Positions 1 through 54,787 are shown, numbered from the stretch's first letter. The stretch is 54,787 nt of DNA from Actinomycetes bacterium (GCA_030432975.1 JAUILS010000001.1:1-54787), one strand, 5' to 3'. Program-made: numbers and translations. The notes: a model not told the origin generated them from the letters alone.

Positions 1-1
1 G

Positions 2-457
2 CTGGTCGACCTCGTCGTCGAGACCGAGGGCGACACCCACATCGACGCCCACCACACCGTCGAGGACACCGCCATCGTGCTCGGGCAGGCGCTGCGGGAG
101 GCCCTCGGCGACAAGGCCGGCATCCGTCGGTTCGGCGACGCCCTCGTGCCGCTCGACGAGGCGCTGGTGCAGTGCGCCGTCGACGTCTCCGGGCGCCCCT
201 ACTGCGTCCACACCGGCGAGCCCGAGGGGCAGGAGTACGTCGCCATCGGCGGCGACTACCTCGGCTCGCTGACCCGTCACGTCTTCGAGACGCTGGCCTT
301 CCAGGCGCAGATCGCGCTGCACGTGCGGGTGCTGTCCAGCCGCGACCCGCACCACCTGGTCGAGGCGCAGTTCAAGGCCTTCGCGCGGGCGTTCCGCGAC
401 GCGGTCGCCCACGACCCGCGGGAGACGGGTGTGCCGTCGACCAAGGGCACGCTCTGA
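2..457 (+). CDS. hisB: Imidazoleglycerol-phosphate dehydratase (5' truncated by window)
   Basis: Frame open from base 2; motifs [29 protein letters not shown]-terminal VPSTKG. Confidence 0.97.
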
Positions 458-478
458 GAAGGCTGTGACGACCGGGTC

Positions 479-1108
479 ATGACGCAGGTCGCCGTCCTCG
501 ACTACGGGTCGGGGAACCTCCGCTCCGCCGTGCGCGCGCTCGAGCGCGCCGGCGCCACCGTCACGCTCACGTCCGAGCGCGCCGTCGCCGAGGCCGCCGA
601 CGGTCTCGTCGTGCCCGGCGTCGGGGCCTACGCCGCCTGCATGGCCGGGCTGCGCGCCGTCCACGGCCCGGAGATCATCGGCCGACGCCTGTCCGGTGGC
701 CGGCCGGTCCTGGGCATCTGCGTCGGCATGCAGGTGCTCTTCTCGCGCGGCGTCGAGCACGGCGTCGAGACCGCCGGGTGCGACGAGTGGCCGGGTGTGG
801 TCGAGCGACTGCACGCCCCCGTCGTCCCGCACATGGGCTGGAACACCGTGGCCGTCCCTGAGAGGTCGCGGCTGTTCGCGGGCATCGAGGGGGAGCGGTT
901 CTACTTCGTGCACTCCTACGCCGTGCGCGACTGGACGCTGGTGACCAACGACCGCACCCGCCCGCCGCTGGTGACCTGGGCCGAGCACGGCGGCGACCGC
1001 TTCGTCGCGGCCGTCGAGAACGGCCCGCTGTCCGCCACCCAGTTCCACCCCGAGAAGTCCGGCGACGCCGGTGCCGCCCTGCTGCGCAGCTGGGTGCAGA
1101 GCCTGTGA
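479..1108 (+). CDS. hisH: Imidazole glycerol phosphate synthase glutaminase subunit
   Basis: DYGSGN, PGVG, GICVGMQ, PHMGWN, QFHPEKS motifs. Confidence 0.97.
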
Positions 1109-1128
1109 CCGCCGACCGAAGGAGCCCC

Positions 1129-1887
1129 GTGTCTCAGCCCGACGACCAGCCCTACCTCGAGCTGCTGCCCGCCGTCGACATCGCCGGCGGCCAGGCCGTC
1201 CAGCTGGTCCAGGGGGTGGCCGGCTCCGAGAAGCGGTTCGGCGACCCCGTCGAGGCGGCGCTGCGCTGGCAGCAGGCGGGGGCGGAGTGGATCCACCTCG
1301 TCGACCTCGACGCCGCCTTCGGGCGCGGCCACAACCGCGAGCTCCAGGCCGAGATCGTCGGCCGGCTCGACATCGACGTCGAGATGAGCGGCGGCATCCG
1401 TGACGACGAGTCGCTGGAGGCCGCGATGGCCACCGGCTGCCGTCGGGTCAACATCGGGACCGCCGCCCTGGAGGAGCCCGCCTGGTGTGCCGAGGCGATC
1501 GCGCGGTTCGGGGACCGGGTCGCGGTCGGGCTCGACGTGCGGGGCCGCACGCTCGCGGCGCGGGGGTGGACACGGGAGGGCGGCGACCTGTTCGAGGTGC
1601 TCACCCGGCTCGACGCGGAGGGGTGCGCGCGCTACGTCGTCACCGACGTCAACAAGGACGGCATGCTCCAGGGGCCCAACCTCGACCTGCTCCGGTCCGT
1701 GTGCGCCGCCACCGACCGGCCGGTGGTCGCCTCGGGCGGCATCACCGAGCTGGCCGACCTCGAGGCGCTCCAGGGGCTGGTGGCCGAGGGCGTCGAGGGG
1801 GCGATCATCGGCACCGCGCTCTACGAAGGGCGGTTCACGCTCGCCGAGGCGCTGGCGCTGACCCTGCCCGGTGGACGGTCGTCGTGA
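1129..1887 (+). CDS. priA: Bifunctional phosphoribosyl isomerase PriA (HisA/TrpF)
   Basis: [37 protein letters not shown]; GTG at 1129 after AAGGAG; no separate trpF in the trp cluster. Confidence 0.92.
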
Positions 1888-2645
1888 GCCTCGCCGTACG
1901 CGTGATCCCGTGTCTGGACGTCGACGCCGGCCGGGTGGTCAAGGGGGTCAACTTCGAGAACCTCCGCGACGCCGGCGACCCCGTCGAGCTGGCCCGGCGC
2001 TACGACGCCGAGGGCGCCGACGAGCTGACCTTCCTCGACATCTCGGCCTCCCACCAGGGCCGGGCGACGACGATGGAGATCGTGTCCCGCACCGCTGAGC
2101 AGGTGTTCATCCCGCTCACCGTCGGGGGAGGGGTCGGGTCGGTCGACGACGTCGACCGGCTGCTGCGCGCCGGCGCCGACAAGGTGTCGGTCAACACCGC
2201 GGCGATCCACCGGCCCGAGCTGGTCGCCGAGATCGCCGACCGCTTCGGCAGCCAGGTGCTGGTGCTGTCGCTCGACGCCCGCCGGGCGAGCGGGACACCC
2301 TCCGGCTTCGAGGTCACCACCCACGGCGGCCGGAAGTCCGCCGGGCTCGACGCGTTGAAGTGGGTCGTGCGCGCAGCCGAGCTGGGCGTGGGCGAGGTGC
2401 TGCTCAACTCGATGGACGCCGACGGCACCCGCGACGGGTTCGACGTCGAACTGATCCGCGCCGTACGCCGTGAGGTCAGCGTCCCGGTCGTCGCCTCCGG
2501 CGGCGCGGGCGCCGCCGAGCACTTCCCGCCTGCCGTGGAGGCCGGCGCCGACGCCGTCCTCGCCGCCAGCGTCTTCCACTTCGGCACCGTGTCGATCGGC
2601 GAGGTCAAGGCGGCCCTCTCCGCCGCCGGCCACCCCACCCGCTAG
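1884..2645 (+). CDS. hisF: Imidazole glycerol phosphate synthase cyclase subunit
   Basis: [32 protein letters not shown]; GTGA overlap with priA stop. Confidence 0.97.
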
Positions 2646-2802
2646 GTCGACCCGGCAGATCTTCGGGTTGACCCGGCACATCTTCGGGTTGACCCGGCAG
2701 ATCTTCGGGTTGACCCGGCAGATCCTCGGGTGTCGGGGTTGAACTTCTGCCGGGTCAACCTGAACTTCTGCCGGGTCAACCTGAGCTTCTGCCGGGTCAA
2801 CC
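2645..2802. repeat. Two facing tandem arrays of a 21-bp unit (4 direct + 3 inverted copies)
   Basis: GGTTGACCCGGCAGATCTTCG-like units start at 2645, 2666, 2687, 2708; TGAACTTCTGCCGGGTCAACC-like units start at 2740, 2761, 2782; the two units are reverse complements over 15 contiguous bp. Confidence 0.95.
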
Positions 2803-2935
2803 TGAAGGGTGTCGGCGGTCGGGTGCGCGTGGCGCGGAATAGCCTGGCAAGTCGGTGGGGTTGCGACTCGAGGGACCGGACCGCCGGACGGGGCCGGGCG
2901 GAGACAGACGACGACACGAGGAGACGGGAGCGCGG

Positions 2936-4807
2936 GTGAGCAGGGGGCGGAGCCGGTCGACGACGCGGCGCGGCTTCGCCGTCCTGGGGGTGGCGATCCG
3001 GCGAGAGCGGTGGGTGTTCGCGGCGTCGACGCTCGGCAGCGTGCTGTTCGGGGCGCTCACGGTGGCCGACGCCTGGGTGCTCGGCTGGGCCACCGACCAC
3101 GCGATCGTCCCGGCGTTCCGCGACGGCGAGGTCGGGACGGGGGTGCTCTGGACGGTGGTCGCCCTGTTCGTCGGCGTGGCCATGCTGCGGGCCGTCGGCA
3201 TCGTCGCGCGGCGGCTCGGCGCCGGCGTCATGCAGTACCGCATGCAGGCCCACGACCGGCGCGCCGTCACCCGTCAGTACCTCGCCCTCCCGATGGCCTG
3301 GCACCAGCGGCACCCGACGGGGCAGCTGCTCTCCACCGCGAGCTCCGACGTCGAGGCGGCCTGGGGGCCGATCGCGCCGCTGCCGATGGCGGTCGGCACC
3401 ATCGCGATGATGGTGATCGCGGTGGCCCAGATGCTGGCCGCCGACGTGGTGATGGCCGTCGTCGGGCTGCTCGTCTTCCCCGCGGTGGTGGCGACCAACC
3501 TCATCTACCAGCACTTCACCTCGCCGCTGATGACCCGCGCGCAGGCGCTGCGCGGCGAGGTCAGCGAGATCGCCCACGAGTCCTTCGACGGCGCCATGGT
3601 CGTCAAGACGCTCGGCCGGGAGCCGGAGGAGACCGAGCGCTTCGCCGCGAAGGCTCTCGAGCTGCGCGACGTCAACATCCGGGCCGGCCGCATCCGCGCG
3701 GCGTTCGACCCGACCCTCGCGGCGCTGCCCAACCTCGGCGTCCTGGTGGTGCTCGCCGTCGGCGTCAGCCGGGTGCTGTCCGGCGCCACCGAGCCCGGCG
3801 ACGTGGTCACGGTCGCCTACCTCCTCACCATCGTCTCCTTCCCGATCCGCTCCCTCGGGTGGCTGCTGGGGGAGTTCCCGCGCAGCGTGGTGGGCTTCGA
3901 CCGGGTGCGCGCCGTGCTGGGGGCCACGGGCGAGATGGCGTACGGCGACCGGTCGTTCCCGCACCCCGACCGCGGGGCGCGGCTGGAGGTCGCCGGGCTC
4001 TCCTACTCCCATGCCGACGACCAGACCCTGCTCCGCGACCTCGACCTGGTCGTCGAGCCCGGTCGCACCGTGGCCCTGGTGGGCGCAACCGCCTCGGGCA
4101 AGAGCACGCTCACCAGCCTGCTCGCCCGGCTGGTCGACCCCGACTCCGGCGCCGTCACCGTCGACGGCGTCGACCTGCGCGACCTCGCCCGCGGCGAGCT
4201 GGCCGGCACGCTGGCCGTCGTCCCGCAGACGGCCTTCGTCTTCGACGACACCGTCCGCGGCAACGTCGCGCTCGGCGCCGCGGTCTCCGACGAGGCCGTC
4301 TGGCACGCGCTGCGCACCGCGCAGGCCGACGGCTTCGTCGCGGCGCTGCCCGACGGCCTCGACACCAGGCTGGGCGAGCGCGGCACCTCGCTCTCCGGCG
4401 GGCAGCGCCAGCGTCTGGCCCTCGCCCGCGCGCTGGTACGCCGGCCACGGCTGCTGGTCCTCGACGACGCCACGTCGGCCGTCGACCCGGAGGTGGAGGC
4501 GCGCATCCTCGCTGCGCTCCGCCGCGACGGCGGGTCCGATGGCACCTCCGACGACGAGGCAGCCGCTCCCGACACGACGCTCGTCGTGGTGGCCTACCGC
4601 AAGGCCACGATCTCCCTGGCCGACGAGGTGGTCTTCCTCGCCGACGGCCGTATCGCCGACCGGGGCACCCACGCCGCCCTGCTCGCCCGCAATCCGGCCT
4701 ACGCCCGCCTCGTCAACGCCTACGAGCAGGAGCACCCCCTCTCCGACGAGCCCGCCGGGCCGGTCACCCCCGGCACCCCCGGCACCCCCGAGGAGGCCCG
4801 CCCATGA
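2936..4807 (+). CDS. ABC exporter half-transporter (TMD+NBD), degenerate-site subunit
   Basis: TM helices, then [13 protein letters not shown], Walker B LLVLDD, switch VAYR. The GTG start at 2936 (after GGGAG) is uncertain. Confidence 0.9.
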
Positions 4808-6618
4808 GCACGGTCTCGCCCTCCGGCACCCGGATGGACACCGGCGAGGACATCGCCGCCCTCGAGACCATCCGCCGCGGCATCCGCTTCTCGCCCGAGC
4901 TGACCGAGGGCTTCCGCACGACGCTGCTGCTGGCGGTCCTCGCGGCCGTGGGCCAGGTGGTGGTGCCGGTCGCCGTGCAGCAGACGCTCGACCACGGCCT
5001 CGGCGCCGCCGGGGGCCCCGACGTCCGGTTCACCGTGCTGATGGGGCTGGCCGCGGCCGCCGCGATCGCGGTCACCGGCGTGGCGTCGTACCTCATGACC
5101 AGCCGCCTCTTCAGCACCTCCGAGCGCGGTCTCGCCACGCTCCGCACGAAGGCATTCCGCCACGTCCACGACCTGCCGCTGCTCACCCAGAACACCGAGC
5201 GCCGGGGCGCCCTGGTCGCCCGGGTGACCAGCGACGTCGACCAGGTCAGCCAGTTCCTGGTCTTCGGCGGGCTGCTCTTCATCGTCAGCCTCGGCCAGAT
5301 GGCGGTGGCCACCGTCGTGATGGCGGTCTACAGCTGGCAGCTGACCGTGGTGGTCTGGGTCTGCTTCGCCCCGCTGTTCCTGTCGCTGCGCTTCTTCCAG
5401 CGCCGGCTCACCGCCGCCTACGCCACCGTACGCCGGCAGGTCGGGGCGATGCTGTCGGCGATCTCCGAGCCCGTGGTGGGCGCGGCGGTGGTCCGCTCCT
5501 ACGCCATCGAGGCGCGCACCCAGCGCCGCATCGACGAGGCCGTCGCGGCGCACCAGGCCGCCAGCACCCGCGCCCAGGGCCTGACGGCGTTCTCGTTCTC
5601 CCTCGGCGGCATCTCGGCGGGCCTGGCCAACGCGGGGGTGATCGTGATCGGCATCCAGCTGGGGCTGGCCGGCGAGCTGACCGCCGGCCGGATCCTCGCG
5701 TTCGCGTTCCTGGTCACGCTCTTCGTCGGGCCGGTCCAGATGGGCACCCAGATCCTCACCGACGCCCAGAACGCCCTGGCGGGCTGGCGCCGGGTGATCG
5801 GCATCCTCGAGACGCCGGCCGACCTCGTCGACCCGGGCGAGACCGGCCACGACCTGCCCCGCGGACCCCTCGACGTGCGGTTCGAGGGGGTCACCTTCGC
5901 CTACCCCGGCGGCCCGCCGGTGCTCCACGACGTCACCCTGCACCTCGCCGCCGGCACCCGGGTCGCGATCGTGGGGGAGACCGGGTCGGGCAAGTCGACC
6001 TTCGCCAAGCTGCTCACGCGGCTGATGGACCCGTCGGCCGGGGTCGTCCGCCTCGACGGGGTCGACGTCCGCGAGATCCGCGGGGGCGCCCTGCGGCGCT
6101 CGGTGGTGCTGGTGCCGCAGGAGGGGTTCCTCTTCGACGACACGCTGCGGGCCAACCTGCGCTACGGCCGGCTCGATGCCGACGACGCCGCGCTGGAGGC
6201 CGCCGCGGCCGAGCTGGGGCTGGGCGACTGGCTGGCCGGGCTCCCGCGGGGGCTCGACACCCGGGTCGGGCAGCGGGGCGAGTCGCTCTCGGCCGGGGAG
6301 CGCCAGCTGGTGGCGCTGCTGCGCGCCCAGCTCGCCGACCCCGACCTGCTGGTGCTCGACGAGGCCACCAGCGCCGTCGACCCGGCGCTGGAGATGCGGC
6401 TCGGGCGGGCCCTGGAGCAGCTGATGCGCGGGCGCACGTCGGTGACCATCGCCCACCGGCTCTCCACCGCCGAGAAGGCCGACGAGGTCGTCGTGGTCGA
6501 CGGCGGCCGCGTGGTGCAGCGCGGCCCGCACGCCGAGCTGGTGGCCCAGCCCGGCGTCTACGCCGGCCTGCACGCCTCGTGGACCGCCCAGCACGGCGAC
6601 CCGGCCGGATCGCGATAA
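4804..6618 (+). CDS. ABC exporter half-transporter (TMD+NBD), consensus-site subunit
   Basis: ATGA overlap at 4804; [26 protein letters not shown]. Confidence 0.92.
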
Positions 6619-6995
6619 TGGCCGGCGTGACCGACCTCGACCCCGCGATCGCCGCCCGGCTGACCCGCACCGCCGACGGGCTCGTCCCCGCGGTGGTGCA
6701 GCAGCACGACACCGGCGAGGTGCTGATGCTGGGCTGGATGGACGACGAGGCGCTGGCCCGCACGCTCGGCTCCGACCGGGTGACGTTCTGGAGCCGCAGC
6801 CGCCAGGAGTACTGGCGCAAGGGCGACACCTCCGGGCACCGTCAGTGGGTCAAGGAGGTGCGCCTCGACTGCGACGGCGACACGCTGCTGGTGCGGGTCG
6901 ACCAGGAGGGGCCCGCGTGCCACACCGGTGCGCGCACCTGCTTCGACGCCGACCTGCTCCGCGGCCCGGCCGACGAGGGGTCCGGTGCGGGCTGA
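6618..6995 (+). CDS. hisI: Phosphoribosyl-AMP cyclohydrolase
   Basis: [40 protein letters not shown]; TAATG overlap with upstream stop (alternative start GTG 6627). Confidence 0.95.
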
Positions 6996-7638
6996 CGCGC
7001 CCGGGCGCCGGTGGTTCGGCCCAGTGGTGCTGGCCGGGCTCGGTGGCAGCGGGCTGGCGACGCTGGCGGCCAACCGGCCGTGGTTCGCCTACGACGAGGC
7101 CCTCGACCTGGCTCCGGTCGCGGGCCTGGCCGACACCGTTGGCCAGGTGCCGCTGGCGGCGGCGCTCGGCCTGGTCTGCCTCGCGGCGTGGGGGGCGCTG
7201 CTGGTGACCCGGGGCCGACTCCGGCGGGCGCTCGCGGGGCTGGCCGCTCTCGCCGCCGCGGGGGTGCTGGCGGCCTGGGCCTGGGCGTGGGGCACGGTGC
7301 CCGCCACCCTCGCCGACGACGCCGCCGCGCTCGGGGCCGCCGACGTCAGCACGCACGCCACCGGGTGGTACGCCCTGGCCGGCGCGGGAGCCCTGGTCGC
7401 CCTGGGCGCCGCCGTGGCCGGCGTTAGCCTCGCGCCGGGCTGGCCCGAGATGGGTCGCAGGTACGACGCCCCGGCGACCGCGGCCGCCCTGACCCAGGAC
7501 CGACCCGCCCCGGAGCGACCCGTCCAGAACCGGCCGGCGCCGGATCGACCCGGCCAGGACGCGGACGAGGAGGTCAGTGGTCGCGACCTGTGGCGCGCCC
7601 TGGACGAGGGTCGTGACCCGACAGCGGGCGAGGAGTGA
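6985..7638 (+). CDS. Trp biosynthesis-associated membrane protein (Trp_oprn_chp-like)
   Basis: About 4 TM segments, WPEMGRRY and C-terminal [12 protein letters not shown] typical of the family; start approximate. Confidence 0.8.
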
Positions 7639-7705
7639 ATAGACTGACGGCCACCGACCGGCGGCGACCGTCCGACCGGCCCCAGCGAGGAGGAGACCCC
7701 GCCCC

Positions 7706-7897
7706 ATGAGCGCTCACCACGGCAGCACCCCCGCGGCATGGACCGGCGTGATCCTCGGGATGGTCGGCTTCGTGATCGGCGGGGTGGGACTGATCCTCTC
7801 CCCGGTCAACATGACGCTGTTCTGGGTCGGCGTCGTGGTGACGGTCCTGGCGCTCCCGGTGTTCGCCGTGATGGCCAAGATGGGCATGAACTCCTGA
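7706..7897 (+). CDS. HGxxPAAW family small membrane protein
   Basis: N-terminus HGSTPAAW, two TM helices, SD AGGAG, upstream -10-like TAGACT at 7640. Confidence 0.85.
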   Translation: MSAHHGSTPAAWTGVILGMVGFVIGGVGLILSPVNMTLFWVGVVVTVLALPVFAVMAKMGMNS

Positions 7898-7901
7898 GCC
7901 G

Positions 7902-8342
7902 ATGACCGCCGTCGAGCCCGCTCTCGCGCTGCCCGCCCCGACGCGGGGGCAGCTGCTGCGGGCGCCGGTCCAGAGCCTGGTGGTGCTGGGCGCGGCGACG
8001 GTCGCGGTGCACCTGCGCGACCCGCACGTCTCCGGCAGCTGGGGCTTCTGCCCCTCCCGCCTGCTGTTCGGCATCGACTGCCCCGGCTGTGGCGGCCTGC
8101 GCGCCGTCAACGACCTCACCCATCTCGACCTCGGCGCCGCCGCGTCGTCGAACCTGCTGTTCTTCGCGTCGCTGCCGTTCATCGCCTGGGTGTTCGTGGC
8201 CTGGCTACGCAGCGCGTGGCGGGGCGAGCGCTACCAGCCGGCCTTCGTGCGACGTCCGTGGCCGGCCTACACCCTGTTCGCCGTGGCGATCGTGTTCATG
8301 GTGGTGCGCAACACCCCGCAGGGCGCCTGGCTGCACTCCTGA
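7902..8342 (+). CDS. DUF2752 family membrane protein
   Basis: CP..LLFGIDCPGCGGLRA motif, TM helices, C-terminal VRN. Confidence 0.85.
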   Translation: MTAVEPALALPAPTRGQLLRAPVQSLVVLGAATVAVHLRDPHVSGSWGFCPSRLLFGIDCPGCGGLRAVNDLTHLDLGAAASSNLLFFASLPFIAWVFVAWLRSAWRGERYQPAFVRRPWPAYTLFAVAIVFMVVRNTPQGAWLHS

Positions 8343-8351
8343 CCCACCCGT

Positions 8352-8388
8352 GACGAGGGCCCGGACCGTGTCGGTCCGGGCCCTCGTC
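8352..8388. terminator. Perfect 17-bp hairpin between convergent genes
   Basis: GACGAGGGCCCGGACCG-TGT-CGGTCCGGGCCCTCGTC. Confidence 0.8.
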
Positions 8389-8404
8389 GACGGGCGAGGC
8401 GGGG

Positions 8405-8845
8405 TCAGCCCCCGACCGAGGCCGAGAACGACCCCGTCACGATCGCGAACAGGAAGCCCAGCACGCTCAGCGCGGTGCCGATGATGCCGAGGATCATGCC
8501 GATGTTGGCGGTGCTGCCGGACTGGCCGGCGGCCTCGAGCTCTGCCTTGGCGTTGCGGCCCATGATGATCGCCGGGATGCCGGTGAAGAAGCCACAGCAG
8601 ACGAGGCTCAGGATGCCGAGGACCAGCGCCCAGGTGGCCTTCTGGGTGTTGACCGGCGCGGCACCGGGCTGCCCGTAGGCAGGCTGGCCGTACGCCGGCT
8701 GCCCGTAGGCCGGCTGTCCCGGCGGGGGCTGGCCGTACTGCGGTTGACCGGGCTGGGGCTGTCCCGGCTGCGGTTGGCCGTAGCCCGAGCCCGGGGGCGG
8801 CTCGCCTTCCGGCGGCGGAGGGGGAGGTGGTGCCTGGTCGCTCAT
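8405..8845 (-). CDS. DUF4190 family membrane protein with Pro/Gln/Gly-rich repeat N-terminus
   Basis: [10 protein letters not shown] repeats, then [21 protein letters not shown] and a second TM helix. Confidence 0.8.
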
Positions 8846-9003
8846 GGACGATGCCTTCCGATTCCCGGGCCGAGTGGCTTCGGCCCCCGTTGCGGGGGAG
8901 GCTACACAGCGCCCACCCCTCGGGTCACGCGTATCCGCGTTGGTGCCGCGTGGGATGCTGGGGCCGCCCCCTGCCGCTTCCGACCCGCCCGGAGGACCGA
9001 CCC

Positions 9004-9821
9004 GTGTCCGTGCTCGACGAGATCGTCGTCGGCGTGCGCGCCGACCTCGCGCAGCGGCGGGCCGCGACGACCGAGGCCGACCTGCGCGCCGCGCTCGCCG
9101 ACGTCGACCCGCCCCGCGACCCGATGCCCGCGCTGCGTGCGCCGGGCTCGAGCGTGATCGCGGAGGTCAAGCGGCGCAGCCCCAGCAAGGGCGACCTCGC
9201 CGACATCCCCGACCCGGCCGCGCTCGCGACGGCGTACGCCGCCGGCGGGGCGGCCGCGATCAGCGTGCTCACCGAGCAGCGACGCTTCGGGGGCAGCCTC
9301 GACGACCTGCGAGCGGTGCGGGTCGCCGTCGACGTCCCGCTGCTGCGCAAGGACTTCCTGGTCGATCCCTACCAGGTCCTCGAGGCCCGGGCCGCGGGCG
9401 CCGACCTGGTGCTGCTGATCGTCGCCGCCCTCGACGACGACCTGCTGCGGCGGCTCCACGACCAGGCGCGGGAGCTCGGGATGCAGGTGCTGGTCGAGGT
9501 CCACGACGAGGCGGAGACCGAGCGGGCGGTGGCCCTCGGCGCCGAGCTCGTCGGGGTCAACGCCCGCAACCTCAAGACGCTCGCCGTCGACCCCGACACC
9601 TTCGGCCGGCTGGCCCCGCAGCTGCCCGCCGACCGGGTCGCCGTGGCCGAGTCCGGCGTCGGCGGCCCCGCCGACGTGCAGCGCTACGTCGACGAGGGCG
9701 CCCGCGCGGTGCTGGTCGGCGAGGCGCTGGTGCGCGACGGCGACCCCACGGCAGCGGTGCGGGCGATGAGCGGGCTGACCCGCGGCGCCCTGCCTGCCGC
9801 CCCCGCCACGGGAGGTGCCCG

Positions 9822-9825
<4 letters not shown>
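9004..9825 (+). CDS. trpC: Indole-3-glycerol phosphate synthase
   Basis: [33 protein letters not shown]; GTG at 9004 after GGAGGA. Confidence 0.96.
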
Positions 9826-11059
<1,234 letters not shown>

Positions 11060-11063
<4 letters not shown>

Positions 11064-11887
11064 GCGTCGCCCCCGCCTTCGCCCGGGCCCGCGAGGAGGG
11101 CCGGGCGGCCCTGGTCGGCTACCTCCCGGCCGGGTTCCCGTCGGTCGCGGGCGGCATCGAGGCGCTCCGCGTGCTGGTCGACGCCGGCTGCGACGTGATC
11201 GAGGTCGGGCTGCCCTACAGCGACCCGGTGATGGACGGCCCGACCGTGCAGGCGGCGGCCCAGCAGGCCCTCGACGGCGGGGTCCGCACCAGCGACGTGC
11301 TGCGCACGGTCGAGGCCGTGGCCGCCACCGGCACGCCCACCGTGGTGATGACCTACTGGAACCCCGTCGAGCGCTACGGCGTCGAGCGCTTCGCGGCCGA
11401 CCTCGCCTCCGCCGGGGGAGCGGGCCTGATCACCCCCGACCTCACCCCCGACAGCGGCAGCGGCTGGGTCGAGGCGGCCGACCGGCACGACCTCGACAAG
11501 ATCTTCCTGGTCGCCCCCTCGTCGACCGACGAGCGGCTGGCGATGACCACGTCCGCCTGCCGCGGCTTCGTCTACGCCACCGCCGTCATGGGCGTCACCG
11601 GCGCACGCGCCACGACCAGCGACCTCGCGCCGCCGCTGGTCGCCCGCACCCGCGAGGTCACCGACCTGCCCATCGGGGTCGGCCTCGGTGTCAGCACCGG
11701 CGCGCAGGCCGCCGAGATCGCGGCCTACGCCGACGGCGTGATCGTCGGCTCGGCCCTGGTGCGGGTGCTGCTCGACCACCCCGACGACCCGCCCGCCGGC
11801 GTGCGGCGGCTGGCCCAGCTGACCACCGAGCTGGCCGAGGGCGTGCGCCGCGGGGGAGCCCTCCGGGGAGACCTGGCGCGTGCCTGA
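11060..11887 (+). CDS. trpA: Tryptophan synthase alpha chain
   Basis: [35 protein letters not shown]; GTGA overlap. Confidence 0.97.
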
Positions 11888-12593
11888 CGTCCGGTCTGCC
11901 GGGCGGCCACCACGGCGCCCCCGGTCCCGCCTCGCCCGCCGGTGGTCGGTCGGCCTCGCCGCGTCGCTGCTCGCAGGGGCGCTCGCCGCCTGCGGCGGCG
12001 GCACCGAGCCGGTCGCCACGATCCGCGGCGGCGACGACGACGGCCTCCACGGCGCGCTGCTGGTCGAGCAGTACGTCGTCCCCGACCTGCCGCTCACCGA
12101 CACCGGCGGGCAGCCCTTCAGCCTGGCGGCCGACACCGACAAGCCGCTCACGCTGGTGTTCTTCGGCTACACCCACTGCCCCGACATCTGCCCGCTGACG
12201 ATGGCCAACGTCGCCTCCGCGGTGGCCCGGCTCAGCGACGAGCAGCGCGCGCAGCTCGACGTCGTGGTGGTCACCACCGACCCCGCTCGCGACGACGAGG
12301 CGACCCTCCGGGCCTGGCTCGACCGGTTCGCCCCCGACTTCATCGGCCTGACCGGCCCGCTGCCGCGGATCACCCGGATCGCCGAGGCGATGGGGGTGGC
12401 CATCGAGAAGGGCCGCAAGCTCCCCAGCGGCGGCTACGAGGTCGACCACGGCACGCCGCTGGTCGCCGTCGACGCCCAGGACCGCTCGCCGGTCGTCTGG
12501 ACCCAGGGCTTCAGCCCCGTCGACCTGGCCGAGGACCTGGCGGCCCTGCTCGACCACCCCGAGGACTTCGACCTGGAGCAGAGCGATGAGTGA
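11880..12593 (+). CDS. SCO1/SenC family copper chaperone, probable lipoprotein
   Basis: FFGYTHCPDICP (CxxxC), DPARD, YEVDH; lipobox ALAACG. Confidence 0.9.
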   Translation: MPDVRSAGRPPRRPRSRLARRWSVGLAASLLAGALAACGGGTEPVATIRGGDDDGLHGALLVEQYVVPDLPLTDTGGQPFSLAADTDKPLTLVFFGYTHCPDICPLTMANVASAVARLSDEQRAQLDVVVVTTDPARDDEATLRAWLDRFAPDFIGLTGPLPRITRIAEAMGVAIEKGRKLPSGGYEVDHGTPLVAVDAQDRSPVVWTQGFSPVDLAEDLAALLDHPEDFDLEQSDE

Positions 12594-13554
12594 GCGGACG
12601 ACCGACCAGCTGGCCGCGGTGCTGTGGAGCATCCCCAGCCCCAGCCAGGGGGTGTGGCAGCTCGGGCCGGTGCCGATCCGGGCCTACGCGCTGTGCATCA
12701 TCGCGGGCATCATCGTCGCGATCTGGATCGGCGACCGGCGATGGGTGGCTCGCGGCGGGCGTCCCCAGGAGGTCGCCGACATCGCACTGTGGGCCGTGCC
12801 GTTCGGCATCGTCGGCGGCCGGCTCTACCACGTCATCACCGACCGGCAGCTCTACTTCGGCGCGGATGGCAACCCGTGGGAGGCGCTCTACGTCTGGCAC
12901 GGCGGCCTCGGCATCTGGGGAGCCATCGCCCTCGGCGCGGTCGGGGTGGTGATCGGAGCGCGGCGCCTGGGGATCAAGGTGCTCCCGATGCTCGACGCCC
13001 TGGCTCCGGGCGTGCTGATCGCCCAGGCGATGGGCCGCTTCGGCAACTACTTCAACCAGGAGCTCTTCGGCCGCCCCACGGACCTCCCCTGGGCGCTGGA
13101 GATCGACGAGGCGCACCGCCCGCCCGGCTACGCCGACGTCGCGACGTACCACCCGACGTTCCTCTACGAGGCGCTGTGGGCAGTGGGGGCGTTCTTCTTC
13201 GTCGTCTGGGCCGATCGGCGCTTCCGCCTCGGTCACGGCCGGGTCTTCGCGCTCTACGTGATGGCCTACACCGCCGGCCGCGGCTGGATCGAGATGCTGC
13301 GGATCGACCCGGTCGAGATGGACGACGTCCTCGGGCTGCGGCTCAACGTGTGGACCTCGCTCGTGCTGTTCGCCCTCGCCGCGGCGTACTTCGTGTGGGC
13401 CGGCCGGAACCGTCCGGGCCGCGAGGAGTCGGTGTACCGTGAGGGGGCTGTTACCGACCCGGGCGAGCCCGCGGAGGCGACGGACGACGGGGACCCCGAC
13501 GACGGGGACCCTGGCGACGGGGACAGGGCGCACGAGGGGGAGACGACGCCGTGA
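12586..13554 (+). CDS. lgt: Prolipoprotein diacylglyceryl transferase
   Basis: IRAYALC, GGRLYHV, GGLGIWG, GRFGNYFNQELFG, HPTFLYE. Confidence 0.96.
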   Translation: MSERTTDQLAAVLWSIPSPSQGVWQLGPVPIRAYALCIIAGIIVAIWIGDRRWVARGGRPQEVADIALWAVPFGIVGGRLYHVITDRQLYFGADGNPWEALYVWHGGLGIWGAIALGAVGVVIGARRLGIKVLPMLDALAPGVLIAQAMGRFGNYFNQELFGRPTDLPWALEIDEAHRPPGYADVATYHPTFLYEALWAVGAFFFVVWADRRFRLGHGRVFALYVMAYTAGRGWIEMLRIDPVEMDDVLGLRLNVWTSLVLFALAAAYFVWAGRNRPGREESVYREGAVTDPGEPAEATDDGDPDDGDPGDGDRAHEGETTP

Positions 13555-14531
13555 CGACGATGCTGGCGCGTGCCCGGGCCCGGGCGACGGCCCTGGTCGC
13601 CGCGCCCGTCCTGCTGGCGCTGCTGCTCCCGGTCTCCTCCGCGACGGCGCGGATGCCCGCGCCTCCCGTTCCCGTGGCCGGAGCGGCCTCGACGACCGCG
13701 CCGCCGCCCCCGGCCGTCGCCCCTCGAGCCGCGGCCGTCACCGGCCCCAAGATCGTGGTGGTCGGCGACATCGCCTGCCGCCCCGGGGCCGCCACGACGG
13801 CCAAGACCTGCCGGCACGCCGCCACCGCCAAGCTCGCCGCCCGGATCAAGCCCAAGCGGGTGGTCGCGGTCGGCGACCTGCAGTACGAAAAGGGCGAGCT
13901 GTCGCACTTCCAGGACTCCTACGACCCGACCTGGGGCAAGCTCAAGCGGATCACCCGGCCGGTGCCCGGCAACCACGAGTACAACACCCCCGGCGCGACC
14001 GGCTACTACAGCTACTTCGGTCTCAGCGCGCCCGGCTACAAGTCGATCAAGGTGGGCACCTGGCGGATCTACCTCCTCAACTCGATGTGTGGCGACATCG
14101 ACTGCGCCGAGCAGCGCGAGTGGCTCCGCACCAAGATGGACGCCAACCCGACGGCCTGCTCGGCCATCGTGACCCACTACCCCCGCTACTCCAGCGGCGC
14201 CCACGGCTCCAACGCCGCCACCGCCCGCTTCTGGCGGATCGCGCAGAAGCGCGGCGCCGACGTCGCGTTCGCGGGGCACGACCACGACTACGAGCGGTTC
14301 GCGGCGATGAACGCCGACGGCAAGATGCGCAAGAGCGGTCTGCGGAGCTTCGTGGTCGGCACCGGCGGCAAGTCGCTCTATCGCAAGCGGACCGACGCCA
14401 AGGGCTCGCAGTTCTTCCGCGCCGACAAGTTCGGCGTCCTGGTGATGACGCTCGGCGACGGCAGCTACTCCTGGAAGTTCCGGGCCCTCGGAGGCACTGT
14501 CCGCGACCGAGGCAGCGCGCGCTGCCGCTGA
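13551..14531 (+). CDS. Secreted calcineurin-like metallophosphoesterase
   Basis: Signal peptide and Pro/Ala linker; GDI, GDLQY, GNHEY, GHDH metal-binding motifs; GTGA overlap with lgt. Confidence 0.88.
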   Translation: MTTMLARARARATALVAAPVLLALLLPVSSATARMPAPPVPVAGAASTTAPPPPAVAPRAAAVTGPKIVVVGDIACRPGAATTAKTCRHAATAKLAARIKPKRVVAVGDLQYEKGELSHFQDSYDPTWGKLKRITRPVPGNHEYNTPGATGYYSYFGLSAPGYKSIKVGTWRIYLLNSMCGDIDCAEQREWLRTKMDANPTACSAIVTHYPRYSSGAHGSNAATARFWRIAQKRGADVAFAGHDHDYERFAAMNADGKMRKSGLRSFVVGTGGKSLYRKRTDAKGSQFFRADKFGVLVMTLGDGSYSWKFRALGGTVRDRGSARCR

Positions 14532-14542
14532 CCCCGCGGTGA

Positions 14543-14662
14543 TAGCCTGAACTCCCGCTAGGGCCAACGTCGTCCCCGGCATCGACTGCTACGTGCCAGA
14601 GAGACGGTCGCGACCTGCGCCGGCTCCCTCCGGCGCGCGACCGACGACGACGGGAGGGGCCA
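14543..14662 (+). promoter_or_regulatory. gltB promoter (-10 TAGCCT) and structured 5' leader
   Basis: TAGCCT 14543-14548; nested stems 14605-14643; CGTCGTC (14568-14574) complementary to GACGACG next to SD GGGAGG. Confidence 0.5.
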
Positions 14663-17600
14663 GTGCCCGCTACCTCCGGCTTCCCGCCGCCCCAGGGGCT
14701 CTACGACCCACGCTTCGAGCACGACGCCTGCGGCGTCGCCTTCGTGTCCACCCTCAGCGGTGAGGCGAGCCACGAGATCGTCGCGCACGGCCTGACCGCG
14801 CTGCGCAACCTCGACCACCGCGGCGCCGCGGGCGCCGAGGTCAACTCCGGTGACGGCGCCGGCATCCTGATCCAGGTGCCCGACGCGTTCCTGCGCGAGG
14901 TGGCCGGGGTGGAGCTGCCGCCCCAGGGGGCGTACGCCGTGGGCACGGCGTTCCTGCCCGCCGACGCCGAGCAGTCGGCCAAGACCCGCGCCCGCATCGA
15001 GGAGCTCGCGGCCGAGGAGGGCCTGGCGGTGCTCGGCTGGCGCGACGTGCCGGTCGACGACTCCAGTCTCGGGTCCACCGCCCGGTCGACGATGCCGTCG
15101 TTCGCGCAGCTCTTCGTCGGCGGCGCCGAGGCACGGATCTCGGGCATGGCGCTGGAGCGCCGGGCCTTCTGCCTGCGCAAGCGTGCCGAGAAGGAGGCCG
15201 ACGTCTACTTCCCGTCGCTCTCCTCCCGCACGCTGGTCTACAAGGGCATGCTGACCACCGACCAGCTCGACCACTTCTTCCCCGACCTGACCGACGAGCG
15301 GATCGCCTCGGCGCTGGCGGTGGTGCACTCCCGCTTCTCGACCAACACCTTCCCCAGCTGGCCGCTGGCCCACCCGTTCCGGTTCATCGCCCACAACGGC
15401 GAGATCAACACCGTGATGGGCAACCGCAACTGGATGCGGGCCCGCGAGGCGCTGCTGGCCTCCGACCTGATCCCGGGCGACCTCGAGCGGCTGTTCCCGA
15501 TCTGCACCCCCGGTGCCTCGGACTCCGCGTCGTTCGACGAGGTGCTCGAGCTGCTCCACCTCGGCGGCCGCAGCCTGCCGCACGCCGTGCTGATGATGAT
15601 CCCGGAGGCGTGGGAGAACCACGCCGAGATGGACGACAAGCGGCGCGCGTTCTACTCCTTCCACGCGAGCCTGATGGAGCCGTGGGACGGTCCCGCGAGC
15701 GTCGTCTTCACCGACGGCACCCAAATCGGCGCGGTCCTGGACCGCAACGGCCTCCGTCCGTCGCGCTACTGGGTGACCGACGACGGCCTGGTGGTGCTGG
15801 CCTCCGAGGCCGGCGTCCTCGAGCTCGACCCGGCGAGCGTGGTCCGCAAGGGCCGGCTCCAGCCGGGCCGGATGTTCCTGGTCGACACCGAGGAGCACCG
15901 CATCATCGAGGACGAGGAGATCAAGAGCCAGCTCGCCGCCGAGCACCCCTACGACGAGTGGCTGCACGCGGGGCTGATCCGGCTGGAGGACCTCGCCGAG
16001 CGCGAGCACATCGTCCACACGCACGCCTCGGTCACCCGGCGCCAGCAGGTCTTCGGCTACACCGAGGAGGAGCTGCGGGTCCTGCTCACCCCGATGGCCA
16101 ACACCGGCGCCGAGCCGATCGGCTCGATGGGCACCGACACGCCGATCGCGGCGCTGTCCGACAAGCCGCGGCTGATCTTCGACTACTTCAGCCAGCTGTT
16201 CGCCCAGGTCACCAACCCGCCGCTCGACGCGATCCGCGAGGAGCTGGTGACCTCGCTCTACGGCTCGATCGGCCCGGAGAGCAACCTGCTCGACCCGACG
16301 CCGGCGTCCTGCCGGCAGGTCGTGCTGCCGTTCCCGGTCATCTCCAACGACGACCTCACCAAGATCCGCCACGTCAACCGCGACGGCGACATGCCCGGGT
16401 TCATCACCCACGTCTCGCGCGGCCTCTACGACGTCGAGGGCGGCGGCGCCGCGATGGCGGCCCGGATCGACGAGATCTGCCAGGAGGTGTCCGACGCGAT
16501 CGCGGGCGGCGCCCGGATCATCGTGCTCTCCGACCGGCACTCGACGGCCGAGCGGGCGCCGATCCCGTCGCTGCTGCTCACCGGCGCGGTCCACCACCAC
16601 CTGGTGCGGGAGAAGACCCGCACCCAGGTCGGGCTGCTGGTCGAGGCCGGCGACGTCCGCGAGGTGCACCACGTCGCGCTGCTGATCGGCTACGGCGCGG
16701 CCGCGGTCAACCCCTACCTCGCCATGGAGACGGTGGAGGACCTCGCCCGCGACGGCTACTACGTCAAGACCGAGCCCGAGCAGGCCGTCAAGAACCTCAT
16801 CAAGGCGCTCGGCAAGGGCGTGCTGAAGGTGATGTCCAAGATGGGCGTCTCCACGGTCGCGTCCTACACCGGCGCCCAGATCTTCGAGGCCGTCGGCCTG
16901 TCGCAGGCGGTGGTCGACCGCTACTTCACCGGCACCACGTCCAAGCTCGACGGCGTCGACCTCGACACGCTCGCCGAGGAGGTCGCCCGCCGGCACGCGT
17001 CGGCGTACCCCCGCGGCGGCATCCTGCCCCCGCACCGCGAGCTCGCGATCGGCGGCGAGTACCAATGGCGTCGTGAGGGCGAGCCGCACCTCTTCGACCC
17101 GGAGACGGTGTTCCGCCTGCAGCACGCCACCCGCACCGGGCGCTACGACATCTTCAAGCAGTACACCTCGCACATCGACTCCCAGTCCGAGCGGCTGATG
17201 ACGCTGCGCGGCCTGTTCCGGTTCAAGGACGCCGGGGCGCTCGGCCGCCAGCCGATCCCGATCGAGGAGGTCGAGCCGGTCTCCGAGATCGTCAAGCGGT
17301 TCTCCACCGGCGCGATGTCCTACGGCTCGATCAGCCAGGAGGCCCACGAGACGCTCGCGGTCGCGATGAACCGCATCGGCGGCAAGTCCAACACCGGCGA
17401 GGGCGGCGAGGACCCCGAGCGGCTGCACGACCCCGAGCGCCGCTCGGCGATCAAGCAGGTCGCCTCCGGGCGCTTCGGCGTCACCGCGGAGTACCTCACC
17501 AACGCCGACGACATCCAGATCAAGATGGCGCAGGGCGCGAAGCCCGGCGAGGGCGGCCAGCTGCCCGGCCACAAGGTCTACCCCTGGGTGGCCAAGACGC

Positions 17601-19213
17601 GGCACTCCACGCCGGGTGTCGGGCTGATCAGCCCGCCCCCGCACCACGACATCTACTCCATCGAGGACCTCGCGCAGCTGATCCACGACCTCAAGAACGC
17701 CAACCCGGCGGCGCGGATCCACGTCAAGCTGGTCTCCGAGGTCGGCGTCGGCACGGTCGCCGCCGGTGTCTCCAAGGCGCACGCCGACGTGGTGCTGATC
17801 TCCGGCCACGACGGCGGCACCGGCGCGAGCCCGCTCACCTCGCTCAAGCACGCGGGCGGCCCCTGGGAGCTGGGCCTCGCCGAGACCCAGCAGACCCTGC
17901 TGCTCAACGGCCTGCGCGACCGGATCGTCGTGCAGACCGACGGCCAGCTCAAGACCGGCCGCGACGTCGTGGTCGCGGCGCTGCTGGGCGCGGAGGAGTT
18001 CGGCTTCGCGACCGCTCCGCTGGTGGTGTCGGGCTGCATCATGATGCGCGTCTGCCACCTCGACACCTGCCCGGTGGGCGTCGCCACGCAGAACCCCGTG
18101 CTGCGCGAGCGCTTCACCGGCAAGCCGGAGTTCGTCGTCAACTTCTTCGAGTTCATCGCCGAGGAGGTGCGCGAGCTGCTCGCCGAGCTCGGCTTCCGCA
18201 CCCTGGAGGAGGCGATCGGCCGCGTCGACGCGCTCGACGTCGCCCGCGCCGTCGACCACTGGAAGGCCGACGGCCTCGACCTCACCCCCGTGCTGTTCCA
18301 GGCCGACTCCGAGGGCCAGTTCCCCGGGCAGGACCCCTTCTGCTCGCAGACCCAGGACCACGGCCTCGACAAGGCGCTCGACCAGCGGCTCATCGAGCTG
18401 GCCGAGCCGGCCCTGGAGCGCGGCGAGCGGGTCCACATCGAGCTCCCCGTGCGCAACGTCAACCGCACCGTCGGCACGATGCTGGGTCACGAGCTGACCA
18501 AGCGCTACGCCGGCGCCGGGCTGCCCACCGACACCGTCGACATCACCTTCACCGGCTCCGCCGGCCAGTCGTTCGGGGCGTTCGCGCCTCCGGGGCTGAC
18601 CCTGCGCCTGTGGGGCGACGCCAACGACTACCTCGCGAAGGGGCTGTCGGGCGGCCGGGTCGTCGTACGCCCCGACGCGTCGGCGCGGTTCGTGGCCGAG
18701 GAGCAGATCATCGCCGGCAACGTCATCGGCTACGGCGCGACCGGCGGCGAGATCCTGATCCGCGGCCAGGTGGGGGAGCGGTTCTGCGTCCGCAACTCCG
18801 GCGCGACGGCGGTCGTCGAGGGCGTGGGCGACCACGGCTGCGAATACATGACCGGCGGACGGGTCGTGGTGCTCGGCGCCACCGGCCGCAACTTCGCGGC
18901 GGGCATGTCCGGCGGCTACGCCTTCGTGCTCGACCTCGACCAGGGGCGGGTCAACCCCGAGCTCGTGGAGCTCGGCCCGGTGGCCGGCGAGCGCGCCGAG
19001 GAGCTGCGCGAGCTCGTCGAGCGCCACCTCGCGGAGACCGGCTCGGCGGTGGCCGAGCGCCTGCTCACCGACTGGGACGCGACGCTGTCGCGCTTCACCC
19101 TGGTGATGCCGACCGACTACCGGCGCGTGATGGACACCCGCGCCGCCGCACTCGCGGAGGGCCTGGACGAGGACCAGGCCGCCGCCCGGATCATGGAGGT
19201 CGTCCATGGCTAA
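14663..19213 (+). CDS. gltB: Glutamate synthase large subunit
   Basis: [50 protein letters not shown] domain; 1516 aa. Confidence 0.99.
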
Positions 19214-19256
19214 TCGCACCCTGGGCACCCTCTTGGAAGGAAGGCACCATGGCTGA
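19206..19256 (+). CDS. Possible 16-codon mini-[19 protein letters not shown] bridging gltB and gltD
   Basis: ATG overlaps the gltB stop (ATGGCTAA) and its TGA overlaps the gltD start (ATGGCTGA); translation unproven. Confidence 0.3.
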
Positions 19257-20706
19257 TCCCAAGGGCTTCCTGCGCCACGGCCGCGAGGTCGCCACGCGCC
19301 GCCCCGTCGACGAGCGGGTCCACGACTGGAACGAGGTCTACCCCGACGGCGTCGGGCGGGCGCTGCTGCCGATCATCAGCCCGCAGGCCGGCCGCTGCAT
19401 GGACTGCGGCATCCCGTTCTGCCACCAGGGCTGCCCGCTGGGCAACCTGATCCCCGAGTGGAACGACCTGGTCTGGCGCGACGACTGGGAGGGCGCGATC
19501 GAGCGGCTCCACGCGACCAACAACTTCCCGGAGTTCACCGGCCGGCTGTGCCCGGCTCCCTGCGAGACCGCCTGCGTGCTCGGCATCAACCAGGACCCGG
19601 TGACGATCAAGAACGTCGAGGTGTCGATCATCGACCGCGCCTGGGAGAGCGGGCTGGTGCGGCCGCAGCCGCCCGAGTGGCTCTCCGGGCGGACCGTCGC
19701 CGTCGTCGGCTCCGGCCCCGCCGGCCTGGCCGCCGCCCAGCAGCTCACCCGTGCCGGGCACACGGTCGCGGTCTACGAGCGCGCCGACAAGATCGGCGGC
19801 CTGCTGCGCTACGGCATCCCCGAGTTCAAGATGGAGAAGAAGCACCTCGACCGGCGCCTGGACCAGATGCGCCGTGAGGGCACCGTGTTCCGTGCCGGCG
19901 TCGACGTCGGGCACCAGATCACCGGCGCCCAGCTGCGGGAGCGCTACGACGCCGTCGTCATCGCGACCGGCTCGACGGTGCCGCGCGACCTGCCGGTGCC
20001 CGGCCGCGAGCTCGACGGCATCCACCAGGCGATGGACTACCTCCCGCAGTCCAACCGCGCCTCGCTCGGCGAGGAGGTGGAGGGCCAGATCCTCGCCACC
20101 GGCAAGCACGTGGTGATCATCGGCGGTGGCGACACCGGCGCCGACTGCCTCGGCACCGCCCTGCGCCAGGAGGCCGCGTCGGTCACCCAGCTCGAGATCA
20201 TGGCCCGCCCCGGCGAGGACCGGCCCGAGGGCCAGCCGTGGCCGACGTACCCCATGACGTTCCGGGTCTCCTCGGCCCACGAGGAGGGCGGGGACCGCGT
20301 CTACGCCGTCTCCACCCAGGAGTTCCTGGGCGACGACGAGGGCCGGGTGCGCGCGCTGCGCCTGGTTGAGGTCGACGGGTCGTTCCAGCCGGTGCCCGGC
20401 ACCGAGCGGGAGATCCCGGCCGAGCTGGTGCTGTTCGCGATGGGCTTCGTCGGCCCCGAGCAGCCCGGGCTGGTCGAGCAGCTCGGCGTGGACCTCGACG
20501 AGCGCGGCAACGTCGTGCGCGACGCGTCGTACGCCTCCTCCGTCGAGGGCGTCTTCGTCGCCGGGGACGCGGGTCGTGGCCAGTCGCTGATCGTCTGGGC
20601 GATCGCCGAGGGGCGCGCCGCCGCGGCGGCGGTCGACCGTTACCTCACCGGCTCGACGACGCTGCCGGCGCCGATCCCGCCCACCGCCAGGCCACTGACG
20701 GTGTGA
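19249..20706 (+). CDS. gltD: Glutamate synthase small subunit
   Basis: [45 protein letters not shown]; SD AAGGAAGG. Confidence 0.98.
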
Positions 20707-20759
20707 CCGCCGCCCCCGAGATGGTTGGAACGATCCAACCTCCGCTAGGGTGAGGGATC

Positions 20760-22208
20760 GTGCGAAGAGCGAAGATCGTGTGCACCCTGGGTCCGGCCGT
20801 CGGCACCTCCGAGCGGATCGAGGAGCTCGTCGCCGCGGGCATGGACGTCGCGCGGCTCAACATGAGCCACGGCACCTACGCCGACCACGAGCGCAACTAC
20901 CGCCTGGTCCGCAGCGCGGCCGACACGGCCGGCCGGGGGGTCGGGATCTTCGCCGACCTCCAGGGCCCCAAGATCCGCCTCGAGCGGTTCGCGGACGGTC
21001 CGGTCGTGCTGGAGAACGGCCAGGAGTGGACGATCACCACGCGGGACGTGCCGGGTGACGCGACCGCCTGCGGCACGACGTACGACGGTCTGCCGGGCGA
21101 CGTCGAGGTGGGCGACCCGATCCTGGTCGACGACGGCAAGGTCCGTCTCGAGGTGGTGGCGGTCGACGACACCGACGTCCGCACCCGGGTGGTCGTCGGC
21201 GGCCGGGTCTCCGACAACAAGGGCATCAACCTGCCCGGCGTCGCGGTGTCGGTGCCCGCGCTGTCGGAGAAGGACGAGGACGACCTCCGCTGGGCGCTGC
21301 GCGTCGGCGTCGACTTCGTCGCCCTGAGCTTCGTGCGCAGCGGCGCCGACGCGGGCGACGTCCGCCGCATCATGGACGAGGAGGGCGTGACGGTCCCCGT
21401 CATCGCCAAGATCGAGAAGCCGCAGGCGCTGGCCGCGATCGACGCCATCATCGACGCCTTCGACGGCATCATGGTCGCCCGCGGCGACCTGGGCGTGGAG
21501 TGCCCCCTCGAGGACGTCCCGGTCCACCAGAAGCAGCTGATCGACAAGGCGCGGCGCAACGCGAAACCCGTCATCGTGGCCACCCAGATGCTCGAGTCGA
21601 TGATCGGCGCCCCCGCCCCGACCCGGGCCGAGGCCTCCGACGTCGCCAACGCCGTCCTCGACGGCGCCGACGCGGTGATGCTCTCCGGCGAGACCAGCGT
21701 GGGGGACTACCCCATCGAGGCGGTCCGCACGATGGCGCGGATCGTGGAGTCCACCGAGGAGCACGGCCTGATGCACATGGCGGCGCTCACCTGGCAGCCG
21801 TTCACCAAGGGCGGGATCATCGCCAAGGCGGCCGCCCAGGTGGGGGAGGCGATCGGGGCCCGCTACCTCGTGGCGTTCACCTCGACGGGCGACTCGGCCC
21901 GACGGCTGGCGCGCTACCGCGGGCCGATCCCCATCCTGGCCTTCACGACCCTCGACTCCACCCGCAGCCAGCTGTCGATGACCTGGGGCGTCGAGACCTT
22001 CAAGATGGACGAGGTCGAGCACACCGACGAGATGGTCCGCCAGGTCGACGAGGCGCTGCTCGAGATCGGCCGGATCAACGAGGGCGAGCAGGTCGTGCTC
22101 ATCGCGGGCAGCCCGCCCGGCATCCCTGGCTCGACCAACGCGCTGCGCATCCACCGGATGGGCGACGCGATCAACGAGGTGGCCCCGGCCTACCGCCGGA
22201 CGCCCTGA
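20760..22208 (+). CDS. pyk: Pyruvate kinase
   Basis: KIVCTLGP, ARLNMSHG, DLQGPKIR, AKIEK, MVARGDLG, ATQMLESM, MLSGET. Confidence 0.98.
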   Translation: MRRAKIVCTLGPAVGTSERIEELVAAGMDVARLNMSHGTYADHERNYRLVRSAADTAGRGVGIFADLQGPKIRLERFADGPVVLENGQEWTITTRDVPGDATACGTTYDGLPGDVEVGDPILVDDGKVRLEVVAVDDTDVRTRVVVGGRVSDNKGINLPGVAVSVPALSEKDEDDLRWALRVGVDFVALSFVRSGADAGDVRRIMDEEGVTVPVIAKIEKPQALAAIDAIIDAFDGIMVARGDLGVECPLEDVPVHQKQLIDKARRNAKPVIVATQMLESMIGAPAPTRAEASDVANAVLDGADAVMLSGETSVGDYPIEAVRTMARIVESTEEHGLMHMAALTWQPFTKGGIIAKAAAQVGEAIGARYLVAFTSTGDSARRLARYRGPIPILAFTTLDSTRSQLSMTWGVETFKMDEVEHTDEMVRQVDEALLEIGRINEGEQVVLIAGSPPGIPGSTNALRIHRMGDAINEVAPAYRRTP

Positions 22209-22246
22209 CCGGGCCCCGAGACGGCCCGATGGCGAGCGCGCGGGAG

Positions 22247-22319
22247 TACCCCGGGTGGGATTCGAACCCACACTGGATGGTGTTTGAGACCACTGCCTCT
22301 GCCCTTGGGCTACCGGGGC
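22247..22319 (-). tRNA. tRNA-Leu(CAA), 73 nt, short variable loop, CCA not encoded
   Basis: Minus strand GCCCCGG...GTGGT-CTCAAAC-ACCAT-CCAGT-GTGGG-TTCGAAT-CCCAC-CCGGGGT-A folds as a cloverleaf with anticodon CAA. Confidence 0.93.
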
Positions 22320-22358
22320 CCGCGCCGACCCAAAATACCCGACCGTTAGCCTGGGCCG

Positions 22359-22982
22359 ATGTCTGAGCCCGCACCACCACCCGCGAGCGACGCCCGCCGG
22401 GTGGTCATCGCCGAGGACGAGGCGCTGATCCGCATGGATCTCGCCGAGATGCTCACCGACGAGGGCTACGCCGTCGTCGGCCAGGCCGCCGACGGGGCCG
22501 AGGCGGTCCGGCTGGCCGAGGAGCTGCGTCCCGACCTCGTGGTCCTCGACGTGAAGATGCCGGTCCTCGACGGGATCGCGGCGGCCGAGCGGATCGCGGC
22601 CGGGCGGATCGCCCCCGTCGTCATCCTCACCGCCTTCTCCCAGCGCGACCTGGTCGAGCGGGCGCGGCAGGCCGGCGCGATGGCCTACGTCGTCAAGCCC
22701 TTCTCGGCCGGCGACCTGGTGCCGGCGATCGAGATGGCGGTGAGCCGCTACGCCGAGATCACCGCGCTCGAGGCCGAGGTCGGCGACCTGACCGAGCGTC
22801 TCGAGACGCGCAAGGCGGTCGAGCGCGCGAAGGCCGCCCTGCAGGAGCAGCTCGGGCTCAGCGAGCCCGAGGCCTTCCGCTGGATCCAGAAGACGGCCAT
22901 GGACCTGCGCCTGTCGATGCGCGAGGTCGCCGACGGCGTCCTGGCGCACGGGCCGGGCGCGACGTCGGGCGAGGCGCCGTAA
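22359..22982 (+). CDS. pdtaR: ANTAR-domain response regulator (PdtaR/Rv1626-like)
   Basis: Receiver domain (IAEDE, LDVKMP, VKPF) plus ANTAR (RKAVERAK..LSEPEAFRWIQKTAMD); -10 TAGCCT 6 nt before ATG. Confidence 0.88.
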   Translation: MSEPAPPPASDARRVVIAEDEALIRMDLAEMLTDEGYAVVGQAADGAEAVRLAEELRPDLVVLDVKMPVLDGIAAAERIAAGRIAPVVILTAFSQRDLVERARQAGAMAYVVKPFSAGDLVPAIEMAVSRYAEITALEAEVGDLTERLETRKAVERAKAALQEQLGLSEPEAFRWIQKTAMDLRLSMREVADGVLAHGPGATSGEAP

Positions 22983-23095
22983 GGCGCGTCGTTCGCGGCC
23001 GGCAACTCGCGGGAGTGAGAGGCTGGTCAGACCGGGTCGGCCTCGGGCTAGACTCACGTCCCGTCAACGCCCATGGGGGCTTGAGGAGGAACTGC

Positions 23096-24421
23096 GTGGA
23101 ATCCCGAGCAGTCGTGTGGCAGGCGCCGGTCACCAAGATCCTGGCCGCGTTCTTCCTGACGATCTTGACCCTGGCCGCGGTCGCGGCCGTGCAGCCGGCT
23201 CGGGCCTCCGCCTCGGCCAGCCTGTGTCTGCCGTCGGCCAACAACTCCTGCATCACCTCGACGGTGCGCAGCGACTCGGGCGTGATCGCCGGTGCCGAGG
23301 TGCGGGTGACGGGGCCGGGCGGCGTCGACGAGACCCTGACGACCGACGAGGCCGGCAAGTTCAGCCTGTCGGTCACCGAGACCGGGGAATACACCCTGGT
23401 GCTGGTGCCGGAGTCCCTCGACGAGTCGCTCACGGTCACCAACGGCAGCGTCACCCTCAACGTGCCGCGGATGAACCGCGTGCGAGCGCCGGTGTTCGGC
23501 GTCCGCACCGCCGACTACTCCGCGACGACCAGCTTCAGCGACCAGCTGATCAACGGCGCCTTCAGCGGCCTCCGGCTCGGGCTGCTGCTGGCCCTCGCCT
23601 CGATCGGGCTGTCGCTGATCTACGGCACCACCGGGCTCTCCAACTTCGCTCACGCCGAGCAGGTGACCCTCGGGGGCATGCTGGGCTACCTCTTCGTCAA
23701 CCAATGGGGGCTCGGCCTGCTGGTCGGGGCACCCCTGGTGCTGATCGCGGCCGGGTTCACGGGGTGGTTCCAGGACCGCGTGCTCTGGATGCCGTTGCGC
23801 CGACGCGGGCTCGGTCTGGCCCAGATGATGATCGTCACGATCGGACTGTCCCTGACCCTGCAGTACGTCTACCAGTTCTTCATCGGGGCCAGCACGGTCA
23901 AGGTGCTGGTCTTCAACCCGACGCCGCAGTCGCTGGGGCCGATCAGCTACACCTACCCCGACCTGATCGCCATGGCCGTCTCGGTCGTCGTGATCTCCCT
24001 GGTCGGCTACGCCCTGCTGCGCACCCGGGTCGGCCGGGCGACCCGCGCCGTGTCCGACAACCCCGCCCTGGCCTCCGCCTCGGGCATCGACGTCGACCGG
24101 GTGATCCGCCTGGTGTGGATCGTCGCCACCACCCTGGCCGGTCTGTCGGGCCTGCTCTACTCCCTGGTGATCCAGCGCGGCATGCGCTGGGACTCCGGCA
24201 TGCAGATCCTGCTGCTGCTGTTCGCGGCGGTCACCCTCGGCGGCCTCGGCACGGCGTTCGGCGCGCTCATCGGCGCCCTGATCATCGGCATGGTCGTCGA
24301 GCTCACCCCGGTCCTCGGTGCGCCGGGTGACCTCAAGTACGCCTCGGCACTACTCATCCTGATCCTCCTGCTGATGGTGCGGCCCCAGGGCCTGCTCGGT
24401 CGCGCGGAACGGGTCGGCTAG
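23096..24421 (+). CDS. Branched-chain amino acid ABC permease (LivH-like) with N-terminal extracytoplasmic domain
   Basis: GLSLIYGTTGLSNFAHAE, GRATRAVSDN, LGGLG, RPQGLLG; GTG after GAGGAGG; about 140-aa N-terminal extension. Confidence 0.9.
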   Translation: MESRAVVWQAPVTKILAAFFLTILTLAAVAAVQPARASASASLCLPSANNSCITSTVRSDSGVIAGAEVRVTGPGGVDETLTTDEAGKFSLSVTETGEYTLVLVPESLDESLTVTNGSVTLNVPRMNRVRAPVFGVRTADYSATTSFSDQLINGAFSGLRLGLLLALASIGLSLIYGTTGLSNFAHAEQVTLGGMLGYLFVNQWGLGLLVGAPLVLIAAGFTGWFQDRVLWMPLRRRGLGLAQMMIVTIGLSLTLQYVYQFFIGASTVKVLVFNPTPQSLGPISYTYPDLIAMAVSVVVISLVGYALLRTRVGRATRAVSDNPALASASGIDVDRVIRLVWIVATTLAGLSGLLYSLVIQRGMRWDSGMQILLLLFAAVTLGGLGTAFGALIGALIIGMVVELTPVLGAPGDLKYASALLILILLLMVRPQGLLGRAERVG

Positions 24422-24435
24422 GGGAAGGAAGAGCG

Positions 24436-25563
24436 ATGAGCCTGACCGAAGACCTCACCACCGGCTCCGACAAGGAGCAGGCCGACCGCACGTCCCGCAA
24501 CAAGCTGCTCTACGCCGCCGGCGGGCTGGTGGCGTTCCTGGTCGCCCTGGCGCTGCTCTCGCACGTGCCCGGCTCCACCGGCCAGATCGCGGCCTCGATG
24601 CTGCGGGTGGCGATCCAGCCGCAGACGGCGGCGCTCGCGGTCGCCGTGATCGGCCTCAACATCCACTTCGGCTACACCGGACTGCTCAACATGGGCCAGG
24701 CCGGCTTCATGATGCTGGGCGCCTACGGCTTCTCGATCGCCATCTGGAAGGGCCAGCCGATGATCGTCGGCATCCTGGCCGGCTTCGCGGCGGCGTTCGT
24801 GTTCGCGCTGCTGCTCGGCATCCCGACCCTGAAGCTGCGCGGCGACTATCTCGCCATCGTGACCATCTCGGCGGCCGAGATCCTGCGCTACACCGGTCGC
24901 CTGGCCAAGCTGGAGAACTTCACCGGCGCCGCGCAGGGCATCCCCGGCTCGCAGTACCGCGGTCCCTTCGCCGACCTGTCGTTCCTGCCACAGGACACCA
25001 ACTGGACGTTCCCGTTCACCAAGCTCACCTACCCGCTGACCGGCACCGACGACTGGTGGACCCGGCTGGTGGCGTGGCTGGTGGTGGCGCTCTGCTCCTA
25101 CTTCGTCTTCCTGCTCGCGCGCAGCCCGTGGGGCCGGCTGCTCCGCGGCGTCCGCGAGGACGAGGACGCCATCCGCAGCCTCGGCAAGAACGTCTTCGCC
25201 GTGAAGATGCAGGCGCTGATCATCGGCGGTCTCTTCGGAGCGCTGGGCGGCATCATCTTCATCCTGCCGTCGTCGATGCAGCCCGACGCGATGGGCCGCA
25301 ACCTGACGTTCTTCGCATGGACCGCCCTGCTGCTCGGTGGCGCCGCCACGGTGTTCGGGCCGGTGCTGGGCTCGATCCTGTTCTTCTCGGTGCGCATCTT
25401 CCTGCAGGGCATCACCGACGCCGTCCTGCCGAGCGGTCTGATGAACACCCAGCAGACCGAGCAGTTCGCCTGGATCTGCATCGGCGTGATGCTGATGCTG
25501 ATCGTGATCTTCCGACCACAAGGCTTGGTCGGCGACAAGAGGGAGCTGAGGTTCAATGTCTGA
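24436..25563 (+). CDS. Branched-chain amino acid ABC permease (LivM-like)
   Basis: GLNIHFGYTGLLNMGQAGF, LRGDYLAIVT, VREDEDA, LGG. Confidence 0.92.
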   Translation: MSLTEDLTTGSDKEQADRTSRNKLLYAAGGLVAFLVALALLSHVPGSTGQIAASMLRVAIQPQTAALAVAVIGLNIHFGYTGLLNMGQAGFMMLGAYGFSIAIWKGQPMIVGILAGFAAAFVFALLLGIPTLKLRGDYLAIVTISAAEILRYTGRLAKLENFTGAAQGIPGSQYRGPFADLSFLPQDTNWTFPFTKLTYPLTGTDDWWTRLVAWLVVALCSYFVFLLARSPWGRLLRGVREDEDAIRSLGKNVFAVKMQALIIGGLFGALGGIIFILPSSMQPDAMGRNLTFFAWTALLLGGAATVFGPVLGSILFFSVRIFLQGITDAVLPSGLMNTQQTEQFAWICIGVMLMLIVIFRPQGLVGDKRELRFNV

Positions 25564-26499
25564 CCTGGCCACCCGTGACTACGCCGACCCGGCGGTCCGC
25601 GCCCAGCTGGTCTCCGAGGTCGACCGCGCCCCCGGCGCGGCCAAGCCCGACCCGATCCTGGTCGTCGACAGCGTGGTGCGGCACTTCGGCGGCATGACGG
25701 CCGTCGACGTCGACCACCTCGAGGTGCAGCGCGGCATCATCACCGCCCTGATCGGGCCCAACGGCGCCGGCAAGACCACCTTCTTCAACCTGGTCACCGG
25801 CTTCGACCGGCCCTCCCAGGGTGCCCACTGGTCCTTCGACGGCAAGACGCTCGACAAGACCTCGGCGTCCTCGGTCGCCCAGGCCGGCATGGTGCGCACC
25901 TTCCAGCTCACCAAGTCCCTCAACCGGATGACGGTGATGGACAACATGATGCTCGGGGCCACCGAGCAGTCCGGGGAGAACCTCGTCAAGTCGCTGTTCA
26001 AGCCCCTCTGGCACGGCCAGGAGCGAGAGATCGAGGAGCGTGCCAAGGAGCTCCTCGACCGCTTCAAGCTGCTCGCCAAGAAGGACGACTACGCCGGCAG
26101 CCTCTCGGGCGGGCAGCGCAAGCTGCTCGAGATGGCGCGCGCGCTGATGACCCGGCCCAAGATGATCATGCTCGACGAGCCGATGGCGGGGGTCAACCCG
26201 GCGCTGACGCAGTCGCTGCTGGGCCACATCCAGAGCCTCCGCGACGAGGGCACCACCGTGCTGTTCGTCGAGCACGACATGCACATGGTGCGCCACATCT
26301 CCGACTGGGTCGTGGTGATGGCGGAGGGCCGCGTGATCGCCGAGGGGCCGGCCGACAGCGTGATGTCGGACCAGGCCGTGATCGACGCCTACCTCGGCGC
26401 CCACCACGACATGGATCTCGGTGACGACGCGCTGCTCGAGGAGGACGCCGTCAAGGAGATGGCCGACGAGGTCGCCCGCGAGGAAGCAGAGGGGAAGGC

Positions 26500-26503
<4 letters not shown>
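25556..26503 (+). CDS. Branched-chain amino acid ABC ATPase (LivG-like)
   Basis: GPNGAGKT, VRTFQ, LSGGQ, LDEP, VEHDM, AYLG. Confidence 0.93.
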
Positions 26504-27252
<749 letters not shown>

Positions 27253-27276
27253 GCCCGCGGCTCGCACCCACGACTG

Positions 27277-27310
27277 CGAAGGCCCCGCACCCGGTGGTGC
27301 GGGGCCTTCG
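27277..27310. terminator. 15-bp hairpin after the livF-like gene
   Basis: CGAAGGCCCCGCACC-CGGT-GGTGCGGGGCCTTCG. Confidence 0.75.
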
Positions 27311-27355
27311 GCGTCGCCGGGCTCGGCGGCGCGAGGTGGTGCGGCCCGACACGCA

Positions 27356-27389
27356 CGCGGGCCCCGGACCATGAGGTCCGGGGCCCGCG
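27356..27389. terminator. 15-bp hairpin after the convergent substrate-binding gene
   Basis: CGCGGGCCCCGGACC-ATGA-GGTCCGGGGCCCGCG. Confidence 0.75.
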
Positions 27390-27408
27390 CGCTTCGTGCG
27401 GTTCGGCG

Positions 27409-28767
27409 TCAGCCGCCGGTGGTGCCCTCCACGCTGGTGGTGTAGACGTTCTTGTTGCTGGCATCGAACTTGTAGATGCCGACGAACGCCGACGACGGGT
27501 CGTTGTCGTCGTTGAAGGGGCCGATGCCGGAGATGCCCTTGTACTGGATCTCGCCGCCACCGTCGATCAGCGCCACGCAGTCGGCGTAGGTGCTGCACTC
27601 GTCGCCACCCGAGGCACCCGACACGGCGGCCAGGTTGTCACGGACGGTCTTGGAGTCGGTCGCGCCGCCCTTGTGGGCCGCCAGCGCCGCCAGGATGGTG
27701 GCGTCGTAGCTCTCCGCGCCGTAGGCGAAGTCCTTCAGGGTGTCACCCTCGGCCGACTCGTACCAGCCGATCATGCGGTCCTTGAACTCCTGAGCCGCGT
27801 CGACACCCGGGATGGTGCCCTGGGCGCCCTCCATGGTGCCCTCGGGGAAGTCGGCGCTGTAGTCGGCGGTGTTGCCGTCGGTCAGGTAGGTCTTGGTCAT
27901 GTCCCAGCCCTGCGACTTCAGCTCGGGGATGATCGCCTTCGACTCGTCGAACGCGAGCACCACGATGGCGTCGGGCTTGGCCGCGAGCACCGCGCTGACC
28001 TCGGCGGAGAACGTCGTCTGGCCGGCGGGGAACTCGTCGCCGTCGCCCTTGCAGCCGTAGACGCACTGGCCGCCGTTCTGCTTCACGGTCTTCTCGACGG
28101 TGTCGCGCAGGCCGGTGCCGTAGGTGTCGTTGAACACCAGGAAGCCGACCTTCTGCCAGCCGTCGGAGGAGATCAGCGTGCCGAGCGCCGCGCCCTGGAC
28201 GGTGTCCGGGGGAGCGGTGCGGAAGTACCACGGCGAGTAGCCGCTCAGGGCCACCGCGGTGTTGGCGGGGGAGATCTCGACGATCTTGTTCTGGGCGAAG
28301 GTGTCGACGACGTTCAGCGAGACGCTGGACGAGGCGGCGCCGATCACGACGGACGGCTTGCTGGCGACCAGGGCACCGGCGGTGTTCGTCGAGATCGACA
28401 TGTCGGTGGAGTCACCCGAGTCCTGCATGTCGATGCACGCGTCGGCGCCGGCGGCACCGCCGGCAGCGTTGATGTCGTTGACGGCCAGACCCACGCCCGC
28501 CACCTCGGGCGGACCGAGGAAGGCCAGGTTGCCGGTCAGCGGCAGGATGCCGCCCACGCGGAGGCTGTTCGCGCTGGTCTGGTCCGACGAGCACTCGTCG
28601 TTGGTGAAGGTCTCCGTCTCCGGCGCGCTCTCCGACGCGCTCTCCGAGGCGCTGGGGCTTTCGGAAGCCGTCTCGCCGTCGTCGGACCCGCACGCCGCCA
28701 GCAGGAGAACGAGCGCTGCCGCGGTGGCAGTCCCCTTCATCCAGGAGGCCGTGGTTACTCGATTCAC
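27409..28767 (-). CDS. Branched-chain amino acid ABC substrate-binding lipoprotein (LivK-like)
   Basis: Lipobox LLLAACG, LPLTGNLAFLG, INAAGG, FRTAPPD; start taken as GTG 28767 rather than 29067. Confidence 0.9.
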   Translation of the reverse strand: MNRVTTASWMKGTATAAALVLLLAACGSDDGETASESPSASESASESAPETETFTNDECSSDQTSANSLRVGGILPLTGNLAFLGPPEVAGVGLAVNDINAAGGAAGADACIDMQDSGDSTDMSISTNTAGALVASKPSVVIGAASSSVSLNVVDTFAQNKIVEISPANTAVALSGYSPWYFRTAPPDTVQGAALGTLISSDGWQKVGFLVFNDTYGTGLRDTVEKTVKQNGGQCVYGCKGDGDEFPAGQTTFSAEVSAVLAAKPDAIVVLAFDESKAIIPELKSQGWDMTKTYLTDGNTADYSADFPEGTMEGAQGTIPGVDAAQEFKDRMIGWYESAEGDTLKDFAYGAESYDATILAALAAHKGGATDSKTVRDNLAAVSGASGGDECSTYADCVALIDGGGEIQYKGISGIGPFNDDNDPSSAFVGIYKFDASNKNVYTTSVEGTTGG

Positions 28768-29093
28768 GCCCTGAACCTTTCTCGAGGTGATGATGCGTGG
28801 CCCAGGGCGCGCGGTCGGCGCCCGGGCTGCGTACACCGTAATGGACACGCCCGTGAGAAACGACACCAGATCCGGTGGCGTGGCAACCGTTATCCGATTG
28901 ATGCCATCGATTTGCGCCCCTGTGACGGTCGTCATCAGCAGCCTCGCCGCGGGGGCGGCCCGGAGGCGGGCACGGGGCGCCGACGCGCGTTTCGGCGACG
29001 GCCGCTCCCGCCGCCCGTGGCGGGCGTAGGCTCTGCGGCAGACAGGGCCGTCCGGGGGAGCGGCCACCCGGTCTCGGTCGGTTCGAGAGGTGC

Positions 29094-29669
29094 GTGGTGA
29101 GCAGGTCCCCGGTGGTGCTGCGCGACGCGACGCAGGCCGACGTGCCCGTGCTCGTCGAGCTGTGGGCCGACGTGCTCCGCCGGGTCGGCACCGAGGACCA
29201 GGAGGCCGACCTGCGGCACGTCATCGAGCGGCTCGACCCGGCCCTGGAGCGCATCGTCGTCGCGGAGTACGACGGCCAGGTCGCCGGCGCGGTCATGCTG
29301 AAGGCCACCACCGCGACGCCGCTCAACCTGGAGCCGCTGGTGCAGGCGGTGTCGCCGCACGTGCTGCCGGCCTTCCGCCGCCGGGGGGTCGGCCGGGCCC
29401 TCATGGAGGCCACGGTGTCCTTCGCGGAGGAGCGCGGCATCGGGCACGTCGGCTCCGGGGCCCTCAGCGTCTCCCGCGACGCCAACCGCTTCCTCGCCCG
29501 CCTCGGCCTGGGGCCGCAGGCGGTGCTCCGCGCCGGTGCGACCGCGACCGTGCGCAGCCGCCTCGACGCCCTCCGCCCGGGTCAGGGCCGGGGGCGCGCC
29601 ATCTCGCAGGTGCTCGCGGCGCGCCGCTCCCAGCGGCACCGCGACGCCTCGCCGGCGTCCAAGGGCTGA
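29094..29669 (+). CDS. GNAT family N-acetyltransferase
   Basis: LRDATQADV, acetyl-CoA motif VLPAFRRRGVGRALM, ANRFLARLG. Confidence 0.85.
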   Translation: MVSRSPVVLRDATQADVPVLVELWADVLRRVGTEDQEADLRHVIERLDPALERIVVAEYDGQVAGAVMLKATTATPLNLEPLVQAVSPHVLPAFRRRGVGRALMEATVSFAEERGIGHVGSGALSVSRDANRFLARLGLGPQAVLRAGATATVRSRLDALRPGQGRGRAISQVLAARRSQRHRDASPASKG

Positions 29670-29670
29670 G

Positions 29671-30111
29671 TCAGCCGCCCGGGGCCGCCGCCACCAGCAT
29701 GCAGGTGATCCGGGATGTGCAGACCCGGCGCCCCTGCTCGTCGGAGACGACCACCTCCCAGGTGGCGCTGCTGCGGCCCCGGTGGGCGGGGGTCGCCACC
29801 GCGGTCACGGTGCCGCTGCGCACGGCGCGGTGGTGGGTGGCGTTGATGTCGACCCCGACCGCGACCCGGTCGGGCCAGGCGTGCAGCGCCGACCCGATCG
29901 AGCCGAGGGTCTCGGCGAGCGCCACCGAGGCGCCGCCGTGCAGCAGGCCGTAGGGCTGGGTGTTGCCGGCCACCGGCATCGTGGCGACGATGCGGTCGGG
30001 GCCGACCTCGACCAGCTCGACCCCCATCTTGTCGTTCAGGCCGCCCATCCCCTCGGGCATCGCGGCCAGGAACTCCTCCACGGACGGCGTCGGCGCCGGC
30101 TGCTCGGTCAT
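29671..30111 (-). CDS. PaaI family hotdog-fold thioesterase
   Basis: NTQPYGLLHGGASVALAE, VDINATH; ATG 30111 lies 6 nt after -10-like GAGAAT. Confidence 0.9.
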   Translation of the reverse strand: MTEQPAPTPSVEEFLAAMPEGMGGLNDKMGVELVEVGPDRIVATMPVAGNTQPYGLLHGGASVALAETLGSIGSALHAWPDRVAVGVDINATHHRAVRSGTVTAVATPAHRGRSSATWEVVVSDEQGRRVCTSRITCMLVAAAPGG

Positions 30112-30175
30112 GGGCGCATTCTCGCCCACCCCGGCCCGGCCGGGCACCGGGGGTGCCGGCGGCTAGAGTCGCGAC

Positions 30176-32896
30176 GTGCCTGCCGCGACCCCGACCACCG
30201 CCGCTGACGAGACCGCCCTCGAGCGGCCGCGGCTGCTCCTCCTCGACGGCCACTCGCTGGCCTACCGCGCGTTCTTCGCGCTCCCGGTGGAGAACTTCTC
30301 CACCACGACGGGCCAGCACACCAACGCGGTCTACGGCTTCACCTCGATGCTGGTCAACATGCTGCGCGACGAGCAGCCCACCCACGTCGCCGTGGCCTTC
30401 GACGCCTCGCGGCAGACCTTCCGGCTGGAGGAGTACGCCGACTACAAGGCCGGCCGGAGCAAGACCCCGACCGAGTTCTCCAGCCAGCTTCCGTTGATCC
30501 GGCAGCTGCTCGACGTGCTGCGGATTCCCTTCTTCGAGGCTCCGGGCTTCGAGGCCGACGACCTGATCGCCACGCTCGCGACGCGGGCGGGGGCTGAAGG
30601 CCTGGAGGTGCTGATCGTCAGCGGCGACCGCGACACCTTCCAGCTGGTCGACGACGACTGCACGGTGATCTACCCGACCCGCGGGGTGTCGGAGACCGCG
30701 CGGATGACTCCTGCCGCCGTCGAGGCGAAGTACGGCGTCCCGCCGGCGCGCTACCCCGAGCTCGCGGCGCTCGTGGGGGAGACGTCGGACAACCTGCCCG
30801 GCGTGCCCGGGGTGGGCCAGGGCTACGCCGCCAAGTGGATCAACCAGTTCGACGGCCTCGACAACCTGATCGCCCGGGCCGACGAGGTCACCGGCAAGAA
30901 GGGCGACGCCCTGCGCGCCCACCTGGGCGACGTGATCCGCAACCGCAGCCTCAACCGGCTCGTCCGCGACGTCGAGATGTCCGCGACCCCGGACGACCTG
31001 GTCCGCCGCGACTGGGACCGCGACGCCGGGCTCCGGCTCCTCGACGAGCTGGAGTTCCGGGGCGAGCTCCGCAGTCGGCTGATGGGCGTCATCGACCCCG
31101 AGCCGGAGGAGGTCATCGACGACAGCGGCTTCGCGTTGTCGGGGTCCGTCCTCGGGGAGGACGAGCTGGCTCCGTGGCTGGCCGCGCACGCCGGACCGGA
31201 CGCCACCACCGGCGTGACCGTGCAGGGCCGCTGGCGGGCCGGCAGCGGTGACGTCGACTCGCTGGCGCTGGCCGCCGCCGACGGGGCGGGCGCCTGGCTG
31301 GACGTCACGAGCCTCGGCCACGCGGACGAGCAGGCGCTCGCCTCCTGGCTCGCCGACCCGACCCGGCGCAAGGTCATCCACGACGCCAAGGGTCCGCTGC
31401 TGGCTCTGGCCGCGCGGGGCTGGACGCTGGAGGGTCTGGTGAGTGACACGGCGCTGGCGGCCTACCTGGTGCAGCCCGACCAACGGTCCTACGACCTGGC
31501 CGACCTCACCCTGCGGTTCCTGCGGCGCGAGCTCAAGCAGCACAGCGAGGACACCGGTCAGGGCGCGTTGTTCGACGACGGCGACGACTCTGCCCAGACC
31601 GACATGCTGCACGCCCGGGCGGTGCTCGACCTCGCCGACACGTTGGACAGCGCGGTCGACCAGGCAGGCGGGTCGCGACTCTTGGCGGAGGTCGAACAGC
31701 CCCTCACCCGACTCCTGGTGCGGATGGAGCAGGTCGGCATCGCCGTCGACGTCGACCACCTCGAGTCGCTGGAGTCGCACTTCGGCGACGAGGTGGCCGC
31801 CGCGGCCGGCGAGGCCTACGGCGTGATCGGCAAGGAGATCAACCTCGGCTCGCCCAAGCAGCTGCAGACCGTGCTCTTCGACGAGCTGGGGATGCCCAAG
31901 ACCAAGCGCACCAAGACCGGCTACACCACCGACGCCGACGCGCTGCAGCAGCTCTTCGAGAAGACCGAGCACCCGTTCCTGCTGGCCCTGCTGCGGCACC
32001 GCGACGTGATCCGGCTGCGGCAGACCATCGAGGGCCTGCTCAAGACCGTGATGCCCGACGGCCGCATCCACACGACGTTCAACCAGCTGATCGCCGCCAC
32101 CGGCCGGCTGTCGAGCACCGACCCCAACCTGCAGAACATCCCGGTGCGCACCGAGGAGGGGCGGCGGATCCGCGAGGGCTTCGTGGTGGGCTCCGGCTAC
32201 GACTCGCTGATGACCGCCGACTACAGCCAGATCGAGATGCGGATCATGGCGCACCTCTCCGAGGACGAGGGGCTGATCGAGGCGTTCCGCTCCGGCCAGG
32301 ACTTCCACTCCATCACCGCCTCCCGGGTGTTCGGGGTCCCGGCCGCCGACGTCACGGTCGAGATGCGGGCCAAGATCAAGGCGATGAACTACGGCCTCGC
32401 CTACGGCCTGTCGGCGTTCGGGCTCGGCCAGCAGCTGCGGATCGAGCCGTCGGAGGCCCGCGGCCTGATGGACGAGTACTTCCAGACCTTCGGCGGCGTC
32501 CGCGACTACCTCGCCGGCATCGTCGACGAGGCACGCCGCTCGGGCTTCACCGAGACCATCATGGGGCGCCGCCGCTACCTCCCCGACCTCACCAGCGACA
32601 ACCGGCAGCGCCGCGAGATGGCCGAGCGGATGGCGCTGAACGCGCCGATCCAGGGGTCGGCCGCCGACATCATCAAGGTCGCCATGCTGCGCGTCGACGC
32701 CGCGCTGCGCGAGCGCGGGCTGGCCTCGCGGATGCTGCTCCAGGTCCACGACGAGCTCGTGCTCGAGGTGGCGCCGGGGGAGCGCGAGGCGCTCGAGGAG
32801 CTGGTGCGCGAGGCGATGGGCGCGGCCGCCGAGCTCACCGTGCCGCTCGACGTCTCCGTCGGCACCGGCCGCAGCTGGCACGACGCCGCCCACTGA
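30176..32896 (+). CDS. polA: DNA polymerase I
   Basis: 5'-3' exonuclease (DGHSLAYRAFFA, EADD), TGRLSSTDPNLQNIP, DYSQIEMR, KAMNYGLAYG, QVHDEL. Confidence 0.99.
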   Translation: MPAATPTTAADETALERPRLLLLDGHSLAYRAFFALPVENFSTTTGQHTNAVYGFTSMLVNMLRDEQPTHVAVAFDASRQTFRLEEYADYKAGRSKTPTEFSSQLPLIRQLLDVLRIPFFEAPGFEADDLIATLATRAGAEGLEVLIVSGDRDTFQLVDDDCTVIYPTRGVSETARMTPAAVEAKYGVPPARYPELAALVGETSDNLPGVPGVGQGYAAKWINQFDGLDNLIARADEVTGKKGDALRAHLGDVIRNRSLNRLVRDVEMSATPDDLVRRDWDRDAGLRLLDELEFRGELRSRLMGVIDPEPEEVIDDSGFALSGSVLGEDELAPWLAAHAGPDATTGVTVQGRWRAGSGDVDSLALAAADGAGAWLDVTSLGHADEQALASWLADPTRRKVIHDAKGPLLALAARGWTLEGLVSDTALAAYLVQPDQRSYDLADLTLRFLRRELKQHSEDTGQGALFDDGDDSAQTDMLHARAVLDLADTLDSAVDQAGGSRLLAEVEQPLTRLLVRMEQVGIAVDVDHLESLESHFGDEVAAAAGEAYGVIGKEINLGSPKQLQTVLFDELGMPKTKRTKTGYTTDADALQQLFEKTEHPFLLALLRHRDVIRLRQTIEGLLKTVMPDGRIHTTFNQLIAATGRLSSTDPNLQNIPVRTEEGRRIREGFVVGSGYDSLMTADYSQIEMRIMAHLSEDEGLIEAFRSGQDFHSITASRVFGVPAADVTVEMRAKIKAMNYGLAYGLSAFGLGQQLRIEPSEARGLMDEYFQTFGGVRDYLAGIVDEARRSGFTETIMGRRRYLPDLTSDNRQRREMAERMALNAPIQGSAADIIKVAMLRVDAALRERGLASRMLLQVHDELVLEVAPGEREALEELVREAMGAAAELTVPLDVSVGTGRSWHDAAH

Positions 32897-32899
32897 GCC

Positions 32900-34150
32900 T
32901 CAGGGGAGGGTGCTGGGCTCCGTCTCCGCGTCGGGCGTGCGCACGACGTAGAGGCTGATCACCAGCAGCATGGCGAGCAGCACGCCGTCGACGACCAGCA
33001 CCACCGCGATCAGGCCGTCGAGGGTGTGCACGCTCAGGCCCAGCACGACCAGGGCGACCAGCCCGGCCCAGAGCAGGTACGCCGACCGCTGGCCGCGCCG
33101 GGCCAGCACGGCGTAGACCAGCAGCTGCAGGGCCGAGAGCAGCATGCCGATCACGGCGAACAGCCAGAGCCGGTCGGCGATCTCGGCGAACTCCGCCCCG
33201 CCGATGAAGACCAGGGCGAGGTCGGGCAGCAGCCACACCCCGGCGGTGACCGCCGCGCCGAGGGCGGCGAGCAGGGCCAGGCTGCGGGTGAGGGCGTGTC
33301 GCCGGTCCTCCTGCGTCGAGAGCGCGGGGAACGCCACGACGACGATGAACTGCGGCAGGAAGAGCGTCGCCTTGGTGAGGATCAGGCCGCCGGCGTAGAG
33401 CCCGGCGTCGCGGGCGTCGAGGACGTTGCGAGCCACGATGACGTCGACGCTGGACAGCGCGAAGAAGGCGAAGAGCGCCTGCGAGTTGTGCAGGGTCTCC
33501 CGGATCACGTTGCCCGCGCGGTGCTCGACGTCGCGGCCGCCCTCGGGGCGCGGCCGCCGCAGCGCCCACCAGCCGACGATCGCCGGCGCGAACGCCGCCA
33601 CGGCGACGGCGAGCATCGCCACGCCCTCGGTGGGGGAGAAGGCCAGGAAGAGCACACCGAGGACCAGCCGGGGGACCCCCGCGGCGACGTAGATCATCGA
33701 GAGCTGCCGCCAGCGGCGCTCCCCCTGGAGGATGCCGGCCTGGCCGCCCATCACCGTGAGCGGCACCGCGGAGACGGCGACGAGCGCGGCGTTGGGGATG
33801 CTGTCCAGGCGGAGCGCCCGGTCGATGAGCGGGCTGAGCAGGAGCAGCAGCAGCCCCAGCCCGAGCGCGGCCCGGTAGGTCACGCCGAGGATCACGCGCT
33901 CGATCTGCTGGACGTGCGCCGGGTCGGCGGAGATGCGCCGGGCCGCGGTCGCCTGCAGGCCGAGCTGGAGCACCATGATCACCAGCAGGGTGTTCATCAG
34001 CGCCGCCAGCGCGCCGTACGGCTGCGGGCCCAGCAGGCGGGCGGCCACCAGCTGGAAGCCGTAGGTCGAGACGTTCATGACCGCCATCGCGACGGCCACG
34101 ATCGAGCCGCTGCGCAGCACGCTGCGGAAGGCGCCGGTGCCGGGGATCAT
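32900..34150 (-). CDS. Wzx/MOP-like polysaccharide flippase
   Basis: About 12 TM helices; ARLLGPQPYG, DVIVARNVL..AGLY typical of polysaccharide exporters; ATG 34150 after GAGGA. Confidence 0.75.
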   Translation of the reverse strand: MIPGTGAFRSVLRSGSIVAVAMAVMNVSTYGFQLVAARLLGPQPYGALAALMNTLLVIMVLQLGLQATAARRISADPAHVQQIERVILGVTYRAALGLGLLLLLLSPLIDRALRLDSIPNAALVAVSAVPLTVMGGQAGILQGERRWRQLSMIYVAAGVPRLVLGVLFLAFSPTEGVAMLAVAVAAFAPAIVGWWALRRPRPEGGRDVEHRAGNVIRETLHNSQALFAFFALSSVDVIVARNVLDARDAGLYAGGLILTKATLFLPQFIVVVAFPALSTQEDRRHALTRSLALLAALGAAVTAGVWLLPDLALVFIGGAEFAEIADRLWLFAVIGMLLSALQLLVYAVLARRGQRSAYLLWAGLVALVVLGLSVHTLDGLIAVVLVVDGVLLAMLLVISLYVVRTPDAETEPSTLP

Positions 34151-34223
34151 CGGGGGATCCTCGAGGTCACGGACGCGCGCACCGGTCGAGACTACGCGGT
34201 CGGCCAACGACTACGGTGACGGC

Positions 34224-36014
34224 GTGGAGGATCGCCGGGGCGTGGCGCGCCGCCGCCCGTCCGGCGGGCGCAGGGGCGTGCCCTCCTGGCTGCCGTGGCT
34301 GTGGTCCACGGTGCTCGCGGTGCTGCTGCTCGGCCCGGCGCTGGGCCGGGGCTACGTGCTGAGCTACGACATGGTGTGGGTGCCGGACCTGACGCTGCGG
34401 CCCGACTTCCTGGGGGTCGGCACCGCGCTGCCGAGGGCGGTGCCGTCCGACGCCGTCGTGGCGGTGATCGACCAGGTGGTGCCGGGCATGGTGCTGCAGA
34501 AGCTGGTGCTGCTCGGGACGCTGGTGCTGGCGGGGGCCGGAGCGGCGGCGCTGGCCCGCGGCCTCGTCGGCGTCCGGGCCGACGGGGAGGTGGCGGCCCT
34601 GGGTGCGCTCGGCGGCTGCGCCGCCGCGACGGCGTACGTGTGGAACCCGTTCGTCGTCGAGCGGCTCGTGCTGGGGCACTGGCCGCTGCTCGTCGGGTAC
34701 GCCGTCCTGCCGTGGGTGGCGCTGCTCGCCCGGCGCTGGCGCGACGAGGGACGGCTGCCGCTTCCACTGCTGGTGCTGCTCCCGCTCGGCAGCCTGAGCG
34801 CCGGGTCGGGCGTGGCGACGGCGCTGGTCGCGCTCGCCTTCGGGCTGTCCCGGCGGCGCCGGGCGTCCTGGGGACTGGCGGTGGCGCTGCTGGCCGCGAA
34901 CGCCCCGTGGGTGATGTCGGGACTGCTGCACCTGGAGTCGGCGCGCAGCGACCCCGCGGCGGCGACGCTGTTCGCCGGGCACGCGGAGGGCCTGCTGCCG
35001 GCGCCGCTGGCCTTCGCCTCCCTCGGCGGCATCTGGAACACCGAGGTGGTGCCGGTCTCGCGGACCGGGTGGCTGGCGGTGGCCGGCCTGGTCGGCGTGC
35101 TCGTGCTGGCGGGCCTCGGCGCCTCCCGGTGGTGGCGCTCGACCGGCCGGAGCGACCGCGCCGGGCTGATCGGGCTGTGGGTCGTCGGCTACGCCCTCGC
35201 CCTGCTGGGCTGGGCCGCACCCGACGCGGTGGGGTGGCTGGCGGCGGAGGTCCCGGGGGGCGGGCTGCTCCGCGACAGCACCCGCCTCCTCGGCCTGTGC
35301 GCGCTGCTGCCGGCCGTGCTGGTGGCCCACGGCGCCAGGGTGGTGCGGGACCGGGTGGCCGGGGCGCCGGGGCTGGTCATGGCGGTCTCGCTGCTGCTGG
35401 TCCCGGTCGCCACCATGCCGGACGCGGGCTGGGGCGTGACCGGCCGGCTGGACGCGGTGTCCTACCCCGCGGAGTACGCCGCCATGCGCGAGGCCGTCGG
35501 TCGGGGGCCCGGAGACGTGGTGCTGCTGCCCTTCACCAGCTATCGGGAGCCGGCGTGGAACGACGGCCGCAAGCTGCTCGACCCCGTCGGCCGGGCGCAG
35601 CGTCGTGACTACGTCGCCAACGACGCGCTGGTCGTCGACGACCTGGTGATCCCGGGGGAGGACCCACGGGCGCGTGCCGTCGCGGAGGCGCTCGCGCTGC
35701 CGGCGCCGGACCAGCGGGCGGAGCGGCTGCGCGAGCTCGGGATCGAGCTCACCGTGCGCGACGCCTCCGCGTCCGGCCCCGAGGTGGAGGTGGCCGGCGA
35801 GCCGGTGGCCAGCGTCGGCACGCTGCGGGTGGTGAGCCTCGGACCGGCGACCCCGCGGACCGTGCCGCTCGGCTGGACGGTGCTGATGGGGCTCGCCTGG
35901 CTGGCCTGGCTGCTGCCGGTCGCCGGCGCCGCCGCGGCCGCGCTGGCGCGGCGGCGGCGCGCTGCTCCGGGCGGCCACCCCGGAGGGTCGCACCGCGCCC
36001 ACCACGCGGGGTGA
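34224..36014 (+). CDS. Polytopic membrane protein, Rv0226c-like (candidate GT-C fold)
   Basis: GYVLSYDMV, PRAVPSD, YVWNPFVVERLVLGHW, GGIWN, LLRD resemble Rv0226c as recalled; -10 TACGGT 6 nt before GTG. Confidence 0.75.
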   Translation: MEDRRGVARRRPSGGRRGVPSWLPWLWSTVLAVLLLGPALGRGYVLSYDMVWVPDLTLRPDFLGVGTALPRAVPSDAVVAVIDQVVPGMVLQKLVLLGTLVLAGAGAAALARGLVGVRADGEVAALGALGGCAAATAYVWNPFVVERLVLGHWPLLVGYAVLPWVALLARRWRDEGRLPLPLLVLLPLGSLSAGSGVATALVALAFGLSRRRRASWGLAVALLAANAPWVMSGLLHLESARSDPAAATLFAGHAEGLLPAPLAFASLGGIWNTEVVPVSRTGWLAVAGLVGVLVLAGLGASRWWRSTGRSDRAGLIGLWVVGYALALLGWAAPDAVGWLAAEVPGGGLLRDSTRLLGLCALLPAVLVAHGARVVRDRVAGAPGLVMAVSLLLVPVATMPDAGWGVTGRLDAVSYPAEYAAMREAVGRGPGDVVLLPFTSYREPAWNDGRKLLDPVGRAQRRDYVANDALVVDDLVIPGEDPRARAVAEALALPAPDQRAERLRELGIELTVRDASASGPEVEVAGEPVASVGTLRVVSLGPATPRTVPLGWTVLMGLAWLAWLLPVAGAAAAALARRRRAAPGGHPGGSHRAHHAG

Positions 36015-36145
36015 GCGGACTGGTCTAGACCTGGCTGGGGCGCGCTCGCCGGGAGCGGACAGGAAACGCCGGGGACGGCGGCGCCGGCAGTTCTTGTTTC
36101 GATGCTACTTGCTGGTACATTTCCTCCGACTTCATGGGAGGATCC

Positions 36146-36310
36146 GTGCCTACTTTCTTGATCACCTTCGTCTCGGTGCTCGCCGGCGGCGCTGCCGCGG
36201 CCGCCACGCTCGTGGGTGTCGTCAACGCGCAGACCGGTCCGCCGGGAGACTCGCCGGCCACGGTCGGCAACGTGAGCATCGACGAGACCTCCTACGGCTC
36301 GACGCAGTGA
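36146..36310 (+). CDS. Small 54-aa membrane/secreted protein, DUF2613 (Rv0236A)-like; missing from the ORF track
   Basis: SD GGGAGG, GTG start; MPTFLITFVSVLAGGAAAAATLVGVVNAQTGPPGDSPATVGNVSIDETSYGSTQ has one hydrophobic helix and a C-terminal YG. Confidence 0.75.
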   Translation: MPTFLITFVSVLAGGAAAAATLVGVVNAQTGPPGDSPATVGNVSIDETSYGSTQ

Positions 36311-36387
36311 CCTCCTGACGCCTCACGTGGCGTCACCTCACCCCGCAGCGGCGGCCTCGCCCGACCGAGAGGCTGCCACCTGGCTGC

Positions 36388-37545
36388 CTACGCCTCGACC
36401 TCGTCGGGGTCCTGCGCCGCCACGACGCTGCCGTGGCAGGCCACGTCGAGCACCTGCGCGAACGACCCCTGCGCGTGGTCCCAGGTGAAGCGGTGGCTCA
36501 GCTCCCGGGCGCCCTCGCCGAGCTCGCGACGACGAACCTCGTCGGTCAGCAGTGACCGCAGTGCCGCCGTGAACTCCTCCTGCGTGTCCACCAGCAGCCC
36601 TGACTCGCCGTCCGCGATCGACTCGCGGGTGCCGCCCGCCGCCCGGTAGGCCACGGTCGGGGTGCCGTGCATCGCCGCCTCGCCGACGACGAGCCCCCAG
36701 CCCTCCTTGAGCGACGGCAGCGCCATCACCCACGACTCGGCGTAGATCCGGTCCTTCTCCTCCTCGCCGACGTGGCCGGTGAAGGTGAGCCCGTCGGTGC
36801 CGTGCGCCGCGGCGTACTGCTGGAGCGCGTCGGACCACCAGCCGGAGCCCACGATGGTCAGGGTGAGGTCGGGCATCTCCCTGCGCAGCTCGGCCCAGGC
36901 GTCGATCGCGTGCTCGACCTGCTTGTGCGGCACCAGCCTCCCGACCACACAGATCGACGGGTGCGCGGAGGGCCGCTCGCTGTCGTCGGCCACCGGGTCG
37001 GTGCCGTTGTGCACCACGGCGATGCGGGACCGGTCGACGCCGAGGCCCGCGAGCTCGTCGCGGGTGGCCTGGGACACCGCGACGTACTGGCAGTGGCGGT
37101 AGAGCCAGGGGGAGAACCGGCTCTCGATCCACCAGCCGACCCGGCCGACGAGCCCGGGGTAGACCACGGGCCACTGCTCGCGGTGGACGTGGTGGACCAG
37201 CAGCACCACCGGACTGCGGGTCACCAGCCGGGTGAAGAAGGGGAGACCATTCTGCACGTCGACCACCGCGTCCACGTGGCCGAAGCGCCGCAGCGCCAGG
37301 GCGAGCATGCCGTGGAGGTAGACACCCATCTTGGAGCCGCGGCGCACGAACCGGATCCCGTCGCGGGTCTCGCGGCCGGGAGCGGCGCCGTGGGCGGCGC
37401 AGAAGATGGTCACCTTCAGGCCCCGGGCAACCAGCCCGGCGGCGACCTTCTCGAGGTAGATCTCCGCGCCGCCGCCCTCGGGGTTGCGGGTGTCGCGCCA
37501 GCTGAAGAACACGACATGGCAGCCGACGAGGTCAGGGTGGAGCAT
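36388..37545 (-). CDS. GT4 family glycosyltransferase, Rv0225-like
   Basis: WRDTRNPEGGGAE, HHVHREQW, VGRLVPHK, KEGWGLVVGEA (EX7E). Confidence 0.9.
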   Translation of the reverse strand: MLHPDLVGCHVVFFSWRDTRNPEGGGAEIYLEKVAAGLVARGLKVTIFCAAHGAAPGRETRDGIRFVRRGSKMGVYLHGMLALALRRFGHVDAVVDVQNGLPFFTRLVTRSPVVLLVHHVHREQWPVVYPGLVGRVGWWIESRFSPWLYRHCQYVAVSQATRDELAGLGVDRSRIAVVHNGTDPVADDSERPSAHPSICVVGRLVPHKQVEHAIDAWAELRREMPDLTLTIVGSGWWSDALQQYAAAHGTDGLTFTGHVGEEEKDRIYAESWVMALPSLKEGWGLVVGEAAMHGTPTVAYRAAGGTRESIADGESGLLVDTQEEFTAALRSLLTDEVRRRELGEGARELSHRFTWDHAQGSFAQVLDVACHGSVVAAQDPDEVEA

Positions 37546-37582
37546 CGGCGTAGGTTACCCCCGAGTCGGATAAGGTCTGCGC

Positions 37583-38362
37583 GTGTTGCGGCGATCCGGC
37601 TCCCCGGCAGCGTGGCGGGCGACCCTGGGGCGGTCGGTCCGGCTCTTCCGCGACTTCCGCTACGAGCAGCCCGACCCGGCCCGGTTCTACACCGCGCTGG
37701 CCGAGGACTCGACGGCCATGCTCGGGACGTACGCCGACCTCGACGGCCGCACCGTGCTGGACGTGGGCGGCGGCCCCGGCTACTTCCGCGAGGCGTTCGA
37801 GCGGGCCGGGGCGACCTACGTCGCCCTCGACGCCGACGTCGGCGAGCTGGCCGGGGTGGGGGAGATCCACCCGCGCACCGTGATCGGCAGCGGGATGCGG
37901 CTGCCGTTCCGCGACGGTGCCGTCGACGTCACCTACTCCTCCAACGTGCTCGAGCACGTGCCCGACCCCTGGCAGATGGCCCGCGAGATGGTCCGGGTGA
38001 CCCGCCCGGGTGGGCTGGTGTTCGTCAGCTACACCGTCTGGTTCGGCCCCTGGGGCGGTCACGAGACCGCGCCCTGGCACTACGTCTCCGGTCGCTACGC
38101 CCGCCGGCGCTACCGCCGCAAGCACGGCCACGAGCCCAAGAACAGGTTCGGCGAGTCGCTGTTCGAGGTCACCGTCGGCGACGGGCTCCGCTTCGTCCGC
38201 GACCAGGCCGAGGCCGATGTGGTCGCGGTGTTCCCGCGCTACCACCCCGCCTGGGCCTACTGGCTGCTCCGGGTCCCGGTGCTCCGCGAGGTGCTCACCT
38301 GGAACCTGATGATCGTGCTGCGGCGACCCGACGACGGGTCCGCGCACCGGTCCGCGGCGTGA
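37583..38362 (+). CDS. Class I SAM methyltransferase, Rv0224c/MtrP-like
   Basis: FRYEQPDPARFY, LDVGGGPG, SSNVLEHV, GGHET, KNRFGESLF, REVLTWN. Confidence 0.88.
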   Translation: MLRRSGSPAAWRATLGRSVRLFRDFRYEQPDPARFYTALAEDSTAMLGTYADLDGRTVLDVGGGPGYFREAFERAGATYVALDADVGELAGVGEIHPRTVIGSGMRLPFRDGAVDVTYSSNVLEHVPDPWQMAREMVRVTRPGGLVFVSYTVWFGPWGGHETAPWHYVSGRYARRRYRRKHGHEPKNRFGESLFEVTVGDGLRFVRDQAEADVVAVFPRYHPAWAYWLLRVPVLREVLTWNLMIVLRRPDDGSAHRSAA

Positions 38363-40245
38363 GCCAGCAGGCGCCCGGCCGCCGGCAGCGCTGGGGTGCG
38401 GTGCTCCGCTCGCCCTGGACGGTGCTCGGCGTCGCCCTCGCCCTGGTCGGGGCCCAGCTCGGGCTGCGGGCCTGGGCGGTGGCGGGCGGCTGGTTCCTCG
38501 GGGAGGACCTGCTCGGGCTGGCCGACCTCACCGGCCCGGTGGCCGCCGCCGACCTGGTCGACGTACGCGCCGACCACCTGTCGCCCGTGGCCGGGCTGCT
38601 CACCTGGCTGCTGGCCGCCTCCACGCCCTACGACTGGGCGCTGGCGACGCTGCTGGTCGTCGGCCTGACGGCGCTCGCCGACCTGGCCGCCCTGGTGTTC
38701 GTGGTCCGCCTGGTCGGTCTGCGGTGGCTGGCGCTGGTGCCCCTCGGGTGGTACCTCCTGAGCGTCGTCACGCTGCCCGCCTCGATGTGGTGGTCCTCGG
38801 CGGTGATCCAGCTGCCGCTCCAGGCGGCGGTGTTCGGCGCGCTCACCTCGCACCTCGAGCACCTGCGGTCCGGGCGGCGGCGGTTCGCCCTGCTGGCGTG
38901 GCTCGCGCTGGCGGTCGGCATGGCGTGCGACGTCGGCATCGTCTACACCGTCGTGCCGCTGCTGTTCCTCTCGCTCTACTTCTCCGACGGGCGCGGGGTG
39001 CGCGGCCGGCTCGCCGGGCTCTGGCGGCAGCGCCTCGTGTGGGGTGGCTACGTCGTCCTGCTGGCGGGCTACGTCGCGGTCTACCTCCGGCTCCGACCGC
39101 CCGAGCAGGGGACCGAGGGCGACGCCGTCCGCACCGCGCTGCTGCTGGCACGCGAGTCGCTGCTGCCCGTGCTGGTCGGGGGGCCGTGGCGGTGGGGGCC
39201 GCCCGACCCGACCCCGCTGGTGCCCGCCGAGGCGCCCGCCGCCTGGGTGGCGGGCGCGATGGTGCTGGCGGCGCTCGGCGTGCTGCTGGCCTGGCGGCGC
39301 CGCCGGGCCACGGCCTGGGTGCTGGCCCCCGTCGGGCTGCTCGCCGGCGCCCATGCGGGGGTGCTCACGGCCACGCGGGGGGCGTTCCCCGCAGAGGTGC
39401 TCGCCCACGAGGTGCGCTACCTGGCGGTGCTCGCCCCGATGCTGGTCCTCGCTCTGGCCGTGCTCGTGGCGGGACCGGCGCCCGCCCGTCCCGAGCCGTG
39501 GGTGCCCAGACCCGTCCCGGCCGCAGGCGGGCCGGCCCCGGCCTGTCCCCGCTGGCGCCGCGCGGTCCCCGTCGTCGCCGGCGTCGCGGTGGTGGGTGGG
39601 TTCGTGGCCGGCTCACTCGTCTCGACCCTGGAGTACGCCGCCGCGTGGCACGGCGACTTCCCCACCCGGGTCTATGTTCGTCACGTGCAGGAGCAGTCGG
39701 TGGCCGCGCCGTTGCGCATCGTCGACCAGCCGGTGCCGCCCGCGGTGGTGCCGCCGCAGTGGGACGAGCCCGAGCGCACCCGCCCCTCCTGGGTGTTCCG
39801 GCCCCTCGGGGCCCGGGTGCTGGCGTCGCTCGAGGGCAACGACCTGCTGATGCTCGACGAGGAGGGCCTGGCCCGCCCCGCGGAGGTGCGCCCCCTGGTG
39901 GCGTCGGCCCCCGCTCCGGCCGACGGCTGCGGCTATCGCGTCGGCCCCGAGGAGGGCACGTCCGACGTCATCGTGCCGCTCGCGCCGGTGCCCGGCGAGG
40001 ACCCGGTGCCGGAGCTGTGGTGGGGCTCGGTGGGCTACCTCGCCAGTGCCGACGGCCGGATGGGCATCGCGGTCGGCGACGAGCTGCGGACGATCTCGGT
40101 GCGCCGCGGGCTGCACCGCTACGTCTGGCTCGGCCGGGGCACGCCCCAGGCGGCGGCCCGGCTGGTGTCGCTCTCCGACACCGAGGTCTGCGTCGACCAG
40201 GTCTCGGCCGGGTCGTTGGCGATCGACGAGGAAGAGGGCGGGTGA
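38359..40245 (+). CDS. 628-aa polytopic membrane protein with C-terminal extracellular domain (candidate GT-C-like transferase)
   Basis: GTGA overlaps at both ends; about 11-12 TM helices; acidic pair (GED) and HLSP after TM1; soluble C-terminus with two Cys. Confidence 0.7.
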   Translation: MSQQAPGRRQRWGAVLRSPWTVLGVALALVGAQLGLRAWAVAGGWFLGEDLLGLADLTGPVAAADLVDVRADHLSPVAGLLTWLLAASTPYDWALATLLVVGLTALADLAALVFVVRLVGLRWLALVPLGWYLLSVVTLPASMWWSSAVIQLPLQAAVFGALTSHLEHLRSGRRRFALLAWLALAVGMACDVGIVYTVVPLLFLSLYFSDGRGVRGRLAGLWRQRLVWGGYVVLLAGYVAVYLRLRPPEQGTEGDAVRTALLLARESLLPVLVGGPWRWGPPDPTPLVPAEAPAAWVAGAMVLAALGVLLAWRRRRATAWVLAPVGLLAGAHAGVLTATRGAFPAEVLAHEVRYLAVLAPMLVLALAVLVAGPAPARPEPWVPRPVPAAGGPAPACPRWRRAVPVVAGVAVVGGFVAGSLVSTLEYAAAWHGDFPTRVYVRHVQEQSVAAPLRIVDQPVPPAVVPPQWDEPERTRPSWVFRPLGARVLASLEGNDLLMLDEEGLARPAEVRPLVASAPAPADGCGYRVGPEEGTSDVIVPLAPVPGEDPVPELWWGSVGYLASADGRMGIAVGDELRTISVRRGLHRYVWLGRGTPQAAARLVSLSDTEVCVDQVSAGSLAIDEEEGG

Positions 40246-41510
40246 GCCCGCTGCGCTGGCCGCGGCGCGCCCGCCCCGCGGCGCCGCCCGAGCCCTACGT
40301 CCCCGCCGACACCGGCCGTCCCGCGTCGGCCGTGGTGCTGCCCGGGCTCGACACCGTGCGCGCCCTGGGCGCCTTCCTCGTGCTGGCGACCCACGTGGCC
40401 TTCTGGTCGGGCAACTACGGCTCGTCGCTGTGGGGCACCCTGCTGTCCCGCCTCGACGTCGGCGTCGCGCTCTTCTTCGTGCTGTCGGGCTTCCTGCTGT
40501 CGCGCCCCTATCTCGCCGCCGCGCGCACCGGTGGCCGCCGGCCGGGCACCCGCCACTACCTGTGGAAGCGCGTCCTGCGGATCATGCCGCCCTACTGGAT
40601 CGCCGTGGTGCCGGCGCTGGCCCTGCTCGCCGACAACGCCGGCGTCACGCCGCGCGACTGGCTGCGCACGCTCACCCTCACCGACATCTACCTCGCCGAC
40701 CGGATGCCGGCGGGCCTCACCCAGATGTGGAGCCTGGCCACCGAGCTGGCGTTCTACCTCTGCCTGCCGCTGCTGATGTGGGGCTGGAACGCCGTGACCC
40801 GCGGCCGGCGTCGCGACCTCACGGTGGTCGGGCTGGTGGGTCTGGCCGCCGCGCTGAGCGTGGGCTGGGTGCTGCTGGTGCCGACGGAGTGGGCCGCGCA
40901 GGCCCCGATGATCCTGCAGTGGCTGCCGACGTACCTCGTCTGGTTCGCGATCGGGATCGCGCTGTCCCACCTCCACGAGCATGTCGAGGCCGGCAGCGAC
41001 CCCGGACGCCGGCCGGTGCTCGACCGGGTGGTGGCGCTCGGCCGGCTGCCCGGCGTGTGCCTGCTGCTCGCCGCCGCCGTGATGCTCGTCGCCTCGACCC
41101 CGCTCGCCGGGCCGTCCCTGCTGTTGCCCGCGACGACCGGGCAGGTGGTCACCAAGACCATGCTCTACGCCGTGGTGGGCGGTCTCGTGGTGCTGCCGTC
41201 GGTGTTCCGCGCTCCCGGCGTCTATCGCACCGTGTCCGAGCACCGCGTGCTGCGACACCTCGGTCACATCTCCTACGGCGTGTTCTGCGTGCACGTGCTG
41301 GTGCTCCACCTGGTCACCCACGTGACGGGGTGGGAGCTCTTCCGCGGGCACGGGCTGGAGATGCTGGTGCTGACGTCGGTGATCAGCGTGGTCCTGGCCG
41401 AGGGGATCTACTGGCTGGTCGAGCGGCCGCTGTCGCGCTTCCGGACGCTGGGCCGGTCGAGGACCGCGGCGGTCGCGACGACGGCCAGCGGCACCAGCAT
41501 CAGCCACTGA
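40242..41510 (+). CDS. Acyltransferase family 3 (OafA/TmaT-like) membrane O-acyltransferase
   Basis: LDTVRA, FFVLSGFL, KRVLRIMP, WSLATELAFY, LGHISY, VERP. Confidence 0.92.
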   Translation: MSPLRWPRRARPAAPPEPYVPADTGRPASAVVLPGLDTVRALGAFLVLATHVAFWSGNYGSSLWGTLLSRLDVGVALFFVLSGFLLSRPYLAAARTGGRRPGTRHYLWKRVLRIMPPYWIAVVPALALLADNAGVTPRDWLRTLTLTDIYLADRMPAGLTQMWSLATELAFYLCLPLLMWGWNAVTRGRRRDLTVVGLVGLAAALSVGWVLLVPTEWAAQAPMILQWLPTYLVWFAIGIALSHLHEHVEAGSDPGRRPVLDRVVALGRLPGVCLLLAAAVMLVASTPLAGPSLLLPATTGQVVTKTMLYAVVGGLVVLPSVFRAPGVYRTVSEHRVLRHLGHISYGVFCVHVLVLHLVTHVTGWELFRGHGLEMLVLTSVISVVLAEGIYWLVERPLSRFRTLGRSRTAAVATTASGTSISH

Positions 41511-44500
41511 GCGACGGGGGAGCTGCCGGCCCAGCTCAGCGTGCCGCCCCAGGGGCGGACGGCGTACCACCCGCCGACGAGCAGCAGCGGCAGCAGCGCC
41601 ACGGCGGACGCGACGTCCCACCGGGAGCGCGCCGCCCAGAGCAGGCCGGCGGTCGCGAGCAGCACCACGGCCCCGACGGTGCCGGCGAGGACGCCACCGA
41701 CCGCCAGCCACCCGGCGGTCGCCACCGCCGGCGCCCAGCGGGAGGGGCCGAGCGGCGGGTGGTCGGTGCGTCCGGGACGCCGGAGGGTGACCACCAGCAG
41801 GAGCAGCGCCAGGGCCAGGGCCACCGCGCCCGCCACCAGCCCCTGGCGGTACGCCGTCTCCGGGGCGTAGTCGACCCGGACGGGCTCCGCCTCGGCGCCC
41901 AGCGCGAAGCCCTGCTGCCAGCCGTCGACGACCAGCGGCGACAGCGCTTCGTCGCCCGCCGACGCCTCCCAGCCCGGGTTGGCGTTGTGGCGCAGCACGA
42001 GGAAGCGCGCGTCGGGGCCGACGGGGAGCGTCCCGTCGGCGGCGGGGGTCACGGGGGCCGGTGGGTCGACGAGCGTGTCCGGCGAGCCCAGCCGGGTGAG
42101 GACGAGGGTCTGCGGCGAGAACGCCTCCGAGGCGCGCAGCCGCACCCGGTTGCGCCCCGCCTCCAGCCGCAGCGGCCCGGTGGCACAGGGGCGGGCGAGC
42201 ACGGGCCGCCCGCGGTGGACGTCCACCGGGGCCGCCACGACGGCGGTCCGCACCACGCGATGCACGTTGAGGCGCAGCTCGGGGCCGCTCCCGCAGCCGT
42301 AGTCGACCGGCTCGGTGCCGACGCCGACCGGCCCGACCGGCCGGCCGTTCAGCTCGATCTCGCTGACTCCGACGCCGAGGTTGGTGACGCTGCCGTCGAA
42401 GCCGATGCTGCGCACCTCGGTGGAACGGTCGACGGTGAGGGTGACCCGGTCGACGCGGACCGGGTCGAGCCTCCCCTCGCCGTCGGCGTCGAGCGACACC
42501 AGCTGGCTGCCGCCGGGGTAGTCGACCCGCACCGCCGTCGGTCGGCGCGCCGGCGCCTCGGGGTCCAGGGCCAGGGTGATCCGCGAGATCCGCCGCGGCT
42601 CGACCAGGGTGAGGTCCAGCGAGGGGGAGCCGTCGATGGGCGAGGACACCCAGGTGGTGGTCGGGTCGTCGTCGATCGTCGCGAGCGGGCCCGCCGCGGA
42701 GACGCTGGTGGTGGCGCTCGACGAGGCGGCGACGTCGACCAGCGAGTCGCGGGTGAGCAGCTCCTGGACCACCGACCCGGGCCGGGGGACGGCGCGGACG
42801 GCAAGGTCGTAGATCGCCGGCTGGGGGAGCGCCACGATCCGCCGCATGATCCCGCTGTCCTCGCCGATCGACTGCCGGCCGGGGGTGCACCGGAGGCCGC
42901 CGTCGATCGTCACGCAGCCGCTGCTGCCGTCGATCCCGTTGTCGAGGGAGACCACGTCCGGGGCCCCCCAGGCGGCGGGGACGGGAGGGGTGACCAGCCA
43001 GCGACGCACCGGGACGCCGGCCAGGTGCACCTCCGCCAGCGACAGCTCCCTCCCCGGCTGGCCGGACGACTCGCGCACCTCGACCCAGGACGTGGTGCCC
43101 GCCGGCAGGTCGAGGGTCAACCGGTCGCCGGGCTCGACGAACGTCGGCTCGGTGCTGCCCTGCTGGGTGCGCACCTCGAGCTCGGAGGTGGTCGACGGCT
43201 CCGGGCCGACCGTCAGCTCCAGCTCACCCACGTCGGTGGGGCGCTTGAGCTCGATGCGCAGCCATGGGGTGCCGCCCCTGCCGGGGTCGGAGATCCAGGC
43301 GGAGTCGGGGTCGCCGTCGAAGGCGGCGTACGGTCCGGCGGTGACGCGGCGGTTCGCGACACCGCGCGAGAGCGCCAGCGACGAGCTGGCCCTCACCCCG
43401 GCCACTCCCTCGACCCGGGCGCGGGTGCGCCAGGCGCCGTCGTCGTCGGTGAGCCGGTAGTCGCGCACGGGGGACAGCGAGGCCGTCTCGGCGTCGGTCA
43501 GGGTCGGGGTGACCGCATCGTGCAGCCGGCCGAAGACCCGGTCGCGGCGACGCAGCCCGTCGGTGAGCACCACCGGTGCCTCCGGGTCGGTGGTCGGGTC
43601 GGTGTCGACACCGAGCCGGACCGGCTGGTCGTCGAGGACGCCCTGCTCGCTGAGAGTGAGCAGGTCCTCCGGGCCGCCGACCACGACCGGCAGCCCCTCG
43701 GCCGTGGAGACGGCCGCCTCCGGGGCCACCTCGAAGACCTCGACCGCGGCGTACTGGTCCTGCCAGCCGTGGGCGACCACGGCCTCCTGGTCGCCGAAGT
43801 CCAGCCGGGCCTCGCCGCCCACCAGCGGCCCGAAGGCGGTGCGGAACGAGATCCCCGGAGATGTCGCGACCGCCTGGTGCACCAGCGTCGGGTCGATCAC
43901 GTCGGTGGACCGGTCGAGGTCGTTGCGCAGCACCAGCCAGCGGACCCCCATCCGTCGGAGGTACGCCGTCAGCGCGGCCGAGCCCTCGCCGCGCTGGAGA
44001 CGCTCCTCGACCGCGTCGAGCGCCCGGATGGTGCCCCCCGGCGTCAGCGGGATGGCGTTGCGCACCGCCCAGGGGGAGAGCGCCAGGGGCTGCAGCGGCT
44101 CGTCCTGGGTGTTGCCCCAGGTGTAGTCGCCGAAGGACGAGCCCGGCACCAGGAGCGCGCGGCCGCCGGCGTCGGCCCCGACGTCGGACTCCTGGCCGGG
44201 ACCGTCGGAGCCGGGCTGTTGGTCGGCCAGCCAGGCGGCGGTCTCCTGCCAGTAGTCCGGGATGCCGTCGAAGCTCTCCGCGGGCATCAGCCGGCCCACC
44301 GCGAGCGGCAGCGCGGCGCCGGTCACGGCGACGACCGCGAGCCAGGCGGGCCCGAGCCGCGAGAGCGACTCCCACCGCGACGGACGGGAGGGCGGCTCGG
44401 CCCGGCGGCGGTGCCAGTCCTCCATGACCACGGCCACCAGGTGGCCGAGACCGAGCACCAGCGGCAGTCGCACCACGGGGTCGAACTTGTGCACGTTGCG

Positions 44501-45595
44501 GAGCGGCGCCAGGACGCCGTCGAGCAGGCCGCGCACCTCGGCGGCGCCCCAGCCCTGGGCGGCACCGGCGTGGCCCGCGGTCACCATCAGGACGCCCACG
44601 AGCAGGCCGGACACCAGGAACGTGCGGTGCGGGTTGTCGCGGCGGACGACGCCCGCGACGCCGAGCGCGATGACCAGGGTGCTGTTGAGGATCGGTGCGG
44701 CGTCGGAGATGAGGTCGTTGCCGGCGCGCCACCGCGGCTCGACGTAGGGGATCCAGGCCGAGGTGCCGCGCAGCACGTTGAAGAGGGTGGTGGGGTACGT
44801 CGTGACGCCGCTGCTCTCGATGTAGTCGAGGAACGGCGGGCTGTAGGCGCCCAGCAGGAACAGCGGGACCAGCCACCACAGGCAGGCCAGCAGCGTGGTG
44901 AGCGGCCACCAGAGCATCAGGGTGCGGCGGCGCGGCCCCGCCTCGCGGGTGAGCAGCCACACCACACCCAGCGGGATCACGGCGAAGGTGGCCGCCGCGT
45001 TGACCCCGCCGACCATCCCCACCGCCAGGCCCGCGGCGATCGCGGCCCGCCTGGCGGACCCCTGCCGCGAGCCGTGGACGAGGGCCAGCAGCACCCAGGG
45101 GGCGACGGCCGAGGGCCAGGCCTCGATCGAGATCGGCCCGACCGTCGTCAGCAGGCGGGGGGAGAGGGCGTAGGCGAACCCGGTGACCAGCAGGGCGGTG
45201 TCGCCGCGCGTCCCGAGGGCGCGGGCCAGGCGGGCCGCGCCCTGGAACGCGACCACGAGGACCAGGGCCTGCCACAGGCGCTGCACCAGCCACCCGGGGA
45301 CCCCGAGCGCCTCGCCGAGCAGGAAGAACGGCCCCATCGGCCAGAGGTAGCCGTAGGTCTGGTTGCCCACCTGGCCGAACGCTCCGGTGGGGTCCCAGAG
45401 GGTGAGGGCGCGGGCCAGGCTGGTCGCCGGGTCCACGACCAGGTCGAGCTTGGTGTCGGCCACCATCCGCCCGGCGTCCTGGACGACGCAGGCGGCCAGC
45501 AGCAGCGCCGAGGCGGCGAGCAGCCGGAGGCCCGTCCGGGAGCGCGCCTCGTCCGATGCGGGTGGTGCGTGGCTGGCACCGGCGAGGCGAGACAT
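41408..45595 (-). CDS. aftD: AftD-like (DUF3367) GT-C glycosyltransferase, 1395 aa, with extracellular carbohydrate-binding-like modules
   Basis: DTKLDL, GQVGNQTYGYLWPMGPFF, GGVNAAAT, FLDYIES, LRNVHKFDP, DGDPDSAW, DGWQQG; family is clear but the donor sugar is not. Confidence 0.85.
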   Translation of the reverse strand: MSRLAGASHAPPASDEARSRTGLRLLAASALLLAACVVQDAGRMVADTKLDLVVDPATSLARALTLWDPTGAFGQVGNQTYGYLWPMGPFFLLGEALGVPGWLVQRLWQALVLVVAFQGAARLARALGTRGDTALLVTGFAYALSPRLLTTVGPISIEAWPSAVAPWVLLALVHGSRQGSARRAAIAAGLAVGMVGGVNAAATFAVIPLGVVWLLTREAGPRRRTLMLWWPLTTLLACLWWLVPLFLLGAYSPPFLDYIESSGVTTYPTTLFNVLRGTSAWIPYVEPRWRAGNDLISDAAPILNSTLVIALGVAGVVRRDNPHRTFLVSGLLVGVLMVTAGHAGAAQGWGAAEVRGLLDGVLAPLRNVHKFDPVVRLPLVLGLGHLVAVVMEDWHRRRAEPPSRPSRWESLSRLGPAWLAVVAVTGAALPLAVGRLMPAESFDGIPDYWQETAAWLADQQPGSDGPGQESDVGADAGGRALLVPGSSFGDYTWGNTQDEPLQPLALSPWAVRNAIPLTPGGTIRALDAVEERLQRGEGSAALTAYLRRMGVRWLVLRNDLDRSTDVIDPTLVHQAVATSPGISFRTAFGPLVGGEARLDFGDQEAVVAHGWQDQYAAVEVFEVAPEAAVSTAEGLPVVVGGPEDLLTLSEQGVLDDQPVRLGVDTDPTTDPEAPVVLTDGLRRRDRVFGRLHDAVTPTLTDAETASLSPVRDYRLTDDDGAWRTRARVEGVAGVRASSSLALSRGVANRRVTAGPYAAFDGDPDSAWISDPGRGGTPWLRIELKRPTDVGELELTVGPEPSTTSELEVRTQQGSTEPTFVEPGDRLTLDLPAGTTSWVEVRESSGQPGRELSLAEVHLAGVPVRRWLVTPPVPAAWGAPDVVSLDNGIDGSSGCVTIDGGLRCTPGRQSIGEDSGIMRRIVALPQPAIYDLAVRAVPRPGSVVQELLTRDSLVDVAASSSATTSVSAAGPLATIDDDPTTTWVSSPIDGSPSLDLTLVEPRRISRITLALDPEAPARRPTAVRVDYPGGSQLVSLDADGEGRLDPVRVDRVTLTVDRSTEVRSIGFDGSVTNLGVGVSEIELNGRPVGPVGVGTEPVDYGCGSGPELRLNVHRVVRTAVVAAPVDVHRGRPVLARPCATGPLRLEAGRNRVRLRASEAFSPQTLVLTRLGSPDTLVDPPAPVTPAADGTLPVGPDARFLVLRHNANPGWEASAGDEALSPLVVDGWQQGFALGAEAEPVRVDYAPETAYRQGLVAGAVALALALLLLVVTLRRPGRTDHPPLGPSRWAPAVATAGWLAVGGVLAGTVGAVVLLATAGLLWAARSRWDVASAVALLPLLLVGGWYAVRPWGGTLSWAGSSPVAQWLMLVPLAVVATAAVLDRPSVRKRDSGRSTSQ

Positions 45596-45766
45596 GTCGC
45601 GCAGACTCTACTGCCCGCCCGAGCCCCCGAGCCGCGGTCGCGGTGGCCGTCGTACCCGCCGGCCCGCTGACGCTACTGGTCAGTAGATTTTGCGGTGTGC
45701 CTCCTTCTGCACGCTCGGAGTTCCTGCTAATGTGCGGCGACTCATGTCGGAGCCGGGAGGCACAAC

Positions 45767-46660
45767 GTGCGCAAGATCGTCAGTGGGCTGCTCATGGCCC
45801 TGGGTGGATTTCTTCTCGTCGCGGCGGTGGTCGCCACCACCTGGGCGCCCGGCCAGGCCAAGCGGGCCCCGCTCGACACGGACTCGGTGACCCGGCTCTC
45901 CGGCACCGCGGCCGCGCTGCCCAACGGTGACACCAACCAGAGCGTGCGCGCGGTGAGCGTCACCAAGGCCGACTCCGAGGCCTCCGACGACGACATCGTC
46001 GTCTACGCCAGCTACACCTGCCTGGTGGTCGACACCCCCGGCACGCCCGACTGCGGCGAGCCCGGCTTCGACGAGGAGGCCGACCCCAACCTGGTGACCG
46101 CGGGCGAGCCCGAGGTGTTCGCGACCGACCGGCGCACCGGCGTGGCCGTCAACGACAGCGCCTACCTCCCCGAGGGCACCCCCGCGACGGAGGGCCTGGT
46201 CAACAAGTTCCCCTTCGACACCGAGCAGGAGTCCTACGAGTTCTGGGACGGCGTGCTCGACGCGACCGTGACCACGGAGTTCGAGGAGGTCGAGGAGGTC
46301 AACGGGCTGGAGACCTACCGCTTCCACTACGTCGTCACCGACGAGCCGGCCAAGATCTCCGGCGACATCGAGGGCCTCTACAGCATGGACAAGACCATGT
46401 GGATCGAGCCCAAGACCGGCCAGATCATCGACCAGGAGCAGCACGACGTCCGTAAGATCGGCGACCAGACGCTGCTCGACGTCAACCTCTCCTTCACCGA
46501 CGAGCAGGTGCAGGTCAACGTCGACGACGCCAACGACAACCTGTCCACCCTGTCGCTGATCACCTCGACCATCCCGCTGATCGGCTTCATCGGGGGCCCG
46601 CTGCTGATCCTGGGTGGCGTGGCGCTGCTGATGACCGGGCGCCGCAAGGCCGACGCCTGA
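45767..46660 (+). CDS. DUF3068 family membrane-anchored protein (Rv0227c-like)
   Basis: N- and C-terminal TM helices, acidic loop, DRRTG, KFPFDTE, WIEPKTGQII. Confidence 0.85.
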   Translation: MRKIVSGLLMALGGFLLVAAVVATTWAPGQAKRAPLDTDSVTRLSGTAAALPNGDTNQSVRAVSVTKADSEASDDDIVVYASYTCLVVDTPGTPDCGEPGFDEEADPNLVTAGEPEVFATDRRTGVAVNDSAYLPEGTPATEGLVNKFPFDTEQESYEFWDGVLDATVTTEFEEVEEVNGLETYRFHYVVTDEPAKISGDIEGLYSMDKTMWIEPKTGQIIDQEQHDVRKIGDQTLLDVNLSFTDEQVQVNVDDANDNLSTLSLITSTIPLIGFIGGPLLILGGVALLMTGRRKADA

Positions 46661-46687
46661 GCGGGACGGGCTGACCGTCCGGGCGGT

Positions 46688-47515
46688 CTAGGGCCGCGGT
46701 CGGTAGGCCGCGGCGAAGATCGCCGTGCCCGGCGTGAGCCGTCCGCGTAGCGCCGACCAGCCACCCCAGACCCGTTCGTGGTCGTCGGGCCAGCGGGGCT
46801 CGAGCAGCCGCTGCAACGCGAAGTCGTGCCGGCTGAGCACGTCGACCCAGTCCTCGAGGGTGCGGTGGTGCTCGACGTAGCTCACCACGTCGCTGGCGTC
46901 GGCCACCTCGACGTACGGCGTCCGGTCCCAGTAGGACTGTGACGCCGTCAACCCGGGCTCCCCGGGGTCGTCGGGGAACATCCAGCGGGTGGGGTGGGTG
47001 ATCGAGAAGGCGTAGCGCCCGTCGGGGCGCAGCACGCGCGCGGTCTCCGCGACGGCGACGTCGAGGTCGGCGACGAACTGGAGCGCGCCGAAGGAGGAGA
47101 ACACCACGTCGAAGGAGTCGTCGCGGAACGGCAGGGCGGTCGCGGTGCCGAGCACCGACGGCACGTGGACGCCGGTGGCGTCGTCGATCCGCCGGGAGTG
47201 CTGCAGCTGACGCATCGACAGGTCCAGCCCGACCGCGCGTCCGCCCTGGGCGGTCACCCAGCGCGAGCACTGGCCGGCGCCGGACCCGACCTCGAGCACG
47301 TCGCGTCCGGCGAGGTCGCCGAGGACTCCGGCCTCGGCCTCGGTCAGCCCCTCGGGCCCCCACACGAAGCCGACGTCCCCGAGGAAGCGGCCGTGGGTGG
47401 CTTGGTACTCGTCGGCGTAGCGGTCCCAGTCGGGGCCGTTGGCCCGCCGGGACTCCTGCTCGCTCACGGGCCGGCGTTCGACGCGCACCGGAGCCGGGGC
47501 CGCGAACTCCTCCAC
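46688..47515 (-). CDS. Class I SAM methyltransferase
   Basis: LEVGSGAGQCSRW, LPFRDDSFDVVFS, HP; -10 TAGGGT 6 nt before GTG. Confidence 0.9.
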   Translation of the reverse strand: MEEFAAPAPVRVERRPVSEQESRRANGPDWDRYADEYQATHGRFLGDVGFVWGPEGLTEAEAGVLGDLAGRDVLEVGSGAGQCSRWVTAQGGRAVGLDLSMRQLQHSRRIDDATGVHVPSVLGTATALPFRDDSFDVVFSSFGALQFVADLDVAVAETARVLRPDGRYAFSITHPTRWMFPDDPGEPGLTASQSYWDRTPYVEVADASDVVSYVEHHRTLEDWVDVLSRHDFALQRLLEPRWPDDHERVWGGWSALRGRLTPGTAIFAAAYRPRP

Positions 47516-47583
47516 GCGCCGACCCTACCGCCGGGTGGGGCAATGTCCCGCCCCGCGGGTTACCGGCAGGTACGGTGTGCGCC

Positions 47584-49677
47584 ATGCCACGCCTGCTCAC
47601 CGCCGCGCTCGCGGCCGCCGCCCTGCTCGTCGCGACGCTGGCGGGGGGCGGTGGAGCCTCCGGATCCCCCGCCGCCGCGGCTCCGGCGCCGGCCACCGGG
47701 CTGGCCGTGAGCGGCACCGGGGTCGGGATGTTCCCCGCCTTCGACCCCGCCGTCACGCGTTACGCCGTCACCTCCACGGCCGCGACGGGCGACGTCACCG
47801 TGCAGGTGTCCACCGAGCCCGGGGCGACCGTCCGGGTCAACGGCGCCGAGGCGCCGGGCGGGACCGCCACCGTCGGCGGCCTCGAGGACGGCGACGAGAT
47901 CTCGGTGCTGGTCGACGACGACGCGGGCACCACGGCGTACTCCCTGGTCTTCCTGCCGGCGGACTTCCCGACGCTGGAGGCGGTCACCTCCGGCCCGGTC
48001 ACCCCCGGCCACGTGCTGCTGACGCTGGGGCTCTGGGTCGTGCCCGGGGCGCCGTACTTCGAGACCGCGGTCGACGAGCACGGCGTGCCGGCCTACGTGC
48101 AGGCGAGCACCGGCGCCCTGGACCTCAAGCGGCTCTCCAACGGTCACTACCTGGTGGCCCGCGGGCAGGCGGTCGGCACCCTGCGCGGCGTCGACTACGT
48201 CGAGCTCGACGAGACCTTCACCGAGGTGGCGCGCTACCGCACCGTGGGGCTGCAGAACACCGACGGCCACGACATGATCCTGCTCCCCGACGGCTCGCAC
48301 TACCTGATGGCCTACGAGCCCGACGGCAACGGCAACACCGACGCGATCGTGCAGCACATCTCCGCCGCCGGCGACGTGCTGTTCTCCTGGAACAGCGCCG
48401 ACCACCTGGACATCCCGGCCGAGACCGTGTTCCCGAAGCCGGCTGAGGGAGACTGGGACTACGCGCACATCAACTCGTTCCAGGTGATGGCCGACGGCGA
48501 CCTGCTGATGTCGTTCCGGCACACCAGCTCGGTGCTCAAGGTGGCGCGCACCGCCCACGACGGCTTCGAGGCGGGCGAGGTGGTGTGGCGGCTCGGGGGC
48601 CGCGACAGCGACTTCACCTTCGCCGACGGCACCGCCGGCCCCTGCGCCCAGCACACGGCCAGCGAGCTGCCGGGCGGAGACGTGATGGTCTTCGACAACG
48701 GTGCTCTCGAGGCCTTCAACGCCGGTGCCCTCTGCCCCGACCCGGCCGACCCCAGCAGCGACGAGATGGTCGACCGGGTGCCCACCCGGGTGGCGGTCTT
48801 CCGGCCCAACACGACGACGGGGGTGGCGACCACGGTGCGCGACATCCGCATCGGCGACCGCTACGCCGTCTTCGCCGGGTCCGCGGAGCCGCTGGCCGGC
48901 GACCACGTGCTGATCGGGTGGGCGTCGAGCCGCGACGCCGTCGCCACCGAGGTCGACGACAGCGATGCCACCGTGTGGGAGCTCACCGACACCAACCCGG
49001 TCGCCAACGACCGCTACTTCACCTACCGCGCGACGAAGGCCGTGGTGCCCGACGCGATCGACCCGGAGGTCACGGTGACCGTGCCGGGCGGGGGCGTCGT
49101 GGTGCAGGGGTCCGGGGCGGCCGCGAAGGTCTCCTGCACCGACCGCGGCGGCTCCACGCTCCAGACGTGCGACGTGACGCAGGTCGACACCAGCACGCTG
49201 GGCGACCACCAGGTCAGCGTCACCGCGACCGACGGCGCCGGCAACACCACCACGGTCACCCAGGACTACACGGTCGTGCCGGTGCCGCAGCCCGACGCCT
49301 TCGTCAAGCGCAGCGGCAGCCGGACCCTGGTCGGTCAGGGCGTCTACGGCGGCGTCAAGGAGCAGACGCTCAAGGCCTCACTGCCGCGCGGCACACGCAA
49401 GCTGGTCGCGGTGGTCAAGGTGCGCAACGACGGCGACGCGGCCTCGCGGTTCGGGCTGGCGGCCAGCAAGAAGGGCCGCGGGCTCGCCGTCACCTTCGCG
49501 GGCCTGCGCGGCAAGACTCCCCGGCTCGACCCGGGGGAGACCTACACGCTGCGGGTGGAGATGCGGCGTACGTCGCGGACCCGGCCCGGCCGCACCGCCA
49601 CGGCACAGGTGCGGGCGCGGTCGCTGCGCGACGACACGGTGACCGACGCCGTGCGCGTCCAGGTCAAGGTGCGCTGA
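47584..49677 (+). CDS. Secreted arylsulfate sulfotransferase (ASST-like) with cadherin-like N-terminal and Ig-like C-terminal domains
   Basis: Signal peptide; PAFDPAVTRY; DGHD, DYAHINS, SFRH, AQH, FDNG, YRA motifs of ASST propellers; -10 TACGGT 7 nt before ATG. Confidence 0.8.
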   Translation: MPRLLTAALAAAALLVATLAGGGGASGSPAAAAPAPATGLAVSGTGVGMFPAFDPAVTRYAVTSTAATGDVTVQVSTEPGATVRVNGAEAPGGTATVGGLEDGDEISVLVDDDAGTTAYSLVFLPADFPTLEAVTSGPVTPGHVLLTLGLWVVPGAPYFETAVDEHGVPAYVQASTGALDLKRLSNGHYLVARGQAVGTLRGVDYVELDETFTEVARYRTVGLQNTDGHDMILLPDGSHYLMAYEPDGNGNTDAIVQHISAAGDVLFSWNSADHLDIPAETVFPKPAEGDWDYAHINSFQVMADGDLLMSFRHTSSVLKVARTAHDGFEAGEVVWRLGGRDSDFTFADGTAGPCAQHTASELPGGDVMVFDNGALEAFNAGALCPDPADPSSDEMVDRVPTRVAVFRPNTTTGVATTVRDIRIGDRYAVFAGSAEPLAGDHVLIGWASSRDAVATEVDDSDATVWELTDTNPVANDRYFTYRATKAVVPDAIDPEVTVTVPGGGVVVQGSGAAAKVSCTDRGGSTLQTCDVTQVDTSTLGDHQVSVTATDGAGNTTTVTQDYTVVPVPQPDAFVKRSGSRTLVGQGVYGGVKEQTLKASLPRGTRKLVAVVKVRNDGDAASRFGLAASKKGRGLAVTFAGLRGKTPRLDPGETYTLRVEMRRTSRTRPGRTATAQVRARSLRDDTVTDAVRVQVKVR

Positions 49678-49905
49678 GCGGGGGAGCGGGACCGGCGGTG
49701 GCGCCCGCGAGTTGGACTCCGTCCACCGCCGCCGCGTAGGCTTACCGTTCGCCAGAGGTCTGCCCACGTCCCAGACGGAGTGGATCAGGGCTCGCTATCA
49801 GCGCTCCGCCGTCATTGTCGGCCCGGGGACACGAACCATCGGTAGTGAAACCAGCCCTTCGGCATGCCCGCACGACACCTATCCACCCAAGGACCCAGTT
49901 CCCCT

Positions 49906-51384
49906 ATGACGAGCAGCCTCACCACTCCTCTTGCCGAGACCGACGCCCCGCAGGTGGCGGTCAACGACATCGGTTCGGAGGAGGACTTCCTCGCCGCGAT
50001 CGACGAGACCATCAAGTACTTCAACGACGGCGACATCGTGGATGGCACCGTCGTCAAGGTCGACCGGGACGAGGTCCTGCTCGACATCGGCTACAAGACC
50101 GAGGGCGTCATCCCCTCGCGCGAGCTGTCCATCAAGCACGACGTCGACCCGGCCGAGGTCGTCACCGTCGGCGACGCGGTCGAGGCCCTGGTTCTCCAGA
50201 AGGAGGACAAGGAGGGCCGGCTGATCCTGTCCAAGAAGCGCGCTCAGTACGAGCGGGCCTGGGGCACGATCGAGCAGGTCAAGGAGGAGGACGGCGTCGT
50301 CGAGGGCACCGTCATCGAGGTCGTCAAGGGCGGCCTGATCCTCGACATCGGCCTGCGCGGCTTCCTCCCGGCGTCGCTGGTGGAGATGCGTCGCGTGCGC
50401 GACCTGCAGCCCTACGTCGGCCAGACGCTCGAGGCGAAGATCATCGAGCTCGACAAGAACCGCAACAACGTGGTGCTCTCGCGCCGCGCGTGGCTGGAGC
50501 AGACCCAGTCCGAGGTGCGGCACGGCTTCCTCACCCAGCTGGGCAAGGGCCAGATCCGCAAGGGCGTGGTCTCCTCGATCGTCAACTTCGGTGCGTTCGT
50601 GGACCTCGGCGGCGTCGACGGTCTGGTGCACGTCTCCGAGCTGTCCTGGAAGCACATCGACCACCCGAGCGAGGTCGTGGCCGTCGGTGACGAGGTCACC
50701 GTCGAGGTGCTCGACGTCGACATGGACCGCGAGCGGGTCTCGCTGTCGCTCAAGGCGACGCAGGAGGACCCCTGGCAGCACTTCGCCCGCACCCACCAGA
50801 TCGGCCAGATCGTGCCGGGCAAGGTCACCAAGCTGGTGCCGTTCGGCTCGTTCGTCCGGGTCGAGGAGGGCATCGAGGGCCTGGTGCACATCTCCGAGCT
50901 GGCCGAGCGCCACGTGGAGATCCCCGAGCAGGTCGTCCAGGTCAACGACTCGGTGATGGTCAAGATCATCGACATCGACCTCGAGCGTCGCCGGATCTCG
51001 CTGTCGCTCAAGCAGGCCAACGAGACGGCCGTCGCCACCGACGTCGAGGAGTTCGACCCGACGCTCTACGGCATGACCGCGACCTACGACGAGCAGGGCA
51101 ACTACGTCTACCCCGAGGGCTTCGACCCCGAGACGGGCGAGTGGCTCGAGGGCTACGACGAGCAGCGCGCCACCTGGGAGGAGCAGTACGCCCAGGCCCA
51201 CGCCCGCTGGGAGGCCCACGTCAAGCAGCAGAAGGAGGCCGCGCAGGCGGAGGTCGAGGCCGGCGAGGCCACGTCGTACTCCTCGGCCTCCGGCAGCGAG
51301 GAGACTCAGCCCGAGACGGGTGGCTCCCTGGCCTCCGACGAGGCGCTGCAGGCGCTCCGCGAGAAGCTCACCGGCGGCAACTGA
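49906..51384 (+). CDS. rpsA: 30S ribosomal protein S1
   Basis: QVAVNDIGSEEDFLAAID, four S1 repeats, C-terminal LASDEALQALREKL. Confidence 0.99.
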   Translation: MTSSLTTPLAETDAPQVAVNDIGSEEDFLAAIDETIKYFNDGDIVDGTVVKVDRDEVLLDIGYKTEGVIPSRELSIKHDVDPAEVVTVGDAVEALVLQKEDKEGRLILSKKRAQYERAWGTIEQVKEEDGVVEGTVIEVVKGGLILDIGLRGFLPASLVEMRRVRDLQPYVGQTLEAKIIELDKNRNNVVLSRRAWLEQTQSEVRHGFLTQLGKGQIRKGVVSSIVNFGAFVDLGGVDGLVHVSELSWKHIDHPSEVVAVGDEVTVEVLDVDMDRERVSLSLKATQEDPWQHFARTHQIGQIVPGKVTKLVPFGSFVRVEEGIEGLVHISELAERHVEIPEQVVQVNDSVMVKIIDIDLERRRISLSLKQANETAVATDVEEFDPTLYGMTATYDEQGNYVYPEGFDPETGEWLEGYDEQRATWEEQYAQAHARWEAHVKQQKEAAQAEVEAGEATSYSSASGSEETQPETGGSLASDEALQALREKLTGGN

Positions 51385-51424
51385 GCGGTCGCCACGGGCG
51401 GCTCCGCGAGCCGCCACCGACAGA

Positions 51425-51468
51425 CCGAGGACGGGTCGGACCCCTGCGGGGGACCGGCCCGTCCTCGG
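51425..51468 (+). terminator. rpsA terminator hairpin
   Basis: CCGAGGACGGGTCGG...CCGGCCCGTCCTCGG followed by CATTT. Confidence 0.75.
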
Positions 51469-51482
51469 CATTTCGGGAGGAA

Positions 51483-51561
51483 GCGACGCGTCGGTGCGAA
51501 ACACGCGACGCGTCGGTTGCGCCATCCGCGACGCGTCGGCGGGAAACACGCGACGCCTCGC
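51483..51561. repeat. Four copies of GCGACGCGTCGG at 22/23-bp period
   Basis: Copies start at 51483, 51505, 51528 and 51550 (last one degenerate); core CGACGCGTCG is a palindrome. Confidence 0.9.
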
Positions 51562-51575
51562 CTAGGGTGGAGCCC

Positions 51576-52469
51576 GTGCCGGAGACGACCGCCCCCGCGG
51601 GCAAGACCCACGTGCTGGGGGTGGGTGCCCAGAAGGCCGGCACGTCGTGGCTGCACGACTATCTCGCCCGGTCGCCGCAGGTGGCCACCGGACCGCTGAA
51701 GGAGTACCACCTCTTCGACGTGCTCGACCTCGACTCGGCCGCCGGTCTGCGTGAGACGATGCTGGGCAAGGCCGAGCGGGCGCTGGCCCGCCTGGCCAAG
51801 GGGGCCGACCAGGCCCGGCCGCCCGACGCCCCCGCGCTGCTGCGCACCGTCTTCTACGCCGACCCGACGGCGTACTTCGACCACGTGGCGGGGCTGCTCG
51901 CGCCGGACGGCATCCGCGCCACCACCGACCTCACCCCGGCGTACGCCGGCCTGTCGGCGGAGCGCTTCACCGCGATCAAGGACGAGCTCGCCGCCCGGGG
52001 GATCGGCGTCCACGTGGTCTTCCTGCTGCGGGACCCGGTCGAGCGGATCTGGTCGGCGGAGCGGATGTTTCACCGCAACCACCCCGAGCAGGAGCGCGTC
52101 GAGACCGTGGAGGAGCGGGTGCTGCGCACCTTCGACCACCCCTTCCACGAGGTGCGCACGCGCTACCACGACACCCTCGCCGTGCTCGACCGCGCCTTCG
52201 CGCCCGACGAGGTCACCGTCGTGCTCTACGAGCGCCTCTTCGACGCCGACACCCTCGCCCGGCTGTGTGGGCGGATCGGCATCGACCCGCCGGCCGCCGA
52301 CCTCGACCACCGGGTCAACAGCTCGCCGAAGCGCGACGGGCTCTCCGCCGAGACCGTCGCCCGGGTGGCGCACCACTACGCCGACGTCTATGCCGCCGCG
52401 GCCGACCGGCTGGGTGCCGAGCAGATCCGCGGGGCCTGGCCGCACGCCTCGCTGGTGCTGCCCGCCTGA
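51576..52469 (+). CDS. PAPS-dependent sulfotransferase family protein
   Basis: 5'-PSB loop GAQKAGTSWL, KEYHLFD, 3'-PB LRDPVERIWS, LYE; -10 TAGGGT 7 nt before GTG. Confidence 0.85.
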   Translation: MPETTAPAGKTHVLGVGAQKAGTSWLHDYLARSPQVATGPLKEYHLFDVLDLDSAAGLRETMLGKAERALARLAKGADQARPPDAPALLRTVFYADPTAYFDHVAGLLAPDGIRATTDLTPAYAGLSAERFTAIKDELAARGIGVHVVFLLRDPVERIWSAERMFHRNHPEQERVETVEERVLRTFDHPFHEVRTRYHDTLAVLDRAFAPDEVTVVLYERLFDADTLARLCGRIGIDPPAADLDHRVNSSPKRDGLSAETVARVAHHYADVYAAAADRLGAEQIRGAWPHASLVLPA

Positions 52470-52533
52470 CGGCGCGGACGAGCCGTCTCCCGGACGGGCC
52501 GTCGACGACCGACCGACGGGCTCGGTGTGACGG

Positions 52534-52563
52534 TTGACACACCGCCGCGGACGGTCCTACGTT
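52534..52563 (+). promoter_or_regulatory. Housekeeping sigma-type promoter of the GH6 gene
   Basis: TTGACA-N18-TACGTT. Confidence 0.75.
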
Positions 52564-52569
52564 CGGTGG

Positions 52570-52583
52570 TGGGAGCGCTCCCA
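52570..52583. promoter_or_regulatory. CebR/CelR operator (cellobiose-responsive)
   Basis: Perfect palindrome TGGGAGCGCTCCCA at the predicted +1; second 11/14 copy at 52610-52623. Confidence 0.92.
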
Positions 52584-52654
52584 TGCCCTCGCCCCCACGC
52601 CGGTCGGCAGGCGAGCGCTCCCGGGTCCCACACCCTTCTCGAGGAGACGTCGGC

Positions 52655-53932
52655 ATGACCTGGTTGCCCCGCATCGTCCTGGCCGCCCTCGCGGCCCTGG
52701 TCCTCTCCCTGCTGCCGCCACCGACGGCCACCGCCCACGGTGGCGGCCACCGCGGCCACGAGCGCACCACCAGCTTCTACGTGCCACCGCTGCGCGACTA
52801 CACCGACGCGCTGCGCCAGATCGCCCGGCTGCGCGCCGAGGGCGACAAGGCCACCGCCCGCCAGATCTGGCGGATGATCCGCACGCCCCAGGCGGTCTGG
52901 CTGGAGCAGGGCAGCCCCGCCGAGGTGCGACGCCAGGCCAAGCAGGTCGTCCGCCGCGCGGCCGCCCGCCGGCAGGTGCCGGTGATGGTGGCCTACAACA
53001 TCCCGTTCCGCGACTGCGCGCAGTACTCCGCCGGCGGCGCCACCAGCCCCGAGGAGTACGCCGCGTGGGTGGAGGCCGTCGCCGACGGCATCGGGCGGCA
53101 CCGGGCCATCGTGCTGCTGGAGCCCGACGGGCTCGGCATCATCCCGTGGTACACCACGATCAACGGTGACCAGGAGTGGTGCCAGCCCGGTGAGGCCGAC
53201 CCGGCGACCGCGGCCGACGAGCGCTTCGCCATGCTCAACCACGCCGTCGACGCGCTCGGCGCCAACCCGCGCACCAGGGTCTACCTCGACGGCACGCACA
53301 CCGGCTGGCTCGGCACCGGCGACACCGCCGACCGCCTGGTCAAGGCCGGCGTCGAGCGCGCGACCGGCTTCTTCCTGAACGTGTCGAACTACCGCGTCAC
53401 CGAGCAGCAGGTGAAGTACGGCGAGTGGGTCTCGCAGTGCATCCACTACGGCACCAACGACGCCGAGGGCGGTTGGCGGCTCGGCCACTTCGAGTACTGC
53501 GCCAGCCAGTACTACCCGGCCGACCCGGGCGACTTCTCCACCTGGGGTCTCACCGACCAGTGGTACGTCGACAACGTCACCAACGCCGCCAACCCGCCCA
53601 GCGGGCCGGACGACCTGGCGCACTTCGTCGTCGACACCAGCCGCAACGGCCAGGGCCCGTGGACCCCGCCGGCCGGCGCCTACCCGGACCCGCAGGACTG
53701 GTGCAACCCACCCGGGCGCGGGCTCGGGCTGCGGCCGACGACCGACACCGGCAGCGACCTCGCCGACGCGTTCCTCTGGGTGAAGACCCCCGGCGAGTCT
53801 GACGGGTCCTGCACCCGCGGCCTCGACAACGGCGGCGTCGACCCCGAGTGGGGTCTGGTCGACCCCGGCGCGGGCGTGTGGTTCCCCGAGCAGGCCGTCG
53901 ACCTGGTGCGCCACGCGGTGCCGCCGATCTGA
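52655..53932 (+). CDS. Secreted glycoside hydrolase family 6 cellulase
   Basis: Signal peptide; YNIPFRDC, LEPDG, NVSNY, DTSRNG, WCNP, WVKTPGESDG; SD GAGGAG. Confidence 0.93.
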   Translation: MTWLPRIVLAALAALVLSLLPPPTATAHGGGHRGHERTTSFYVPPLRDYTDALRQIARLRAEGDKATARQIWRMIRTPQAVWLEQGSPAEVRRQAKQVVRRAAARRQVPVMVAYNIPFRDCAQYSAGGATSPEEYAAWVEAVADGIGRHRAIVLLEPDGLGIIPWYTTINGDQEWCQPGEADPATAADERFAMLNHAVDALGANPRTRVYLDGTHTGWLGTGDTADRLVKAGVERATGFFLNVSNYRVTEQQVKYGEWVSQCIHYGTNDAEGGWRLGHFEYCASQYYPADPGDFSTWGLTDQWYVDNVTNAANPPSGPDDLAHFVVDTSRNGQGPWTPPAGAYPDPQDWCNPPGRGLGLRPTTDTGSDLADAFLWVKTPGESDGSCTRGLDNGGVDPEWGLVDPGAGVWFPEQAVDLVRHAVPPI

Positions 53933-53962
53933 GCCGCTGAGCCGCCGGGCGCCTGCCAGACT

Positions 53963-53997
53963 GAGGCTCCGGCCGGGACCCTCCCGGCCGGAGCCTC
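53963..53997 (+). terminator. 16-bp hairpin after the GH6 gene
   Basis: GAGGCTCCGGCCGGGA-CCC-TCCCGGCCGGAGCCTC. Confidence 0.75.
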
Positions 53998-54018
53998 GGA
54001 GGGCGGGAGGAGCGCAGC

Positions 54019-54603
54019 GTGCGGGTCGGGCTGACGGGCGGCGTGGCCGCGGGCAAGAGTGCGGTGGCCACGATGCTGGCCGAGCTGGGGGCCGTGGTCG
54101 TCGACGCCGACCTGCTGGCGCGCGAGGTGGTCGCGCCCGGGACCGACGGGCTGGCAGAGGTGGTCGCGGCCTTCGGCGAGGGCGTGCTCGGCCCCGACGG
54201 CGCACTGGACCGCCCCGCGCTGGGCGCCGTCGTCTTCGCCGACGCCGACGCCCGTCGACGGCTGGAGGCGATCATCCACCCGCGGGTGCGGGCCCGCGCG
54301 GCCGAGCTCGAGGCCGCGGCCCCCGCCGGGGCGCTGGTGGTGCACGACATCCCGCTGCTGGTGGAGACCGGGCAGTCGGGCTCCTTCGACGCGGTGATCG
54401 TGGTCGACGCCCCCCGGGAGGTCCAGGTCGAGCGGATGGTCCGCGAGCGCGGGCTGACGCCGGCGGAGGCCGAGGCCCGGATCGCGGCTCAGGCGACCCG
54501 GGAGGAGCGGCTGGCCGCGGCGACGTACGTCGTCGACAACAGCGGGACGTGGGACGACCTCCGCCAGCAGGTGGCGGAGGTCGTCGCGGCCCTCACGGGC
54601 TGA
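54019..54603 (+). CDS. coaE: Dephospho-CoA kinase
   Basis: GLTGGVAAGKS, DAD, LDR, IIHP, DIPLLVE, DNSG. Confidence 0.96.
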   Translation: MRVGLTGGVAAGKSAVATMLAELGAVVVDADLLAREVVAPGTDGLAEVVAAFGEGVLGPDGALDRPALGAVVFADADARRRLEAIIHPRVRARAAELEAAAPAGALVVHDIPLLVETGQSGSFDAVIVVDAPREVQVERMVRERGLTPAEAEARIAAQATREERLAAATYVVDNSGTWDDLRQQVAEVVAALTG

Positions 54604-54627
54604 TCGTCTCGGTCGTGATGCAGGCTG

Positions 54628-54787
54628 TCAGGCGGCCAGGTCGGGGTCGGCGAACCGGCGAAGCTTGGCCAGCGCCTCCCGCTCCAGCTGGCGCACCCGC
54701 TCGGCGGAGATGCCGTGCCGGGCGCCGATGTCGGCCAGCTTGTGCTGCCGGCCGTCGAGCAGGCCGTAGCGCGAGCGGATGATGTCG
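54628..54787 (-). CDS. Sigma-70 family RNA polymerase sigma factor, C-terminal region 4 only (runs off window)
   Basis: Minus strand reads DIIRSRYGLLDGRQHKLADIGARHGISAERVRQLEREALAKLRRFADPDLAA*, an RpoD-like region 4.2 HTH. Confidence 0.9.
   Translation of the reverse strand, partial: DIIRSRYGLLDGRQHKLADIGARHGISAERVRQLEREALAKLRRFADPDLAA

What the first reader, a model, noticed from the sequence alone, without database searches (positions are those of the whole stretch)
32900..46660. Mycobacterial-type Rv0224c-Rv0228/aftD envelope gene set plus a flippase in an apparently mycolate-free actinobacterium: candidate undescribed surface glycosylation system
Seen: nine contiguous genes between polA and rpsA: a Wzx-like flippase, an Rv0226c-like membrane protein, a DUF2613-like peptide, GT4, a SAM methyltransferase, a second large membrane protein, an AT3 acyltransferase, a 1395-aa AftD-like protein and DUF3068. 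Established (recalled): in Corynebacteriales, homologues (Rv0224c/MtrP, Rv0225, Rv0226c, Rv0227c, Rv0228/TmaT, aftD, Rv0236A) cluster together and are linked to trehalose monomycolate transport and arabinan/lipoglycan synthesis. Nocardioidaceae are not known to have mycolates or arabinogalactan, and no DPA synthesis genes (ubiA, dprE1/E2) or mmpL3 occur in this window. Inference: the set is an older self-contained pathway. GT4 would load a lipid-linked sugar, the methyl- and acyltransferase modify it, the flippase exports it, and GT-C proteins polymerise it or transfer it to a lipid, wall or protein acceptor. This would also suggest reinterpreting the mycobacterial functions.
Basis: partly seen in the sequence, partly recalled or inferred. 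Interest (0 to 1): 0.85.

Follow-up and report, generated by a model that had tools for sequence, protein, structure and literature searches.

The report
Mycobacterial tmaT-aftD locus without mycolates
A Nocardioides-type bacterium, in whose 92%-complete genome no genes for mycolic acids or for the mycobacterial arabinose donor were found, carries the whole gene set that mycobacteria need to export mycolic acids, plus a likely lipid-sugar flippase and a third predicted membrane glycosyltransferase, so the set likely builds a still unknown surface glycan, and such harmless hosts would let the real job of these essential mycobacterial genes be tested.

Summary
All nine genes are real. Six are the best genome-wide matches of the mycobacterial AftD, TmaT, PgfA/LmcA, MmpA, Rv0225-type GT4 and MtrP; one is a DUF2613-type peptide. 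The host is a Nocardioidaceae genome with no Pks13, Emb, AftA/B, UbiA or DprE1/E2 found. The set is widespread: of 75 MmpA-bearing Actinomycetes genomes outside the mycolate family, 74 have AftD, none Pks13, and 43 of the 74 lack the arabinose-donor (DPA) synthase. AftD keeps its five essential residues under purifying selection. Added here: the flippase sits in 53 of 60 loci, including Rhodococcus, and is fused to the GT4 in both orders; the second membrane protein is an unnamed GT-C family. Against 'self-contained': ubiA-dprE1-dprE2 is repeatedly inserted into the cassette in relatives, the flippase survives cassette loss, and the product is unknown. AftD's wide spread is already published (Tan 2020); I found no paper on the whole cassette outside Corynebacteriales. 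This scan earlier noted the DPA-bearing form (e1-2553387) and distant AftD/MmpA clusters on other DNA. Verdict: new variant of a known locus, likely an old lipid-linked glycan pathway with plug-in sugar donors.

The parts
32900..34150 (-). Wzx/MOP-type flippase, 416 aa, about 12 TM helices (ORF could extend to 34207)
   Evidence: 12 hydrophobic segments; family members hit PF01943 8/22 and PF13440 7/22, the window's own copy does not; in 53 of 60 GT4-centred loci; fused to the GT4 in 44 protein clusters
34242..36014 (+). MmpA (Rv0226c-type) GT-C protein, an AftD paralogue without the CBM block (start uncertain; ATG 34077 overlaps the flippase)
   Evidence: NF053599 403.6 bits over cut-off 210; model pLDDT 91 matches AftD 6w98 at Z 20.5, rmsd 4.6, 485 aligned, then PglB Z 17.5; invariant loop-1 Asp 24/24
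36146..36310 (+). DUF2613 (Rv0236A)-type single-TM peptide, 54 aa, with C-terminal YG motif
   Evidence: leave-one-out profile E 5e-11; Mycobacterium-type and Kribbella-type members hit PF11021; found in 40 of 60 loci by a gene caller that misses some short ORFs
36388..37545 (-). Rv0225/MSMEG_0311-type GT4 glycosyltransferase, 385 aa
   Evidence: 45% identical best match of the G166 GT4; EX7E motif E281-E289; dN/dS 0.09
37583..38362 (+). MtrP (Rv0224c)-type SAM methyltransferase, 259 aa, divergent from the GT4 as in mycobacteria
   Evidence: PF08241; 51% identical best match of the G166 protein; 50 of 60 loci
38359..40245 (+). Unnamed GT-C family protein ('BigM'), 628 aa, with a C-terminal CBM-like beta domain
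   Evidence: none of 26 members hits a Pfam family apart from one weak DUF5985 match, E 0.006; model pLDDT 88; OST/PMT/ArnT fold Z 18.2, rmsd 5.6, 386 aligned; residues 510-620 CBM Z 9.4; invariant D50 after TM1
40242..41510 (+). TmaT-type AT3 O-acyltransferase, 422 aa, 3' end overlapping aftD by 103 nt
   Evidence: PF01757; 36% best match of the G166 TmaT; R40, H51, R110, R113 align with M. smegmatis R27, H38, R96, R99 via L029; groups with TmaT apart from the genome's other AT3
41408..45595 (-). AftD-type GT-C with CBMs, 1395 aa
   Evidence: PF11847 766 bits, PF24607; 6W98 E 3e-179 over residues 17-1384; K49, D51, E260, K370, D498 = the five essential residues; dN/dS 0.23 against a relative in which DPPR synthase was also not found
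45767..46660 (+). PgfA/LmcA (Rv0227c, DUF3068) two-TM lipid-binding-fold protein, 297 aa
   Evidence: NF053601 161.9 over 160; PF11271 191 bits; 55 of 60 loci
30176..32896 (+). polA, left flank (not part of the cassette)
   Evidence: PF00476
46688..47515 (-). second SAM methyltransferase, right flank; kept next to the flippase when the cassette is lost, so probably not part of it
   Evidence: L072, L073

Best explanation
This nine-gene block is the orthologue of the mycobacterial tmaT-aftD locus in a host where no mycolate or DPA genes were found, and it likely builds a lipid-anchored surface glycan: the GT4 would put a sugar from a nucleotide donor on a membrane lipid, the MtrP-type enzyme would methylate it, the flippase would export it, three predicted GT-C enzymes would extend or decorate it outside, and the AT3 would acetylate it. 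Shown: gene content, orthology, folds, conserved catalytic residues, co-occurrence, GT4-flippase fusions, insertion of donor-making genes into the cassette of relatives. Inferred: MmpA and AftD, with the DUF2613 peptide and PgfA as helpers, are the core outer steps; BigM-type enzymes add side sugars from whatever polyprenyl-phosphate sugar the host makes (DPA where ubiA-dprE1-dprE2 is inserted; here probably polyprenyl-P-mannose from the Ppm1-like gene, or the GT4 product itself). The mycolate-transport role in mycobacteria would be a later use of this older pathway.
For: Best matches of G166's AftD, TmaT, PgfA, MmpA, GT4 and MtrP all fall in this block, while its glf, glfT1/2, ubiA, aftA, aftB, emb, ag85 and gtrA find nothing and pks13, dprE1, dprE2 only weak superfamily hits. 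Of 75 MmpA-positive genomes outside the mycolate family f8: AftD 74, Pks13 over cut-off 0 (controls 5 of 5), DPPR synthase 31, so 43 of 74 have AftD without it. Of 60 GT4-centred loci of 19 kb or more: AftD 59, MmpA 58, PgfA 55, flippase 53, MtrP 50, peptide 40, BigM 34, AT3 32. Flippase and GT4 are fused in 44 of 58 hits, 42 flippase-first and 2 GT4-first, and in two cassette loci in opposite order (L080, L041). GT-C folds for MmpA and BigM. Clean loss of the block between flippase and flanking MTase in G008 and G018. BigM is doubled in 6 of 11 loci holding ubiA plus dprE1 and in 0 of 77 others. Sun et al. (10.64898/2026.07.31.741936) find TmaT's acetyl group facing the periplasm and raise that TMM may not be its substrate; Parks et al. 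(10.64898/2026.07.31.741767) find one shared phenotype for mmpA, cgp_3166, mtrP, tmaT and aftD, as a linear pathway would give.
Against: No product, donor or acceptor is known; no expression shown (contigs only). The cassette has no initiating phosphoglycosyl transferase, and that GT4 enzymes seldom make GT-C donors is recalled knowledge, so what the GT4 acts on is open. ubiA lies within 15 kb of aftD in 16 of 31 non-f8 genomes that have it, which ties the cassette to arabinose. The flippase was found in 15 of 15 other genus genomes, including 4 without AftD, so it may have another job; it was not found in 3 of 3 genomes of genus g11 (Mycobacterium by tree) or 9 of 9 f7 genomes, where AftD is present or essential. 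AT3 and MtrP are missing from many loci. The M. smegmatis interface residue D386 is not kept (Leu in the window).
Confidence: 0.55

Rival explanations
1. It is at heart an arabinofuranosylation system. AftD, MmpA and BigM all transfer Araf; hosts without ubiA/dprE make the donor another way, for example through the GT4 and flippase from an unknown arabinose nucleotide.
For: [quoted passage not shown]
Against: No arabinose-nucleotide genes in the cassette; other donor modules (UDP-glucose dehydrogenase-like + GT2 + epimerase in L091, L135, L145; GT2 alone in L012, L013, L016) are inserted too; that Nocardioides walls lack arabinose is recalled, not checked.
Confidence: 0.17
2. It is a protein glycosylation system: the GT4-built, methylated lipid-linked glycan is flipped and moved en bloc onto surface proteins by MmpA or BigM acting as oligosaccharyltransferases.
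For: After AftD, MmpA's nearest solved folds are PglB and STT3 (Z 16-17.5); BigM's top rows are STT3, Pmt4 and AglB (Z 17.4-18.2); Wzx plus GT4 is the layout of such pathways (recalled).
Against: These Z values are tied or close among GT-C families and show no function; the host has a separate Pmt-like gene; AftD binds arabinan glycans on arrays (Tan preprint).
Confidence: 0.13
3. It is mainly a lipid-trafficking and regulatory scaffold, as proposed in corynebacteria: the AT3 acetylates a non-mycolate glycolipid that PgfA and an MMPL transporter move, and the GT-C proteins act as partners.
For: AcTMM is lost in tmaT, mtrP, mmpA and aftD mutants; LmcA has a CD36-like cavity; an MMPL gene 35% identical to MmpL3 exists in the host.
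Against: AT3 is absent from 28 of 60 loci; no MMPL gene recurs among the neighbours clustered; catalytic residues of all three GT-Cs are conserved; AftD catalysis is needed in M. smegmatis.
Confidence: 0.1
4. It is a decaying relic or a recent transfer from mycobacteria with no working role here.
For: The block is patchy in the genus (AftD in 11 of 18) and can be lost.
Against: Intact ORFs, dN/dS 0.09-0.45 for the seven cassette enzymes compared; same polA-rpsA site across the order; mycolate taxa form one clade (100/100) that excludes the window in the MmpA tree, likewise in AftD trees; AU test rejects window + Mycobacterium (p 0.0006); MmpA in 16 of 17 other family genomes of at least 95% completeness.
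Confidence: 0.03

Closest known systems
tmaT-aftD locus of Corynebacteriales (C. glutamicum cgp_3161-3168 / NCgl2759-2764; M. smegmatis MSMEG_0310-0319 and 0359)
   Same: AftD, TmaT, LmcA/PgfA, MmpA, GT4, MtrP and DUF2613 orthologues; mmpA-GT4 convergent and GT4-mtrP divergent layout; catalytic residues of AftD and TmaT
   Different: No Pks13, Ag85, true MmpL3, Emb, AftA/B or DPA pathway found in the host; adds a Wzx-type flippase and a third GT-C; can be lost as a block; interface Asp386 not kept; AT3 overlaps aftD tail to tail
AftD (PF11847; PDB 6W98), DPA-dependent arabinofuranosyltransferase
   Same: Full-length homology, domain order, five essential residues; homologues in Propionibacteriales already noted by Tan et al.
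   Different: The known donor pathway is not found in this host or in 43 of 74 comparable genomes, so donor and product must differ or come by another route
PIM/lipomannan-type lipoglycan assembly (GT4 inside, GT-C outside, LmcA helper)
   Same: Logic of a cytoplasmic GT4 priming a lipid and GT-Cs working outside; LmcA orthologue; Ppm1-like donor synthase in the genome
   Different: The PIM acyltransferase model NF005919 (PatA label recalled) finds nothing in 4 of 4 genus genomes; the GT-Cs are not Mpt/PimE types
Three-component Gtr-type and Wzx-dependent surface glycosylation
   Same: Lipid-linked sugar, flippase, GT-C, optional O-acetyl and O-methyl tailoring
   Different: GT4 in place of GT2, Wzx in place of GtrA, three GT-Cs, no Wzy/Wzz or initiating transferase in the block

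Membership tests
tmaT-aftD locus | Orthologues of AftD, TmaT, LmcA/PgfA, MmpA, GT4, MtrP together | tested here: met
tmaT-aftD locus | Conserved local gene order (mmpA> GT4< mtrP>) | tested here: met
   window and L054/L059 share it, with the peptide inserted here
tmaT-aftD locus | Host makes trehalose mycolates (Pks13, Ag85, MmpL3/CmpL) | tested here: not met
   genome 92% complete; Pks13 over cut-off in 0 of 16 other family genomes
tmaT-aftD locus | TmaT active-site Arg/His residues | tested here: met
   R40, H51, R110, R113 in 39-43 of 43; R365 not mapped
tmaT-aftD locus | AftD interface residue Asp386 (M. smegmatis) | tested here: not met
   Leu at that column in the window; region poorly aligned
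tmaT-aftD locus | Physical TmaT-AftD complex | not tested
   no complex was folded
tmaT-aftD locus | Needed for acetyl-TMM and mycolate export | not testable with these tools
   needs genetics and lipidomics
AftD arabinofuranosyltransferase | GT-C domain plus CBMs, five essential residues | tested here: met
AftD arabinofuranosyltransferase | DPA supply (UbiA, DprE1, DprE2) in the host | tested here: not met
   0 of 16 genus genomes over cut-off; 3 of 16 other family genomes have UbiA
AftD arabinofuranosyltransferase | ACP binding at the C-terminal helices | not tested
   residues not mapped
AftD arabinofuranosyltransferase | Transfers Araf to arabinan | not testable with these tools
   needs an assay
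Wzx/MOP flippase | About 12 TM helices and PF01943/PF13440 membership | tested here: inconclusive
   12 TM; own copy no hit, 8 of 22 and 7 of 22 relatives hit; no solved relative by sequence; not folded
GT-C superfamily (BigM, MmpA) | GT-C fold and conserved acidic residue in the first external loop | tested here: met
Wzx/Wzy-dependent polysaccharide pathway | Initiating phosphoglycosyl transferase, Wzy and Wzz in the cluster | tested here: not met
   all nine genes are otherwise assigned
Three-component Gtr glycosylation | GT2 polyprenyl-P-sugar synthase and GtrA flippase with the GT-C | tested here: not met
   no GT2 in this cassette; a single-sequence GtrA profile finds nothing in the genome; GT2 present in variant loci L012, L013, L016

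The most novel reading that the evidence does not exclude
The tmaT-aftD locus is an ancient actinobacterial pathway for an undiscovered methylated, acetylated lipid-linked glycan. Mycobacteria still make it: the Rv0225-type GT4 primes it, MtrP, MmpA, AftD and TmaT finish it, and the known defects in mycolate export and arabinogalactan ligation are downstream of its loss. [quoted passage not shown]
Probability: 0.3. Interest if true: 0.9.

Novelty: new variant of a known kind. Interest (0 to 1): 0.72.

Why it matters
These genes are essential in mycobacteria and their biochemistry is unsettled: two July 2026 preprints show a TmaT-AftD complex but leave TmaT's substrate and AftD's exact role open, and the GT4, MtrP and MmpA have no known reaction. 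Finding the whole set, under selection, in many hosts without mycolates and often without DPA means that mycolate acetylation cannot be the original job and DPA cannot be AftD's only donor, unless unknown enzymes supply them. It contradicts the statement that MmpA has no homologues outside corynebacteria and mycobacteria (PMC8698533). It adds two candidate components, a flippase fused to or beside the GT4 and an unnamed GT-C family tied to DPA modules. Because some relatives have lost the block cleanly, it may be dispensable in cultured, harmless actinomycetes, where knockouts could reveal the product directly.

Tried and rejected
Folding AftD (18-600) with the AT3 was not available, so there is no verdict on the complex. 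A collection scan with the MmpA alignment could not run for want of conserved stretches; the GT4 alignment was used. Expression: four runs labelled RNA hold 60-75% of the words, but contigs run across intergenic and divergent regions at flat depth, so they may be DNA and show nothing on expression. A pairwise BLAST of the peptide to a DUF2613-positive peptide was not significant (E 0.82); only the profile links them. The idea that the flippase marks DPA-free hosts was dropped: it is in 8 of 11 loci with ubiA plus dprE1 and in mycolate producers. A PIM/lipomannan anchor was considered and lowered. A recalled lead, O-methylated galactomannans in Kribbella or Actinoplanes walls as the product, got no support: the 20 papers listed did not mention Kribbella. 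No Trm112-type partner was convincingly found in this genome (one weak hit, E 2e-4). In one search a Tomitella AftD fragment and the L041 fusion gave long-branch artefacts; the fragment was left out. Literature searches for the cassette outside Corynebacteriales gave only Tan et al. on AftD alone; the library lacks most subscription papers and preprint supplements were closed, so a supplementary figure elsewhere could already show the wider locus.


Full report
1. Observation. The nine ORFs are present at the stated coordinates with coding-type third-position GC. Family scans name six: MmpA (NF053599, 403.6 bits, cut-off 210), GT4, a class I SAM methyltransferase, an AT3 acyltransferase, AftD (PF11847, 766 bits, with CBMs) and PgfA/LmcA (NF053601, 161.9, cut-off 160). 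The methyltransferase, the second membrane protein (here BigM, 38359-40245) and the AT3 are chained by GTGA overlaps; the AT3 overlaps aftD tail to tail by 103 nt. Contigs from 2 of 4 public runs laid bridge most of the block in the same order.

2. Host. The nearest genus-named GT4 relatives are Nocardioides and Marmoricola (63-70% identity), and AftD, AT3, GT4 and MmpA trees place the window among them. The genome is 3.43 Mb in 358 contigs, 92% complete. Family f8 is read as the mycolate family because its members carry AftA, Glf, Pks13 and MmpL3 and group with named Mycobacterium and Rhodococcus; f3 groups with named Kribbella; f7 as Streptomyces is my inference. Proteins of the G166 arabinogalactan/mycolate cluster find no glf, glfT, ubiA, aftA, aftB, emb, ag85 or gtrA in the host, and only weak superfamily hits for pks13, dprE1 and dprE2, whereas its AftD, TmaT (36%), PgfA, MmpA, GT4 (45%) and MtrP (51%) all hit this block best (six-frame profile check). 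An MMPL protein scores 475 bits on the MmpL3 model, cut-off 1400. Incompleteness is unlikely to explain the gaps: DPPR synthase and DprE1 pass cut-off in 0 of 16 genus genomes, two of them single-contig, although a second draw found DPPR synthase in 3 of 16 family genomes. The host does have an lnt-linked Ppm1-like GT2, a Pmt-like gene, one GT87, gmd and galE.

3. Spread. AftD matched 52 of 301 genomes drawn across the phylum, 49 over cut-off, including other classes (the tally includes one unpublished genome, G118, on which nothing else rests). MmpA passed cut-off in 91 of 251 class genomes; of the 92 with E at most 1e-30, 16 are f8 and one is the host. The other 75, with 5 of the 16 f8 as controls, were profiled: AftD 74 of 75, Pks13 0 of 75 against 5 of 5 (five candidates scored per genome), DPPR synthase 31 of 75. 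So 43 of 74 have AftD and MmpA without the known DPA route. Around 80 GT4 matches (the best 80 of 588 confirmed, from a partial scan), the 60 loci of 19 kb or more hold AftD 59, MmpA 58, PgfA 55, flippase 53, MtrP 50, peptide 40, BigM 34 and AT3 32 times (my own gene caller and profiles; kin are not independent). Hosts named include Aeromicrobium, Kribbella, Actinoplanes, Micromonospora, Blastococcus, Amycolatopsis, Knoellia, Cryptosporangium, Rhodococcus and Mycobacterium. Mycolate taxa form one clade in the MmpA tree (100/100) and in AftD trees that excludes the window; an AU test rejects window plus Mycobacterium (p 0.0006). Roots are midpoint only and Corynebacterium was not sampled, so 'older than mycolates' is an inference from breadth, not a dated result.

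4. The proteins. AftD keeps K49, D51, E260, K370 and D498, which map by motif and spacing, through a Mycobacterium-type sequence, onto M. smegmatis K23, D25, E235, K345 and D459; they are in 42-43 of 43 aligned AftDs. In the more distant AftDs of other classes several of these positions differ. The AT3 keeps four TmaT active-site residues, but AftD's interface Asp386 is not kept. Of 48 AT3 genes in 88 loci, 39 lie directly beside aftD on the opposite strand, 37 with overlapping ends. MmpA folds as AftD without the CBM block (Z 20.5, rmsd 4.6, 485 aligned), then PglB (Z 17.5). BigM has no passing Pfam family among 26 members but models as a GT-C (Z 18.2, rmsd 5.6, 386 aligned to STT3; Pmt4, AglB and ArnT close behind) with a CBM-like tail and an invariant loop-1 Asp. 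Against the closest relative, in which DPPR synthase was also not found, dN/dS is 0.09 for GT4 and AT3, 0.23 AftD, 0.25 PgfA, 0.27 BigM, 0.34 MmpA, 0.45 MtrP and 0.67 for the peptide (simple counting; the flippase was cut off in that locus).

5. The flippase. It belongs to a Wzx-type family (8 of 22 members hit PF01943; the window's copy does not). It is fused to the Rv0225-type GT4 in 44 of 58 hits to a fusion query, 42 flippase-first (flippase part weak on my profile, 8-44 bits) and 2 GT4-first with Pfam PF01943; two cassette loci carry the two orders (L080, L041). It is part of the locus in mycolate producers too: 8 of 9 long loci titled Rhodococcus, Tomitella or Mycobacterium (the Mycobacterium one lacks it) and 4 of 4 unnamed f8 genomes outside genus g11, but 0 of 3 in g11. 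Against a dedicated role: it persists in all 4 AftD-negative genus genomes tested; in G008 and G018 it is all that remains of the block, in G009 two copies sit by another GT2/GT-C set, and G010 keeps most of the block with AftD replaced. It was not found in 9 of 9 f7 genomes, 5 of which have an AftD locus without MmpA or AT3.

6. Plug-in donors. ubiA-dprE1-dprE2 is inserted at different points inside or at the edge of the cassette in L095, L102, L103, L123 and L179-L186, and ubiA is within 15 kb of aftD in 16 of 31 non-f8 genomes that have it. A dehydrogenase-GT2-epimerase module appears in L091, L135 and L145, and a GT2 alone in L012, L013 and L016. BigM is doubled in 6 of 11 loci with ubiA plus dprE1 and in 0 of 77 without (8 of the 11 were picked for a nearby ubiA; three duplicate loci, one tiny fetch and loci under 19 kb were dropped). 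This is the main evidence against 'self-contained' and suggests BigM paralogues use the extra donors.

7. Mechanism. Most likely (0.55): GT4 primes a membrane lipid with a sugar, MtrP methylates, the flippase exports, MmpA and AftD with the peptide and PgfA extend or transfer it, BigM decorates it from a polyprenyl-phosphate sugar, and the AT3 beside AftD acetylates it. Every catalytic step is inferred. Rivals: an arabinosylation system with an unknown donor route (0.17), protein glycosylation (0.13), a lipid-trafficking scaffold (0.10), a relic (0.03).

8. What is known. Parks et al. (10.64898/2026.07.31.741767; parts 1-5 of 8 read) show a TmaT-AftD complex in C. glutamicum, a shared phenotype for mmpA, cgp_3166, mtrP, tmaT and aftD, and note that MmpA and Cgp_3166 may be glycosyltransferases. 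Sun et al. (10.64898/2026.07.31.741936; parts 1-4 of 6) solve the complex and say TMM may not be TmaT's substrate. 10.64898/2026.07.15.738315 (passages) predicts the same complex and a Trm112-like partner of MtrP. Tan et al. (10.1101/2019.12.22.885152; passages) already report AftD homologues in 11 other orders, including Propionibacteriales. Cashmore et al. (PMC8698533; passages) state that MmpA has no homologue outside corynebacteria and mycobacteria, which contradict. The GT4 has no known role (10.1101/2023.09.11.557293; passages); LmcA has a CD36-like cavity (PMC8972800; passages); a C. glutamicum ubiA mutant keeps some LAM arabinose (PMC2884958; abstract and passages). Searches found no paper on the whole cassette outside Corynebacteriales, on its flippase, or on AftD in DPA-free hosts; preprint supplements were closed and most subscription papers are not held. 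Earlier notes of this scan describe the DPA-bearing form with two unnamed GT-Cs (e1-2553387) and more distant AftD/MmpA clusters; they are unchecked notes, not support.

9. Verdict. Real, conserved and selected; a new variant of a known locus rather than a new kind of system. Its value is that it separates these essential mycobacterial genes from mycolates and DPA and offers harmless hosts in which the product can be sought. Interest 0.72.

Noticed in passing
L022-L026 (family f7, probably Streptomyces): Variant locus: peptide, PgfA (4 of 5), GT4, MTase, AftD, an unnamed 430-aa protein, second MTase, a membrane protein, a Trm112-family protein (PF03966) and in 4 of 5 an FkbM MTase; no MmpA, AT3 or flippase. 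The Trm112 gene fits the predicted MtrP-Trm112 pairing of a 2026 preprint.
   Followed up: partly
window 41408-41510 and related loci: The AT3 and aftD genes overlap tail to tail by 23-118 nt in 37 of 39 adjacent pairs, mostly about 100 nt; an unusually steady convergent overlap.
   Followed up: partly
L034, L039, L042, L078, L079 (family f44, another class): Distant AftD with GT4, GT2, two epimerases, a GMC oxidoreductase, several unnamed GT-C-like proteins and nearby ubiA/dprE1/dprE2; no MmpA.
   Followed up: partly
L075 (G010) and L193 (G541): Cassettes in which AftD is replaced by a GT2 plus another 680-aa membrane protein while MmpA, peptide, GT4, PgfA and flippase stay.
   Followed up: no
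window 47584-49677 and 51567-52469: A secreted arylsulfotransferase-like protein (PF05935, cadherin-like domain) between the cassette and rpsA, and an ORF that looks like a sulfotransferase after rpsA (motif recalled).
   Followed up: no
G000 C116:8678-12003 (L166): A separate 712-aa PMT/ArnT-like GT-C with an adjacent GT2, a likely independent three-component glycosylation pair.
   Followed up: no
G000 C296 (L168:6177-8170) and L080:10170-11165: A gmd plus gmd-like gene pair in the host; a gmd also sits directly before the flippase-GT4 fusion in G158, a hint that the GT4 donor could be a GDP-deoxyhexose.
   Followed up: partly
L104: Record titled Streptomyces sp. SID13031 has the same AT3 and gene order as G028 and groups with Kribbella; the name is probably wrong.
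   Followed up: partly
L100:11356-16289 (Aeromicrobium alkaliterrae): Four genes that look like nonulosonate or KDO-type sugar synthesis are inserted between GT4 and the peptide (by inspection only).
   Followed up: no
L038, L112, L134: Loci with two aftD copies; in L134 the second copy is of a distant type.
   Followed up: no
L076 (G013): Most cassette genes are split by frameshifts, as is polA's neighbourhood; may be sequencing error rather than decay.
   Followed up: no
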